DNA of 64,000 nt from Folioceros fuciformis (GCA_049999805.1 JBNGIO010006191.1:162151-226150); one strand, 5' to 3'. Shown: positions 1-64,000, counted from the first letter of the stretch. A program made the numbers and translations. Notes: a model not told the origin generated them from the letters alone.

Positions 1-239
1 AAACCACCAAAGAGTGGTAGGATGACTAGTAGCCTTGGTGTGCACGACGGGGAGGAAGCACTCAAGGGGAGGCACCCATGTGCACTGTTGCAAGAATATA
101 CGTGGATATCATATAGGGAATGGCCACCCTATATATACATGAATGTATGCTAAATATATATAGAATATGTGTTTAGAGATGTTTAGGGTTATGTTGAAGG
201 GCAAGACTTCTAGAAGCACGACAGATACCAAATCTCCAA

Positions 240-500
240 TCGATGTGGATGCTCAAGTTATCTTAACCTATCGGGCCTTGATGGGCAAACAATCGTTGAT
301 GCTCACGTTGTTTTGAGATATCAGTCTATCAATATGAGTTTAAGCCATTAGAGTTGTGCAGATGCTCAAGTTGTTTTGAGATATCAGTCAATCAACAAGA
401 GTTTAAGCTATTAGAGTTGTGTTTTGAGCTTGTCCCATACAATACAACATTTAAGCCATTAGAGTTGTGATTGAACTTGTTCCATGCAATACAATACTTA
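240..500. repeat. Degenerate tandem repeats (GATGCTCAAGTT...GAGATATCAGTC...TTTAAGCCATTAGAGTTGTG), probably part of a TE relic
   Basis: TTTAAGC(C/T)ATTAGAGTTGTG recurs at about 339, 401 and 449; GATGCTCA(A/C)GTT recurs at about 248, 298 and 361. Confidence 0.6.
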
Positions 501-1206
501 ATGATAGAATGTATAGAATAGAAGCAAGGGGTTGTGGGATTAGAAGTAGGATGGCCGTTGTGGAGCTTGATGTGTTGATGAGAAATCTGGAGGAGAACAA
601 TAAGGTGTTGGTTTTAGGGTTTAGGAGAACACCAAGGTATTGAGTTGCAACACCTCAATTTGCAAACAACGTCGAAACATGGGCTAATGGTGTACCCATC
701 ACAATGGGCCTTCGCCCATTTCGCCCGCTGGATGTAAGAGGAGAAGTTGGGTCTTGCCTTGGCATCTTGGCTGGAGGTACATTGTTGGGTGCCCACATGT
801 TTCCTTTTTCTAAGGGGTTTTAAAATTTTTATTTACTGAAACTACTCGTACACAGGTATTATATTATTTGTTATTATTAATAACTTACTAATTGATCATA
901 GAAAATACCCCCGGACTAATTGATGTGACGTGTAGACCTCTAAAGAGAGCCTGGTCCCGACATCGTCCTTGGTTTTGGACCCAACCTGTACGGGACTGCC
1001 TATCCCCGTTGAAACGGGAGGACCCGTACCGGGAACGGAAAAGGCAACCCTGTGAACCACTGGTCTCAAGGGCTTGTGCTCACCTGTCGGAACCGGGACC
1101 GGGACCGAGCTACTCAGTTACGGAGTTGAGCCCCATCGCCCAGACCTAGGCAAGTCGTTTTCAGCGGTTCAGCAGTGTGTCCACCTTCTTCCTGCGGATC
1201 GACGCC

Positions 1207-1680
1207 ATGGCGAAGATCAAGGTCCACGAGCTGCGGGGCAAGAGTAAGGCGGAGCTGCTGAACCAGCTGAAGGAGCTCAAGGCCGAGCTTGCCCTTTTGC
1301 GCGTCGCCAAAGTCACAGGCGGAGCCCCGAACAAGCTCAGCAAGATCAAGGTGGTGCGTTTGTCCATCGCGCAAGTGCTCACGGTTATCTCTCAGACTCA
1401 GAAGGCAGCTCTGCGGACCGCCTACGCCAAAAGCAGGCGCCTACCTCTGGACCTGAGGCCCAAGAAGACTAGGGCAATCAGGCGGCGGCTTACTAAGCAC
1501 CAGGTTTGTGATTTTTTTGATTTCTCCTCTGTGATTGCATCAGCGCGGTTGCGGCTACTGCAAATGAATTGCGCTTTTTCTCAAACAGTTTATGCTTGTG
1601 GTCAGGCTGCTGCCAAGACGGAACGACAGAAGAAGAGGGAGACTTACTTCCCTCTGCGCAAGTATGCAGTCAAGGCTTAG
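1207..1680 (+). CDS. RPL35: 60S ribosomal protein L35 (uL29); exons 1207-1503 and 1606-1680
   Basis: [51 protein letters not shown]...[15 protein letters not shown] intron at 1504-1605. Confidence 0.97.
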
Positions 1681-3167
1681 GGTTACTGGCGAAATGTATC
1701 ATCATCGCTTAGCTGGGATGCTATTAGTGAAGGCAGGTGCGTAGTGTCTTCAGGCAGCTCGGACATGCCGGGAGGCAATAGCCTGGTTGAGGAGATGCTG
1801 CTGAGGTCGCACCCCGGAACATTTTTTTTTTTGGTGTGAAGTGCGGAGAAGCGGAATGTGCCGGCTTCCTCCATGCCCGTAATTGAGAGATTTGCGGTTA
1901 TTACTGTCTTTCTGTTTTTTTTTTGGCTTGCTGCCCCATTTCCTTTTCTCCGATGGTACGTGGGTTTGGGAAATTCTATGAAGTACACAGGGAACAAGGT
2001 TTGAAAGACATGAATTTTCATAATTCGGCTTCCGGTGTTGGAAGAGCAGCGTTCAACAGCTGCAAGGATCCTCCAAGGGTGATTTCGCAACAGCATGCTC
2101 GATATAATGCTCTATCTGTATTACTTGTTGCCTTACGACACGTCTTGCAAACAAGTGCACCAGTCAGAGGTCCGCGCTACGTCATCCAGAATGACTCTGG
2201 TTTGATGCACCCCTCGTTTCTTTGTGCTGCACACGGAAGTCTGGCATCACGAGTGTCAGAAGCCGACAACTCCCGCGAAGTTGCTGAAACGCAAGAAAAG
2301 GTTCCAGCGTCAGGCCGCACATCGGCAACTAGCACCTCGTGTGATCATCGTTAGCTTCAGAGCCAGATAACAGCAAGTTCCATGTAACAATATCTCTTTG
2401 AGTTAGTGCTGTCGAAATCCTGGCCTGCACCTTCCAGTTCCGCACGTTTGATGTATGCCCACCGGAGGTTTTCCAAGCAGAGCGTTACTCAGCAATCCTC
2501 AATCATGCAATTGTAATCCTCTGGTGAGCCTGATGGAATGCGGCTGAGCAATGGAATTGAAGTGCTTGAAAGCCCCGTCCACCAGTCCCTCATGAATGTA
2601 TGCTAGTAGAAGGAATGAAAAGGTGCATCACTAGGCCGCATTCCGGCAACAAACATCTCCTCAATACCAGCTATTGCCTTGTGACCTCCATGATGTAGCC
2701 GTCCCTTATAGGGAATCCGTGCGGACCTTGATCCTCGTGCATTGCTCCGCTCAACATGGAGGGTTCGAACCACACCGGCACGAACAAGGAGGGGTAGAAC
2801 CAAACCGGCGCCCTAAACAGCTGATCCCCGGTCCAGTATTACGGAACGGGACGTCTTTGCGTATGCATTATCTAGGGTTGTGCGTACGCGGGATACAAAT
2901 TACGAAGAGGAAAAACCACAGGTATTTGTTGGGACCGAAGAATAAGAGCAATGAAACTACTCCGTCACACTCTGCTTGGAGCTCCAAGCGATCTCCACGA
3001 CACCACGGCAAGAGGGTCGAGTTCCGAGCTCGTAAGGCGTTTTAATCCATTGTGCATCGATCAGCAACAGACGGAAGCGGTGAGGCGCGACAAGTTGTTG
3101 CTAGACAGGTTCCTACAGGATTGGCATTTCTTCGTACAAGGCTGGTGTCCGGTTCCAAGGGCTGGCT

Positions 3168-4132
3168 ATGGCGGACTCGGGAGAAGGCCGCCCTTGTGGA
3201 GTGGCGGTGGCCGATGAGCACCCTCAGCAGTCTACGCCGTCCACGCAAGAGCAGGTCTAGTCGAGGCATTGTTAGGCCTTAGATACGATGCGTTCAGATC
3301 TTGGGAAATCAGCACGCGTCAAGGGCAGATGTCAAGCAGGTTTGGATGCGTTGGTAGGTGCGTCTCTTGTCTTACGATTTCGCCATGGATTTTTTGCAGG
3401 AGGCTGTGTTGAAAAAGAAATACGGGGGTCTTATTCCGAAGAAGCCACCGCTCATTTCGAAGGTGGGTGGGCCCCGAAGGATCTGGTCACATTTGCAGGA
3501 GCTGAAGGAATTCAGATTACGATTCATCAGTTCGGAATGTGCCTGTTTTAATATCTGCGTTCTGCATATGTCCACGAGGTGGGTAGAGGTTCTCCGTTAA
3601 GTAATCGGTGTTTTGAACAGGATCATGAGCGGGCCTTCTTCGACTCTGCGGATTGGGCTCTTGGAAAGGTAGGTTTCGCAGGATGGAGTGGATGGGAAGC
3701 CTCAGCTCGGAGCAGCGGTGGTTGATCTGCTTGTTCGCTGTCGTTGTGTGAAGCAGGGCACAGCACCAGGTGTGAAGCCTAGAAGTTCGGTGGAGTCACT
3801 TCGTCCCAAACTACAGGTAAAGCTGAAGCGTACAAACATGTTTTGCTGGCCCAGATTCAGATGCTTGCGTCATTCCTGTTGGGGATTCCTTGCCCTTGAG
3901 TTTAATGCTCCCACATTTCCAGCCAACACCACATCAACCTCTTCCATCTCGACGTGCATCTTACATTCCCTCAGCTGAAGAAATGGCAGGTAAACTGTTC
4001 TGTTTCTGACAGGGCATGACTAAGCGGCAAAGAGTTACAAGGGAAGTGTAAAGTATGCTCAAACATTTGAGACGTGTGTGTGAACTCTCCTCAGGAGAAG
4101 CAGGTGCAGAGGTGGAAACACCGGCCAGTTGA
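3168..4132 (+). CDS. Endosulfine / cAMP-regulated phosphoprotein 19-related protein; exons approx. 3168-3254, 3400-3462, 3621-3668, 3754-3816, 3923-3989, 4095-4132
   Basis: Spliced product contains KKYGGLIPKKPPLISK-DHERAFFDSADWALGK-Q...SLRPKLQ-PTPHQ, including the FDSADW endosulfine motif; GT-AG boundaries keep the frame. Confidence 0.9.
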
Positions 4133-4423
4133 GGTGACGTGAGGTCGGCTTGAGCGATGCAGCACCTTGTTAGCTTGAGACGAAGACGTTTCAGTGTGTA
4201 TTTTATTTCTTTGGTAATTCCAGTATGTTGTGTCTGAAGTAGTAATCAAGTTTGCCATTCAACTAGCTCTGCTTCTATGACGATTTTGGCGCGCAATCTC
4301 GCGTTGGAGACAAACAAGTCCCCATTCGGACTACTGGACACAGTCTAATGGACACACAAGTCACTGTAAGATTTATGTGCCCAAATTCCCACACATTGCA
4401 CAACCGATGATCTAAGTGTCATC

Positions 4424-4937
4424 CACCAGGTGGGTGGTGCCCGTGATATCTGGCAAAACGGGCATCTCACCCACCCTTGTGTGGCATCTCCCTTTGTGTG
4501 GCATCTCACCCTTTGTGTGGCATCTCACCCTTTGTGTGGCATCTCACCCTTTGTGTGGCATCTCACCCTTTGTGTGGCATCTCACCCTTGTGTGGCATCT
4601 CACCCTTGTGTGGCATCTCACCCTTATTTGGCATCTCACCCTTATTTGGCATCTCACTCCTGTGTGACATCCCATTCTTGTACGTCATCTCGTTATTGTG
4701 TGACATCTCCCTGTTGTGTGGCATCTCACTGTCGTGACAAGTCTTTTCACTGTATGCCCTAAAACTCCATCACATTACAAAAAACGGTCACCATGTTGTC
4801 TATTTTTGTGAATTTCAGACTTGAGTGTTAGAATTCCACAAGGCGACAAGGTGATATGTCACAACGTGTCTCGAGAGACATGACCCACAAGAGAGAAATG
4901 TCGACCTTGCCACATCTAACATACCACGCACATGGTG
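4424..4937. mobile_element. Putative non-autonomous TIR element (CACTA-like architecture) containing the minisatellite
   Basis: CACCAGGTGGGTGGT (4424-4438) versus reverse complement CACCATGTGCGTGGT of 4923-4937 (13/15 match); an inverted copy of the subrepeat at about 4851-4865; flanks ATC/TTC are an imperfect 3-bp TSD. Confidence 0.4.
4461..4730 (+). repeat. Minisatellite of 18-21 bp units GTGTGGCATCTCACCCTT(T)
   Basis: About a dozen directly visible copies that degenerate toward the 3' end. Confidence 0.95.
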
Positions 4938-5363
4938 TTCTCACGGACCAGAAATTAAAAACACTGCTGCCTTCGTGGGGCCAACTGGCTAGTCTTCTAT
5001 TATTCAGTTTCAGAAACGACTCTCAGAAATGACTCCTAGTTCCCTATACGACTTCTGGTAAAAGTTACTGTGTTTTGCCTGATCCTTTTCAAGGAACGAC
5101 TGCGATGAAATTCCCTTCTCAACTCCTGAAAGTGCAGTAGAATGGCTTACACCTTAAACCAAGCTAGCAGTGGAATTCGTTACTATTTAAACCACGCTAA
5201 CTGGAACTTGACTGTACAAAGCTAACCTTCCGGGACAAATATGGAGTCCATGGGGAATGAATAGTGTTACAATGGCCACTCACTGACGAGGACAAATGCC
5301 CCTACATTGAGATACCTTTTCTCAAATATAGGGAACTAATACTACAATTTGGTTCAAACAAGC

Positions 5364-8300
5364 TCAGGCCACAACTTCAGGATCCACCCAACGCCCGTGA
5401 TCCTTGATTAGCTGAATCAAGGAGTCAGTTGCTATGTCCATAGCGATTCCTCTCTTGACCACCTCCTGCAGTGGACACGGTGTGGGATTCTTTATGACAG
5501 CACAAACCACAAGAGCACGAAAATAGCTGAGACAGCATTTTCCTTCCACGCATACCTTCCCGACGTAGAGATCAATCTTCCCTGGAGCTCCACCGACATA
5601 ACCGAAGTCTGCGTCCGCCATTTCTCCCGGACCGTTCACAATGCAGCCCATGATAGCGATCTGCCAAAACAACCCACGGTGTGAGCAAGAAAGCGTCTCC
5701 ACCAACGGTTTAGAGCACTGTGGAGAGGAGTGGAAAGAGCACTCACCGAAACGCCTGGAAGATGGGAAGTTCGTTCTCGGATTTCGGCACTGATTTCCTG
5801 AAGGTCAAAAAGAGTCCTGCCGCAAGAAGGGCATGAGACGTACTCCTGCAAAGTGAACAAGTCATAGTTAGCACACTTTCCCGAGCGGACAACGAGCAGA
5901 AACGGCATAGCACAACCAACGGGCGCCTTCTTACCGTTTTGGTGTTCCGCATGCGGCAGCCTTGTAGTAATCCAAAGGAGGTGTTGCGAAGAAACTCAAA
6001 TTCTTGGTCAGTTGCTTCCAACAGCAAGCCATCGCCAAGCCCGTCTACAAGTAGGGCACCTACTTCGCTGCCTGTCTTAATCACCAAATCGTCTCTGCCA
6101 TGCAACATCTTAGATAATTGCAAAGATCAAACACACTTATTCCAACACAAGATTTTCCCACTGCAATACCTGTGGACTCCAGCGGGGAATTCCAAGTGGT
6201 GGATTACAGGGAAATCAAGCTGGTTCACTTGCAAGTATTCGAACAATCTGCAAACCCAAAAGATGGACGTCACCGTGAGACCGCAGCTGAGCACAAGACC
6301 GGTGAGCAAACGATATTTAAAGTGAGAACTGTGTGATGACCTTCTGGATGCATGCACTCGGCTCGACTCTGCATTCTCAGATAAGTTGATGAGGAGCATG
6401 GTTGCTTCCGTGTTCTTCAAGATGTCAAGTTTCTCATTTGCCTCATCTCCTTGCAATGTCACGGCAAATCGGGTACCTGCACAACCATGATATAGAGGGT
6501 TAAAAGGTTACCCGGCTGCTACACCTTTCATCCACCTGGCTGCGTTTTGCTGACTCACCTGCCGGTAAGGACTTGATTGAGTCCGAGGCAAGTTCCTCAA
6601 GGGTCACAAGGACCATGGCATGTGGGAGCGGCTTCGCGAGCTGCTGCGATAGCGGAGTCAGGACTCCCACGCTGATGTCAGTTAGTCTCTTTAGAGCCAG
6701 TCGCTGCACAGACGTCATTGTCACCTCATAAATGCCCAAGTTAATGCAACCACATTGGTTTTCTCCTCTAGCAATTGCTGAACATGAAGGCGTCACATGA
6801 GTGTCCTAGTGCTCACCGCTGCTTTGTCATCAACCGGAGGTAGCTCTCTCAGCAAGATTGTGTCCACAGTCGCAAGATCCTGCGCATAGAGGAACACGGT
6901 GCGTGACTATGAGACCTGAGAAACGTCTCAGCTGAAGGTTGTCGCACTGCATTAGTCCGGACAGGTTAACGAACCTTGTACGGCATGCCAATGATAAGTT
7001 TAGACGCCAGAGACCTGTACAGTGCTTCTGGGTTCTGCAGGGGGGAAAAAAAGGGTACCATTAACAAGCGTCCCACCATAAAGCAGAGTGTTCTTGCACA
7101 GAGACGCTGTAATCTTTCAAAAGATATCTTCATGCTTTACCTTCAACTGATCAAGGGAGACAGACATGAGAACTGAGCCGTCACGGTGGAGGACGCCTCT
7201 GTAATCCACTGCATCACCCTGCAAAATTGAATTGGCAATGATCAGGATTCCCGAAAGATCATGGATTTTCGTGTTATCCCAAAGCCAAGTCACGTATAAC
7301 TGAGGAAAGCAGTAGGTAATACCTCCTTTTGCACCGGAAGCTGTCCAGTTCGGCGCTGGAAATCGAAGTATCGGCGGTGCTTTTCCTCAAATGGTGCCTG
7401 GGGATGATAACACACCTGAACTGTCAAAGTTGTGCAAATCTCATAAAATGCATGAACTGGCAAGAGAGATATTTTCAGGAACATACCACTCCTTTCTGCA
7501 ATTCAGAAGCCCGCATACCCAACTTGGCCAACTTTGTGCAAGGGTCGATTTCGAACTCCGGGGCCTCTGTGAGGGAGACACGAATAGTGTCGCCCAGGCC
7601 ATCCTATACAAATTAGGCAGTAGATCAGCATCCAGGAAAGTTACTGTTGCCCACTGGAACCAGCAAAAACCGAAAGCCTTTGCTGACAGGGAAAGTGCAA
7701 ATCAACCTGCAGAAGGGCGCCGATGCCAATCGCTGACTTCATGCGACCATCCTCACCCTCGCCGGCCTCAGTAACTCCCAGATGCAGGGGATAATTCCAG
7801 CCGTTTACATACATTTCAGCCACCAGAAGGCGGTATGCTTGTACCATGACCACTGGGTTGCTAGCCTTCATTGAAAACACGAAGTTGTGGTAGTCCAGTT
7901 TGCGACAGATGCGAGCAAACTCAAAAGCCGACTCAACCTGTGGAGACACAGGAACCAAGACGCGTTAGACACAGGTCTCAAGGGGTGAGAAGGGATATAT
8001 ACGATGGGAAATCGTAGCAACATGCACTCCACACCCCTCACCATGCCCCTTGGAGAGTCACCGTAGTAGCTCATGATACGATCTGACAAACTTCCATGGT
8101 TTGTGCCAATTCGCATGGCCCGTCCATACTTTTTGCACTTCTCCACAAGAGGGGTGAAAACCTACACATGCACCACTGTGAACAGGGGCTCCCAGGCTTC
8201 AGAAGCACAAACAGGGGAGCATGACCAATGCGCACCTTCTCGATGTGCTCCAACTCTTGCTGGTAGTCATCCTCGGTGTATTCCAGTTTCTCAAACTGGG

Positions 8301-9371
8301 CCCGCCGGTCAGCTACATCCAACGCACAGATAAAGCAGCTGTCAGCACACTTGCAAAAGGAAACTCCAGGTACTGGCCGTCCCTCCCAAGAGTATTGGAA
8401 GGCCCAAGGCTGTGCGTACTGACCAAAGTTGCCAGGATTGATCCTGATCTTATCAAAGCACTCGGCAACCTTCAGAGCAATTGCTGGTGCAAAGTGGATG
8501 TCGGCAACGAGGGGAATGGAGTACCTGCCGGCACATAGAAGAGGGAGGCAGTGAGACACCCAACATCTTTGACCACCCAAAAGCAACAAAACGGAACGAC
8601 ACCAAGCCAAGCCAGGCCAAACCAATCGGCAGCACGCAAATCCTACCCCTTCTGCACAAGCGTGTTCTTAATCTCGTAAGCAGCTTCAGCCTCCTTCCTC
8701 CCCTGTACTGTAATCCTCACAATATCGGCCCCCCGGTCCGAAATCCTCATGACCTGCGGGTTCCATCCCATTCTACCCAGATGAAACCTGGAAGCTCAAG
8801 CCCAAAAAGCGCAACACCGCCCCCACACAGCAGTCGCTCGGAAGAAGACAAGAGGAGAGCCGCGCAGCGCAGCGCACCTGATCCACGGTGGCCGCCACAT
8901 CCTTGGTGTCCGTGGTGGTCATGGTCTGCACCCGGATGGGAAAATCACTCCCAATACCCACATTCCCAACCATCACCGGGGACGTCTTCCTGCGCACGGT
9001 TTTGTGCACCGACTCGCAGTACTTTTGCCTGGGCACTGCGCAGCACATAGCACAGCACGGCACAATGGAATGAGAAGCTCCAAAATCCGAGCAACCACAA
9101 ACACTCACTCCGCTCCTATCCCCTCCCTCCCGTTCTGCATGCAGATGCTAACCAGCTGACAGCAGCACAGCATGCAGCGCGTACCGAGCAGTTGGCTGCC
9201 GGCGGAGGCCGGCTCCAGCTCCAGCTCCGCCACCTCGCTCCCCATGCTCCGGGCGGCCGCCAAGCGCACCCGCCTCCTGGCCTGCACGGCATTGCGAGAC
9301 GGCAAGGAATTCCCCAAGAATCCCTGCTCCACTCTCAGCCCCGCCACTCCCTGCACTGCCAGCCCCGCCAT
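5364..9371 (-). CDS. HDS: 4-hydroxy-3-methylbut-2-enyl diphosphate synthase (GcpE/IspG), plastid, multi-exon
   Basis: Exon peptides [112 protein letters not shown]; transit-peptide-like first exon. Confidence 0.97.
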
Positions 9372-10299
9372 TTCTGTCCCCCGCTGCTGCTAGCACGTTC
9401 TCTGCTGTCGTGGGGGTCCGAAGTACAAGCACGAAGAGAGCCGGAGCAGAAGTACTTCCTCACTCCCTCCACACAAAAGTGCCGGCTCTGGCCTGTATTC
9501 CCGGGCAGCGAGAGCGGAGCAGAAGCTCAAGTTCGGGCTCCAGCGATGGAATCTCCTGAGAGCCGAGATGCCGCTATGTATCAGCCGAGAGCAGATTTAG
9601 GTGACTCGCTCCAGGAACGGAGTAGCCGGCTGGGCTATTTGGCAAGCACCAGGAAGGGGGAGGATTGGACTTTTGGCGCCTGCGACTCTCAGTCAGGGGT
9701 CGCATATTCCGCTCAACCAGCCACCAGCCACCAGCCACCGGCCTCGGTTCTTCTTTCCTTCCAGCTTCACCGAAGTGACTACCATTTGCATTTGTTTGTG
9801 TAATCCGAATTATCAGAAACGGCGTCAGCATTGAGAGATGCCAATGCGTGCGGACACAAGGTTAAAATCCGAGGTTCCCAAGAGTTGGGTCGGTGTGCGT
9901 ACCATGTGAGATGCCGTTCCAGACTACCCAGACAAACCCACACGTCACGGTAGGTGGAAACTGGAAGCAAGATGGGACGTTTGATCATGGGCCATGTCGT
10001 CGTTTGGCTCCTTCGTTCCCCGAGATGGCCAGCATCAAAGCCCCAAAGAAAAGAAAAAGCCAGTCGGTACAGGCCCCGAAAACATTCGATAAGGAGCACA
10101 TACGCCCACCTGGAAGAGAAGAAGAAAAGTGCCCTTCCCTAACAAAATAGTGCCTTATTGTAACAGCTTAACAGTGGGGTAGGGAAAGAGAGTTGGCTAT
10201 GAAACTTGTGGGAAGTAAGTTACTGGAGTAGACAAAAGTAAGCCGTGACACTATCCAAGTGATCAAAACATAGTTGAATGGGAGATAGTCGGAGTTGAA

Positions 10300-11310
10300 G
10301 CAAGTTGTGAAAAGAGAGAGCTGGTTAGTAGAGAATAACTCCTCTCGATCAAATATGACACAACTACAAAAGTTTAAGCGAGTTGTTCAGAGGGAGAGAG
10401 CTAGCTAGTAGTTCAGAGGGAGAGAGCTAGCTAGTAGAGAATTACTGCTCGATTAGAATGTGACACAACTAAACTTTCTCCAGAACAATACATGTCTTGT
10501 ATACATAAGAGTACTTCAGTCGAGTCGAGCGATAGAGAATAACAACTAAATGATAATGTGATGCAAACCAAAGTTTTCAAAAGGAACAATTAATGCATGT
10601 GTCGATAGATCTGGATCTGCTATGTAAAACCTTGATTATAATGTGACATAAGCCCAAATACATAGCCCAAAACCAACACAAATCCTGTGGGTAGAGAATA
10701 AGATCAAGACACCTCGATCATAATGTGACACAAGCCCAAAACTAGTACATGTCCTATGGACATAGAATAAGACCTCAATCCTATGACACAAGCAAAGGTT
10801 GTCCAAAAACATAGTACATGTGCATGTGCGACAAGAATGAGAGTGTGTGCTGGAAAGAGACATTCAAGGCAAAAAAGAAGACCTCAAAAGTGAGTGGGAT
10901 GAGAATAAGACCTCGATCCTAATATGACACGGACCAAAGTTGTTGAGAAGCAGTACATGTCCAACGAGTAGAAGATTGTGGTTGAAAAGGAGAGTCCAAG
11001 ATAGAGAAACACCTAGATCATAATGTGACACAAACCAAAGTTGTTATTGGTAGAGAATAAGACCTTGGATCATGATGTGACATGAGCGAAAGTTGTTCAA
11101 AAACAAAGTACATGTACATGTCCTATCGATAGGAGGGAGAGTGCTTGAAAGAGAAAGTCAAGGCAAAGAAGAAGACCTCGAAAGTGAGTCTGAGAGAAAA
11201 AGATCTTGATCCTAATCTAACACAAACCAAAGATGTTGACAAATAGTACATGTCTAGTGAGCAACAGAAGACTGTGGCACAACCACATAAAAGGTGCCGA
11301 ACAATAGAAC
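10300..11310. repeat. Degenerate repeat array (TAGAGAATAAGACCTCGATC..TGTGACACAAACCAAAGTTGT), probable TE relic between HDS and DXS
   Basis: Motif recurs at about 10329, 10435, 10692, 10762, 10900, 11002 and 11051; a longer duplication spans about 10780-10960 and 11070-11260. Confidence 0.7.
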
Positions 11311-11375
11311 ATGTTTCATTGTCCTAGTGATATGTTTCATTGTCCTAGTGATATGTTTCATTGTCCTAGTGATAT
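11310..11375 (+). repeat. 21-bp tandem repeat x3 (ATGTTTCATTGTCCTAGTGAT)
   Basis: Three near-perfect adjacent copies. Confidence 0.9.
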
Positions 11376-11482
11376 GAGAAGTGCACGAGAGTTTTCATTT
11401 GAGTATCATACCTTCTCTTCATCTTGATGGGACAATTAGAGTTGGATTGACCGCATTCTGCTATTCAAAGGCATTACTTTTG

Positions 11483-11671
11483 TGGCGTGACTGTGCTAGG
11501 GAGAGAGTACAAGCTCTTTTTCCTTTCATGTCAATGCGAGATTGTCCCACCTTGATCTCTAAGTGATTCAAAGACGTTATTTTCATGGTGTGACTATGCT
11601 GCAGAGAGAGTACAAGCTAGTTTTCCATTCATGTCAATACAAGAGTATCCCACCTTGATCTCTAAGTGATT
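11483..11671 (+). repeat. Direct duplication of about 100 bp
   Basis: GTGACT.TGCT...GAGAGAGTACAAGCT...TCATGTCAAT...CCCACCTTGATCTCTAAGTGATT occurs twice. Confidence 0.8.
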
Positions 11672-12220
11672 GTCGCATGTACCATAGAATAATACCTTAA
11701 CCCTTGTTGTTGTGAAAGTCATATGAAACTTTGGGCTTGCCCGACAATATGTAGAGCATGTGAGTTAGGGATCCGGAGGCAGAAAAGTAAGCAAGTAAGC
11801 ATGCTTGGCTGCTAGCTAGGTGGTGGACGATGAAGCCGGGCGTACGTAGGCTCCGTAGAGTAGTGGAGTTTTGAATAAAATGGTGGGCATGGCGTTTGTG
11901 GGAAAGGGACTGGAGTGGCTGTGGAGTGGGCGAGCGGGCCCAGCAAGGCGGTAGCACCAGACCTGGCTGGTAGGTGGGCCTGGGAAGTGCTGGTCTGCGT
12001 AAGAAGTAGGGAAGTGCGAAGGCGGCAGACGGGAGGCAGACGCGTGGAAATTACGCGGAATTTAGCAGACGGGTGGACTGTAATACTGACCGACCGCGAC
12101 CTGAGAGAGGGGAAGGCCCTTGTGGTCAGGGCCCACCCTCGCCAACTCGCCATGCCCGCCCGCCTCTCAGGGACAACGTAAACCGCTGAACGGGAGGCAC
12201 AGGAGCTCCGGAATCGCTGT

Positions 12221-12243
12221 CACGTGTGACCAAGTATTATAAA
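12221..12243 (+). promoter_or_regulatory. DXS core promoter candidate: G-box CACGTG (12221-12226) and TATAAA (12238-12243)
   Basis: Exact motifs about 550 bp upstream of the DXS ATG, followed by a pyrimidine-rich leader with no ATG. Confidence 0.5.
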
Positions 12244-12788
12244 CGCGGAGGCTGGGAGCCGGGGTGTGCATTCCAACCAGCATCTCCTGTTGCCGGATCT
12301 CTCCCTCTCCTGTGCCACAACCAGTTCGCGCATTCCTCTCCTGGTTCGGTTCGGTTTGGTTTGGTTTGTCTGTCTGCGCGCTGCTCTCGCTACAGCCCTG
12401 CGCCTGCGGTTGCGGCTGCGGCTGCGGCTGCTGCTGGGTCTCTGTTGCCCTCGGTTTTTGTTGGGAAGGAAGAGGCTGCGTGGGAATCGGGGTCCGGCCG
12501 GATTCTCCTCCTCTGTGCTTCCGCTTTTGTCTTTTGCTCAGGGACCTTGCTGCTGTGGCTCCGGCCGGCTCCGGCTCCGGCTCCTGGTCCAGCTGTTGGG
12601 GGTGCTGTACTTGGTTTATCCCGGTCCTGATTCCGTTGCTGTTTGGGGGAGGAGGAGAATCGTGGAAGGTCGTTCCCAGTCGGGAGGCCGCAGGGGAAGA
12701 GACGCTGGGAGCTCAGCGCGATTAAAGGCCCTCGTCACATTCCTGCCTCTGTGTCGTCGGCGGGAAGGAGGGAGAGGTGGTAGCGAAG

Positions 12789-15700
12789 ATGGCTGCTGCC
12801 GCTGCCGCTGTCGCTGCCTGCGCACCCGCCGCCGCCGCCAGGGCGGGGCTGGTCCGGGAGGATGCTCCTCGCAGCTTCTGTTTCTCCGGGATGCGGAGGG
12901 TGGCGGTGTCCGGGACCCGAGGGGCGCAATTCTTGGGCACTTGCAAGGTTGGGACCGGGAATCGTAAGGTAAGGGGTTGGGAATTGATTGCCTTGTGCTC
13001 GGATTGGCCCGATATGGCCGCAATCGTGTTGGGCGCCTGGCCGGGAATGTGGATTGATTCGGAGTGGAGTATGTTCGTCGGTTTTGCAGAGGGTGGAGGT
13101 ACTTTTGTTGGCGAGAGCGGAGGCGGGAGGCAATGCGGCCGCCTCCTCGGGGCAGAACCCGGGCAATGGCGGGGGACTGGTGAAATCTTCCAAGGACCAG
13201 CAGCAGCAGGTTGTGCAGGCGGAGTATTTCGTGGAGCAGCCGCCTACCCCGTTGCTGGATACCATTAATTTTCCCGTCCACATGAAGAATCTCAACAAGA
13301 AGGTACGGACGGCCAGTCTGAGAATGGAATGGAATCGTTGAGTGCTGTGGCCTTGTACTGCAAGTGGAGGAAGTAGCTAGTTGCTGACTCCGTAACAAGT
13401 GCTTCCTTCCTGTGGCTGCTGTTTCGTGGGGGATCGTGCTCAACGGCATGGCTGCTTGTTTGGTGCGATGGGCAGGAACTCGAGCAGCTGGCGGACGAGT
13501 TGCGCACGGAGATGGTGTTCTCCGTGTCCAAGACCGGGGGCCACTTGGGCTCCGGGCTGGGAGTAGTGGATCTCACGGTGGCGCTGCACCACGTTTTCAA
13601 CACCCCGGAGGATAAGATTTTGTGGGACGTGGGCCATCAGGTAAGAGGCTGATCATCTCCACTTCCTCTTCCTCCGGCAATGTGAATTGCGGATGTAGTG
13701 CTTTCGCCTTGCTTGGCCTTGCCTTTGCCCTGGCCAGGATTCGGGATTCACGGTATGCTGGTTGCAATGGCAGGCCTACCCGCACAAGATCCTCACGGGC
13801 CGGAGGTCCAAGATGCACACTCTCCGCCAGACATCGGGACTGTCGGGCTTCACCAAGCGGAGCGAGAGCGAGCACGACGCCTTCGGGGCAGGCCACAGCT
13901 CCACTACCATCTCAGCGGGCCTGGGAATGGCGGTGGCCCGGGACCTTCAGGGCAAGAGCTACAACGTGATTGCGGTGATAGGGGACGGGGCGATGACGGC
14001 TGGCCAGGCCTACGAGGCAATGAACAATGCTGGGTACCTGGACTCCAACATCATCGTCATCCTCAACGACAACAAGCAGGTGTCTCTCCCCACAGCCACT
14101 CTGGACGGGCCTGCCCCGCCTGTTGGTGCCCTCAGCAGCGCCCTCTCCAAGCTCCAGTCCAGCAAGAAGCTCCGCACCCTTCGAGAAGCTGCCAAGGTGA
14201 AGTTGGTGCTTTCCTTCCTCCTCCCAATCCACTCATCTCCACGCTCGCTGCTGGCTCCTCACATCTGCTGGCTGCTTACATGATTGCGATGTGTCTTTTC
14301 TTCCATGGCAGGGCCTGACCAAGCAGATCGGAGGACAGACCCACGAGATTGCAGCCAAGGTGGACGAGTACGCTAGGGGTATGATCACCCCGGCAGGCTC
14401 CACTCTGTTCGAGGAGCTGGGCATGTATTACATCGGCCCGGTGGACGGGCACAACATGAATGATCTGGTGACCATCCTGGAGAACGTGAAGTCGGCCCCG
14501 GCGCCGGGCCCCGTGCTCATCCATGTGGTGACGGAGAAGGGGAGGGGCTACCCTTACGCAGAGAGAGCTGCAGACAAGTACCATGGCGTGGTGAAGTTTG
14601 ATCCGCCCACCGGAAAGCAGTTCAAGGCCAAGACCCCGACGCTGTCCTACACCCAGTACTTTGCGGAGGCTCTGATTGCAGAAGCTGCTGTGGATGAAAA
14701 GATTGTGGCCATCCATGCTGCAATGGGAGGAGGCACCGGACTCAATTTCTTCCAGAAGAAATTCCCGGAGCGGACCTTCGATGTGGGGATTGCGGAGCAG
14801 CACGCCGTGACATTCGCGGCTGGGCTGGCCACGGAGGGGATGAAGCCCTTCTGCGCCATCTACTCTTCATTTCTGCAGCGGGGCTACGACCAAGTGGTCC
14901 ACGACGTGGACCTGCAGAAGCTTCCGGTGCGCTTCGCCATGGACAGGGCTGGACTGGTGGGAGCCGACGGACCCACGCACTGCGGGGCGTTCGACGTCAC
15001 CTACATGGCCTGCCTGCCCAACATGGTGGTCATGGCTCCCTCGGACGAGACTGAGCTGATGCACATGGTGGCCACCTCTGCTGCCATCGATGACAGACCC
15101 AGCTGCTTCAGATTTCCTCGTGGCAACGGGATTGGCTCTCCTCTTCCCCCGAACAACAAGGGGGTCCCCATCGAGGTATGTTACACTCCACATCACATTC
15201 AATTCCATTCCAGTCCCCACTGCCCTACCCACATGGTCCTGCGTGATGTGCATCATCACCATAAGCATCAGCATCAGCGAATGCTCCAACAGCTTGGACT
15301 GACTCAGATGGGTTGCGCTCTCGTCTCCTGTGACGCACTGCAGCTGGGGAAGGGGCGAGTCCTGACTGAAGGAACCCAGGTGGCTATCGTGGGGTACGGC
15401 ACCATCGTGCAGGAGTGCCTGGGAGCAGGGAAGCTGCTCCAGGAGCGTGGCATCACTGCCACGATTGTGGATGCCCGATTCTGCAAGCCTCTGGACACAG
15501 CTCTGATTAGGAGCCTGGCCAAGGAGCACCAGTTGCTCCTCACCGTGGAAGAGGGCTCCATCGGGGGCTTCGGCTCTCACGTCGCCCAGTACCTGGCTCT
15601 GGAAGGACTGTTGGACGGCGGCCTCAAGGTAACCCAACCCATTCCGAGCTTCCGCACCAAAACCCACCTCCATTGTGCTGACGTAGGAGTAGCATGGACA

Positions 15701-15953
15701 GAACAGCAGGGGATAATGTTTTGTTTTTTCTTCTTTTCTTTTCCCAAGCATGTTCGTGTAAGGACTGACAGGTCTATCCATCGGCGATTGGTTGTCCCTG
15801 CAGTGGCGGCCCATGGTACTTCCCGACCGCTACATCGACCACGGCGCCCCCAAGGACCAGCTGGCCGAAGCCGGATTGTCGGCCTCCCACATCGCTGCAA
15901 CAGTGCTATCTGTGCTGGGGAGGTCCAGAGACGCCCTGGAAATGAAGCAATAG
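12789..15953 (+). CDS. DXS: 1-deoxy-D-xylulose-5-phosphate synthase, plastid, multi-exon
   Basis: [41 protein letters not shown], ThDP-binding motif [61 protein letters not shown]; last exon [14 protein letters not shown]...MKQ* ends at 15953. Confidence 0.97.
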
Positions 15954-18488
15954 GGGCGGATCAAGCCGCACCCACATACCCCTCCCTGCCTTCCTACCGA
16001 CCTACATCACGAGCTAGTTGCCTGGAGTGCCTTCTCCTGATCCGGGTACAGTTTTTGCGTTTCCTGTTTTTTGTCTTCAGGTGGCGAGTCCGCTCCCAGA
16101 CCTTTGCTTCCTTGTACAACAAACTCCGGCTAGTCGCCTAGTGTAGAACGTCGGTGATAAAATTTATCATCCCCTCCAGGGCTGCGTGATGCTCGTATGC
16201 ATGTGCTTTGAGCGCATTTAGGGAGAGCCTCACGTATGCAGTGTACTGGTGCATACCCCCTGGACCCTGGACAAAAATTGTCTTCGGGATTTGGCCAGCA
16301 GGAGGTTTGACCCCTGACTTTGGAATGGCCACCATAAACAAAACATTCCCATCCAAACTTTCACACCTGTTTCCTATTTATGGCCTTTTGTTATTACAGT
16401 ATGTATGCCGCTTTACTGCAGGCGTTTTCATGTCCACGTCCATGTCCTGCATTACCGAGAATATTATGAACTGTAGCGAACACTACTAATAATACTTTAA
16501 AATTCCAAACTGATCAACTATGTACATTTGTGGTGTACTTTGGAGTTGAAGCCATCTGGTGTTGCAGCGGTCCGGTGATGACAGTGATAGGAACGAGTGG
16601 GAGTGGGATTGCAGGCTGGCCTGGCCTGGCCTGGGTTGGCCTGGCATTGACCGCGTCCACAGCTTTGGCATCTGCACCCAGAAAAAGTTGTGCACGAACA
16701 GATGTAGATGTCCCAGCCACAAGCTGCGATGTCGCATTGAATCCTGGAAACCCCAAGCCCAGGGTAGTTGCTGGGATGCTTTGCTTACCCCGGGAATGAA
16801 AAAGAAGCGTCCTGGAGTCGAGGACCTCTGTAAAAGTTTCTCAAACAATCGCGCACCGCGAACCGGGAATAAAGATTAGAGTTCAGAGTCTGCTGGAACA
16901 GCTTGTTGTCGTGGGACGACACGAATCCCACCTGCGACTCGCCCGAAAGCGCGAAAGCCAGCACTGGCTCCGAGGCACAGCAGCGCACATCACGGCCAAG
17001 GACATGACATGCAAATCAGTGTTGTCCGAGCCAGCTCCAGGCGCGCCGTTGCCGGAGTTGCGCTCGCTTCGGTCTCGGTCGCCCTGTGAAGAGTCGTCGT
17101 ATGTACTCTACATTTGATTCAAGAATTGTGTGCCCCAGCCTTCGGCTGGAATATTAATGTGCAGAGACGAGTGATGCTGAAGGAGAAGGGTCGGATAACT
17201 TCAACGTGCGTGGCTCCACTCTTTGTACCCCCCGATAAGTAGTCATAACAGACCGTCGGCCGGCCCGGCTGGGGCTGGCCCTTCCCCTTGGCCGGTGCAC
17301 TGCAATTTGACTGCAGTCCTGAAGGCGTGGATGCCAGAGTCTGTTTGTCTACTTAAATTGACGTGAATTAGCCGGCAGTGGAATTCCCGACCCTGGCGAG
17401 TGAAGGACCAGTAGGAAATGCGGTGATGCCTCTACACTCCTCATCACTCCTTTGTCGCAGTTTGCACACAGCTTCTGGTAGTGGGCCTCGTCCACTGGCA
17501 GTCACACAGCTGGTCGGTCGTTCGCAAAAGCCACCACTGTAGAGAACACTAGAGCACACCCGAGAACACGGACACAATGGCACTGATGCCGGTTGCTAGA
17601 GCATGCAAAACTAAGAACATCAGTTGAACGTGTCTTGACGCCGGGTAACACCGCGTTCATGCTAAGGAAGGACCACGATGGCCTCAACGAGGCTCACTAA
17701 CGGAGGGTCCCTGCAAGCGTCCCCTCATCAGAGAAGAGTCTCACGCTGCTTCGGAGATCAAGCGCTTATAAAGGTCCGACACATTACAGTGTGCCACAAT
17801 TTTGCATCATTACCTGGCCCCCAGGCAAAACTATGGTTAATCCCTGAGGACATATTATCCACGCAATCAGTGAGCGTTAGTGCACATTCAGCGCAATTCT
17901 CTGAAGAGATGCGAGCAAAAAGTGGGGCAACTCTGGTGTGGAGAGAGCCTTGAGCCCAATTCCGGTGGGCTCCTGGTGCCTCCCCAGCTCGAGCAGACCA
18001 CCAGCCTTAACAACTTATCCGAGCCTCCGTCCTGCAATAGAATGCACATGATGTTAACAACGTTATAACAGTTTGGGGATTGCACTCAGTTCCCAAGGGT
18101 GAGAGGAGAGGGGCAGGAAACAGGTGGCAGGGACGAAGGGAAAACGTCAGCTGAGGATTGAGAGGGGAAGACAGAGGAGGATAGCGTGAGAAGAAGACAT
18201 CACAGCAGGGGCCTCCAGAGGTAAGAAGCACAGCAAGAAAGGGGGAGGAAACACGCCTGAGGGATGAGTGAAGTGGGCGGGGGAACAGAGCTGCTGTGGC
18301 TAACCACCTGTGAATATCACAGCGCCGCGTTTCCGGGCGCCCCCTACCACAGCTGCAAGCACAATCCAGCACGCGCAGCCCCGATCTCAGAGGATCTTAG
18401 TCAAATTCCACTGACTCCTTCTGCCTCACAGTGAGCTCGCCCAACTCCGTCTCTCGGCCAGATAGCAATGCTGACTTCCTCCTGCTTC

Positions 18489-21140
18489 TCACGGTCTACC
18501 CTTACAACTACAAGACCCAGCTGTGAATCGATGCACACGGTACCCATCCCTTACAACAATGTTTCTCCGTTCAAGCCTTGACATGATCTCCGTGGAGCTA
18601 TGACAGTCACTGCACATGCGTAGATTCTTCGTTACCACCAGAGGTGTCCCACTCGGAGTGTTCAAGAGACCAAACGCCAGAGCTAGCTTCTCAGCATGCC
18701 CGCAAAGCAAGTCTTCCTTTTCCTTCTCACACAGTGGCTTCAACACTAGCTTGGTGTGAGGTACGTGGCCTCCTTCCTGCCTCATACGTGCGTTTGTGCT
18801 CTCTAACTTAAGAGCAATATCCTCTCGCCTTTCACCCACCAGAAATCGATGTACCTCCTTATTCACCTCAATGGTTGCCACTGCAGCTTTCTTGTTCGCT
18901 CCTGCTACCCTTCTCTGTGTTTCAATCCTGTCCACATCGGTCCACCTACCTGCATCTGCAAAGGCATTCGCCATGAGCACATAGGCAGGCGCCTCCTGGG
19001 GGTCCAACCGAAGGATGCTTTCAAAGCAACGGATCGCCCTCTCTAGATCACCGTGACTTTTGCAGGCATTCAACAAAGACGTCAACCCCACAACGTCCAC
19101 TTGGCTCCCACAAGACAAAAGCATATTCTCTGCCTCATCTAAATTGCCTGCACGCCCGAGAAGATCAATCATGCAATTGTAATGCTCCACAGTAGGTTTT
19201 ATGCCATGCTGTTCCGCCATGGAATCAAAGTGCTTGCGACCCTCCTGGACGAGTCCCTCATGACTGCATGCTACTAACAAGCACGCAAACGTGGCGCCAT
19301 CAGGCTGAACACCTGCAACCAACATCTCCTCAAAACAAGCTAGAGCCTTGCGACCCTCATCACAAGTACCATATCCAGATATCAGAGCGGACCATGTCAC
19401 CACATCCTTCGTGTTCATGCTGTTAAAGACCTGGCGCGCAGCTTCCAGTTCACCACATTTTGCATACATGTCCACCAGGCAGTTTCCCAGCATTACGTCA
19501 TCCAGCAGTCCTCTTCCCACAATCTGTGAGTGCAGCTGCCTGCCCATCTGTAAAGCACCAACGCTGGCACAGGCTTTCAGAAGTAAACCCAAAGTAAGGT
19601 GGTCAGCCAACATCAGACCCTCCTGCTCCATTTGTTCATACAGATCAAGCGCCTCTTGGCCGAGACCTTGCTGGGCATACCCGCCTATCAGGGCAGTCCA
19701 TGTAACCACATTTTTCGTGTTCATGCTGTCAAAAACCTGGCGTGCAGCTACCAGTTCACCACATTTTGCATACCCAGATATCAGGGCATTCCATGTTACC
19801 ACATCCTTTGTGACCATGCTATCAAAAACCTGGCGTGCATCTTTCAGTTTGCCACATTTTGCATATCCAGCAATCAGCACCGTCCATGTGACTACATCTT
19901 TCGAGGCCATGCTGTCAAAAACCTGACGTGCATCGTTCAGCTCGCCACATTTCGCATACATGTGCACCAGGATGTTGCCAACAAACAAGTTAGTGGGAAT
20001 GCCACACTGGACCACATCGCAGTGCACTTTTCTGCCAGATTCCAAGTCAGCAGAAAATGAACAGGCTTGAAGGGCAGCTACAAAGACGTGAGCATTCGCC
20101 TTCACTCCTGATCTGCGCATCTCATGGTACAGTTGTATGGCCTCATTGGGTTTCCCGTGTTTGGCATGTGCAGAGATAATGGAAAACCACATGAAAACAT
20201 TCGGTGTGGCCACGCTAGTGAACACATCCATGGCTTCCTGCAGCCTCCCTGCACATGCATACATGCGCAAGATATGGTTCCCCAAGTATGCACTCGACTC
20301 ATAACCTAGTTTGACAGTCAGATCATGAACTCTTCGCCCCATAACCAAATCCTTCTTAGCAGTACACAGTTTTAGCACAGTGTAGATCAGGGACTGAGAA
20401 ATAACAGAGTCAGACTGGGCCAGATATTCCAGGGCTCCAACGGCCTCAGATAGCCTCCCCTGCTGACATAAGATGCCCACGGTTCCAACCGTCCGCACGG
20501 CCATTTCCGATTCTGAACGCCGGCCAGGTTCAAGCGTATCCAGAGAGCTCCACTCGGAAGGAGAGGCACCATGACCACCCATCTGCATATCCAAGGCAAC
20601 GAGCTGCTCATCAACCCAAGCTGGCTTGAACATGCTGTTCAACCACAGCACCTCACCGGACCCTTTACGCCAGAAGTCAGGCGAACAGGAGCTCTCCTTG
20701 TACAGTCTGTTGTCCCACCACACTTCAGGGTCCAGAAAGAATTTTTGCCACAGGTGCTCCTGCTCCTGGCGACGACCATCGTTGGAAAACCCGACCTCGC
20801 CCACACATTCTCTCGGGAATGGAGGTGCTTGCCTTCTTACACTGCTGCACCTGGAGGCTCTGTTTGCCAGGCATTCACTCCCTAAAATGAGGTTAGTGGG
20901 AACTCCAAGTACAATCCCTGTAGACAGACGAACTTCTTGTGTCCACAACGGGATTAGCAAAAGTAAGGGCAACCTACGTGTTTGGATGTAGCCGTAGGTT
21001 GGCGGAGCCAGGGGGAGGTAGCTGCAGGTGCGACATCCTGGTGAACACAGCCGGATCCGGACGACAGTAGAGGAGGAGGATGAGCATGCCGCTGATGAAA
21101 GGCGTAGCAGGGAGCATAGGCGTCGCGCTGCTGAAGCCAT
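18489..21140 (-). CDS. Intronless PLS-class PPR protein with N-terminal PDF motif and C-terminal DYW:KP (GRP-ending) domain; candidate U-to-C organellar editing factor
   Basis: Transit-peptide-like start MASAARRLCSLLRLSS; P/L/S/SS motifs and E1/E2; KKAAVATIEV, HAEKLALAFG, CSDCH and terminal CSCKGRP. Confidence 0.93.
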   Translation of the reverse strand: MASAARRLCSLLRLSSAACSSSSSTVVRIRLCSPGCRTCSYLPLAPPTYGYIQTRRLPLLLLIPLWTQEVRLSTGIVLGVPTNLILGSECLANRASRCSSVRRQAPPFPRECVGEVGFSNDGRRQEQEHLWQKFFLDPEVWWDNRLYKESSCSPDFWRKGSGEVLWLNSMFKPAWVDEQLVALDMQMGGHGASPSEWSSLDTLEPGRRSESEMAVRTVGTVGILCQQGRLSEAVGALEYLAQSDSVISQSLIYTVLKLCTAKKDLVMGRRVHDLTVKLGYESSAYLGNHILRMYACAGRLQEAMDVFTSVATPNVFMWFSIISAHAKHGKPNEAIQLYHEMRRSGVKANAHVFVAALQACSFSADLESGRKVHCDVVQCGIPTNLFVGNILVHMYAKCGELNDARQVFDSMASKDVVTWTVLIAGYAKCGKLKDARQVFDSMVTKDVVTWNALISGYAKCGELVAARQVFDSMNTKNVVTWTALIGGYAQQGLGQEALDLYEQMEQEGLMLADHLTLGLLLKACASVGALQMGRQLHSQIVGRGLLDDVMLGNCLVDMYAKCGELEAARQVFNSMNTKDVVTWSALISGYGTCDEGRKALACFEEMLVAGVQPDGATFACLLVACSHEGLVQEGRKHFDSMAEQHGIKPTVEHYNCMIDLLGRAGNLDEAENMLLSCGSQVDVVGLTSLLNACKSHGDLERAIRCFESILRLDPQEAPAYVLMANAFADAGRWTDVDRIETQRRVAGANKKAAVATIEVNKEVHRFLVGERREDIALKLESTNARMRQEGGHVPHTKLVLKPLCEKEKEDLLCGHAEKLALAFGLLNTPSGTPLVVTKNLRMCSDCHSSTEIMSRLERRNIVVRDGYRVHRFTAGSCSCKGRP

Positions 21141-21744
21141 GGCCAGGCAGCGAAAGAGCACAACCTATCGCCGGAACAGGTGCCAAATTCGTAGCCGGTG
21201 GGCCGCATAGCGGCAGCTTTGGGTGCAAGGTGGATCACGGCCGGTAACAAGCACCACTGGCAAACATCAGAACGTGGTTGCCAAAGCTTTTAGTTGGAGG
21301 TGTGACGCGTATCCATAATGGTCTATGTACTTAACCCAATAAGGCCATCTGCCTTTTTGCACGGCTTCGACGTTTCTGCTGTTATTATGAATAACTAAAT
21401 ACATAAAGGAAACCCTGATCCGAAACGTCTCAACATCACAATTACCGCGATGTCCTCCTCTGCACAGATACCCCATACACTAAAGCAGACTGAAGATGAA
21501 CCGTCCGACTTAAGTTGAGATGGGTAGGTCCGAATGGAAAAAAAGCAATTAACGATAAGTTTCAATCACTTACAGATAATGAGACTTAGTGGGTTTGTGA
21601 ATTGCCTGCACGATGCTCCATTGTGGGCAGTAAGTGGACTTCCAAAATTAAGTACACCACTAACGGTGCAATCTGGCACCATAAGGGCAAGTCTCATTGC
21701 ATAAGGGAATACTCAACACTCTAGTGCAAATTATGATGACGATT

Positions 21745-22320
21745 ACCTCTTCTTTCTTGTTGTTTAGATAAGTTCACTATTCTAGCAAGGCACTAGCAGG
21801 CATATGGCATGCCAAAGGCGACAAAGACTGAAAATTTCAAGCTAGAACCAACCAGAGGTGGTTGTGCAATGGTTGTCTACAAGAATGCATCGAGAGTGAG
21901 GTGGGTCCTAGGCTTGGGCATAATTGCACCCTAAAGCATATGTGCAAGAATTCATCTCGAGAGTGAGGTGGGTCCTAGGCTTGGGCATGATTGCACCCTA
22001 AAGCATATGCCGTGAAGATCCTCTTCTTTCTTGTTGTTCAGATAAGTTCACTATTCTAACAGGCATATGGCATGCCAAAGATGACAAAGACTGAAATTTT
22101 CAAGTTCTTGTTGTTTAGATAAGTTCACTATTCTAACATGCATATGGCATGCCAAAGATGACAAAGACTAAAATTTTCAAACAAGAACCAGCCACCTCTA
22201 GCTGTACAACCACATAGAGTGGTTAGAGTGGTTGTGTGCAAGAATGCATCGAGAGTGAGCTGGGTCCTAGGCTTGGGCATGATTGCGCCCTAAAGCATAT
22301 CCTGTGAAGATCCTCTCCGT
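21745..22320. repeat. Mosaic of duplicated 60-100 bp blocks (TE-derived)
   Basis: TTCTTGTTGTT(T/C)AGATAAGTTCACTATTCTA...GCATATGGCATGCCAAAG occurs three times; GAGAGTGAG.TGGGTCCTAGGCTTGGGCAT.ATTGC.CCCTAAAGCATAT occurs three times. Confidence 0.85.
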
Positions 22321-22687
22321 GATAGCAAAACATAGTAAAGAAAGCAATTGTATGAGTTTGTAGCCTTGTGAAGAAGGTTGTGCATTGAAAAACTACAAGG
22401 ATAGGCCATTTTTACTCAAATCTATGCCTGTCTCTTGCAATTGTTGTGTTCCCTTGGGTGCAAAGTCCGATTTGGTTTGTTTGCCTAAGCGGATATCAAA
22501 ATATGGGAATCCAAGTGGAGGATATGTTCCTAGATACTCCATGAGAAAACAATAGAATACTAGTAGAGAGAGATGAACTGCTTTGGCATGCCTTACTCCA
22601 AACCTCAGAATTGAACTCCCTCGTTGTTTATTTATGTTCATGCTCAGTTTGAGTATTGCTTAAGCTCCCTTATTTGGTTATTTTATA

Positions 22688-24471
22688 TATGGCATGCCAA
22701 AGGGGACACCTACTCTCTCTCTACATTTTTCAAAAAACACGTTGCACATGTTCCTTTTGGCGTGTCCATGAATTTTAGGCTCATTGCTAAAGGAGACATG
22801 TATGCACATGGTGTGAAAAAAGATGTTTGCTAGCTCATTGTATATGAAGCACGCATACACTAACAAAATACACACCACCACAACAAGCAAACATTTCAGG
22901 TTGCTTGGGTTTAGGGTTAGGATTACGCTTTACCACACAAAGCGCTAGCTGAACTACCAGGCAAGGACGGCCATGGGTAGGGAATCCCCTTCTAGAGCCC
23001 AAGCTCGCACACCACCTACGTCTACCAACCACCCTACGGGTTAGGGTTTATACTCATAGGGCGTCTGGTCTCCAGCTTGTTTCAAGCTCATTCTCTAGCT
23101 CTATACTTGCCTCTGTCGCGAGCGCAAATAGCTGTGGCCTCCAGCTCATTTCAAGCTCATTCTCCGGCTCTGCCCCTACTTATGTCACAAGCGCAAATAG
23201 AAGTGGCCTCTAGCCCATTTCAGGCTCATTCTCTGGCTCTACGCCTACCTATGTCGCAGGCGCAAATAGCAGCGACCTCCAGCTCGAATCAGGCCCATTC
23301 TCTGACTATGCACCTACCTATGCCGCAGGCGCAAATAGTAGCGACCTTCATCCCATGTCAGGCCCATTCTCCGACTCTGCGCCTACCTATGTCATAGGCG
23401 CAAATCGCTCTAAGGCATTACCCTTCACTCTACCTCACTCACCCTAAAGTCTGGCTTCTCCATTGGGCTAAGGTCTTGTCTTAGGGAAGTTAGATGAGAG
23501 GAGTCTCCTGCGACAACAAAAATGTGACTGCTTTGTCATAAGGTTTTGTTTCCACAGCTTTCATCTAAGTCATTGGCTCTAGGATTGGGGACATGTCTTT
23601 CATTCCAAATATAGTGCAAAGAGCGAATACTCGTTGTTTTACAGCAGCAGCCTTTGGCCATAGCTACAAAAGTTTCAAACACAACTAGACACACATATCG
23701 CTCGCCTCACTATTTGCCTACAACCACCATTTCTTCACAGGATGGGTTGCACATACATAGCCTCCCCAGATCTGCCTTGCTATATGGCTATGCATTTGCT
23801 CCCCGCTCCACAAAAAGTCCAAGCAAGAGGTTTCTCATCTATCATGTCCATAAGCTATACTTGTCCTCCATCTACGTTCACAATATGTCCTAAAGGCATA
23901 ATTCCTTGCGCCTGTAGTATAGGCATATTGCATCAGCCAAGGGAGGATTGTTGATGCTTCTATGTATAACTTGTGTTCTCCCTCAGAAGAGTGATACGCA
24001 ATGTTTTGATGGTTTGCAATAAAAACACCAAACATGTAGAGTTGATGGAGGGAGCATAAGAGAAGGGCATCACGAAATTCCACAATCCCTGGATCCAACG
24101 CCCGAAGGGAGGAGGCGATTGTGTGCCTTGAGAACCCTAAACTTCTAAGCATCATGAAGGCTACGTGTAGGCTGAACAATCAACCAAGGAAGGGTACGCA
24201 ACTCTGCAAATGCATGCAATCACTTTCATACATATTTCGTCTTCTCTAGGATTGGATCTTTAGAGCTTATTCTCTTTTTTAGGGTTTGCAAGTCACACGA
24301 CTATTGAGTGCATACAATTTTAAGGTTTTCCTTCAGCCCGCAGTCCCTTACGAAAACCGGTTTGGTTGGTTTGCCAAAGGGAAAACGAAAAAAGTGGGCA
24401 TCATATGGGGATATTTGCGGAGAAACTAATACAATAGTTAAGTGAGAGAGTGTTCCCTTTGGCATGCCATA
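22688..24471. mobile_element. Putative TIR DNA-transposon derivative of about 1.8 kb
   Basis: TATGGCATGCCAAAGGGGACAC (22688-22709) is inverted at 24450-24471 (21/22 match); the same terminus recurs at 63899-63929; contains an internal 69-bp tandem array and telomere-like GGGTT(T)A runs. Confidence 0.6.
23070..23405 (+). repeat. 69-bp tandem repeat x5
   Basis: TCA(A/G)GC(T/C)CATTCTC recurs at about 23082, 23151, 23220, 23289 and 23358. Confidence 0.9.
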
Positions 24472-25907
24472 ATTAGGCTTTCTGCCTTACAGCTTTGCAC
24501 TGCCTACGTCTATGACCATACCCACTCACAGAGTTGTGTTGACCGGTCACTTGGGACCATATGCGATTCATACTATCCGCTGGTTTCAGTGCATGTGGCC
24601 CAACTAAAGACGTATAAGCATATCGAGATGGAAGGGTTGATGCCTCACCCTCGCCCACGCCTCTAGCCCTCTTTATGCTCTAAACACATGCCGTGGCAAG
24701 TGCTTGCAACTGCACCTACAGTAGCACGAGGGTTGTAGGGGTACTTGCAGCAACATAAGGGTTGTAGGGGCACCTACAACAATACAATGGATGCAAGGAT
24801 GCCTCAAAGGCAGCCTTGTATGGTCTGTCGTTTGGCTGGAGGTATGTTTGCTTGTTCCAATTGTTTCTGTCATCCCAATTCTACAAGTTGTCTAAATCGC
24901 ATCGGCTTACACCTGTTGGCGCTCTTATGGTCATACACACAATGTCTAATAATCATTGTTGCTGTGTTTCTATATGCTTCTCAACCTATTTGTGGAGCTG
25001 AGCAAAATCTTAGATCCTAATGGACCTTAAAGCTTCCGAGACCGATAAAGCTGCAATACTGATCGACACTGTGCGGATATTGTGCCACCTCTGAACCAAA
25101 GTAAAGAGCTAAAAACATTGACCTTGCAACTATAAGAAGCCCTAAATGACTTGAAGGCAATCTTTTGTTGAAGCTTGGGTGAGGGACACGAGAAATTTGC
25201 AAGGGGGTGAATATGCATGAAGGGTGACAGGTAAGCTTTGTTGAAAATGAACGCCGAAAAACAAGGTCAATGTGCTGGCCAATCCTACCATTCTTATAAC
25301 CCAGTGTCTACAAGCATGGTCGGTGATTTGCGAGAACCACGCCTGTCTCCTTGTTTTGAGCCCATGAGGTAGACCATGCAAGCCGATACTTCCTTTCTAT
25401 CTGTCTAGGTTTTGGGTAAGAGTGTGTGTGAAGCCGTGTTACGATTGCCTCTAATGTCCCACGCTTACCTTCACACTATCTACTTCACTAAGAGGGAATG
25501 ATGGTGAAGACCAACATGATCGTTTGGGATATGTCACATGGTGAAGGGAAAGGTTTCCGAAAAGGCTCACAAGGTTACGTACCACGAGGTCACAAACATT
25601 CTTAACATGGGGAGTGTTTTGGCTCGAGACATCTAGTAGGCGTCGGCCAACCAACGTCCATTGCCTTTACCGTCCGATCATACTGCTTGTGTCAATATAT
25701 ACGTACCCCCATGGTACCCTAAACCCTTATTTTCTTTGCATGTATTGTCTAGCTACAAGTATAAAATCTTTGGAAGCACACCTTTGTAACTATGTAAGAC
25801 ATCATCTTGAATAACACTAATCATCAAATTTACATCATTCCAAAGATTGTCATAGTGCAAGTATGCTCAGGCCTTGTAAACGACATTGTGCACCATGCAC
25901 CCCACCA

Positions 25908-26420
25908 TTTATTTATTTATTTATCATTAGGCGTATGCAGCCGTGAGGCTATGACGCCGGAATCAAAAAATATGATTTAATGGACACTTTGGGAAAGCGC
26001 AAAAGAAAGAGGATTAGAGCAAATAAAATAGCAAATCTAGATAGCTATGTAAGCCTAAGTTAAGTAATCGCCAATCTACGGAGTTGCTGAGAGAAGTTTT
26101 TCCCTGAGTCTGGGAACACTAAGAAGTTGGCGGATATCGTAGTAAGAGCCTTGAAATATATGGATCCAAGTGTTGCGAGTGGCCATACACTGGTCAAGGA
26201 TGTGATGACGAGTTTCTTCTGAAGACCTGCATTTCCGACAAAATGGATCCTCTGCAATGTTGAATCTCCTAAAGTAAGCCCTAAAAGCCATATGCCCAGT
26301 CCGAAGCTGGGTGAGAAATGATGAGAGCTTACGGTCATGGAGACCAAGGCGTTGTAGCACCGAAGCCGAAGGGCCACCAAGCACCACCCTCTTAATCCCA
26401 GAAGCCTTAGTTGAGGAAAC
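25908..26420 (-). mobile_element. 5'-truncated non-LTR retrotransposon (LINE 3' end with CCHC zinc knuckle and (TAAA)n tail)
   Basis: LTQLRTGH...CRKCRSSEETRHHILDQC resembles the ORF2 C-terminus of R1/I/Tad-type elements; 3' tail appears as (TTTA)n at about 25908-25923 on +; CACCATGCACCCCACCA flanks both sides. Confidence 0.8.
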
Positions 26421-27808
26421 CCACCGTGCACCCCACAATGCATCCCACCATGCACCCCACCACATGCACGGCGACCTGGCTTTCTTCGCTAAGATTTTTG
26501 GGCCACCTTAAAAAATGTGGTATCTCGGTTTTCTTTTGGTCCATGCCATCAATTGCCAGCATCATATATCTAGGTGGATGAACATAGCTTTTTGATCTAT
26601 GCTTCGATATCTTCTCCCTTTCGGTTGTTTGCCTTTCGCAATAAGAATCCAGTGCCCGTTGATAGTTTTCTACAGCAATGGAACAACATCATACGTCTCC
26701 CCAAGCATCAAATCCCCAATAGTAGTGGTTGACAAACGAAAAGGAGTCAGTGGCAGCCATCATGCCAATGGTAGAACATGACACCTTCCATAAGCATCCG
26801 CCGGTTGGGAGTTCTAGGTGGGGTGTAACTATCGGGTGGGGGGTGGGGGAAGGGCTAGGGCATCGGCAGGCCCGCGCCCTCGGTACCTCTTATCGCAACT
26901 AAGAAGACTTCAGGGCGCCGGCTGGATGAGAAATGTACATAGTTTGTTTTAAAAGGTGCTTGCTTGTCAGTTGTTTGTAAAGTGAGTGAGTAGGTTATAC
27001 CGAGTGACCACTTTAGTAGAATGGTTGCTTCGGTTGCCGTGCCAAAGTGAACACTATACAATCTCAATTCATTTAAGCATATTCCCAGAGATACCCCATG
27101 AATAAGGATTAAAACATGAAGAGAGAGAGTATGGCCGCTCTAGCATGCCATACATATGTTATCATCCATGATTAAGGGGCTATTTAGTTAGATGAGAAGG
27201 TAGCATTTACATATATAAACCCAAGAGGTATAAGGAGAAGGGTGAAGAGCATAGACGATTGGGAAGAGCAAGGTACTTATATGACATATGACCAACTTAA
27301 ATTCTTTTTCAATATAAATGATAGAAAATGTCAGAACAGCAGACTATTTTTCTTAAAAAATTAAATTTTATTGTACCACCTTGTACGGTTTGATTGGAAG
27401 CTTAAAGCCATTTTTGAAAATTGCCCCCTCCCTAAAGTTTCGGGGCCAAGTTGTTAAAGAAAAAAGTGCTTTCCCGGAGTCTCTATGGAAGGCGCTTAAT
27501 CGTGTGCTTCCTTTTTCGTTGTGACGTAATCACCGTCTTCCGTTCGCAGGTGGGAGATGGCTGCTATACCTGGCGAAATGGTTGCAGGGGAAAAATGCAT
27601 CGTTTCACGTGTCATCTTGGCCACATGAGCTATGGTGAGGCGACTATCGCTGTTAGTGTGGTACACGATGAAAGACATGGGTCAAGTCCAGAATGAAACA
27701 ATGTATGTACCGATGCTGGTGACAGCCGCAGATGCAGATTTTAGTCCTTGGGAAGCTTGGAGGTGATTTGCAGGAAGTTGGAATCATGCTTGTGGATGCG
27801 TCTGCAAT

Positions 27809-30223
27809 ATGTGGCAACCTCCAGGAATGACTCAAATGCTTGACAACTTGCCTCTGCAAAGTTATGTCGTTCCGGGGCAAACCATGGTCGTGGATTTTAC
27901 CTCCTACGCAAACACTGCTGAACACGAGGCTCTGCTCCTGTACTCACAGATGCAGCAGGCAGGTGTGATCCCCAGTCAACGAACGTATGTTGGTGTCCTT
28001 AAAGCGTGCCGTACACTGGCAGGACGCGGTGGGCGAAATGGTGGGCATGCGCCTGGAACATGTGTGAGAGAGCAATGCCTGCGGACTGTGAAAGCTGTCC
28101 ATTCTGACATTGTGAAGGGTAAGTGGAAGTTGGACTTGTTTGTGGCCAACATGCTTGTGGATGCATACTCAAAGTGTGGAAGTGTAGAAGATGCCAGACA
28201 GGTCTTCGATAAGATGCCTGGTCGTAGTGTGGTTTCTTGGACTGCCATGATTTTGGGATACGCCCACGCGCGCAAGGGGGAAGAGGCTTTGAAGTTATAC
28301 AGGGAGATGCGACGGGCAGGTGTTACTCCCAACGACAGAACTTACGTGGGCGCGCTTAAGGCCTGCAGTGCCATGGCAGAGGTGGGAGCTGATGGCGTAC
28401 CTGCCCACCGCCAGTGTCTGGAACCTCGTGTGCGAGCCATCCACCAAGATATCAAGAAGGCGAGGTTGGAGCAAAATGTATTTGTGGGGAATATGCTGGT
28501 GGATGCTTATGCAAAATGCGGGAGCCTGGAGACTGCCAGACAGGTATTTGACGACATGCCTTACCGCAATGTAGTGGTATGGAATACAATGATCTTTGGG
28601 TACTCCCAGCAAGCCGGGAAGGGTGAAGAAGCCCTGTTGCTCTACAAACAGATGCAACAAGGGGGTGTGGTAGCGGATGCGCGAACCTATGTTGGTGCAC
28701 TTCAAGCTTGTGGTGCCATAGCGGAACAGGAGATGAAGGAAGGTGATGGAGTTCGTGTCACAAATCAGTGCCTGGAAACCGTGACAACCATCCACAAACA
28801 TGTCTTGAAGAGGAATCTTGAGTCCGATGTATTTGTAGCAACCATGCTGGTGGACGTGTATGCCAAATGTGGAAGCCTGAAGGAGGCCAGGAAGTTGTTC
28901 GAAAACATGCCTCACCCTGATGCGGTTGCATGGAATGCCATGATCTTAGGATATGCACAGATGCAGGAGCCTCAAGAGGCCTTGAATCTGTACGAGTTGA
29001 TGAAACAGCAATCCGTTGTCCCTGACGACCGCACTTACGTTGCTGTTCTGAAGGCTTGCTGCACTCTTGCCCAACAGGAAGGGGACAGAAAAATGCATTG
29101 CCTGGAGATGGTGACAACTATCCACGCCGATGTGAGCAAAGCACGGTTTGATTCCAACATCTTTGTCGCAAACATGCTCGTAAACGCTTATGCAAAATGC
29201 GGGGACCTGGAGAAGGCCAGGCAAGTGTTTGACAAGATCCCTCATCGTGATGTGGTGTCTTGGACTGCCATGGTGTTAGGGTACGCACAGATGGACAGGG
29301 GTAAAGAAGCTTTGCAACTGTACGCGCAGATGCAACAGGAAGGCGTCCAGCCAAACGAGCGCACATTCGTGGCTGCCCTAAAAGCCTGCAGCAGCGTGGC
29401 TGGATTGGAGAGGGGGAAGCAAATTCATGCCCAGATCGGGGAAGCTGGTGTGGATCTATCCTCCTCCTGCCATCTGGTCACCAGCCTGATTGACATGTAT
29501 GGCAAGTGCTCCAGCATGGTGGATGCTCGGAAGGTGTTCGACGCCATAGCCGCGAACGACATCGTTGCATGGAATGCGTTGCTGTTAGGGTACGCCAGGC
29601 AAGGACAGAGCGAGGCTGTGTTCCACTTGCTGGTGAGGATGCAGAAAGAGGGAATCCATCCCAACGATGTCACTTTCCTCGGCGTGCTCATGGTGTGCAG
29701 TCATGTGGGCCTGATGGATATCGGCCAGAAGTTTGTGGAAGCCATGAGCAGAGATTACGGCATAGCTCCCTCGATCCAGCATCTCAACTGCATGGTGGAT
29801 CTGCTCGGTCGCGCGGGCCGCATCCACCAAGCCATGGCCATGGTCCACAGCATGCCCTTCCCTGCCGACATGTCCGTGTGGAGATGTATCCTCAGCGCCT
29901 GCCAAAAGTGGCGAGCCGTGGAGCTCGGAATGCGGGCTTTCGAATGCGCTGTTCGGCTGGATGCACGAGACGCTGCGCCGTATGTCGTCATGGCCAACAT
30001 CTATCTTGCTGCTGGCATGCCGGCCATGGCGGATAAGGTTCAGGCAAGGCGCGTGAAGGCGCAGGCGTGGAAGGAACCGGGGCGCAGCTGGTGGATGGAC
30101 GGGACTGGGCAGGTGCATGTTTTCCTGGTGGCAGACGCTACACATCCAGAGAGCGAGGGCATCTACGACAAATTACACGACGTTTTCGCCTCTCTTGGAA
30201 TGCGCAGAAGCTATAAGTCGTGA
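27809..30223 (+). CDS. PLS-class PPR with E1/E2 and truncated E+ (WW-type PG box), no catalytic DYW; 5' end degenerate
   Basis: Repeated P-L(long)-S triplets (VVSWTAMILGYA...; RTYVGALKAC...; FVANMLVDAYAKCG...), then KEPGRSWW...HPESEGIY and a stop. An upstream out-of-frame PPR remnant makes the true start uncertain. Confidence 0.8.
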   Translation: MWQPPGMTQMLDNLPLQSYVVPGQTMVVDFTSYANTAEHEALLLYSQMQQAGVIPSQRTYVGVLKACRTLAGRGGRNGGHAPGTCVREQCLRTVKAVHSDIVKGKWKLDLFVANMLVDAYSKCGSVEDARQVFDKMPGRSVVSWTAMILGYAHARKGEEALKLYREMRRAGVTPNDRTYVGALKACSAMAEVGADGVPAHRQCLEPRVRAIHQDIKKARLEQNVFVGNMLVDAYAKCGSLETARQVFDDMPYRNVVVWNTMIFGYSQQAGKGEEALLLYKQMQQGGVVADARTYVGALQACGAIAEQEMKEGDGVRVTNQCLETVTTIHKHVLKRNLESDVFVATMLVDVYAKCGSLKEARKLFENMPHPDAVAWNAMILGYAQMQEPQEALNLYELMKQQSVVPDDRTYVAVLKACCTLAQQEGDRKMHCLEMVTTIHADVSKARFDSNIFVANMLVNAYAKCGDLEKARQVFDKIPHRDVVSWTAMVLGYAQMDRGKEALQLYAQMQQEGVQPNERTFVAALKACSSVAGLERGKQIHAQIGEAGVDLSSSCHLVTSLIDMYGKCSSMVDARKVFDAIAANDIVAWNALLLGYARQGQSEAVFHLLVRMQKEGIHPNDVTFLGVLMVCSHVGLMDIGQKFVEAMSRDYGIAPSIQHLNCMVDLLGRAGRIHQAMAMVHSMPFPADMSVWRCILSACQKWRAVELGMRAFECAVRLDARDAAPYVVMANIYLAAGMPAMADKVQARRVKAQAWKEPGRSWWMDGTGQVHVFLVADATHPESEGIYDKLHDVFASLGMRRSYKS

Positions 30224-30366
30224 AGCACCTTTTTCTGCATCGTTGCTTGCTTCGTGGCAGCAGGAGGTCAGGGGAGGAGAAGACGGTTCCTCTCCGCCTC
30301 CTTCGATTTCTCGTTCGAGCCTCTTGGTCCTTCTCTGCTTTCGGAAGTCTTCTCCAGGCGCTGGCT

Positions 30367-31353
30367 ATGGCAGTGGAGGATGGTGAGACGCGTCCGGGAG
30401 TTCTGCTGGCGGTGAGGGTGAGCGAGTACTTGGAGAAGGCGCTGGAAAGCACATACGCGCTGCACCGGCTGTACTCGGTCCCAGCAGGGGAGGCGGAACG
30501 TGCAGAGTGGCTAGGCGCCATCGCTCCGGCAGTGCGCGCGGTGGTTGGTAGCGCGGCGGGCGCGGCCTCCGCGGAGCTCATCGCGCAGCTGCCGGCGCTG
30601 GAGCTGGTTGCGTGCTACAGCGTGGGAACGGACAAGGTGCATCTTCCGAGCTGCAAGGAGCGAGGCATCGCGGTGAGCAACACGCCCGATGTTCTCACGG
30701 ACGACTGCGCGGATCTGGCTTTGGCTCTGATGCTCACTTCTTCTCGCCGCCTGGTGGCCGCGGACGGCTACCTGCGGCAGGGACTGTGGGAGAAGCAGGG
30801 GGACTTCCCGCTGGCGGTCAAGGTGTCGGGGAAGCGGGTAGGGATTGTGGGGCTGGGCCGCATCGGATTGGCTGTGGCCTCCAGGGCGCGGGCCTTCGGG
30901 TGCGCCATCTCCTACCACGGGCGGGGCCGAAAACAGGAGGCAGACTCACAGGGCTTTCGCTTTTTCGACACCGCGGAGGGCCTGGCGCGGGAATCGGACT
31001 TCCTCGTCCTCTGCTGCCCGCTCACCCGGGACACTGCAGGGCTGGTGGACAGGAAGGTGCTTGATGCGCTTGGTCCCAAGGGCACGCTCATCAACATCGC
31101 GCGCGGTCCAGTGGTGGACGAGCCGGAGCTGGTGCTGGCCCTGCAGGAGGGCCGCCTCGGCGCCGCGGGCTTGGATGTGTATCAGGACGAGCCGCGCGTA
31201 CCGAAGGCATTGTTGGGGTTAGATAATGTTGTAATGCTCCCTCACGTGGCCAGCGCGACTGTGGAGACTCGCACGGCCATGGCAGATCTTGTGTTGGAGA
31301 ACTTAGCCGCACATTTCGCTGGGAAGGCGCTCGTCACACCGTTGGAGTTTTAG
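30367..31353 (+). CDS. D-isomer 2-hydroxyacid dehydrogenase (hydroxyphenylpyruvate / glyoxylate-hydroxypyruvate reductase, HPPR/HPR2-like), intronless
   Basis: VSNTPDVLTDDCADLA, Rossmann motif VGIVGLGRIG, LINIARGPVVDE, AGLDVYQDEP, LPHVASAT. Confidence 0.93.
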   Translation: MAVEDGETRPGVLLAVRVSEYLEKALESTYALHRLYSVPAGEAERAEWLGAIAPAVRAVVGSAAGAASAELIAQLPALELVACYSVGTDKVHLPSCKERGIAVSNTPDVLTDDCADLALALMLTSSRRLVAADGYLRQGLWEKQGDFPLAVKVSGKRVGIVGLGRIGLAVASRARAFGCAISYHGRGRKQEADSQGFRFFDTAEGLARESDFLVLCCPLTRDTAGLVDRKVLDALGPKGTLINIARGPVVDEPELVLALQEGRLGAAGLDVYQDEPRVPKALLGLDNVVMLPHVASATVETRTAMADLVLENLAAHFAGKALVTPLEF

Positions 31354-31731
31354 GCATCGTAGGAGATGCGACTAGATGGCTTACATCCCAACGAAGACGC
31401 AGATCCGAGGAAGCGCGTCGATTGTGCTCGGAGTATGGAGACAAGTATTTGGCACACGTCTCTCTAACTCGAGGCAGCCCTACCCGTATGCCGTCCATCT
31501 CGACGAACTCTGTCCGCGGGTGTAAACGTAACTAAGGGATGATGAAAGCGCCGGTTCTTCATCTTCAGGTCTGGGTTTCTGATACTGCGGTCTATTTCCG
31601 CCTCGTTGGCCCGTATGGCCCATGAAAATCTGTCCAAAGCTACTATGGCGTGCCCTTCTCCCGTCCGTTTGCGCTGCGCAGGCCGCTCGTCTATGAATTT
31701 CTCATCTCGAGAAGTGGGTTTGCCCCAGCTG

Positions 31732-31805
31732 CACTGTGGACATCGACTTGAGCCTGCACCTAGTCGGGTACTGTGGACATCGACTTGAACCTGCACCTAG
31801 TCGGG
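31732..31805 (+). repeat. Tandem duplication of about 38 bp (ACTGTGGACATCGACTTGA.CCTGCACCTAGTCGGG)
   Basis: Two adjacent near-identical copies. Confidence 0.85.
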
Positions 31806-32838
31806 GACGGTGGCCAGAAGGAACGTCTCCGGAAGGCTTCGTAATCTGGAGACTCCTCGTCCGGAATGAGTCGCCTCGCCAAGGTCGGTCTGTTGGGGAT
31901 GTAGCCGCCGTAGGCACACTGCCCGAGGTTCACTGCATCATGCCGTGCTGAGGAGACCCAGATAATGGTGGTAAGGATGTGGACCGGGGATTCCGTGCTC
32001 TTCAGCTCGGGCCACCCAGACTCATCTTGTGTGCCGGCGTGCTGTTCTTAGGCTCCACAGCGAGACGAACTAAGCTCGTTTCCAAGTGCTCCTGGGTCAA
32101 AGCCAATTCTCTCCGTCCATACACTTTGGGATCCAGAGAACGTTCAGGAGGGAGACCCGTGAAAAACGTTCGTGCTTTCAGTACAAGTTGGCATGAAATT
32201 TGGTACTGAGCCAGGATGGTAATATCACTGCAAGATTCACCGTGAGTCGCTCCACGACTACAGGAGTCATGCCTGCTAGGTCTTGGCGACCAAACTCACC
32301 ATCTTGCATCCACCTGAATTTGTCACCTGTTACACAAAGATTTGTGAAGCTATCTGCAAGTCAATGTGGATTCGAGCTGGTGTGTGCCGGCGACAGCCAC
32401 TACCAAAAGGAGGATGTCGGGCTTATCCTACACAACCAAGCCTGCAAGGTAAAACCAACTAGCTGTTCCTCCAAGTTTAGATAGCGCTAGGGGGTCGCAG
32501 TGACGTCGTTCAACAGGGATGCTTACTATAATCATGAGCATCAGGAGGCTCGTACATGGAGGAGGAGGCAGTAGAGCATACATGGATTTCTCGTGACAGT
32601 ATGTGGCTAGTGCTGCTGCACTCGGCGCTGTTTGTTCTTGCTGCAGAAGGACCGTCAAGTGCAGCTACACTCGGAGGAACACCACCAGACACTGATCGTG
32701 TCCGTAATGATGGGAGGCAAATCAGCAGTAGCCATCCATGAACATCCAGCCAGCGAATAAGGCAAGCAAACAGTGGAAAAGGTAATGTTCTCCGGCGTAC
32801 AGACTTGGGCGCTGACTAACTTCCTTCGTTTCTTATCT

Positions 32839-35460
32839 TCACGGCCTACCTTTACAACTGCAACAACCAGCTGCAAATCGATGCACACGATACCCATCCC
32901 TTACAACAATGTCCCTCTTTTCGAGCCGTGACATGATCTCCGTGGAACTGTGACAGTCGCTGCACATGCGTAGATTCTTCGTTACCACCAGGGGTGTCCC
33001 ACTCGGAGTGTTCAACAGACCATACGCCAGAGCTAACTTCTCAGCATGCCCGCACAGCGCATCTTCCTTCTCCTTCTCAGACAGTGGCTTCAACACCAGC
33101 TTTGTGTGAGGCACGTGACCTCCTTCCTGCTTCAGACGTGCATTTGTGCTCTCTACCTTCACAGCAATATCGTCTCTTCTTTCTCCCACTGCAAATGTAT
33201 GTACCTGCTTCCTCACCTCAATGGTCGCCACTGCAGGTTTCTTGTTAGCTCCTGCTACCGTTCTCTGTGTTTCAATTCTGTCTGCATCGCTCCACCTACC
33301 TGAATCTGCATAGGCATTGGCCATGAGCACATACGCAGACGCCCTTTGAGGGTCCAGCCTAACAAGGCTTTCAAAACACCACCTTGCCCTCGCTACATCC
33401 CCATGACTTTTGCATGCATACAGCAGAGACATCAACCCCACGACATCACCTTGACTCTCGCATGATAATAGCATCTTCTCAGCATCATGTAAATGGCCCG
33501 CACGCCCAAGAAGATCAATCATACAATTGTGATGCTCAGTAGTAGGCTTGATGCCATGCTCTTCAGCCATGCCATCGAAGTACTTGCGACCCTCGTCCAC
33601 CAGGCCCTCATGACTGCATGCCACTAGAAGGCAAGTAAAAGTAGCAGCATCAGGCTGAATACCGGCGACTAACATTTCCTCAAAACAAGCCAGTGCCTTA
33701 TGACCTTCACCACAGGTACCATACCCAGATATCAGGGCGGTCCAGGTCACCACATTCTTGGTGTTCATGCTATCGAAAGCCTGGCGTGCATCTCCCAGTT
33801 CACCACATTTTGCATACATGTCCACCAGGCAGGTGCCCACCACTACGTTATCCAGCAGTCCTCTTTCAACAATCTGCGAATGCAGCTGTCTGCCCTTCTG
33901 TAAGGCGCCAGTGGTTGCACAGGCCTTCAGAAGGCAAGCAAAAATAACACTATCAGACAAAATGAGGCCCGCTTCTTCCATCTGTCCATACAGCAAAAGA
34001 GCCTCTCCTCCGCGTCCTTGCTGTGTATACCCATCAATCAGGGCCGTCCATGTCACCACGTCCTTTGTGGCCATGTTGTCAAAGGCGTGGCGTGCAGCTT
34101 CCAGTTCGCCACATTTTGCATACATGCCCACCAGGGAGTTCCCCACCACAGCGTTATGCAACAGCCCTTTTTCAACAATCTGTGAGTGGAGTTGCCTGCC
34201 CTTCTGCAAGGCACCAGTGCTTCCACAGGCCTTCAGGAGGCAAGCAAAAGTAACACGGTCAGCCAAAATAAGACCCACCTCCTCCATTTGTCCATACACC
34301 ACAAGAGCCTCTTGGCCGAGTCCTTGCTGTGCATACCCAGCAATCAGGGCATTCCATGTCACCACATCCTTTGAGGCCATGCTGTCAAAGACATGGCGTG
34401 CATCTTTCATTTTGCCACATTTTGCATACATATCCACCAGGCAGGTGCCAACGAACACGTCAGGAGGAATGCCACTGAGCAACACATCACCGTGCACTTT
34501 TCTCCCAGATTCCAAGTCGGCAGCAAATGCACAAGCTTGAAGGGCAGCTACAAAAACATGGGCATCCGCCTTCACTCCTGACCTACGCATCTCATGGTAC
34601 AACTGGACTGCCTCACTAGGTTTCCCATGTTTAGCATGGGCAGAGATGATAGAAGACCAGCTGAAAACATCTGCTTTGCCTACCCTGATGAACACATCCA
34701 TGGCCTCCTCTAGCCTGCCTCCACATGCATACATACGCAAGATATGATTCCCCACGTACGCAATCGACTCGTACCCAAGTTTGACCGTGAGATGATGAAC
34801 TCGTCGCCCCAAAACCAAATCCTTGTTCGCTGTACACAGTTTCAGCACAGTGCAACACAAAGACACGGAAATGGCAGAGCCTGTCTGCGCCAGAGATTCC
34901 AGGGCTCCTACGGCCTCAGACAGCCTCCTCTGCTGACAAAACAAGCTCACGGTTCCAGGCGTTACGACGCCGATTTCCGATCCTGCCCGCTTGCCAGGTT
35001 CAGGCTTAACCGGAGAGCCGGAGTTGGTAGGCGAGGCACCTTGAGCCGTGTCCATATTCAAGGAAACGAGCTTTTCATCAACCCAAGCTGGCTTGAACTC
35101 GCTGTTTAACCAGAGGACCTCCCCGGACCCCTTGCGCTGGAAGTCAGGCGAACGGGAGCTCTGCTTAACCCGTCTGTTGTCCCACCACATGGCAGGCTCC
35201 AGAAAGAATTGTTCCCACAAGTGCTCCTGCTCCTGGCAACGCCCGGCATCGCTGGGAAAACTGTCTCCACTCACCCATTTCCTCGGAGATGGGAGTGTTG
35301 GGCTCCTTACACTGCTGCATCTACAGCCTTCATTGTTTGCCATCAATTCACTCCCAACGGCGACGTGAGCGGGTCTCGGAGTTCCTACTAGGATCCCTCT
35401 GTACGTACACGAGCGGATTTGTTGGGTCCATGACTGATCCGGTTGCCACAGTGCGGCCAT
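32839..35460 (-). CDS. Intronless PLS-class PPR protein with N-terminal PDF motif and DYW:KP (GRP-ending) domain; paralog of 18489-21140
   Basis: KKPAVATIEV (KP box), HAEKLALAYG, CSDCH and terminal CCSCKGRP; closely similar to the upstream paralog. The start codon is less certain. Confidence 0.92.
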   Translation of the reverse strand: MAALWQPDQSWTQQIRSCTYRGILVGTPRPAHVAVGSELMANNEGCRCSSVRSPTLPSPRKWVSGDSFPSDAGRCQEQEHLWEQFFLEPAMWWDNRRVKQSSRSPDFQRKGSGEVLWLNSEFKPAWVDEKLVSLNMDTAQGASPTNSGSPVKPEPGKRAGSEIGVVTPGTVSLFCQQRRLSEAVGALESLAQTGSAISVSLCCTVLKLCTANKDLVLGRRVHHLTVKLGYESIAYVGNHILRMYACGGRLEEAMDVFIRVGKADVFSWSSIISAHAKHGKPSEAVQLYHEMRRSGVKADAHVFVAALQACAFAADLESGRKVHGDVLLSGIPPDVFVGTCLVDMYAKCGKMKDARHVFDSMASKDVVTWNALIAGYAQQGLGQEALVVYGQMEEVGLILADRVTFACLLKACGSTGALQKGRQLHSQIVEKGLLHNAVVGNSLVGMYAKCGELEAARHAFDNMATKDVVTWTALIDGYTQQGRGGEALLLYGQMEEAGLILSDSVIFACLLKACATTGALQKGRQLHSQIVERGLLDNVVVGTCLVDMYAKCGELGDARQAFDSMNTKNVVTWTALISGYGTCGEGHKALACFEEMLVAGIQPDAATFTCLLVACSHEGLVDEGRKYFDGMAEEHGIKPTTEHHNCMIDLLGRAGHLHDAEKMLLSCESQGDVVGLMSLLYACKSHGDVARARWCFESLVRLDPQRASAYVLMANAYADSGRWSDADRIETQRTVAGANKKPAVATIEVRKQVHTFAVGERRDDIAVKVESTNARLKQEGGHVPHTKLVLKPLSEKEKEDALCGHAEKLALAYGLLNTPSGTPLVVTKNLRMCSDCHSSTEIMSRLEKRDIVVRDGYRVHRFAAGCCSCKGRP

Positions 35461-36236
35461 CGTTCAGAAACCCCTGTTCGGAGATGATTACGGCAGGGGT
35501 CTTGGGTGGTATCCTGAATCACAACGCCACCCGCAAAGACAGGACTGGGCACTGTTTTCCATTGCTTACCTACCAGAACAAAACAGACGTTTTGGTTTCC
35601 AAAGTTTGTGCATGTGCATGTGCAGGTCATAACCCATGGCATGCCCTTCCTCTCCCCTCACCCCCTCTCTCCTCTTTTCGGGAGTAGGATGCTGCGACCG
35701 GCAAACGCAACCCATGGCTACATTCGCCCTTTGCCCTGGATGGAGATGTGACTTCAACGTGCTGCAGACCACAATTGTTCCTTTACTTCGCAATCTTCAT
35801 TTCAAATCTTCAGAGCTTAAGGATTTTGAGTATGTTAGAAAAGTATGGACTAGCCTTTATTGAGAGAAAATAAGAGTACTCACCATGATCATACAACTCA
35901 TATTCTATGTGTCTAACAAAATTGAGTGAGTGTGATCCACCAAGGAAACAAAACTTCAAGAGGACACATTAACAAGCTGAAGAACTTGGTGATTTAATAA
36001 ACGTAATAGATCATCCAAAAAAAAGATCATGAATATTTAGTTGGTTTTGAGGAGGGTGGTAGGAAAAGATCGTGGTGTTGTTGAGTTTCTTACCATCCAC
36101 CTACAAGCCATTTGTGTTGGTTTTGAGGCCAGAGATAGGAAAAGATCATCATGGTGTTGTTGAGTATCTCCACCTACAAGCAATTTGTGTCCATTTTGAG
36201 GACATTTTGTAAGAGTGCCTCCAATCATTACTTGCA

Positions 36237-36515
36237 GACTAGCAACCAAGCACTAAACTAGCAGACTAGACTAGCAACAAAGCATTCGACTGGTAGACTA
36301 GCAACCAAGCACTAGACTAGCAGACTAGCAACAAAACATTCGACTAGTAGACTAGCAACCAAGCACTAGACTAACAGACTAGCAACAAAACATCCAACTA
36401 GTAGACTAGCAACCAAGCACTAGACTAGCAGATTAGCAACAAAACATCCGACTAGTAGACTAGCAACCAAGCATCAAACTAGTAGACTAGCAACCAAGCA
36501 TTAGACTAGCAACAA
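36237..36515 (+). repeat. Compound tandem repeat with about 54-bp period (GACTAGCAACCAAGCACTAGACTAGCAGACTAGCAACAAAACAT.CGACTAGTA)
   Basis: About five visible copies. Confidence 0.9.
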
Positions 36516-36599
36516 AAGATCAGATAGTTGGATTTTGTTTACAAGAGGAGGTGAAGAATTCTTCCAAGAAAAAGGACCACGACAACTCGGTGCTAGTTT

Positions 36600-36755
36600 T
36601 CAAAATGGGGAACTACAAGGAAGACCTATAAAAAGCACAAGAGAGAGCCTCAAAATGGAGAAAACTACAAGGAAGGCATATGAAAAACACAAGACAGAGC
36701 ATCAAAATGGAGAAAACTACAAGGAAGGCCCATAAAAAACACAAGAAAGAGCCTC
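36600..36755 (+). repeat. Tandem repeat of about 51 bp x3 (CAAAATGGAGAAAACTACAAGGAAG...CACAAG)
   Basis: Copies at about 36601, 36651 and 36703. Confidence 0.85.
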
Positions 36756-36962
36756 ACAGTTCTCCCTTATGTTTTTTTGCTTTTTTTTTTGCAAAGAATA
36801 CCTATTCGTCATTGTCTCCTTTTCAGGAAAAAAATTTCCCCTCCTCTTGCAACTTCAATGTTGCTTGCAAAGCTTCTTGCTTATGCACATTGCTACTATC
36901 GTCTTAAAGGCCAACACAAATTGAATATTGCTATCGTTGTCTAAAGGCCAATACAAATTGCT

Positions 36963-37118
36963 TGTATGTTTAAGCTACTTAACAACACCACAATGTATGG
37001 TTAAGCTACTTAACAACACCACAATATATGTTTAAGCTACTTAACAACACCATAATGTATGTTTAAGCTACTTAACAATACCACAATGTATGTTTAAGCT
37101 ACTTAACAACACCACAAT
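36963..37118 (+). repeat. 31-bp tandem repeat x5 (TGTATGTTTAAGCTACTTAACAACACCACAA)
   Basis: Five adjacent copies. Confidence 0.95.
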
Positions 37119-37199
37119 GAGCTTTCCTTCAAAACGTCTGAAGACCGCTACCTTCTTTAGCAAACCATACAAGTCAAAGCGAGAGCTTATATGAATCAT

Positions 37200-38300
37200 G
37201 GTTGGACAAACCAAACCAGGTCAAAGCAAAAGCAAATAAGGTTACAAGCAAAAACTTCATAGCATATCATTTAGCATTACATAGTATATATCATTTAGCA
37301 TTACTAAAGATGGAGCAAGCCCAAGTCAAGGCTGAACAACTAACCATGCAACGACCTTTGGAAATGCATTTTTTCAAAAAAGGATAAAGAGATTCTTAAT
37401 TTGTTGAAGTTTACTTATTTCATTGCTAAGAAGAATTTAAGTTTCCATATGTACGAGCATCTTTGTGAATTCATGGGGGCTATTGGAGTGGAAGGCATAT
37501 TTTACAGATAGTGCTTGCAAGGAACATGTAGTTCTTATAGCCAATTTTTTACTCAACGAACAAAAGAAGAAAAGAAGAGGTTGTGTGCAAGTCCATGGTA
37601 TAGCCAATTTTTTACTCAACGAACAAAAGAAGAGGTTGTGTGCAAGTCCATGGTATGGGATACTCATAGATGAGGATGATACACAATATGTACAAAGTTG
37701 ATAGGGTGAGTATGAGAAGTAGAAAGCTTTTCTTTTTTAATAAAAGCTTGAAAACAACTCATGAAGTTTATAAGGGTTTTCTAATATTTGACTATTTTGA
37801 AAGCGATATAAGTTCTTGTATTACTAGTGCTAACAATATGCTTTAGCTTGTGGATATAGTGAATAATAAGTTTCCTGATCTTTTTGTCTTGCATGCTTGT
37901 TATCTATTCAGTCCTAAACCTAAATTTTATTTTGAAGATATAAATGAACATATACAGTTTGTTAGAGGTATTGTTAAAAAAGTTTGGAACTAACTCTTTG
38001 AATGCAAATCCTAATGTTGTTGACTCTTTTGTGGTTGATGAGGTGTGTCAAGTTGAGTTGCTAACATTTGTAACCATCTTAAAGTCTTCTTGTGTTGGAT
38101 TGAGTATATTAATAGCTTACAAAATATACTCAACAACTGGGGAGTGGATAGTACTAACACCCTTATGTCTTTGGGAATTATGTTTGGTCATACCTTGTAG
38201 TTCTGGTATATGGGAGTGGGGATTTTCTAAACAAAACTTTGTGCTGAATAAGGGGAGACGAGAACTAATCTTAATATTCGGACCTTCGATGCATTGATGA
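37200..38300 (+). mobile_element. Decayed hAT-type (ZNF862-like) transposase
   Basis: Fragments QRPLEMHF, YFIAK, LCASPWYGILIDE and C-terminal PCSSGIWEWGFSKQNFV, which resembles the hAT dimerisation motif P.S.A..ERGFS.QN; AT-rich with many stops. Confidence 0.6.
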
Positions 38301-39648
38301 GTATATCCATTAATGGTCCTCTTGTTAAGGAAATAGATTGGAAAGGTATTTTTAACGCCCGGAAAAACCAGCCCCATGATAGAATATATTAGACATTTAT
38401 ATTTATATTTATATTATATTAGTCTTTCTAAATATTTATTTCATATTTATTATATTTAGTAACCAAGGGCCGCAAAAAGGCACGGTCCCTGCTGGGTCTG
38501 GGACCGAGCGTAGCCAGGCAAGGCGGTCCCGGGGACTGAGATAAAACTCCGTCAAAATGACACCCTGCTGCACAGCCGCAGCGCACACGGCCATCCCTGT
38601 GACGCCTCATCCACACGGCCGCTTGCAAGCTCTACCTGCCGCGAGTGAGCGACATCAGACCTAGAATTCTCGCCACCGGGGCGATCGCATCCAATGCGGA
38701 GTAGACCTAATGCAGGAGCGCGGAACAGCAACAGCAACAGTCTGTTTACTCACTGCTCCGCTTCCTTCACCTTACAGCCTTACAACTCTTTGCGCACACC
38801 GTGGCTTAGCCACAACGTGACTCACACGACGTGGCCATAGCCGGAGTACTTGTTCGAGGTATCCTCGCCAATTCACGTTGTCAGACTAAATGAAAGCTCA
38901 CCAGCTGTCAGTACTGAGAATATGGGAGAGAAGTGCCACCAGGCCCGTACATCCCAAGTTGCACTTGCAAACTCGCTTGAGGAATTCCCTTTGCCCCCTG
39001 GAATGCATGCACATCTGCGTCAAAGGACGACTTTTCACCAACTGTGGACCTGACCAACAGCGTGAGGCCACACATTCCCCGTCATCCACAACAGTGAAGG
39101 ATGGGGATCAAGGTGGGGTCATCGAATCGTTGGCCTGCGCTATCATATCAAGCAGGCAGCACTCGTTCTTTAAATTCCAAGTTCATCATTCACAATAGTC
39201 ACAATAGTATCTACTGATATCTGCATGTAAAATACTTCTACTAGAAAAATTAAAACTATAAAGCTATTCTACCCTTCCTGTCTTCGACAGCATGCAGAAC
39301 AAGTGTTTAGCAGGGTGCATCCCCGGCATGAGACAGACTCCATTGCTATCCAAAGTGATCCTCTACTTTCAACACCGGCAAATTCCCCAAAAAGCTGGGC
39401 AACCCAGACATCCGTCCAAGCACAAAGGATTACAAGTTGACATCGCCGCCGACACGGAAGAGAATGATGGCGGTATTCATAGCCTGGCAATCAAATGGTA
39501 GTACTGTACATATATGCTCGGAGAAGGACGCTTTCAATGCCAGTCGGAGTGACTCTTCCAAACATATAACTACTACCAGGGATCAATCCCCTCTTCCATG
39601 GGAGAGGAGCCAGTCGGCTACCTTTCAAGCGGGTATACATGGTACAGA

Positions 39649-41190
39649 TTATGTCATGCTATCAATGAGGGAGGCGCGCATCTCATTTACAATGGCAGAT
39701 GGTTGAGCTTCCCTCAGCTTGAAGACGCTCTCCACCACAGAGATTTCGGTGGCTGTTGTGTCTGAGCCACAGAAAGCGGTCCAATCGTTGGCAATGAGGC
39801 CGGCACCAATAACCTCGCTGCCTCGGTTGACGGTTCCCGCCACCAAGGGTACTTGCAACAAGGTTGACAACTCGTCCAGGTCCTCGATTGATGTGTGAGG
39901 ATGCACCTGTGTTTCAAGTTCGATCACATACATCACCCCTCTTCATTACCGTCCACTAGCGAAGCAATTTCTCTCCCTCTCCCTCTCATGTCCAGTCATA
40001 AAAACAGAACTCACCAGCCCTCCCCTGTTGGAGATCACGCAATAGCTACCGACAAGAATGTTCCCAGCCACTGTCTGACGGAAAACCTCCACACCGAGAA
40101 CATCTGCTAACAGCTCCTCAGTTTCCTGCAGGGGCATATGGGAAATATCAGCGAATGTCTTTCAGGATCCATCAATCCACGCAAACGTGGACAGGCCTCT
40201 GAAAAGCAAGCACAACTGATTACGAAGGCTCTACTTCAGGAATGTCGATGCTCAGGGAATACAAACTGATGATATAGCACAGCCAAGTTAGCAGTAGCTG
40301 AACTTGTCGCTGGATTAGGAGTTCATCATTGCATCCACACCACAACATGAGGTAGCCACTACGCTGACATAAAACAAGGCTGCCCCTGAACTATCTGGAA
40401 CTTACCCGGTCCAAGTCTGTATGGATTAAAGCAACATAGTCATTGCAAGTGACATTGTTCCCAAGGGCACAAAGCCTTTCATCCACTCTTTGAACAACCA
40501 CACTGTCAGGAAGGCAATTCCTCACGTGTAATAACTCTGCAATCGACAACCAACAAATGTCCAGGAGTTACATTAAACCCCTCCACGACTCCACACACGC
40601 AACACAAGCGTAGCAGGTACGCACCTTGATCAGTGGTCGAGTTGGGTACCAATAGGCCATTCTTGTTGCCTGCGAAGCAACAGAAAAACAACACAGATAA
40701 TGTCAGATCCTACAAATAGCTGAAAGAAGCATACATCTTCCATTCAACTAACCTGTGCACATGCGGCCAATTATTCTTGACCCTGCAATAGAAGTTTTCA
40801 CCACAGGTATGACGTCTGCGAGCTCCGCCTCGAAGGTACTGGACAAAGTAAAACTCCAACGGCGTCAGTACAACCCCGCATGCCAAAACGTGAGCCAGTC
40901 TGCAGATACTCTACCCCTGCTCGTACCTGTAGAAATTCTCAGACCCTCCAATTGCAACTAGACAGTACGCGTTGGTGAGCTTTGAAAAGACCCCAATGTC
41001 ACTGCTATTCTCAAACTGCAGACCTGCAGCAGCCGCAACCGCACTAACTCAGGATCACAGCGTTCTACAAGGGAAATCGGGTCGTGCAAAAATGACAACC
41101 TATGACTCAATTTCAGTTTGGTACTCCAAATCCTGCCTCAGCATTCAAGACGCCACACTCGGGTGTTTGCGCAGTCTTACGGGTCGCCAT
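39649..41190 (-). CDS. eIF6: Eukaryotic translation initiation factor 6, multi-exon (10-nt first coding exon 41181-41190)
   Basis: [85 protein letters not shown]. Confidence 0.96.
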
Positions 41191-41682
41191 GCTGGAAACA
41201 GATTAAGAGACGTTGCTCTAGCCGTCGAGAAAAGACTTGCCGCTGCTCACAGTCCTTCTCGTATGCTAGACAACAAATAGCAGGAATATCCACGGAGTTC
41301 ACTCAGCGCCCGTATCCCTCCTAGACAGCCTTGGATCCCTCGAGTAATGCGGCAGCGACTGCTACAGCACGTGAAAGAACAGCCGCTCCCCGGTCTTCCG
41401 ATAACGCCGCAACGCGATTTCCACTTTCGCAGAGATTCTGCTTCCACAATATGGTCCGTGAAGGCCGGTTTATGGTGCGTTAGGGCTGCCGTGCCCCTTA
41501 CTCCTTGTGCAATTCTGTGCCACTTTCATCGTTCTGTGTATAATGGAACGATTTTCACACTAGTTACAGGGCTACCGTTTTCAGGGTTTGGATGAAGAAG
41601 CAGGCAGCAAGCCATCATTGGAAGTTGCCGAATGTGAAGATTCCCAACCTGGCTCACAAGGAAAGTACACTCGCAATGCGGG

Positions 41683-43949
41683 ATGGCCAGCTCCGGTAGA
41701 ATTGCTCTGAGGCGACTATATACTGTGGAGAAGGCCATCAGACGCTCCTCCAGGTTGTCTTGTTCGCTAGAACATCTGAGGAACGATACTCTTTGCGGCG
41801 GGGCATTGTCTGCAGAGACCAGTTCAGCCCGGTGGCCCTCATGTAGTAACAGGACCAACTGGAATGATTCTGGTATTGCAACAGGCAGGTGGAAGGGAGC
41901 CGGCGCACATGATGTGAGTTCTGGTTTTAAGCCGGCATATGTTGAGAAGGGTGTGGATGGCCCCCGTACACCCGTGGCTCGAGGTTGGGGAATTGGATCT
42001 GGGAGAAATTTCTTCCGCGAGGTTGAAAGGCAGACAGATGCCTCCGCTTTCAGCTCCCCTGTAGGAGGCAAGCCGGAAAATGTTGGAGTTGATGAGGAAG
42101 CCTCGACTTCTGGCGATGGCACGAATACAGGGTCGGGAGCCTTTCAGATTTCAGAATTGGAAAGCATGTTGAAGCAATTGTTGGAGGAGCAGTCACCAGA
42201 CAATTTCAAGATCGCCATGATTTCTTTAAGGCTGGGCCAGGAATACGAAGCGAGAGGCGCTGCCCCTGACAAGGTTCTAGAGTTTGCAAACCGAGCACTG
42301 AATACCTTTGAAGCTGAGGATGAAGATTCGGTGGAAGTTGGAATGTGCCTGCATTTGATTGCCGCGGTGTACCACAAGATGGGCAAGCACGATCGGTGCC
42401 TTACGTACCTGTCTAGAGCACAAAAGATTTTGGAGAGCAAGCACTCTAGCGAGTATAGTGCACTGAAATTTGCCGTCTACTTTCTGTTCGGCAACGCCTT
42501 GACTGCTAAAGGTATGTTTGAGGAGGCCCTGTCTAACTACTGCATCGGGGTTTCGATTCAGGAAACCATATTGGAGGCTGGACACCCTCAACTGGGAGGT
42601 ACCTTCAGGCATCTGGCCCAGGCTTATGCGCAGGTCATGCAATTTAAAGAGGCTATTGAGTATGCCAACAGGGCTTTGAATATTCATGTGAAGAATCATG
42701 GTCCGGGTTCCATGGAGGAGGCAGCTGATCGTCGCCTACTGTCTGCACTTCACGGAGCCACACAAGACTACGACACAGCTCTGGATCATCAGAAACGTGT
42801 GCAGGATATCTTGAGGGCCAATAATTACGGTCCAGAGAAGGGCTACACCGACATCGCTGTTGCTGATCTGCAATTCAACCTCGGCAAGTAAGGATCCGTG
42901 TGAAAGTCATGAGTGGCAAACTTTGTTCAGATGCTATTTCATGCTTTTGTCCCTGTGAAATTAACTTCCTTCGATTTGTGCTCAGGTATGATGATGTGAT
43001 TTCTTCTTTGACCGCTGCGCTATCTGAATTGGTGCCTGGTAGTCTGGTTCATTCTTTAGCTTCTGTCTCCTTGGCCAAAGCTTATGTCCGGAAGAGAAGG
43101 AAAGAGGAAGCAAAGGAGCTGTGCGACAGGGCAGTTTCTAGTTTCGCTGAGCTTGGAGATTTGGACCATGATGGAATGATTGGTGTTGCACAAGGCTTCT
43201 CTGAGCTGGCTGCTATATATGAGATGATGGATGAGCCCAATGAGGCACTTGAGGCTTTAAAGCAGTCACTTAGTCTGTCTGAAAGGGTTCCGGGCCAGAT
43301 CCATGCGGTGGCTGGTACCCAGGCCCAAATTGGAATGCTTCTTCTTTTTATTGGGAAAGTTGACGAAGCTCTTCCGTATATGCAAGGAGCTGCAGCAAAG
43401 CTTAGGGAGAGCTTGGGCCAAAATCATCATGCTCTTGCCCTGGTTCTTAATCAGCTAGGGGTTGCCAACACAGAGTTGGAAAGAGTTGATGTGGCTGTGG
43501 GGCACTTCGAAGAATCCAAAGATATTTTGCTCAATGCTTACGGTCCGGACCACGATGATACTCTCGCCGTCTTTCAGAATCTTGTTGGTGCTTACAGCGT
43601 TCTTGAAAGGTACGCGGTGGCTCTGCATGGGTACCTGTGTTTGTTGGTGATATTCAATGTTGTGAAGGTCATCTGGCCATACGTACACGTATAGAGAATT
43701 TTTGTGGTAACATCTATGGGATACTCACGTCATGGGGTGATTGTGTGCAGGTGGGACAAGGCCTTAGAATGCCAACAACATATAGTCACGGAGTGGACCA
43801 AGCTCGGCCAGGAGGCATCGTCGACGTTTAGAGAAGCTGTGGAGAATCTAGAGGGGCTACAGGAAAAAGTTGGACAGCTCTGTACCCCGTATAGCTCTCA
43901 GGCTACCGAAGAGCGTCGGGCGCCGCAAACTACTTCTGCGAGATCGTGA
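41683..43949 (+). CDS. TPR-repeat protein (kinesin light chain-related / TPR_12 type) with organellar-transit-like N-terminus; exons 41683-42887, 42986-43609, 43751-43949
   Basis: KLC-type TPR repeats (GHPQLGGTFRHLAQAY, ALNIHVKNHGPGS, LGQNHHALALVLNQLG, YGPDHDDTLAVFQNL); GT-AG introns restore the frame. Confidence 0.85.
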
Positions 43950-46157
43950 GCAATGAATCATTAACGATTCTGATAGCATCTAGCAGGCAGGCGGGGATAA
44001 CGGTAGTCCCGATTCCGCATGCGAACCTGAGACGAGTCTCTCGTGAGGGATCAACCCTACGTCATCTTGAAAACGAATTTGAGGGGTCCAGTCAGGTCGC
44101 GCATTCTCACATTGCTTGCGCACGTACTTGGTGGAAACACAACTTGAGAAAAAGAATTTGTCGCGCGTCCGATGCGGCACAGGCAAAAGGTACCTACTTT
44201 GAACTTTATTTTAAACGCGTCCCAGTTTCCAACAACTGGAGCGAGTATATACTCGCCTAAGTTGATTACACTCACCAAAATTGATATCCAAAATTGATAT
44301 TAATGAAGAACACATGACTAAACGTTGGCCACTCCAGGCAGTGGAATATTCATGGTTCCTGCCATCGTTTTGGCCTTTAATACGTCTTAGGTGTGCAACA
44401 GCTTAGCTTAGCTTACAACAACAATCATCTGAAAATGATTTTAGTTACATAACAATCTTGAGGAAACAAATGTACAAGTTAAGCATCTCATTGTACATGT
44501 TTATTATGGTAATCTACTTTTCTGATCATTGTTGTGAAACAATTCAACATGAGTTAGCCACAACAAATTTCATAGGCGACGACACTCGAGGTTACTCTTG
44601 TGGGGGAAGGTTGGCATTAAACGATGCCACTAGTCTCCTACTTCTACAAGCTGGTGTGTCTACCCTCATTGAAGGAGCAGCAGAACTATTCCCAGGAGGA
44701 CATCCTTATGAAGTTTTGTACACCATCCCAACTTATTTCAAAGGTGTAGCATCATGCATATATCAAATCCCCGACATGGTAACATCGGGGCATTGTTTTG
44801 CACTCTTGTTGAAGTTGACAACGGAGTTGATGGAGGACTATTGTGTTGGATATCTAAGTGCATCATACATCAAAATAGGATATTACAATGTATACTACAA
44901 TCTTGAACCCCCAAGTCCCCCTTCCGACGTTTGTCTTCCACCCAAGTAAAAAATAATAGCAACAAGTTGTATTGACCAGTTGGGACGCTTGTGAGCTTGT
45001 TTCATTGAAATTTCACAAACCAATCTATTGTTCCTTTCTTCTTCCAATGCTTACAATGATCCCACTAACTTGGCACAAGCAAGATCTCTCACAAAACTAT
45101 GGGCACTAAGAACGCTATTATTGTAAGTGAATGAATTAATCACGTCGTCACGAGATATAATGTAATAAGGTAGATGCATAAATTACATTTTGATATAAAT
45201 TAAAATGAGACGCACATGGGACGAAAAGGTGAGTGGCCCGGTGGATAAATGAGCGAGATGGCGCACGTGTGTGCAGAGGTAGTTCGGGGAGCAAGGGGCG
45301 TAGGCCGCGTCGGGCATCGGGCATCGCGCTCCCTTCACAAATATATGCACATAATTACGTAAAGCCTGGAATGAGGCGTACGGCCGGCACGCCGTATGGG
45401 CCTTATGTCCACGCCACACAAGCCGCATTTCAACCTCATCATGTCCAGCATGCCCCCATGCCAACACGGAACCGGATGCTGGGCCCCACAAACTTTTATG
45501 CTACAGTGCATGCATGCAGCCCCCATCCCATCCCTTTCGACGGATCCCAGCCCTCCGGCGGGGGCCCCGGGGTCCGTGGACAGCGTGGGCCCCACACGGA
45601 TCCCCGTCCAAGTCCCGCCCAAATCCCACCCGACCCGGCCCGGCCCGACCGCCTCTATACCCTTCCGTGTCTTTTAGGGCCTTGTACATACATTCAATTC
45701 AGAAATGGGCACTTTTTCCCGAGAGGCCGGGTGCCAAGCTGGTAAGAAAAAGTAGCTTTCCGGTGAACACTCTGTGTGCGCTACTTTCTCACCGTGAATG
45801 AAAGCATTAATTTTCCACTTCCGGACCAGGGTCAGCTTACAAAAAGAAAAAGTATACCGCACATTTCTTCACGACTGCGTAGAAAAGAGATTTCATGAAG
45901 CCACAAGGGACGGGGACGTCGCCGTTGCCGTTGCCGTTGCCCCTGTTGATGCGCAACACAGGATACTGTATGTATATTGAAGCCTGAAACGGCCTTCTGA
46001 CTTCGCGGGAGAGATGGAACTGCAGGCAAGGATGCTAACGATCTGCCCGATTCGGGCTCACGACGCAGCTCGATGGCCACACACACAGTTCAGCTACAAT
46101 GGCGGCCTACCTATCCTCTCCTGGATTGGGCCTCCTCCATCCATCTCCCGTGCGACG

Positions 46158-46211
46158 GGGCCAGGGCCAGGGCCAGGGCCAGGGCCAGGGCTAGGGCTAG
46201 GGCCAGGGCCA
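46158..46211 (+). repeat. Hexamer microsatellite (GGGCCA/GGGCTA)n
   Basis: About nine consecutive GGGC(C/T)A units. Confidence 0.95.
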
Positions 46212-46780
46212 TTGCCTGGGCCTGCCTCCGCCTGCGTCCATCCTGTCCAGAGCCACATTTGGTAGTCGTTGCTGCACGCTGGAACCGCCACACGCTTGCA
46301 AAAATGTGCCACCTTTCTTCATTCCGTTAGGGTGTCTGAATGGTTTCCCGGTCGTCGGTCCCGGATCCTTGGGCCCGGTCTTGGGAAAGCCAAGGATTGC
46401 ATTTACTGTCTGGATGGCTGTCGGCATGAGCTGTATCAAATCAGGCTCTTGCTTCTGGCATGGCAGTCCGCTTGTCTACAACGCTCTGCGCTCCTGGTGG
46501 TTGGGGAGGAGTACAAGGTATAATTTACAGTCTGGATGCTCAGACCTTGGACGCGTGCACTGCACAAGTTGCTCCCTCTCGATGACGCTTATGAGAAAGC
46601 CTTGGTAGTTTAGTGTAAAGAGGGAGGGATCTGAATGTCCAAGTGGGGCACCCGGGACCTTTAAGTGGCCTTCGCTTGTGCTAGGAGCCTAGCCTCTTGA
46701 ATGCCCAGTGCTGGCGTGTTGGCCGGCTCGCTCGGAGCAGCTTAAAGCGCTTTAGGACCTTGTTTTCAAGCTTTGGGGCT

Positions 46781-49700
46781 ATGGCGGATCCGGGGAGTGA
46801 GCCTGAGCCTCAGTTGCTGGCGTTGCTGGCTGACCTCGAGTCCGAGTCGCCAACGCTGCAACAACTCGCGTCCGTGGACCTGTGGGGGAGCTATTTCGAT
46901 TGCGATTGCCAGGACGGGGAGTGCCAACACCGCGGACAGTGGCACTGGGATGTGCGCTTGCGGTTGCTCACAGCCATCGGCAACTGCCACACGCTCGCCA
47001 CCATTCACCTCAATCCGCTCTGGCTCTTGACGGGTTGCAGCGTGAGGGAGGGCGAGGCCCTGGCGCTTTTCTCAGGCTTGCAGAACAACCCTGTGCTGCA
47101 GGAGCTGGATTTGTGCGGCTACAAGGGCTTTGTCACCACACCAGCTTGCCGGCAGGCACTCACTGCGGTCGTCCGCTCAACGTACCGCTCCTTGGATTTC
47201 CTCGGACTGCAACATGTGGGCTTGACTGCCCACGGACTGGGTGACATCGGTGCAGCCCTTTGGCGCAATGTCTCCGGCTCCGTCCTCTCTGGCTTGGCTT
47301 TGTGCGGGAACCACATTGGGAATGCTGTCGGGGCGCACCACTTGGCTCAAATCCTCACCAACTCGCCCGCGCTCCGCACTCTCTGGATTGGCGAGATAGG
47401 CATGGACGAGGAAGGAGCGGCGCTCATCGCACGCGCCCTGGCGCAGACCACCACGCTCACACAGCTTCGAATCGGAGATGCCGTGCCAGGGAATGTGCCC
47501 ATGCACATCATTCCCCTGCTCCAAGCTTTGGTGTGGCCCGATGACTCCGACGAGTTTTGGGATTCTCCTCCTCCTCCTGGGCCTGCTGCTTTCAATTACT
47601 CCATCACTCTGCTTACTATCGACTGTCCGGGAGGGCAGGAGGCTGTGGAGCCGGGGCTGGGAGAGGCCCTGGCTCGGGTGCTTCGGTCTAACCGTGCTCT
47701 CGATCAGCTCTGGGTTGCCAGCTTCTTCGTCACTCGCGGGTTGGGAGGGCTGCGCGACAACACCACCATCACGACGCTCCAAGTGAGGCACAGGCTGTCT
47801 TCCCACGATGCTGACATGGATCCTCTGCTGCTATCCATCCTTGGGGAGTGCAACACAATCCAGGAGCTGCAGCTCGAGTTTGAGAAGCCCTTCCGTGCTT
47901 GTGGCTTCACCAAGGAACTCTTCCAGGGCTTGAAGGATAACAAACCTGGCGTCAAGAGGCTCAGGTTGGATGGCTGGGACGGGCTCGACGACCACATGTT
48001 TCAAGACCTGATTCAATCTCTCCCCACCAACACCAGCCTGGAGGACGTTTCTATCAAGGGCACCTCGTGGGAACAGCAAGGCAAGACGAAAAAATTGGTG
48101 AAAACGTTGAGGGACACGAGAGTGGAGCCGCATCTGTTGGCGTTGCTTGCAGAGTTGGAGTCCGAGTTGCCTGTGCTGCAACGACTCCCACCTTTGGATC
48201 TCTGGGGGAGCTACTTCAATTGCACTTGCCAGGACCAGGAATGTTATCACCGCGGGGAGTGGCAGTGGGAGGTGCGCCTGCGCCTGCTCAAAGCCATCGG
48301 CAATTGCCGCACGCTGAGGAAGATTCGGCTCAATCCTGCTTGGAGGACGGGTTACAGCGTGACGCAGCAGGAGGCGTTGGCGCTGTTTTCGGGCTTGGAA
48401 CACAACCTTGTGCTGCGGGAGCTGGATTTGTGTGGCTACCAGGGATTTGTGACCACACCAGCCTGCGTACAGGCACTGACAGCTGTCATCCTGACATCGT
48501 ATCGCTCATTGGAGGTCCTGGATTTGCGGTATGCGGGATTGAGCGCAGATGGGCTGGGTGACATCGTTTCAGCTCTGCTACGCAATGGCACCTCCTCAGT
48601 CCTTACAAGATTGGCTCTCTGCGGAAACCACATCGGAAATGCTGTCGGGGCGCAACACCTGGCCGACCTCCTCATCGACTCGCTCACGCTGCGCAGTATC
48701 TCGATTAGGAACATAGGCATGGACGAGGAAGGCGCAGTGCTCATCGCAGAGGCCCTGGCGTACACCTCCACACTGACCGGGCTTAGGATAGGAGATGAGG
48801 TGCCTTGGAAACCAACGAAAACGCATCCAGCGCCCATGCTCACCACTCTCCTGCTCCAGGCATTGGTGTGGCCTGAGTCCTCACATCCGACTTCGCGGGG
48901 CCAAGGCCTCAACAATGAGAAGGATGGGGGTTTGATTACGAGATGGAAGGATATGGGTCATGGCTTTCTCTCGGGATTGAATCACCCGCGGAGTGGCAGA
49001 GGCTTAAAGGACGACCTCATGGATGCTGTTGCTATTCCACTACTCCAAGCTGTCCCTCCGGATCAGGATTCGGCGAGGTGTTCTGGCGCTCGTATTCCCC
49101 CTCCCACTGTTTACAATCGCTCCGTCACGTCGCTTGTCGTTGAGTGTCGTGGGGGCCAGCAGGTCGTGGACCCGGGGCTGGGAGAAGCCTTGGGTCGCGT
49201 CCTTCGCTCCAACCGTGCTCTCAGTGAGCTCTGGATTGATAGCTTCTTCATCGCTTGCGGATTGGAATCGCTGCGTGAGAGCAGCAACATCACCAAACTC
49301 AAACTGGTTCACTCCAAGCACTCGGACGACGATGACATGGATCCTATGCTGATCGAGGTCCTTCAAGAGTGCAAGACTGTTCGGCATCTGCAGCTTCAAT
49401 TTGAGAAGCCCTTCGGTCCATGCGCGTTCACCAAGGCGTTTTTCCAAGGGTTACACAGCAACCGCAGCATCAAGAGGCTCGTCTTGGATAGCTGGGATGG
49501 ATTGGATGATGATATGTTCCACGATTTGATGGGCTCTCTTGGACATGACTCCAACAACGTTCTAGAGAAAATCTCTTGTAAGAAAACATCCTGGGAGAGG
49601 GAAGGCTATGTCAAGATCATCGACAGCAGGCTTGCCCTCCTAAGAGCCACGCGAAACCGCAAGGTATGTGTCCCAGCTGGCCACCCAGTTGTCTTCATCG

Positions 49701-49798
49701 GTTCCTTCAGAAACCACAAATTGAGAGCTGACAGGGGAGCTTTTCTGTTCTTACTTGTGCAGGCTCGGAAGGCCAAGTCCAACCTCCGGCTATGGTAA
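46781..49798 (+). CDS. RNI-like leucine-rich repeat protein (TORNADO1 N-terminus-like) made of two tandem modules; probable in-frame intron at about 49664-49761
   Basis: About 1000-aa ORF with LRR segments (LQELDLCG, LSGLALCGNHIG, IGMDEEGAALIARAL...LTQLRIG); module 2 starts about 1320 bp after module 1. Confidence 0.75.
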   Translation: MADPGSEPEPQLLALLADLESESPTLQQLASVDLWGSYFDCDCQDGECQHRGQWHWDVRLRLLTAIGNCHTLATIHLNPLWLLTGCSVREGEALALFSGLQNNPVLQELDLCGYKGFVTTPACRQALTAVVRSTYRSLDFLGLQHVGLTAHGLGDIGAALWRNVSGSVLSGLALCGNHIGNAVGAHHLAQILTNSPALRTLWIGEIGMDEEGAALIARALAQTTTLTQLRIGDAVPGNVPMHIIPLLQALVWPDDSDEFWDSPPPPGPAAFNYSITLLTIDCPGGQEAVEPGLGEALARVLRSNRALDQLWVASFFVTRGLGGLRDNTTITTLQVRHRLSSHDADMDPLLLSILGECNTIQELQLEFEKPFRACGFTKELFQGLKDNKPGVKRLRLDGWDGLDDHMFQDLIQSLPTNTSLEDVSIKGTSWEQQGKTKKLVKTLRDTRVEPHLLALLAELESELPVLQRLPPLDLWGSYFNCTCQDQECYHRGEWQWEVRLRLLKAIGNCRTLRKIRLNPAWRTGYSVTQQEALALFSGLEHNLVLRELDLCGYQGFVTTPACVQALTAVILTSYRSLEVLDLRYAGLSADGLGDIVSALLRNGTSSVLTRLALCGNHIGNAVGAQHLADLLIDSLTLRSISIRNIGMDEEGAVLIAEALAYTSTLTGLRIGDEVPWKPTKTHPAPMLTTLLLQALVWPESSHPTSRGQGLNNEKDGGLITRWKDMGHGFLSGLNHPRSGRGLKDDLMDAVAIPLLQAVPPDQDSARCSGARIPPPTVYNRSVTSLVVECRGGQQVVDPGLGEALGRVLRSNRALSELWIDSFFIACGLESLRESSNITKLKLVHSKHSDDDDMDPMLIEVLQECKTVRHLQLQFEKPFGPCAFTKAFFQGLHSNRSIKRLVLDSWDGLDDDMFHDLMGSLGHDSNNVLEKISCKKTSWEREGYVKIIDSRLALLRATRNRKVCVPAGHPVVFIGSFRNHKLRADRGAFLFLLVQARKAKSNLRLW

Positions 49799-50299
49799 CC
49801 CGTAACCGTTGGTTGCGACTCTCAGGTTCTTCGGATCATTACCAAGTTGTTGCTGATGCAACTGGTCCGAGGAAGAAGCCAAAGATATTCCCAACACGGT
49901 GGCGGGGCACTCGCCCCAACGGAGCGAGTGCTGTCTTTCATTAGTGCCCCATATCGCCCGACGCGTGCCATCTGTATACAGTATGTACATACCGTTATCT
50001 CGCATTCAGATATGGGAGGAGTGAGATTTCGAAGGAACGAAAATCACCATCCCTGGAAGACGAGACGTGACCACATCCTGCATCTGCTTTATGCGAGCTA
50101 GCACGCCGCCAGCAAAATCTTGGTCGAGTACCAATCTCTGCCTCTCAAATTTACATGAGTTGCTCCACGCCACGTCATGTCAGGGGTAATAGGATAGATG
50201 AACAGATTCCAAGAAAACGACAAGCGTACCCTGAGCAGGGATTTACGCTCCCTCTTGTCTGAAAAGGGTCAACCCACAAACAACCAAACCTCCAGGAGC

Positions 50300-52920
50300 C
50301 CAGCATCTTCAGTTCCCAGAATTTGTGGGTGGGTACGGGGTTTACCGGCGATGGTCGTCGCCAGGAGCAAGAGCATCTGTAGCAACAATTTTTTGTGTAC
50401 CGTATCATGCCGTAGGATCACAGACGAGCTTATAAGATCTACCGATCGTCAGACTTCCGGCGTGAGTGGTCCGGCGAGGTTCCGTGGTAAACCATCACCT
50501 GTAAGCCAGCGTGGGTGATGAGCAGCCGTTACCTTGGATATGCACACGGGTGATGGTATCCACACTACCCGACCTTCCAAGCTGAGCTTTCTGGACCTGG
50601 CAGGCGTGCGTGATCGGGATGGGCGTAGTAAAGGTTGGAACCGTGAGCATGTTGTATCAGGAAGGGGAGCTTCATGAGGCCTTCGGAGCCCTGGAATCTC
50701 TGGCGCAGAGACTCTGCTATTTCTCAGTCTCTGTTTTGCACTGTCCTAAAACAGAATTTGGTTATGGGGCGACATATGCACAACTTCAGTGTCAAACTTG
50801 GGTACAATTCGATTGCATCCAGGGCGAACTGCATGTATATAAGTACATTCAGGTAGGGTATAGGAGGCCATGGATGTGTTCAGCAGGTAGGCAAAGCAGA
50901 TGTTTTCGCCTTTCTTCCAGCATCTCTGCATACGCTAAACATGGGAAACCTAATGAGGCAGTGCGTTGGTCCGGAGTGAAAGTGAAGGCTATTGCTTACG
51001 TCTTTGTCGCTGCTCTTTCAGCTTGTGCATCTTCTGCTGACTTGGAATCTGGCAAGGAAGTGCACTGTGATGCAGTGCAGGGTGGCATTTCTCCCGGCTT
51101 GTTTGCTGGCGCCAGCCTGGTGGACATACATGCAAAATGTGGTGAACTGAAACATGCACGCCTGGGTTTTCATAGCATGGGCACAAAGAATATGGTGACA
51201 TGGAGTGCCCTGATAGCTCGGTATGCAAACTGCAGTGACTGAATAATGCACGTGAGGTTTTTCACAGTATAACCGGACAGGACGTGGTGACGTTGCTCAT
51301 CTTTTGGCAGCAATTCTTGGCAAACATCGGTCTGAATCTTATTTCTGGTTTCATACAGAAGGGCAGGCGCTGCTCTCACTGATTGTTGAATGAGGTCTGC
51401 TGGATGGCAAACTGGTGAGCAACCGCTTGGTGGACACTTATACAGAATGTGGTGAACTGAACTGTTCGTTGTCCGCGTAAGGTGTTGTGGCTTAGATGGG
51501 TATACACAGTAAGGACTCGGTCAAGAGGCGCTTGACTGCATGGACAACTGGACCTCAATTTGGCTGAAAATTTTACTTTCGCTTGCCTGATGGCGCTGAT
51601 GACTCTCAAAAGGTCAAACAGCTGCACTTGCAGACTAACGCAAGAGGACTGCTGGATAACACACTGGTGGGCATGCAAGCAAAATGTGGTCAACTGATGA
51701 TGCACGCCAGATTTTTAACAGCTCGGCCACACACCTCGGCAAAGCTCCTTTTTTCTTAACAACTTTCCCCCGAAACCATGGAAGAAAAGGGGCATTGAAG
51801 TGAAAAAAAGTGGCACCCATGAATCCTAGTTTTTGAGAAAAATGACTTTTAGATATTTTTTTAAGAGAAAAATAATTTTCTATTCCATATGCTAGAAAAT
51901 ATATCTCTTCTGGGTATTATCACATAAGTTATATCACATAAGTTTTTATTTCTAAGTAATAAAAAACAATTTTCATTAAAACAATTTTAAATCCCCAAGT
52001 AAAAATTATTTGCCAAGGTCTGCAATCAATGGTGCCCTAGAGAACGGCAGGCATCTGCACTCACAAATTGTGGAACGAGGACTGCTGGATAACATAGTGT
52101 TGTGCACCTAGCTGGTGGCCATATCTGCAACACGTGGTGAACTGCAAGAGGCACGCCAGGTGCTTGACAGCAAGTTCCCTGACATCTGGGTATGGTGCTT
52201 GCGATGGTGGCCAGATACTAGAGCTCAAGCTTGTTTTGAGAAGATTTCTTTTGTCGCTAGTACACAGCCTGCTCTTTCTCCTTTGAGTAGCAGCTAGTCA
52301 TGATGGACTAGTCCACCGTCTGATTCCATCGCTGAACGGTGATGCATCCTACTATTGAGCACTACACCGGCGTGATCTTCTTGATCGAAGGGGCCATTTA
52401 GATGGGGCAAAGACGATGCTATTATCATGTCAAGGTACAGGGGCATTGACGCCTTCGTTGAATGCTTGCCAAAGTTACAGAAAAAGAGGGGGGCGATGTG
52501 GTGTCTTGAAAGCAGTGATAGACTGGAACGTCCTGGTGTGGTTGTGAAGGCTTTGTGGGGCTGGTTCCCCAGGCACGCACATGTGCTGATGGCAAATTCG
52601 TATGCGGACGCGGGTAGGGGGGCCGATGTAGACAGGACTCAGACACAGAAAAGTGGCAGGAGGTAGCGAGAAACTTGCAGTCGGGATTATTGAGCTGAGT
52701 AAGCCGGTTCAGGTTCTGGTTGGTGTAAGGAGAGGATGTTGGGCTCAACGTATACAATACCAGTGCACGTGTGAAGCAGGAAGGTCACAGAATTTGTGTT
52801 GAAGCCACAGTATGAGAAGGTGCTTGCTAGATGTGCCCACCATCTACCTCCGACTTTGAGTGGGACACCACTGGTAGTCGAGAAGACTCGGTGGTGTGAG
52901 TCTATTTCCTTTCCGACCAT
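50300..52920 (+). pseudogene. Decayed PDF-PPR-DYW:KP paralog, opposite orientation to the intact copies
   Basis: Remnants RQEQEHL, GTVSMLYQEGELHEAFGALESLAQ, AYAKHGKPNEAV, ACASSADLESGKEVH, AHVLMANSYADAGR and SGTPLVV, with many frameshifts and stops. Confidence 0.85.
51730..52022. mobile_element. AT-rich MITE-like insertion in the PPR pseudogene
   Basis: CACACCTCGGCAAA (51730-51743) versus reverse complement CAGACCTTGGCAAA of 52009-52022 (12/14 match); abrupt AT-rich interior; no clear TSD. Confidence 0.5.
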
Positions 52921-53284
52921 CAAAAATACAGTCACACTGAACTTAATTTCTACTTAGTTATTCGAGCCAATATCTGTTTAGGCACTCAAGCCTGAACTGT
53001 AACTTCAATCACAATCTGAGAGAATTTCAATCATGGTCTCTTGGCCATTGCAACATTTGTCGACTTCTTCAGGCGCAATCAGAATTCATTGGAATAATAC
53101 CCAATCCTTCAAGGAAACACAAATGCGAATTGGTGAATGTGCCGCATCATGTTCGTAGCAGGAGCACCGGATAACCGCTGGGGAAAACCTCCAGTTCGCA
53201 TTACACAAATTACCCAGTTGAAGTTGCGAGTGGCGTCTTAGCCACCCGTAGATACCATTGTCGTATTTAATATACAAGGAACTT

Positions 53285-54192
53285 TCACGGCAAAGCTTCC
53301 GGAAACAAGAGCTTCAACCTGGATTTGAGAGAGTCTTCAATCGTGGTCGGTTCGGCCATAGCTCCGTTTCCGACGTCGCCACAAGCAAGCACTTTCGGAA
53401 TAGGACTAATTATCACAACGCCAAGTTCTTCAAGAACCTTCAAATGCGGCTTGGTGAAAGGACTATCCCACATCAACGTGTTCATAGCTGGAGCGACAAA
53501 GAACGGCTTTGAAAAATCCCAAGCTCGCACGATGCAAGTTACCAAATTGTCACAAATGCCATTGGCAACCTGCAAAAGGACAGAAACAGTGAGCTAATTG
53601 CACTGCACCATCTCGGCAGTATGAACCTGTGTAGACAAATGAAAGTAGACGGACTGCGACCTACACAAGGGTGACCTGCACGAAGTCCTGATGTAGGTCA
53701 ACTTCTCAGTATACCAGACACAAGTCTAGGATGTATGAGAACGAGACCGAAACACTCTTGCACATTAGGAGGGGTCAAAGTTAGAGTAGATCTCAAATCT
53801 TCGACAGTGACAAAAATGTGCGTGACCTACGACATAAATCAAGACGCCAATGGGCAATCATGGGATGTTCTGACCTTAGCAAGCGTGTTGGCAGAAAGAG
53901 GGGCAATCACTAAGGCATCGGCCCATCGCCTTAACTCAATATGAAGGACAGTGTCCCCTTTCTTCGTCCAGCTTGACCACTCGTGTTCATCGGTATACAA
54001 TGCCACACCGGGTGACAGAGATCTGGAGTCGATGAAGTGCAACGCCGACTTGGTGACTACAACGGCTACCTCCGCCCACTGCGACACGCCGACCGCAAGC
54101 GCAGTGAGCTTTATGGCTGCCACGCTTCCTGTCGCCGCAACGATGACGCGGGGCTTCCTCGGCTTGGACTCGACACCGCCACCGGACGCCAT
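53285..54192 (-). CDS. HAL3: Phosphopantothenoylcysteine decarboxylase (HAL3 flavoprotein); exons 54192-53875 and 53569-53285
   Basis: KPRVIVAATGSVAAIK, VLHIELRRWADALVIAPLSANTLAK-VANGICDNLVTCIVRAWD, APAMNTLMW, LACGDVGNGAMAEP; the catalytic His and Cys are present. Confidence 0.96.
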
Positions 54193-54238
54193 ACGGCCAC
54201 AAAACCTAATGTCCACAGCAGCCCATACGACGGTGTCC

Positions 54239-54665
54239 TCGGGCGTCAGCCACAGTCCGCCCAGCAGCAGGGACCGTACACTGCGCTCTTCTGGCACGGA
54301 GCTTGTCCTGCGGCTTCCTGCTTAATCCAGTTTGCTGCCCGCTTCACCTCTTGTTGCACGGTTGAGCAAAACATTAGTTGCCAAGACACGCAAGGGGCCG
54401 TTCGAGAACATCCACAAGCGGGATGTCACAGACCACTTGCCTACAGCAAGCGGCTAGCTGATACTTCAGCACATTGCACTCTCCAAAGAAATTAGACACG
54501 GAATGTTCGGGACACCTCTTGAACTGCTTGACGCTCTGCACAGGAAGCAACTTGAAGACTCCACTAATCGCATCCCAACTGCTGCACAAGCGAGACATCC
54601 TTGATCGCGGAGTTCACTTACGTTCGGGCACACAGGATCCTGGCGGAAAGCCAGCTCTGGCAGGT
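54239..54665 (-). pseudogene. Disabled CMC2 copy directly upstream of the intact HAL3
   Basis: Homologous to 57722-58151, but the ATG-CAT start is missing, the intron-2 acceptor is GTGCAA instead of GTGCAG, the last exon has a net 2-nt deletion, and the TGA stop is CGA. Confidence 0.85.
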
Positions 54666-55188
54666 TTTTGCCCTAGAGTGCCACCAACGTGCTAGTGGGT
54701 ACTTCAAAATATGGAACGAGTGATCGGAGTGCCCTATAACCACAAACGTCACCGGACCCGGGCCCAACGACTAGCCCCCACCGGGAACAACAGGTCAAAT
54801 GTTAACATGTACATCTTGCTTTGTTTTCTTGATGATAACAGAAACTCAACTTCTGATCTCGTCCTCCGCTTCACATAGAATACTTAAATTAGTTGTACTT
54901 GGGGGTTGATTTAGGGTGATTGCCGGTCTTCGTGAGTGATAGAAGGAAGAGCAACAAGAAGTTGACGATGGTGGCACCATGGGAGGCAAAGAAGATCCGC
55001 GCATACTAGGCAAACTACGAATTTAGGTGTAACGCATATCTCTATCGTCGGACAAGATCTCTGACATACCAAAGAATTTTTGCAGATCTTGTCCAGCAAT
55101 GGAGAGCAGCCAATCACAAGACCATGGAAACTGTATCTAATACAAAATCCACATTATGGGATATCGCCTTATTCACCTCAATATGCAT

Positions 55189-56540
55189 TCAAGCCGCTGT
55201 TACGGAGCTTTTCCGTTTTCTTCTGAAGTACACGGTCCAAGAGTATATTTCCAGTACCATAGCAATGCCCGCTAGTATCGCCAACACTGCAACATACACT
55301 TTCCTTCTGCTGCTTTGGTCAAGGCCGACGTGTGCAAAGAGATTGAAGCCAAGAAATATGTTGGTGGTTGCCAGAAGAATGGCGAGGTAGCCAGCTGTAT
55401 GGTGGTAAAGATTCCACAAATAACGAACTTTGTGCTCTTTGTGTGGCCGCAGGACAAGTGCCAGCACCTATCATCAGTAGCAAACACAGCGCAAATGTCA
55501 GTTCATCTCTGCAAGAAACTATCATTTTTTAGTTCATGCAAACACTAGTCTTAGAGGAGAGAGAAGCACCTGAAGTGTAGATAGCGCGAAGACAACTGTA
55601 CCAATAGCCCCGTGAGTGATACGTTTGTCATCTCGGTTGTCCACTGCGTATCGCAACCTGATTCCGACAGCCCAGCCTGCCAATCCGAGGATGTACCCCG
55701 ACACTTGGAAGGTTATGTGAGCATAGAACCAGATAGGGTCAAGGGACTTGAAGGGCCTAGCGTATCTGGCGACAATCACTCCAACAGGTAGAAGGAAGCC
55801 CCAGGCCACGGCGTTCAGGATTGCATGATTCTGTACGAAATGGGAGCACAGAGTTTAGTCTGCAGTAAAGTATAGCAGATCCACACGGAGAAGCATAACG
55901 CACAGGTACCCACAAATTTGAGCTGCCGGTAAGGATAAACTCCTGGAGGGGCAACTCCAGGACCCCTGCTTGTCAGGGAAATGGTGGAGAAGTAGTTCTC
56001 GTAATCGTTGCCATTATCATGTGCCACAGGCACGCCACCTCTAACAGGTCCAGAATTCCACAGCAGATTCAAGGACTCCGCACTGTACAAAACGGAAGCG
56101 AAGATCTTCACGGTATCCGTGCCGAACTCTGCAGAGTAGTTAAGAGCGGTGACAAGTCGCTCCCCGGGAGTGGTGAGCGGCTTACCATCGTTCTGGCTGC
56201 GGCCCATTTGGAAGGGCTTCACAACCGTCAGCCCAGCAACATCTCGCCAAGCTAGAAAGGCAGCGGAACCCGACATCCTGGCGGGGTGAAGGGGATTGAT
56301 CCCCCATCCTGACCACCGCTGGGTGGTTGCCGTAGTGTGAGCAGTGTAGGCACCAAGCAGTGTACCGTCATCATGGCTCCACGCGAAGGAAGCCCCGTTG
56401 GGTAGGCTCAGGCAAGCACCCAAATTCAAAACTGACCCATTGATCTCGAAAGTCTGGCTACACTGCTGCGAGTAAACCAAACCCTGCAAAATGCACAACG
56501 CAGCAGCTGAACACCACAGCACAATCAAGGAGGATGTCAT
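55189..56540 (-). CDS. DOMON + cytochrome b561 protein (AIR12/CYBDOM family); exons 56540-55914, 55830-55570, 55467-55189
   Basis: Signal peptide; DOMON WSGWGINP...MSGSAAFLA; b561 HAILNAVAWGFLLPVG, WFYAHITFQ, THGAIG, LQVLALVLRP, WNLYHHTAGY. Confidence 0.93.
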
Positions 56541-56779
56541 CGTGAAATTTGAAAAGGATCTGACGCTCTAACTGTCACCACTACCTTCACCTGATGAGCT
56601 CGGCCCAGGTCCTATTAGTCTAGTACGCGATTCGCGAAATCCAACTGGCCCTTTCTCGGAAGCCCGGCTTGCTCTTGCCTCGAATGTTCGGGCACTAGTC
56701 GGCTCCTGCAGTAATTCGGCACCGTACAAAATAGCTAAGGTACATATGGTGGGAGCCGTAGGGTCTGTACTGTTGCAGG

Positions 56780-57675
56780 TAGCAAAAGTCGATCTCGAGT
56801 TGAGTACATATGTGTGGTTGGTTCGGACATTGCTCCATTACCGACTTCTCCAAGACAAGAATTTTGGAAGAGGATTGATGATGATAGCATCAAGTTCTTC
56901 AAGACCCTCAAAGACGGCTTCTAAAGATGGACTTATCCCACGTCAACGTGTTCTGCGAAGGGGCAGCCAAAAACTGGTCTCGAATAATCCAAGCTCACAC
57001 GCTGCAGGTACCAAGTTGTCACAGATGCCATTTGCACCCTACACAAGAACAGAAGCCGTGAGAACGTTGGACAACACTGGGGACATGAATACGCTAGTGG
57101 AACGTGTACGGAGTGTGGCCTACACGAAGTTCTCAATGTAGGTTTACATCGTAAACCCGAGACAATTCTAACAGGGCTAGCGCTCTGTGAGAACGATACC
57201 AAAATAGTCAGGCACATGATCAGGAGTTGAGGTAGGCGTGGATCGAAATCGTCGAGGGTGACAAAAATGTGCGTGATTTCTGACATCCAAACCTCAGTAC
57301 GCAATCACAGGGCGCTCTCACCTTGGAGAACGCGTTGTGAGAAAGAGGGGCAATGTTAAAGGCATCAGCCCATCGCCATCGTTCGATATCAAGCACATTG
57401 TCCCATTCTCCTCCACCTTGACCACTCCTCTTATCCGTGGACAATCCAACACCAAGTGACAGGCGGCAGCTGAACCGGTGTACAATCCAACAAAAGGGTG
57501 AGTGACAAAGGGCTAGAGTCCATGAAGTGCAACTCAGATTTGGTGAGGCTACCTCCGCCCCACTGGGACGTGCCGATAGCAAGCGCAGTGAGCTTTATGG
57601 CAGCCAACCTTGCAGTAGCCGCCACGATGGCGGGAGACTCCTTGGCTCGGAGTCGGAACCGCCACCAGAAGTCAT
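56780..57675 (-). pseudogene. Frameshifted HAL3/PPCDC duplicate
   Basis: Starts MTSGGGSDSEPR then frameshifts to a TAA after 26 codons; remnants AIVAATARLAAIKLTALA, WRWADAFNIAPLSHNAFSK and ANGICDNLVP; same intron position as the intact copy. Confidence 0.9.
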
Positions 57676-57721
57676 GCGGCCGCAAAACCTAGTCCCCGCA
57701 ACACTGCATGACAAAGTGTCC

Positions 57722-58151
57722 TCAGGAATCAGCCACGGTTTGCCTAGCGGCAGGCACCGCAACTTGCGCTCGTCTGGCACGGAGCCGTTCCTGCGACTTC
57801 TTGCTTGCTTCAAGGTTTGCTGCACGATTCACCTCTTTCTGCACGGGAGAGCAAAAACTGAGCTGCCATAGCACGCGAGGCGCCACTCAACAAATCCACA
57901 AGCGGGATGTCACAAACCTCTTGCCGGAAGCAAGCATCCAGCTGATACTTCAGCAAATTGCACTCGCCAAAGAATTTGGCCACGGGATGCTCGTCATGAC
58001 ACCTTCTGAACTGCTTGATGATCTGCACATGCAATTGGGAAACTTCACACACTGCATCCCAAGCGCTGCACAGACAAGTCATCCCCTGGCAAAGCAGTTC
58101 GCTTACGTCCGAGCAACTAGGATGCTTGTGCAAAACCAGCTGTGGATGCAT
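57722..58151 (-). CDS. CMC2: Mitochondrial twin CX9C COX assembly protein (Cmc1/CMC2-like), 88 aa; exons 58151-58107, 58022-57918, 57838-57722
   Basis: MHPQLVLHKHPSCSD-IIKQFRRCHDEHPVAKFFGECNLLKYQLDACFRQE-KEVNRAANLEASKKSQERL...; two CX9C motifs; GT-AG phase-0 introns. Confidence 0.92.
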
Positions 58152-58418
58152 GACGTCGCTAACAGTTGGCCCTAGATTGGCACGCGGTCTCTACCACACC
58201 ATCGGCTCCCGAGGCAAAGGTGAAAGTAGAGACTGCACCGTGAAATACATCTGCGTTTTAAATCCACGAATAAATGGTCCGTAACGAAATACATACGTTT
58301 TGTATTATGTGTAGTGCCAATGTTGTCGTCCTCTATATGGTCCGTGACGAAATACTTACTGAAAAAGAAAATCGTGTAGAGGAAACATTGTCACTAATGT
58401 GCCTCCCACCTCCCATCA

Positions 58419-58502
58419 TGTCAGAAGTGGGATTTGAACCCACGCCCCCTTTCGAAGACCAGAACTTGAGTCTGGCGCCTTAGACCACTCGGCCATCCTG
58501 AC
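58419..58502 (-). tRNA. tRNA-Leu (CAA)
   Basis: Reverse complement GTCAGGATGGCCGAGTGGTCTAAGGCGCCAGACTCAAGTTCTGGTCTTCGAAAGGGGGCGTGGGTTCAAATCCCACTTCTGACA has A and B boxes, a CAA anticodon and a long variable arm. Confidence 0.97.
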
Positions 58503-59045
58503 TTCCTCATAACTTTCCATGACTTTTTAATTATTTAACTTAAAAATCTAATCCCACCAGAAATCTATGCACCTCGATAGTTGTCACTACGCCGGGTTTC
58601 ATGTTACCTCCTGCTGCCACTCTCAAGGTCTGGATCCTGTCTGCATCAGCCCACCTGCTTGCATCTGGGCACCACCTAACATGAGTAACTTTATCCCCGT
58701 CGTCGTCGTCACTAATTGATAAAAGAATTAGGGAGCTTTAGTGCGTGAATGAGGTTCTACCCCTTCCCAAATCTTAGTCCCTTTGTGTAGACGGTACTAG
58801 GCATCTCACGAATCAGACCGCTTGTTAAGCATTCCTACCACGGGTTGTTTTGATTATTCAAAATTTCAATTGTTTTTCGAAACTCTAGTCAGTATTCACA
58901 ACAGCGTTACACAAAGGAGTACAATCCGTGTTTGAAAAGACAGCTTGAATAGTACCACTTTCAAGAATCACTATTGGCTAGGTGCAGCTAGATCCAACGA
59001 GTGTGTGATGTGACTCTCCATGTTTTATTCGTGCCTCTAGCCCAC

Positions 59046-61705
59046 TCATCCTCGCCTGCTCCTCCTGCTTCCTCTACTGGACCGAGTATTGCTACCTCTC
59101 ACGACATCAGGTGCGGGAATTGCCAGTACAGTGCCATCGCGGATGTCTTCAAGGTTGGAGTTTTCTATCGTCTTCTGTGCCTCTATGTACACCATGCAGT
59201 CTCTCACCTGCGAACAAATGGCGTTGTAGTGAGGGGCCATTCATTCTGCTCTTCGTGCCTACTAGTAAATTCATAGCTCAATCACGAGTACCGAACCTGT
59301 TCTTCTAGGTCAGATATCCGCTTGTCTTTCTCCAAAACAGCTGCTTGGTGCCTGTCAAAGAAAAACGCCGGTCTCAGACCTATCGGACGTTGTAAGCATG
59401 GATCCAGCAGAGGTGTGGGGAATGAGCACCACTATGACGCACCTTTCTTCCACCTCTTTCAACTTCCGCTGCCATATTGTTTGATTTTCGGCTAGTGATT
59501 TGTTCACCTGCAAAACGGAAGGAACTCATCACGACATGCCAATAGACTGCTTTCCCTTTCAACGGAAAGACCAGATTCTGCAGTACCTGTTGCAGGAATT
59601 TCAATTCCTTCTCCTTCGACTCTATCTTGCCATCCATCTTTTCTTGTAGCTTTTGCAGCCTCACCCTGAAGGATTTCTCCACGGCCTCAGAGATGCGCTG
59701 TTCTGTCTCCACTAGCATTCCCTCGTAGTGCTGGAAACATGCAATGAACAAACACTGGTGGGCAATTGGGCCTAACTGCAGACAGACAACCTTGCAGACA
59801 GTACACTTGAGAGCCATAAGGCCCAGGCATAGGGCCTCAATTGAAAACCAAATGTTACCTGTCTCTGACTTTCAAGCTGGGTAGTCAACAGGTGATTGTA
59901 TTCATACGAGATCTGCATCAGAGAGACAAATCACTCCTTGTTTGCTGGACTTGGGATTTTGCGTTGAAGAGCAAATTGCAGAGGTCAGTGCACATATGAC
60001 CTACTGCTTCCAGTTTACTGTCATGGACCGCTTCCATCATGTCTGACCCCCTGCTACATTCACAGCTATCCTCACTGCCTTCCCTGCAAGGCGCTGGAAG
60101 CTCTACAAGCTTTCCATCAGTCTTGGATTGTATCAACCGATGGACATACCCATCCCCCACATAGTCCCACACTCGCTGTGTCTCGAGTTCTAGTGAATAG
60201 CAATGGTTGGTGAGCTTGAAATGATTCTCTGCATGCCCTGCTGCATATCTGCAAGCTCAACAACGAGTACTTTCATTCAACTTCCTCAAGTGCATTTGGC
60301 AGAGAAACCTTCACTGTCAATGAGCTCTTTGTACCTCCCACAGCCAACAAACCCGCAAATGACACAAATCCAAAGGCTTTCGGATGTCCCACAAACAGAG
60401 CAAGTCGAATTCTGAGAAGTTTGGCAGTATCGGCATACCTGCAAGACCAACGGTTAGGTGTTCAACTTCGCACACCATTCAAGCAAAAAGAGAATGTTCC
60501 GGTCAAAGAACTTACTGGACATGACGAATCTGTCCACTTCGAGATACATGTACTGTGGAATGAGTGGTTGCAAACAGTGGTAAGGATTCCACTGATGTGC
60601 TGATCGAGCCTCTCTGTTTACAAAAAAGGAGAGTGTTAGAAACTTTCAATCCTAACATCACAAAGTGGGTACTGTTAGTGGACTACTTCAAAGAATTTTA
60701 CAAATCTTGCAAACCAAAGAGCACACAGTGGTGACAAGGAGAACATACCAAGGCAGACAGGGCAATTCGGGAGCTCTGTCAGACCCGCTGGAGGAGTTGA
60801 GGCTTGCTCTTCAGAATCAGTGTACTGTACATCTGCAGTGTAGACGACATGACAGACCTCTTCCTGTCACAGAAATCATGGTTAATTCATCCGTGTCATT
60901 TGAAGTCCTTAGCAAGAAGGACTGGACAACAGAAGAAAAGACCTCCACACTATTGAGGAAACCACTTGCGCTTGTGCGTTTGCTAATGGAAGCTGGGTCG
61001 AAAAACCCCGTGGTACCAAATTACACCAGAAGACAGACAAGATGCTTGCTCCGACAGGAAATAAATACCTCCAAAGAAGAAAACTTTTTCCCATTGTAGT
61101 GTTGGTAGAAAGCGTCAGCTGAAGCCACAGAGTCGAATGTCATGAGAACACAAAATCTGTCCTGGACGCCATCCGGCCTGAAGAAGGCAGAAGAATAAGA
61201 ACGAAGGCTTGCAAAGGAAAGACCGCGCAACAAAGGAAGCGGACTTGGTCCAAACCTGACCATCCTCATCTTGGAGATGTTCTGCAAAAATGATCCCGTG
61301 AATTGACAGAAATCGGATCCGGTCATGTGGTTCGGAACCGCCAGCACACACAGGTGCTCCCTACGACCCTCCTGCACAAAAATTCATCTCTCCAAAACTC
61401 AGCTTACGCGTCAACGCCTGGAAACAACTTCCTCCCGCACATCAACGGACAAGTCTCACCGGAAGCTTATCCACGGAATCGGGATCTATCTTGGTGTTCC
61501 GGAACAGGTGCACCACTCCCCGGGTGGCTTCCACCCTGGGATTCCCGGAGGAAAATCTGAGCGTGGTAATGTCCCCAGAAGTGCCTTCCTCCTCCACAGC
61601 TACCCCGCTGGGCGATGCTTCGGAATTCTGCGCCATATCCTGAGATGTCATTCCTGACTCGCACTCCAGCACCCGATCCAACGCGTACACCTTCACAATA
61701 AACAT
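59046..61705 (-). CDS. BRIZ: BRAP2 RING ZnF-UBP domain E3 ligase (BRIZ1/2-like), multi-exon
   Basis: MFIVKV..., FSSGNPRVEATRGVVHLFR, LCVLAVPNHM, ADAFYQHYNGKKFSSLE, ELPVCLVCLERLD, TTVCNHSFH, CQVCRY, WICVICGFVGCGRY, VWDYVGDGYVHRLIQSKTDGKLVE. Confidence 0.92.
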
Positions 61706-62699
61706 CACGGTGGCAGCACCAGGAGATTAATCCGGCACGGTCACCGTGGGGATCTCTCCATGAGCATAACCAATTCCAAACTTCTTTGTTCTACACCTAT
61801 ACTTCATATCTGATTATCGCGTCCCACATCTTCTCCTCAAGGCAGCCTGCTCTGCTGCACGTCGAGATGCATGCCGCGTTCACATACGTCTCCGTCTCCG
61901 ATCCCGATTCAACATCATTTAGGGTTTATAGTTTGGAGACGGATTTGTGGGGTTTGCGATGCATTTCCAAGTTGGCATGGGGTTAAAGCTCGTCTGCGAG
62001 AGTGGGCCCTGTGTTGTTTAAAAACGCGTTGCAGTTGTAATCCGTGCCTTCCCAGGAGTCTCGTTCCGAACGACTCGTCTTCCCTTTCGTTTGGCCTTCC
62101 CGTTTGCGGCACTGCACGATCTGGTTTCCAGCGGCGGGGGGGACAGCTCCGCCTGCGGCAGGAGGGCCTGGGCCTAGCCATCAATTTTTTGTCTTCGTGT
62201 TTTGTTTAGTGGAAGGACTGGATCGAATTGGAAGAAGTTTGGTGGCGTCATTCAGACCTAGACCACCTACTGACCTGCGTTAGCCCCGTCGTCCTACTTC
62301 CACCTTGACGTGTGTGTTTGTACCTGGACAATCCTAACTCGAGGCTGACACAAGCTGGAAGGATGATCGTTATGGGTTATCCAATGTAAGGTGCGTTTGC
62401 TTAAAAATCGTTTCCAAATCTTCTGTTTAATCTTCAGATTCAGGATTCGAGAATGCAAGTCGCTTCCGTCGGCCCGGAAGGAAAGATGATTAAAACCCAA
62501 TACCAAGGGATTTCATGGTATACCTGCAGTACCCTCTCCAAAGCATCTTCTCATTCAAGTGCTGGTCCAAGCGCAGCAGACACTACGCACTTATCTATAT
62601 ACCTGAGACATTTTCACTGCGCAAGCACCACCTCGTAGCAAGTGGTCAATCAAGTGACTGCAACCAGCTATGACGTAATCCAAACAATGGTCAGTGATG

Positions 62700-63493
62700 T
62701 AAGCAGGACACTCGTCTCGTGTTTTGCAGCCTAGCAGTCCCTAGCTGAACTGTGCATGGTCCAGTAATCAGAGGCGTCGTGCATGGCACCACACTCTTTA
62801 TGGCAAAGAAGTGAATTCCCGGGCAAACTGCCCGTAACATTCCAGCTCCCCAGCGTGGGATCGAAGACCAGTATGGCCGCGAGTTCCCTAACCCCCATCT
62901 CCCAAGACAACATCCGGCCTTCGCGCACCGCCACCAGCTTGAAGCAGCGTCCTGTGGCGTCCACGAAGATGCGTCGCAAATCCTTCAACATGACGGAATC
63001 CGGGAACTCCAGCAGCCAGGCCCAGGAGCTGGTCAGGGGGTTGCCGACGGCGTGGGGCAAGAGCGCAGTTGCAGCCTGACGTCTAGACCTGGTGGTCAGG
63101 ATGACGCCGCCAGCTGCGGACGCCGAGCGCACGTTCACACGCCGGGACGGGGAGGATCGCAGCCAGACCGGGAGCCGGGGTTGGTACCGTTTATCCGAGG
63201 CAGGGTCGTAGGCGCAGGAGGCGACGCCGGCGCGGCGTCGCGAACAGCATCCATGGGTCCGATACACCTCCCCGACATGCTAGCCCCTCCCGAGAAAACA
63301 AGGGCGAAACCAACACCTCCTTGCAAACTTTGCACACAGCACCCGACCGCAACAGGCTCACCAGCGGCAGCTGCACCAGGGTCGTGGTTGAAATGTCGTT
63401 AGGCAGATTGCCACAGCTCCGCTCCCCAACGAGCTCGTGCGCATCGGCACCCGCGTCCTCATGGGACGTTTCCTCCGCTCGAGTGGATGACAT
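62700..63493 (-). pseudogene. Degenerate F-box (kelch-associated type) gene
   Basis: F-box-like GNLPNDISTTTLVQLPLVSLLRSGAVCKVCKEVL; in another frame FKLVAV...ILVFDPTLGSW; the frame breaks with no obvious intron. Confidence 0.55.
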
Positions 63494-63898
63494 CTCAACC
63501 CACCGGGACTGAGGGTTCAGTGGAACTGGGCTCGCGCACTTTAATAGCGCTTGCACAAACCTAATGGGGTTCTCAGTATCTCATCAAGCCCGCACAAACA
63601 TACCAGTTCTGCACTGCAAACTTGCTTGCTGGCTCGTCCACATCCTTCCCTGCGTTCCTGATTCGCTAGTCTTAGCCGCTCATCTTGTACTTCAAACATT
63701 CTGCTGGTCGACATTGCTGCAGTAGCACCTGGGCTCATGATCATGGATGGAGCTTTAAATACACATAAACCCGATCCTGATCATATCCCGATGCAGGTGA
63801 GACGTGCACGGGTTTCGGAGACGTAGGGTTTTTGACTGTGTCGGTTTACCGAAGCATTTCAAGTTTGGTGCAGTTTAAATGTCGTCTGCGGATGTGGG

Positions 63899-64000
63899 TA
63901 TGGCATACCAAAGGGGACACTCTCTCACTATGCATTTTTTAATGCTTTCTCATGGGGTATCGTCGTTTTGGGCTGGATGCCGGGCGGCCTTAGGGCAGAA
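63899..64000. mobile_element. Terminus of another copy of the TATGGCATGCCAAAGGGGACAC TIR family
   Basis: TATGGCATACCAAAGGGGACACTCTCTCACT matches the reverse complement of 24441-24471 at 29/31. Confidence 0.6.

Follow-up and report, generated by a model that had tools for sequence, protein, structure and literature searches.

The locus raises the question of how a two-gene block, CMC2 followed by HAL3/PPCDC, came to be present twice with a different gene intact in each copy. In the window, i.e. the whole 64,000-nucleotide stretch of DNA analysed here, the original prediction had placed a block of about 1.4 kb carrying CMC2 and HAL3 twice on the same strand. Sensitive blastn bore this out: a block of ~1.33 kb at 58145-56814 (minus strand) was present again at 54660-53343, with 69.6% identity over 1386 columns (E 0), and all genes of both copies were encoded on the minus strand. 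Segment by segment, ungapped identity between the copies was 67-81%, whether in exons, in introns or in the spacer. The flanks outside the block aligned no better than shuffled sequences, the observed score being reached by 178 of 300 shuffles for the upstream flank and by 257 of 300 for the other, which marks the block as a true, bounded duplication. We consider it very probable that the copies are old paralogs derived from a single ancestral unit (CMC2, 46 nt, HAL3/PPCDC) that corresponds in land plants to the CMC2/COAC1 bicistron of green algae and was resolved by duplication and reciprocal loss.

Table 1. Positions of the two copies and of neighbouring features in the window.
Feature	Coordinates	Strand	Basis or detail
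HAL3 exon-2 partial third copy	53003..53220	-	65.8% identity over 240 columns to 53312-53549, E 7e-17
Copy 1 HAL3/PPCDC, intact	53287..54192	-	exons 54192-53875 and 53569-53287
Copy 1 inter-ORF spacer, 46 nt	54193..54238	-	no gap versus copy 2
Copy 1 CMC2 remnant, dead	54239..54666	-	copy alignment
Intervening three-exon gene, DUF568/DOMON-like with membrane part	55189..56540	-	exon translations
Copy 2 HAL3 remnant, dead	56764 (about)..57675	-	copy alignment and three-frame translation
Copy 2 inter-ORF spacer, 46 nt	57676..57721	-	six-codon uORF at 57709-57689
Copy 2 CMC2, intact	57722..58151	-	exon model and translation, 88-aa twin-Cx9C
tRNA-Leu(CAA) gene	58419..58502	-	

The gene between the copies had been described as CYBDOM. 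Its exon 1 contained a DUF568 domain (PF04526, E 2e-8), in agreement with the DOMON-like part of this description, whereas the match of the last exon to cytochrome b561 (PF03188, E 0.005) stayed below threshold; CYBDOM is a plausible name for it. Just 3' of the intact copy-1 HAL3, part of HAL3 exon 2 was present a third time.

CMC2 of copy 2 was intact and composed of three exons, as had been predicted (58151-58107, 58022-57918 and 57838-57722, with the TGA stop at 57724-57722). All exons were in phase 0, the introns were bounded by GT..AG, and the 88 aa product contained two Cx9C motifs. Exon 2 alone matched the Pfam family Cmc1 (PF08583, E 2e-7), in which CMC1 and CMC2 are joined. The gene aligned with the CMC2 ORFs of five metagenomic loci (L009, L057, L063, L073 and L076) and of a Riccia protein (P0015) described below. 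An N-terminal MHPxL motif was common to CMC2 of all loci compared, and presumably resembles that of animal CMC2. The HAL3 of the same copy was dead. The frameshift expected near codon 13 was located as a 1-nt deletion after codon 12, and five further indel events, one of them a 46-nt insertion, were found in the exon-1 equivalent, with six gap events relative to copy 1 per exon equivalent. The remnant showed stops in all three frames, Asp now stood at the catalytic His codon, and the ACGD motif had lost its Cys.

Copy 1 presented the opposite picture. Its HAL3 encoded a product of 200 aa with PF02441 in both exons, which aligned end to end with AtHAL3a (PDB 1E20; E 7e-39 and 3e-35) over AtHAL3a residues 13-192 and kept the stretches LHIELRRW, PLSANTLAK, PAMNTLMW and ACGDxGNGAM. 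It thus combines what characterizes a PPCDC, i.e. a full-length Flavoprotein domain (PF02441), the His, PxSANT(L), PAMNxxMW and the ACGD Cys. The roles of the active-site His, of PxSANT(L), of PAMNxxMW and of the ACGD-clamp Cys we take to be those assigned in work on AtHAL3a; it is exactly this ACGD Cys that distinguishes the 1MVL chain from 1E20. The CMC2 of copy 1, which had been predicted to lack ATG, acceptor AG, frame and stop beside an intact HAL3, was confirmed to do so, and each lesion could be located in the alignment: AAC stood in place of ATG, 3 nt were deleted in exon 2, the intron-2 acceptor AG had become AA, 2 nt were deleted in exon 3, and TGA was changed to CGA.

One ORF is therefore kept per copy, in reciprocal fashion. 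It is rather unlikely that the two copies were never resolved against each other and are both decayed extras, with an intact unit or separate genes elsewhere in the genome. The third HAL3 exon-2 fragment would fit this, as it indicates that local duplication was recurrent here, but despite ~25-30% neutral divergence both surviving ORFs have remained fully intact, with every conserved CMC2 residue and every AtHAL3a-aligned HAL3 motif kept. Such preservation points to purifying selection acting in each copy on exactly one ORF.

The prediction that exactly 46 nt separate the CMC2 stop position from the HAL3 ATG held for both copies, whose spacers aligned without a gap. The copy 1 spacer also contained a six-codon uORF (54226-54206) ending 13 nt 5' of the HAL3 ATG. 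The same order, the same strand and the ungapped 46-nt spacer in both copies indicate that the unit was CMC2-46 nt-HAL3 at duplication, and as each ORF is alive in one copy, both ORFs were functional at that time. An upstream Cmc1-like twin-Cx9C ORF (copy 2) and a downstream PPCDC on the same strand, less than ~150 nt apart, are the arrangement of the green-lineage CMC2/COAC1 bicistron. Both ORFs intact in one unit were found in neither copy; since HAL3 is dead in copy 2 and CMC2 is dead in copy 1, the window holds bicistron derivatives and no working bicistron.

An intact counterpart is found in green algae. In the data of Duenas, Craig, Gallaher, Moseley and Merchant (PNAS 2025, PMC11892635; Datasets S1B, S2B and S5), CMC2/COAC1 is among 43 Iso-Seq-defined exclusively bicistronic loci of Auxenochlorella protothecoides; the name CMC2 was given to the algal ortholog there, and the InterPro names for the pair in the supplement are Cmc1-like and PPC decarboxylase. 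For this locus (UTEX250_A10.26400/26395), Datasets S1B and S2B give a 5'UTR of 37 nt, an ORF 1 of 276 nt, an ORF 2 of 1100 nt and an inter-ORF distance of 2 nt, with 0 AUG in the 5'UTR, ORF 1 or inter-ORF (PMC11892635). The same tables show the pair as colinear in Prototheca cutis, Chlorella vulgaris, Nannochloris desiccata and Coccomyxa, with a 'PACBIO' mark for Chlorella sorokiniana, while the CMC2/COAC1 row of S2B as displayed has no entry for Chlamydomonas. The window and the A. protothecoides locus share a Cmc1-like twin-Cx9C protein upstream and a PPC decarboxylase downstream, in the same order on the same strand, with a very short inter-ORF and an ORF 1 without in-frame Met. They differ in that a single Iso-Seq-supported transcript carries both intact ORFs at the algal locus, with an inter-ORF of 2 nt and no upstream AUGs, whereas the window, from a land-plant-like genome, shows two copies with one live ORF each and a 46-nt spacer that includes an AUG.

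Further relatives were found in metagenomic contigs, where a CMC2 homolog was detected by tblastn and HMM search at 12 of the 80 HAL3 loci kept. In all 12 it lay directly upstream on the HAL3 strand, and in none elsewhere. These loci fall into about five deeper sequence groups (L009; L057-60 with L063; L073/76; L053/54; L034/49). Both ORFs were intronless and intact in L009, L057, L063, L073 and L076, with spacers of 39, 29, 43, 134 and 125 nt, respectively; including L049 (~32 nt), the six measured spacers span 29-134 nt. No CMC2 was seen at the other 68 of the 80 loci, many of which look non-green or bacterial or are without upstream flank. A panicoid-grass locus (L002, 91% identity to Sorghum HAL3) showed no CMC2 within 930 nt upstream and, together with the S2B row lacking Chlamydomonas, indicates that the CMC2-HAL3 linkage is not universal. 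Among the 120 HAL3 homologs listed, one protein combined PF02441 with PF08583: P0015, the 385 aa R1flu_002825 of Riccia fluitans, in which the domains are fused in an automatic gene model, not in a transcript. Its residues 29-100 were 63% identical to the window CMC2 over 72 aa and its residues 131-311 were 72% identical to the window HAL3, with eight residues between the CMC2 part and an internal Met opening the HAL3 part.

The idea of an ancestral dicistronic CMC2-HAL3 mRNA, put forward in the original prediction, gains support from the Iso-Seq locus, the 12 of 80 metagenomic loci and the Riccia model, and A. protothecoides CMC2/COAC1 provides a relative with both ORFs intact on one mRNA (Iso-Seq). 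That the two ORFs were once carried on one mRNA is thus well supported, by evidence from outside the window. It would take little more than a compact genome to explain the 46-nt gap if CMC2 and HAL3 were adjacent independent genes never co-transcribed in this lineage, with a HAL3 TSS inside CMC2 exon 3 or the spacer and CMC2 transcripts ending inside HAL3. The region is indeed gene-dense, with gaps of ~220 nt from the copy-2 remnant to the next ATG and ~530 nt from the stop of that gene to copy 1, and it shows no AUG depletion. Nevertheless we regard this explanation as improbable, as a polyadenylation site and a promoter cannot fit in 46 nt, the A. protothecoides pair is on one transcript, and the same ORF order with spacers of 2-134 nt recurs across Trebouxiophyceae (published), about five algal-like lineages and a liverwort model. 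We infer an ancestral bicistron that was still co-transcribed in this lineage at duplication.

The AUG content bears on how its second ORF was translated. From the CMC2 start to the HAL3 start, the five metagenomic loci with intact ORFs contained 0 ATG, against a mononucleotide expectation of 3.0-6.7 per locus; a codon-shuffle null gave P values of 0.30, 0.05 and 0.16 for 0 ATG in three independent groups. The absence of ATG in these five loci matches the AUG depletion which Duenas et al. 2025 tied to leaky scanning (PMC11892635), a mechanism established by experiment for other algal bicistrons. No AUG depletion was seen in the window, where copy 2 has 3 ATGs versus 4.9 expected, two of them out-of-frame inside CMC2 and one in the spacer; the spacer ATG is probably ancestral, because it is common to both copies. 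In the published assay an inter-ORF AUG cut ORF 2 output by more than half, and simple leaky scanning is therefore no clean fit for the window, whose ancestral unit would have needed reinitiation after the six-codon uORF. In A. protothecoides, reporter output from ORF 2 rose more than 5-fold once the ORF 1 start was removed, which offers a rationale for separating the ORFs.

We infer the ancestral translation mechanism and the present transcript structures as follows. The ancestral unit would have been transcribed into one capped mRNA, its 5' ORF encoding a small mitochondrial twin-Cx9C cytochrome-oxidase assembly factor and its downstream ORF the CoA-pathway enzyme phosphopantothenoylcysteine decarboxylase, with ribosomes that scanned past the CMC2 AUG reaching the HAL3 ORF. 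In this genome, a block reaching from around codon 3 of CMC2 to a point ~55 nt short of the HAL3 stop was duplicated locally; copy 2 retained CMC2 and lost HAL3, copy 1 retained HAL3 without a usable CMC2, and the bicistron would thereby have been converted into two monocistronic genes. The window's pair now seems to be two ordinary genes, and the copy 1 CMC2 remnant is a candidate for a putative HAL3 5' leader. As nothing upstream aligns between the copies, one of them must be driven by a promoter outside the duplicated block; the tRNA-Leu(CAA) gene leaves ~270 nt at most for a copy-2 CMC2 promoter.

The split had been attributed to duplication-degeneration-complementation, the subfunctionalisation model said to go back to Force, Lynch and co-workers. 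In both cases complementary parts are lost in two paralogs, so that both must stay; the ORF states found here are complementary in this way, and under the model the two paralogs would also have to be the only carriers of the functions. The window differs in that its 'subfunctions' are whole ORFs rather than regulatory modules, and one of the losses may stem from the duplication breakpoint instead of a later mutation. Homology between the copies begins only at 58145/54660, ~6 nt inside CMC2, the first 6 nt of which agree at 2 of 6 positions, and upstream of the CMC2 start the alignment stays at chance (the 178 of 300 shuffles given above); copy 1 may thus never have had a CMC2 start codon or promoter. 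The other end of the block, ~55 nt before the HAL3 stop, likewise places a breakpoint near an ORF end. Copy 1 could therefore have been born as HAL3 only, on a newly recruited promoter, after which alone the HAL3 of copy 2 could decay: the same outcome by another route, to which we give a substantial minority share of the probability. Against it, breakpoints at ~70% identity can be placed no more finely than ~10-20 nt, and a colinear match of 15/18 (58183-58166 versus 54684-54667), itself not significant, would fit a 14-nt deletion of the ATG. The four further lesions in copy 1 CMC2 are expected by either route.

Among other known systems, a close one is the CDC26-TTM3 bicistron, reportedly described by Lorenzo-Orts et al. 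in 2019 from land plants and green algae. In it, as in CMC2-HAL3, a metabolic enzyme is encoded downstream of a small ORF on one transcript, and the arrangement is conserved from Chlorophyta to land plants; the genes are different, and CMC2 and HAL3 are unlinked in one grass locus and split in the window, whereas angiosperms still have CDC26-TTM3 as an intact bicistron. It is the only pair described as common to green algae and land plants in the parts of the literature surveyed. The exclusively polycistronic loci of Chlamydomonas and Chromochloris (Gallaher et al. 2021, PMC7896298) have the same architecture as CMC2/HAL3 and include several pairs with small mitochondrial assembly factors (LYR proteins, COA6); no entry for HAL3, PPCDC or Cmc1 was found in the 7 supplementary files of that paper. 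Full-text searches found no paper pairing CMC2 with PPCDC, the only record found being the Trebouxiophyceae supplementary tables.

Bicistronic nuclear genes have only recently entered the biology of plants and algae, and the window, the Riccia model and the metagenomic loci suggest CMC2-PPCDC as a second ancient pair. We tentatively propose that it is a second bicistron, after CDC26-TTM3, from the common ancestor of green algae and land plants, that it survived into bryophytes, and that the window catches its dismantling by duplication and reciprocal ORF loss; the dead CMC2 might have been kept as a spliced, uORF-bearing leader tuning HAL3 translation, and the two proteins might have been freed from the inverse coupling of their translation that results from leaky scanning. 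If true, this would be a natural worked example of a eukaryotic bicistron turning into ordinary genes and would hint that CoA synthesis was co-regulated with COX assembly over about a billion years. In annotation, a small upstream ORF such as CMC2 is easy to overlook or to fuse wrongly, as happened in the Riccia model. With two copies that decayed reciprocally, the locus offers a concrete route to bicistron loss, and a grass has already arrived at that state. Going by the title of PMC10952725, hornworts and liverworts can be transformed, and bryophytes with an intact unit could be compared with this genome, in which the unit is split.

The block carrying CMC2, a small twin-Cx9C protein (Cmc1, PF08583), and HAL3 (PPCDC/COAC1; Flavoprotein, PF02441) was found in two copies, offset by about 3.48 kb, by repeat finding and global alignment, and all features of the cluster in the window lie on the minus strand. 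In a sensitive blastn comparison, positions 56814-58145 paired with 53343-54660 at 69.6% identity over 1386 columns. Alignment, blastn and exon models together confirmed all observed elements of the original prediction of two same-strand CMC2-HAL3 blocks with a gene between them. The designation of that gene as CYBDOM is plausible, and its DUF568/DOMON-like domain agrees with it (see table). Identity between the copies was 67-81% and alike for the CMC2 exons, both CMC2 introns, the spacer, the HAL3 exons and the HAL3 intron, which argues for an old duplication whose dead halves have been drifting neutrally. Beyond the block, the flanks aligned no better than shuffled sequence, with the scores being reached by 178/300 and 257/300 shuffles.

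Features of the duplicated CMC2-HAL3 cluster and its surroundings (positions in the window)
Feature	Position	Strand	Remarks
tRNA-Leu(CAA) gene	58419-58502	same strand	about 270 nt upstream of copy 2 CMC2 start
Copy 2 CMC2, intact, three exons	58151-58107, 58022-57918, 57838-57722	minus	88 aa, two Cx9C motifs
Copy 2 spacer, 46 nt	57721-57676	minus	
Copy 2 spacer uORF, six codons	57709-57689	minus	MQCCGD-stop
DUF568/DOMON-like domain gene between copies	56540-55189	minus	domain match; cytochrome b561 match sub-threshold
Copy 1 spacer, 46 nt	54238-54193	minus	no gap against copy 2
Copy 1 spacer uORF, six codons	54226-54206	minus	MGCCGH-stop
Copy 1 HAL3, intact, two exons	54192-53875, 53569-53287	minus	200 aa

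The intact CMC2 of copy 2, whose exon 2 matched Pfam Cmc1, is followed by a HAL3 remnant in which 1 nt is deleted after codon 12 and 46 nt are inserted, and which carries further indels and stops in every frame. Asp replaces His in the LHIELRRW stretch of this remnant, and the Cys is gone from the ACGD stretch. Rescue of the copy 2 HAL3 by alternative splicing is ruled out by the stops in all frames and the lost catalytic codons. Copy 1 HAL3 retained both the LHIELRRW and the ACGD motifs and matched residues 13-192 of Arabidopsis AtHAL3a (E 7e-39 and 3e-35). In the CMC2 remnant of copy 1 the ATG is replaced by AAC, one acceptor AG reads AA, 3-nt and 2-nt deletions have occurred, and the stop TGA has become CGA. 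The predicted states of the four reading frames, namely CMC2 intact and HAL3 frameshifted near codon 13 in copy 2, HAL3 intact and CMC2 deprived of ATG, acceptor, frame and stop in copy 1, were thus all recovered, as was the spacer of identical length in both copies. Further copies of CMC2 or HAL3 may exist elsewhere in the genome.

Homology between the copies begins approximately 6 nt inside CMC2, and the best local match upstream of it (15/18) was at chance level. Because of this position of the breakpoint, copy 1 could have been born without a CMC2 start codon and promoter, in which case its first "loss" would be an effect of the breakpoint; we consider this possible, if somewhat doubtful. 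The dead copy 1 CMC2 is a candidate for a transcribed HAL3 leader, a proposal made from sequence to which we give slightly less than even chances. Three of its four splice dinucleotides survive, a number that is uninformative at 70% identity.

HAL3 exon 2 occurs a third time, as a partial copy directly downstream of the intact copy 1 gene (53003-53220; 65.8% identity to 53312-53549 over 240 columns), and copy 2 has no counterpart of it. Pieces of a dispersed repeat family (52021-52820, 33072-33919, 18722-19569, 58566-58667 and 51346-51722; about 64-74% identical, partly inverted) flank the cluster on both sides. This family is possibly a transposable element and could bear on how the block moved.

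We searched metagenome contigs with HAL3 exon 1 of the window, which matched at least 594 stretches, at least 208 of them encoding a relative, and kept the best 80 loci. CMC2 was present in 12 of these 80, the same 12 being found by tblastn with the window CMC2 and by an HMM of six CMC2 sequences. It lay upstream of HAL3 on the same strand in 12/12 linked loci and elsewhere in none of the best 80. The linked loci are partly redundant and fall into about five deeper groups (L009; L057-L060 with L063; L073/L076; L053/L054; L034/L049). Chance adjacency of the two genes can be ruled out, as about five independent lineages share this gene order. In loci whose two ORFs are intact and free of introns, 39 nt (L009), 29 nt (L057), 43 nt (L063), 134 nt (L073) and 125 nt (L076) separate the CMC2 stop from the HAL3 ATG, and an exon reading of L049 gave about 32 nt; the six measured spacers do not include those of L053/L054 and L034. 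Pfam confirmed Cmc1 and Flavoprotein for the ORFs of L009, L057 and L073. In a motif scan, 24 other loci yielded no additional twin-Cx9C ORF close to HAL3; a lone pattern match in L012 is Cys-rich and went undetected by the CMC2 HMM.

Many of the 68 CMC2-negative loci are probably bacterial, from non-green eukaryotes or without upstream flank. Three of the best loci (L001-L003) were 91-97% identical to Sorghum HAL3, and L002 showed no CMC2 within 930 nt of flank upstream of HAL3, so that the linkage is absent from at least one grass. In a HAL3 tree from a quick, unfinished search, from which L049 and L060 were left out (less than 100 aa extractable), the window grouped with these grass loci, and the CMC2-linked loci clustered with two label changes, a value as low in 1/500 shuffles.

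The L009 contig is very gene-dense (918-5743), with a 399-aa ORF that stops 118 nt short of CMC2 and an opposite-strand ORF of 872 aa that ends 25 nt past the HAL3 stop; CMC2-HAL3 is its closest gene pair. Several linked loci encode a long low-complexity N-terminal HAL3 extension, which is Gly/Ala-rich in L034 (2421-4892) and L049 (2397-4370), with ORFs of 657-823 aa, and Lys-rich in L073 (526-1515) and L076 (4455-5465), with ORFs of 329-336 aa.

A search of longer proteins with HAL3 exon 1 yielded 374 matches at E ≤1e-20. Among the 120 listed, the highest-ranking named matches came from land plants (Riccia 74%, Selaginella 73%, Calypogeia 71%, Physcomitrium 68%) and none exceeded 74% identity, which marks the window as land-plant-like without a close relative in that collection. 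PF02441 and PF08583 occurred together in one of the 120, the 385-aa protein R1flu_002825 of the liverwort Riccia fluitans. It contains a stretch from MHPPL to KLRAR with 63% identity to the window CMC2 over 72 aa; eight residues further on, an internal Met opens a HAL3 part 72% identical to that of the window. An additional 28 residues precede MHPPL in this protein, and its C-terminal tail is doubtful. It looks like an automatic gene model that spliced two adjacent ORFs into one protein, and is probably a mis-annotated bicistron; judged from this model, a liverwort apparently has an intact CMC2 immediately followed by an intact HAL3. Searches for fused forms gave weak negatives: the L009 CMC2 ORF matched none of 28 candidates among the longer proteins, and the CMC2 part of the Riccia protein recovered only that protein among 15 candidates of 211-674 aa. 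Nine angiosperm HAL3 entries (301-739 aa) scored about twice the bits of an ordinary 200-aa HAL3 against exon 1, which suggests models with two HAL3 domains, either merged tandem genes or true repeats.

A relative with both ORFs on one mRNA is on record. In Auxenochlorella protothecoides the pair UTEX250_A10.26400/26395 is entered as "CMC2/COAC1" in Dataset S2B of Duenas et al. 2025 (PMC11892635), colinear in Prototheca cutis, Chlorella vulgaris, Nannochloris desiccata and Coccomyxa and with a PACBIO mark for Chlorella sorokiniana. The InterPro names in Dataset S5 for the pair are Cmc1-like and PPC-decarboxylase, and Dataset S1B lists a 5'UTR of 37 nt, ORF 1 of 276 nt, ORF 2 of 1100 nt, an inter-ORF of 2 nt and no upstream AUG. 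According to the same source, the ORFs of 43 A. protothecoides loci are found exclusively on one transcript by Iso-Seq. The main texts of Duenas et al. 2025 and Gallaher et al. 2021 (PMC7896298) mention neither CMC2 nor COAC1, and seven supplementary files of the latter held no entry for HAL3, phosphopantothenoylcysteine, Cmc1, CMC2, 4.1.1.36, K01598, PTHR14359, pfam08583 or pfam02441. Full-text searches pairing CMC2 and HAL3, or bryophytes, with bicistronic or polycistronic returned nothing relevant.

For the algal bicistrons, the published article and its preprint report that a stronger ORF 1 Kozak context lowers ORF 2 output, that removal of the ORF 1 start raises it more than 5-fold, and that an AUG inserted in the inter-ORF more than halves it (PMC11892635). 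In L009, L057, L063, L073 and L076 we found the interval from the CMC2 start to the HAL3 start to be free of ATGs in all frames, against 3.0-6.7 expected per locus (mononucleotide); a conservative codon-shuffle null for ORF 1 gave P values of 0.30, 0.05 and 0.16 for three independent groups. In copy 2 of the window there are three ATGs against 4.9 expected: two lie out of frame within CMC2 and the third lies in the spacer. Unlike the A. protothecoides pair, with its 2-nt inter-ORF free of upstream AUGs, the window has an AUG in each 46-nt spacer. This spacer ATG is the only one upstream of HAL3 common to both copies, and the six-codon uORF that it opens occupies the identical position in both spacers, leaving 13 nt to the HAL3 ATG. 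The ATGs confined to one copy may postdate the split between the copies. Because of this common AUG and the lack of AUG depletion in the window, the algal leaky-scanning model transfers uncleanly, and translation of HAL3 would need some reinitiation after the uORF.

The unit that was duplicated consisted of CMC2, 46 nt and HAL3, with both ORFs alive. In a trebouxiophyte, its homolog is proven to be a bicistron on a single transcript; several other algal-like lineages also conserve the unit, with spacers that are short and lack AUGs, and a liverwort seems to have it intact. The most parsimonious interpretation, which we hold with good confidence, is that this lineage would have inherited the CMC2-HAL3 bicistron and resolved it by duplication of the unit followed by complementary ORF loss in the two copies. 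The proposal of an ancestral dicistronic mRNA split by duplication was therefore largely right, in view of the algal single-transcript homolog and the reciprocal ORF states; the bicistron itself is already known for green algae, in supplementary tables only. What is new is that it apparently persisted into bryophytes and underwent fission through reciprocal decay.
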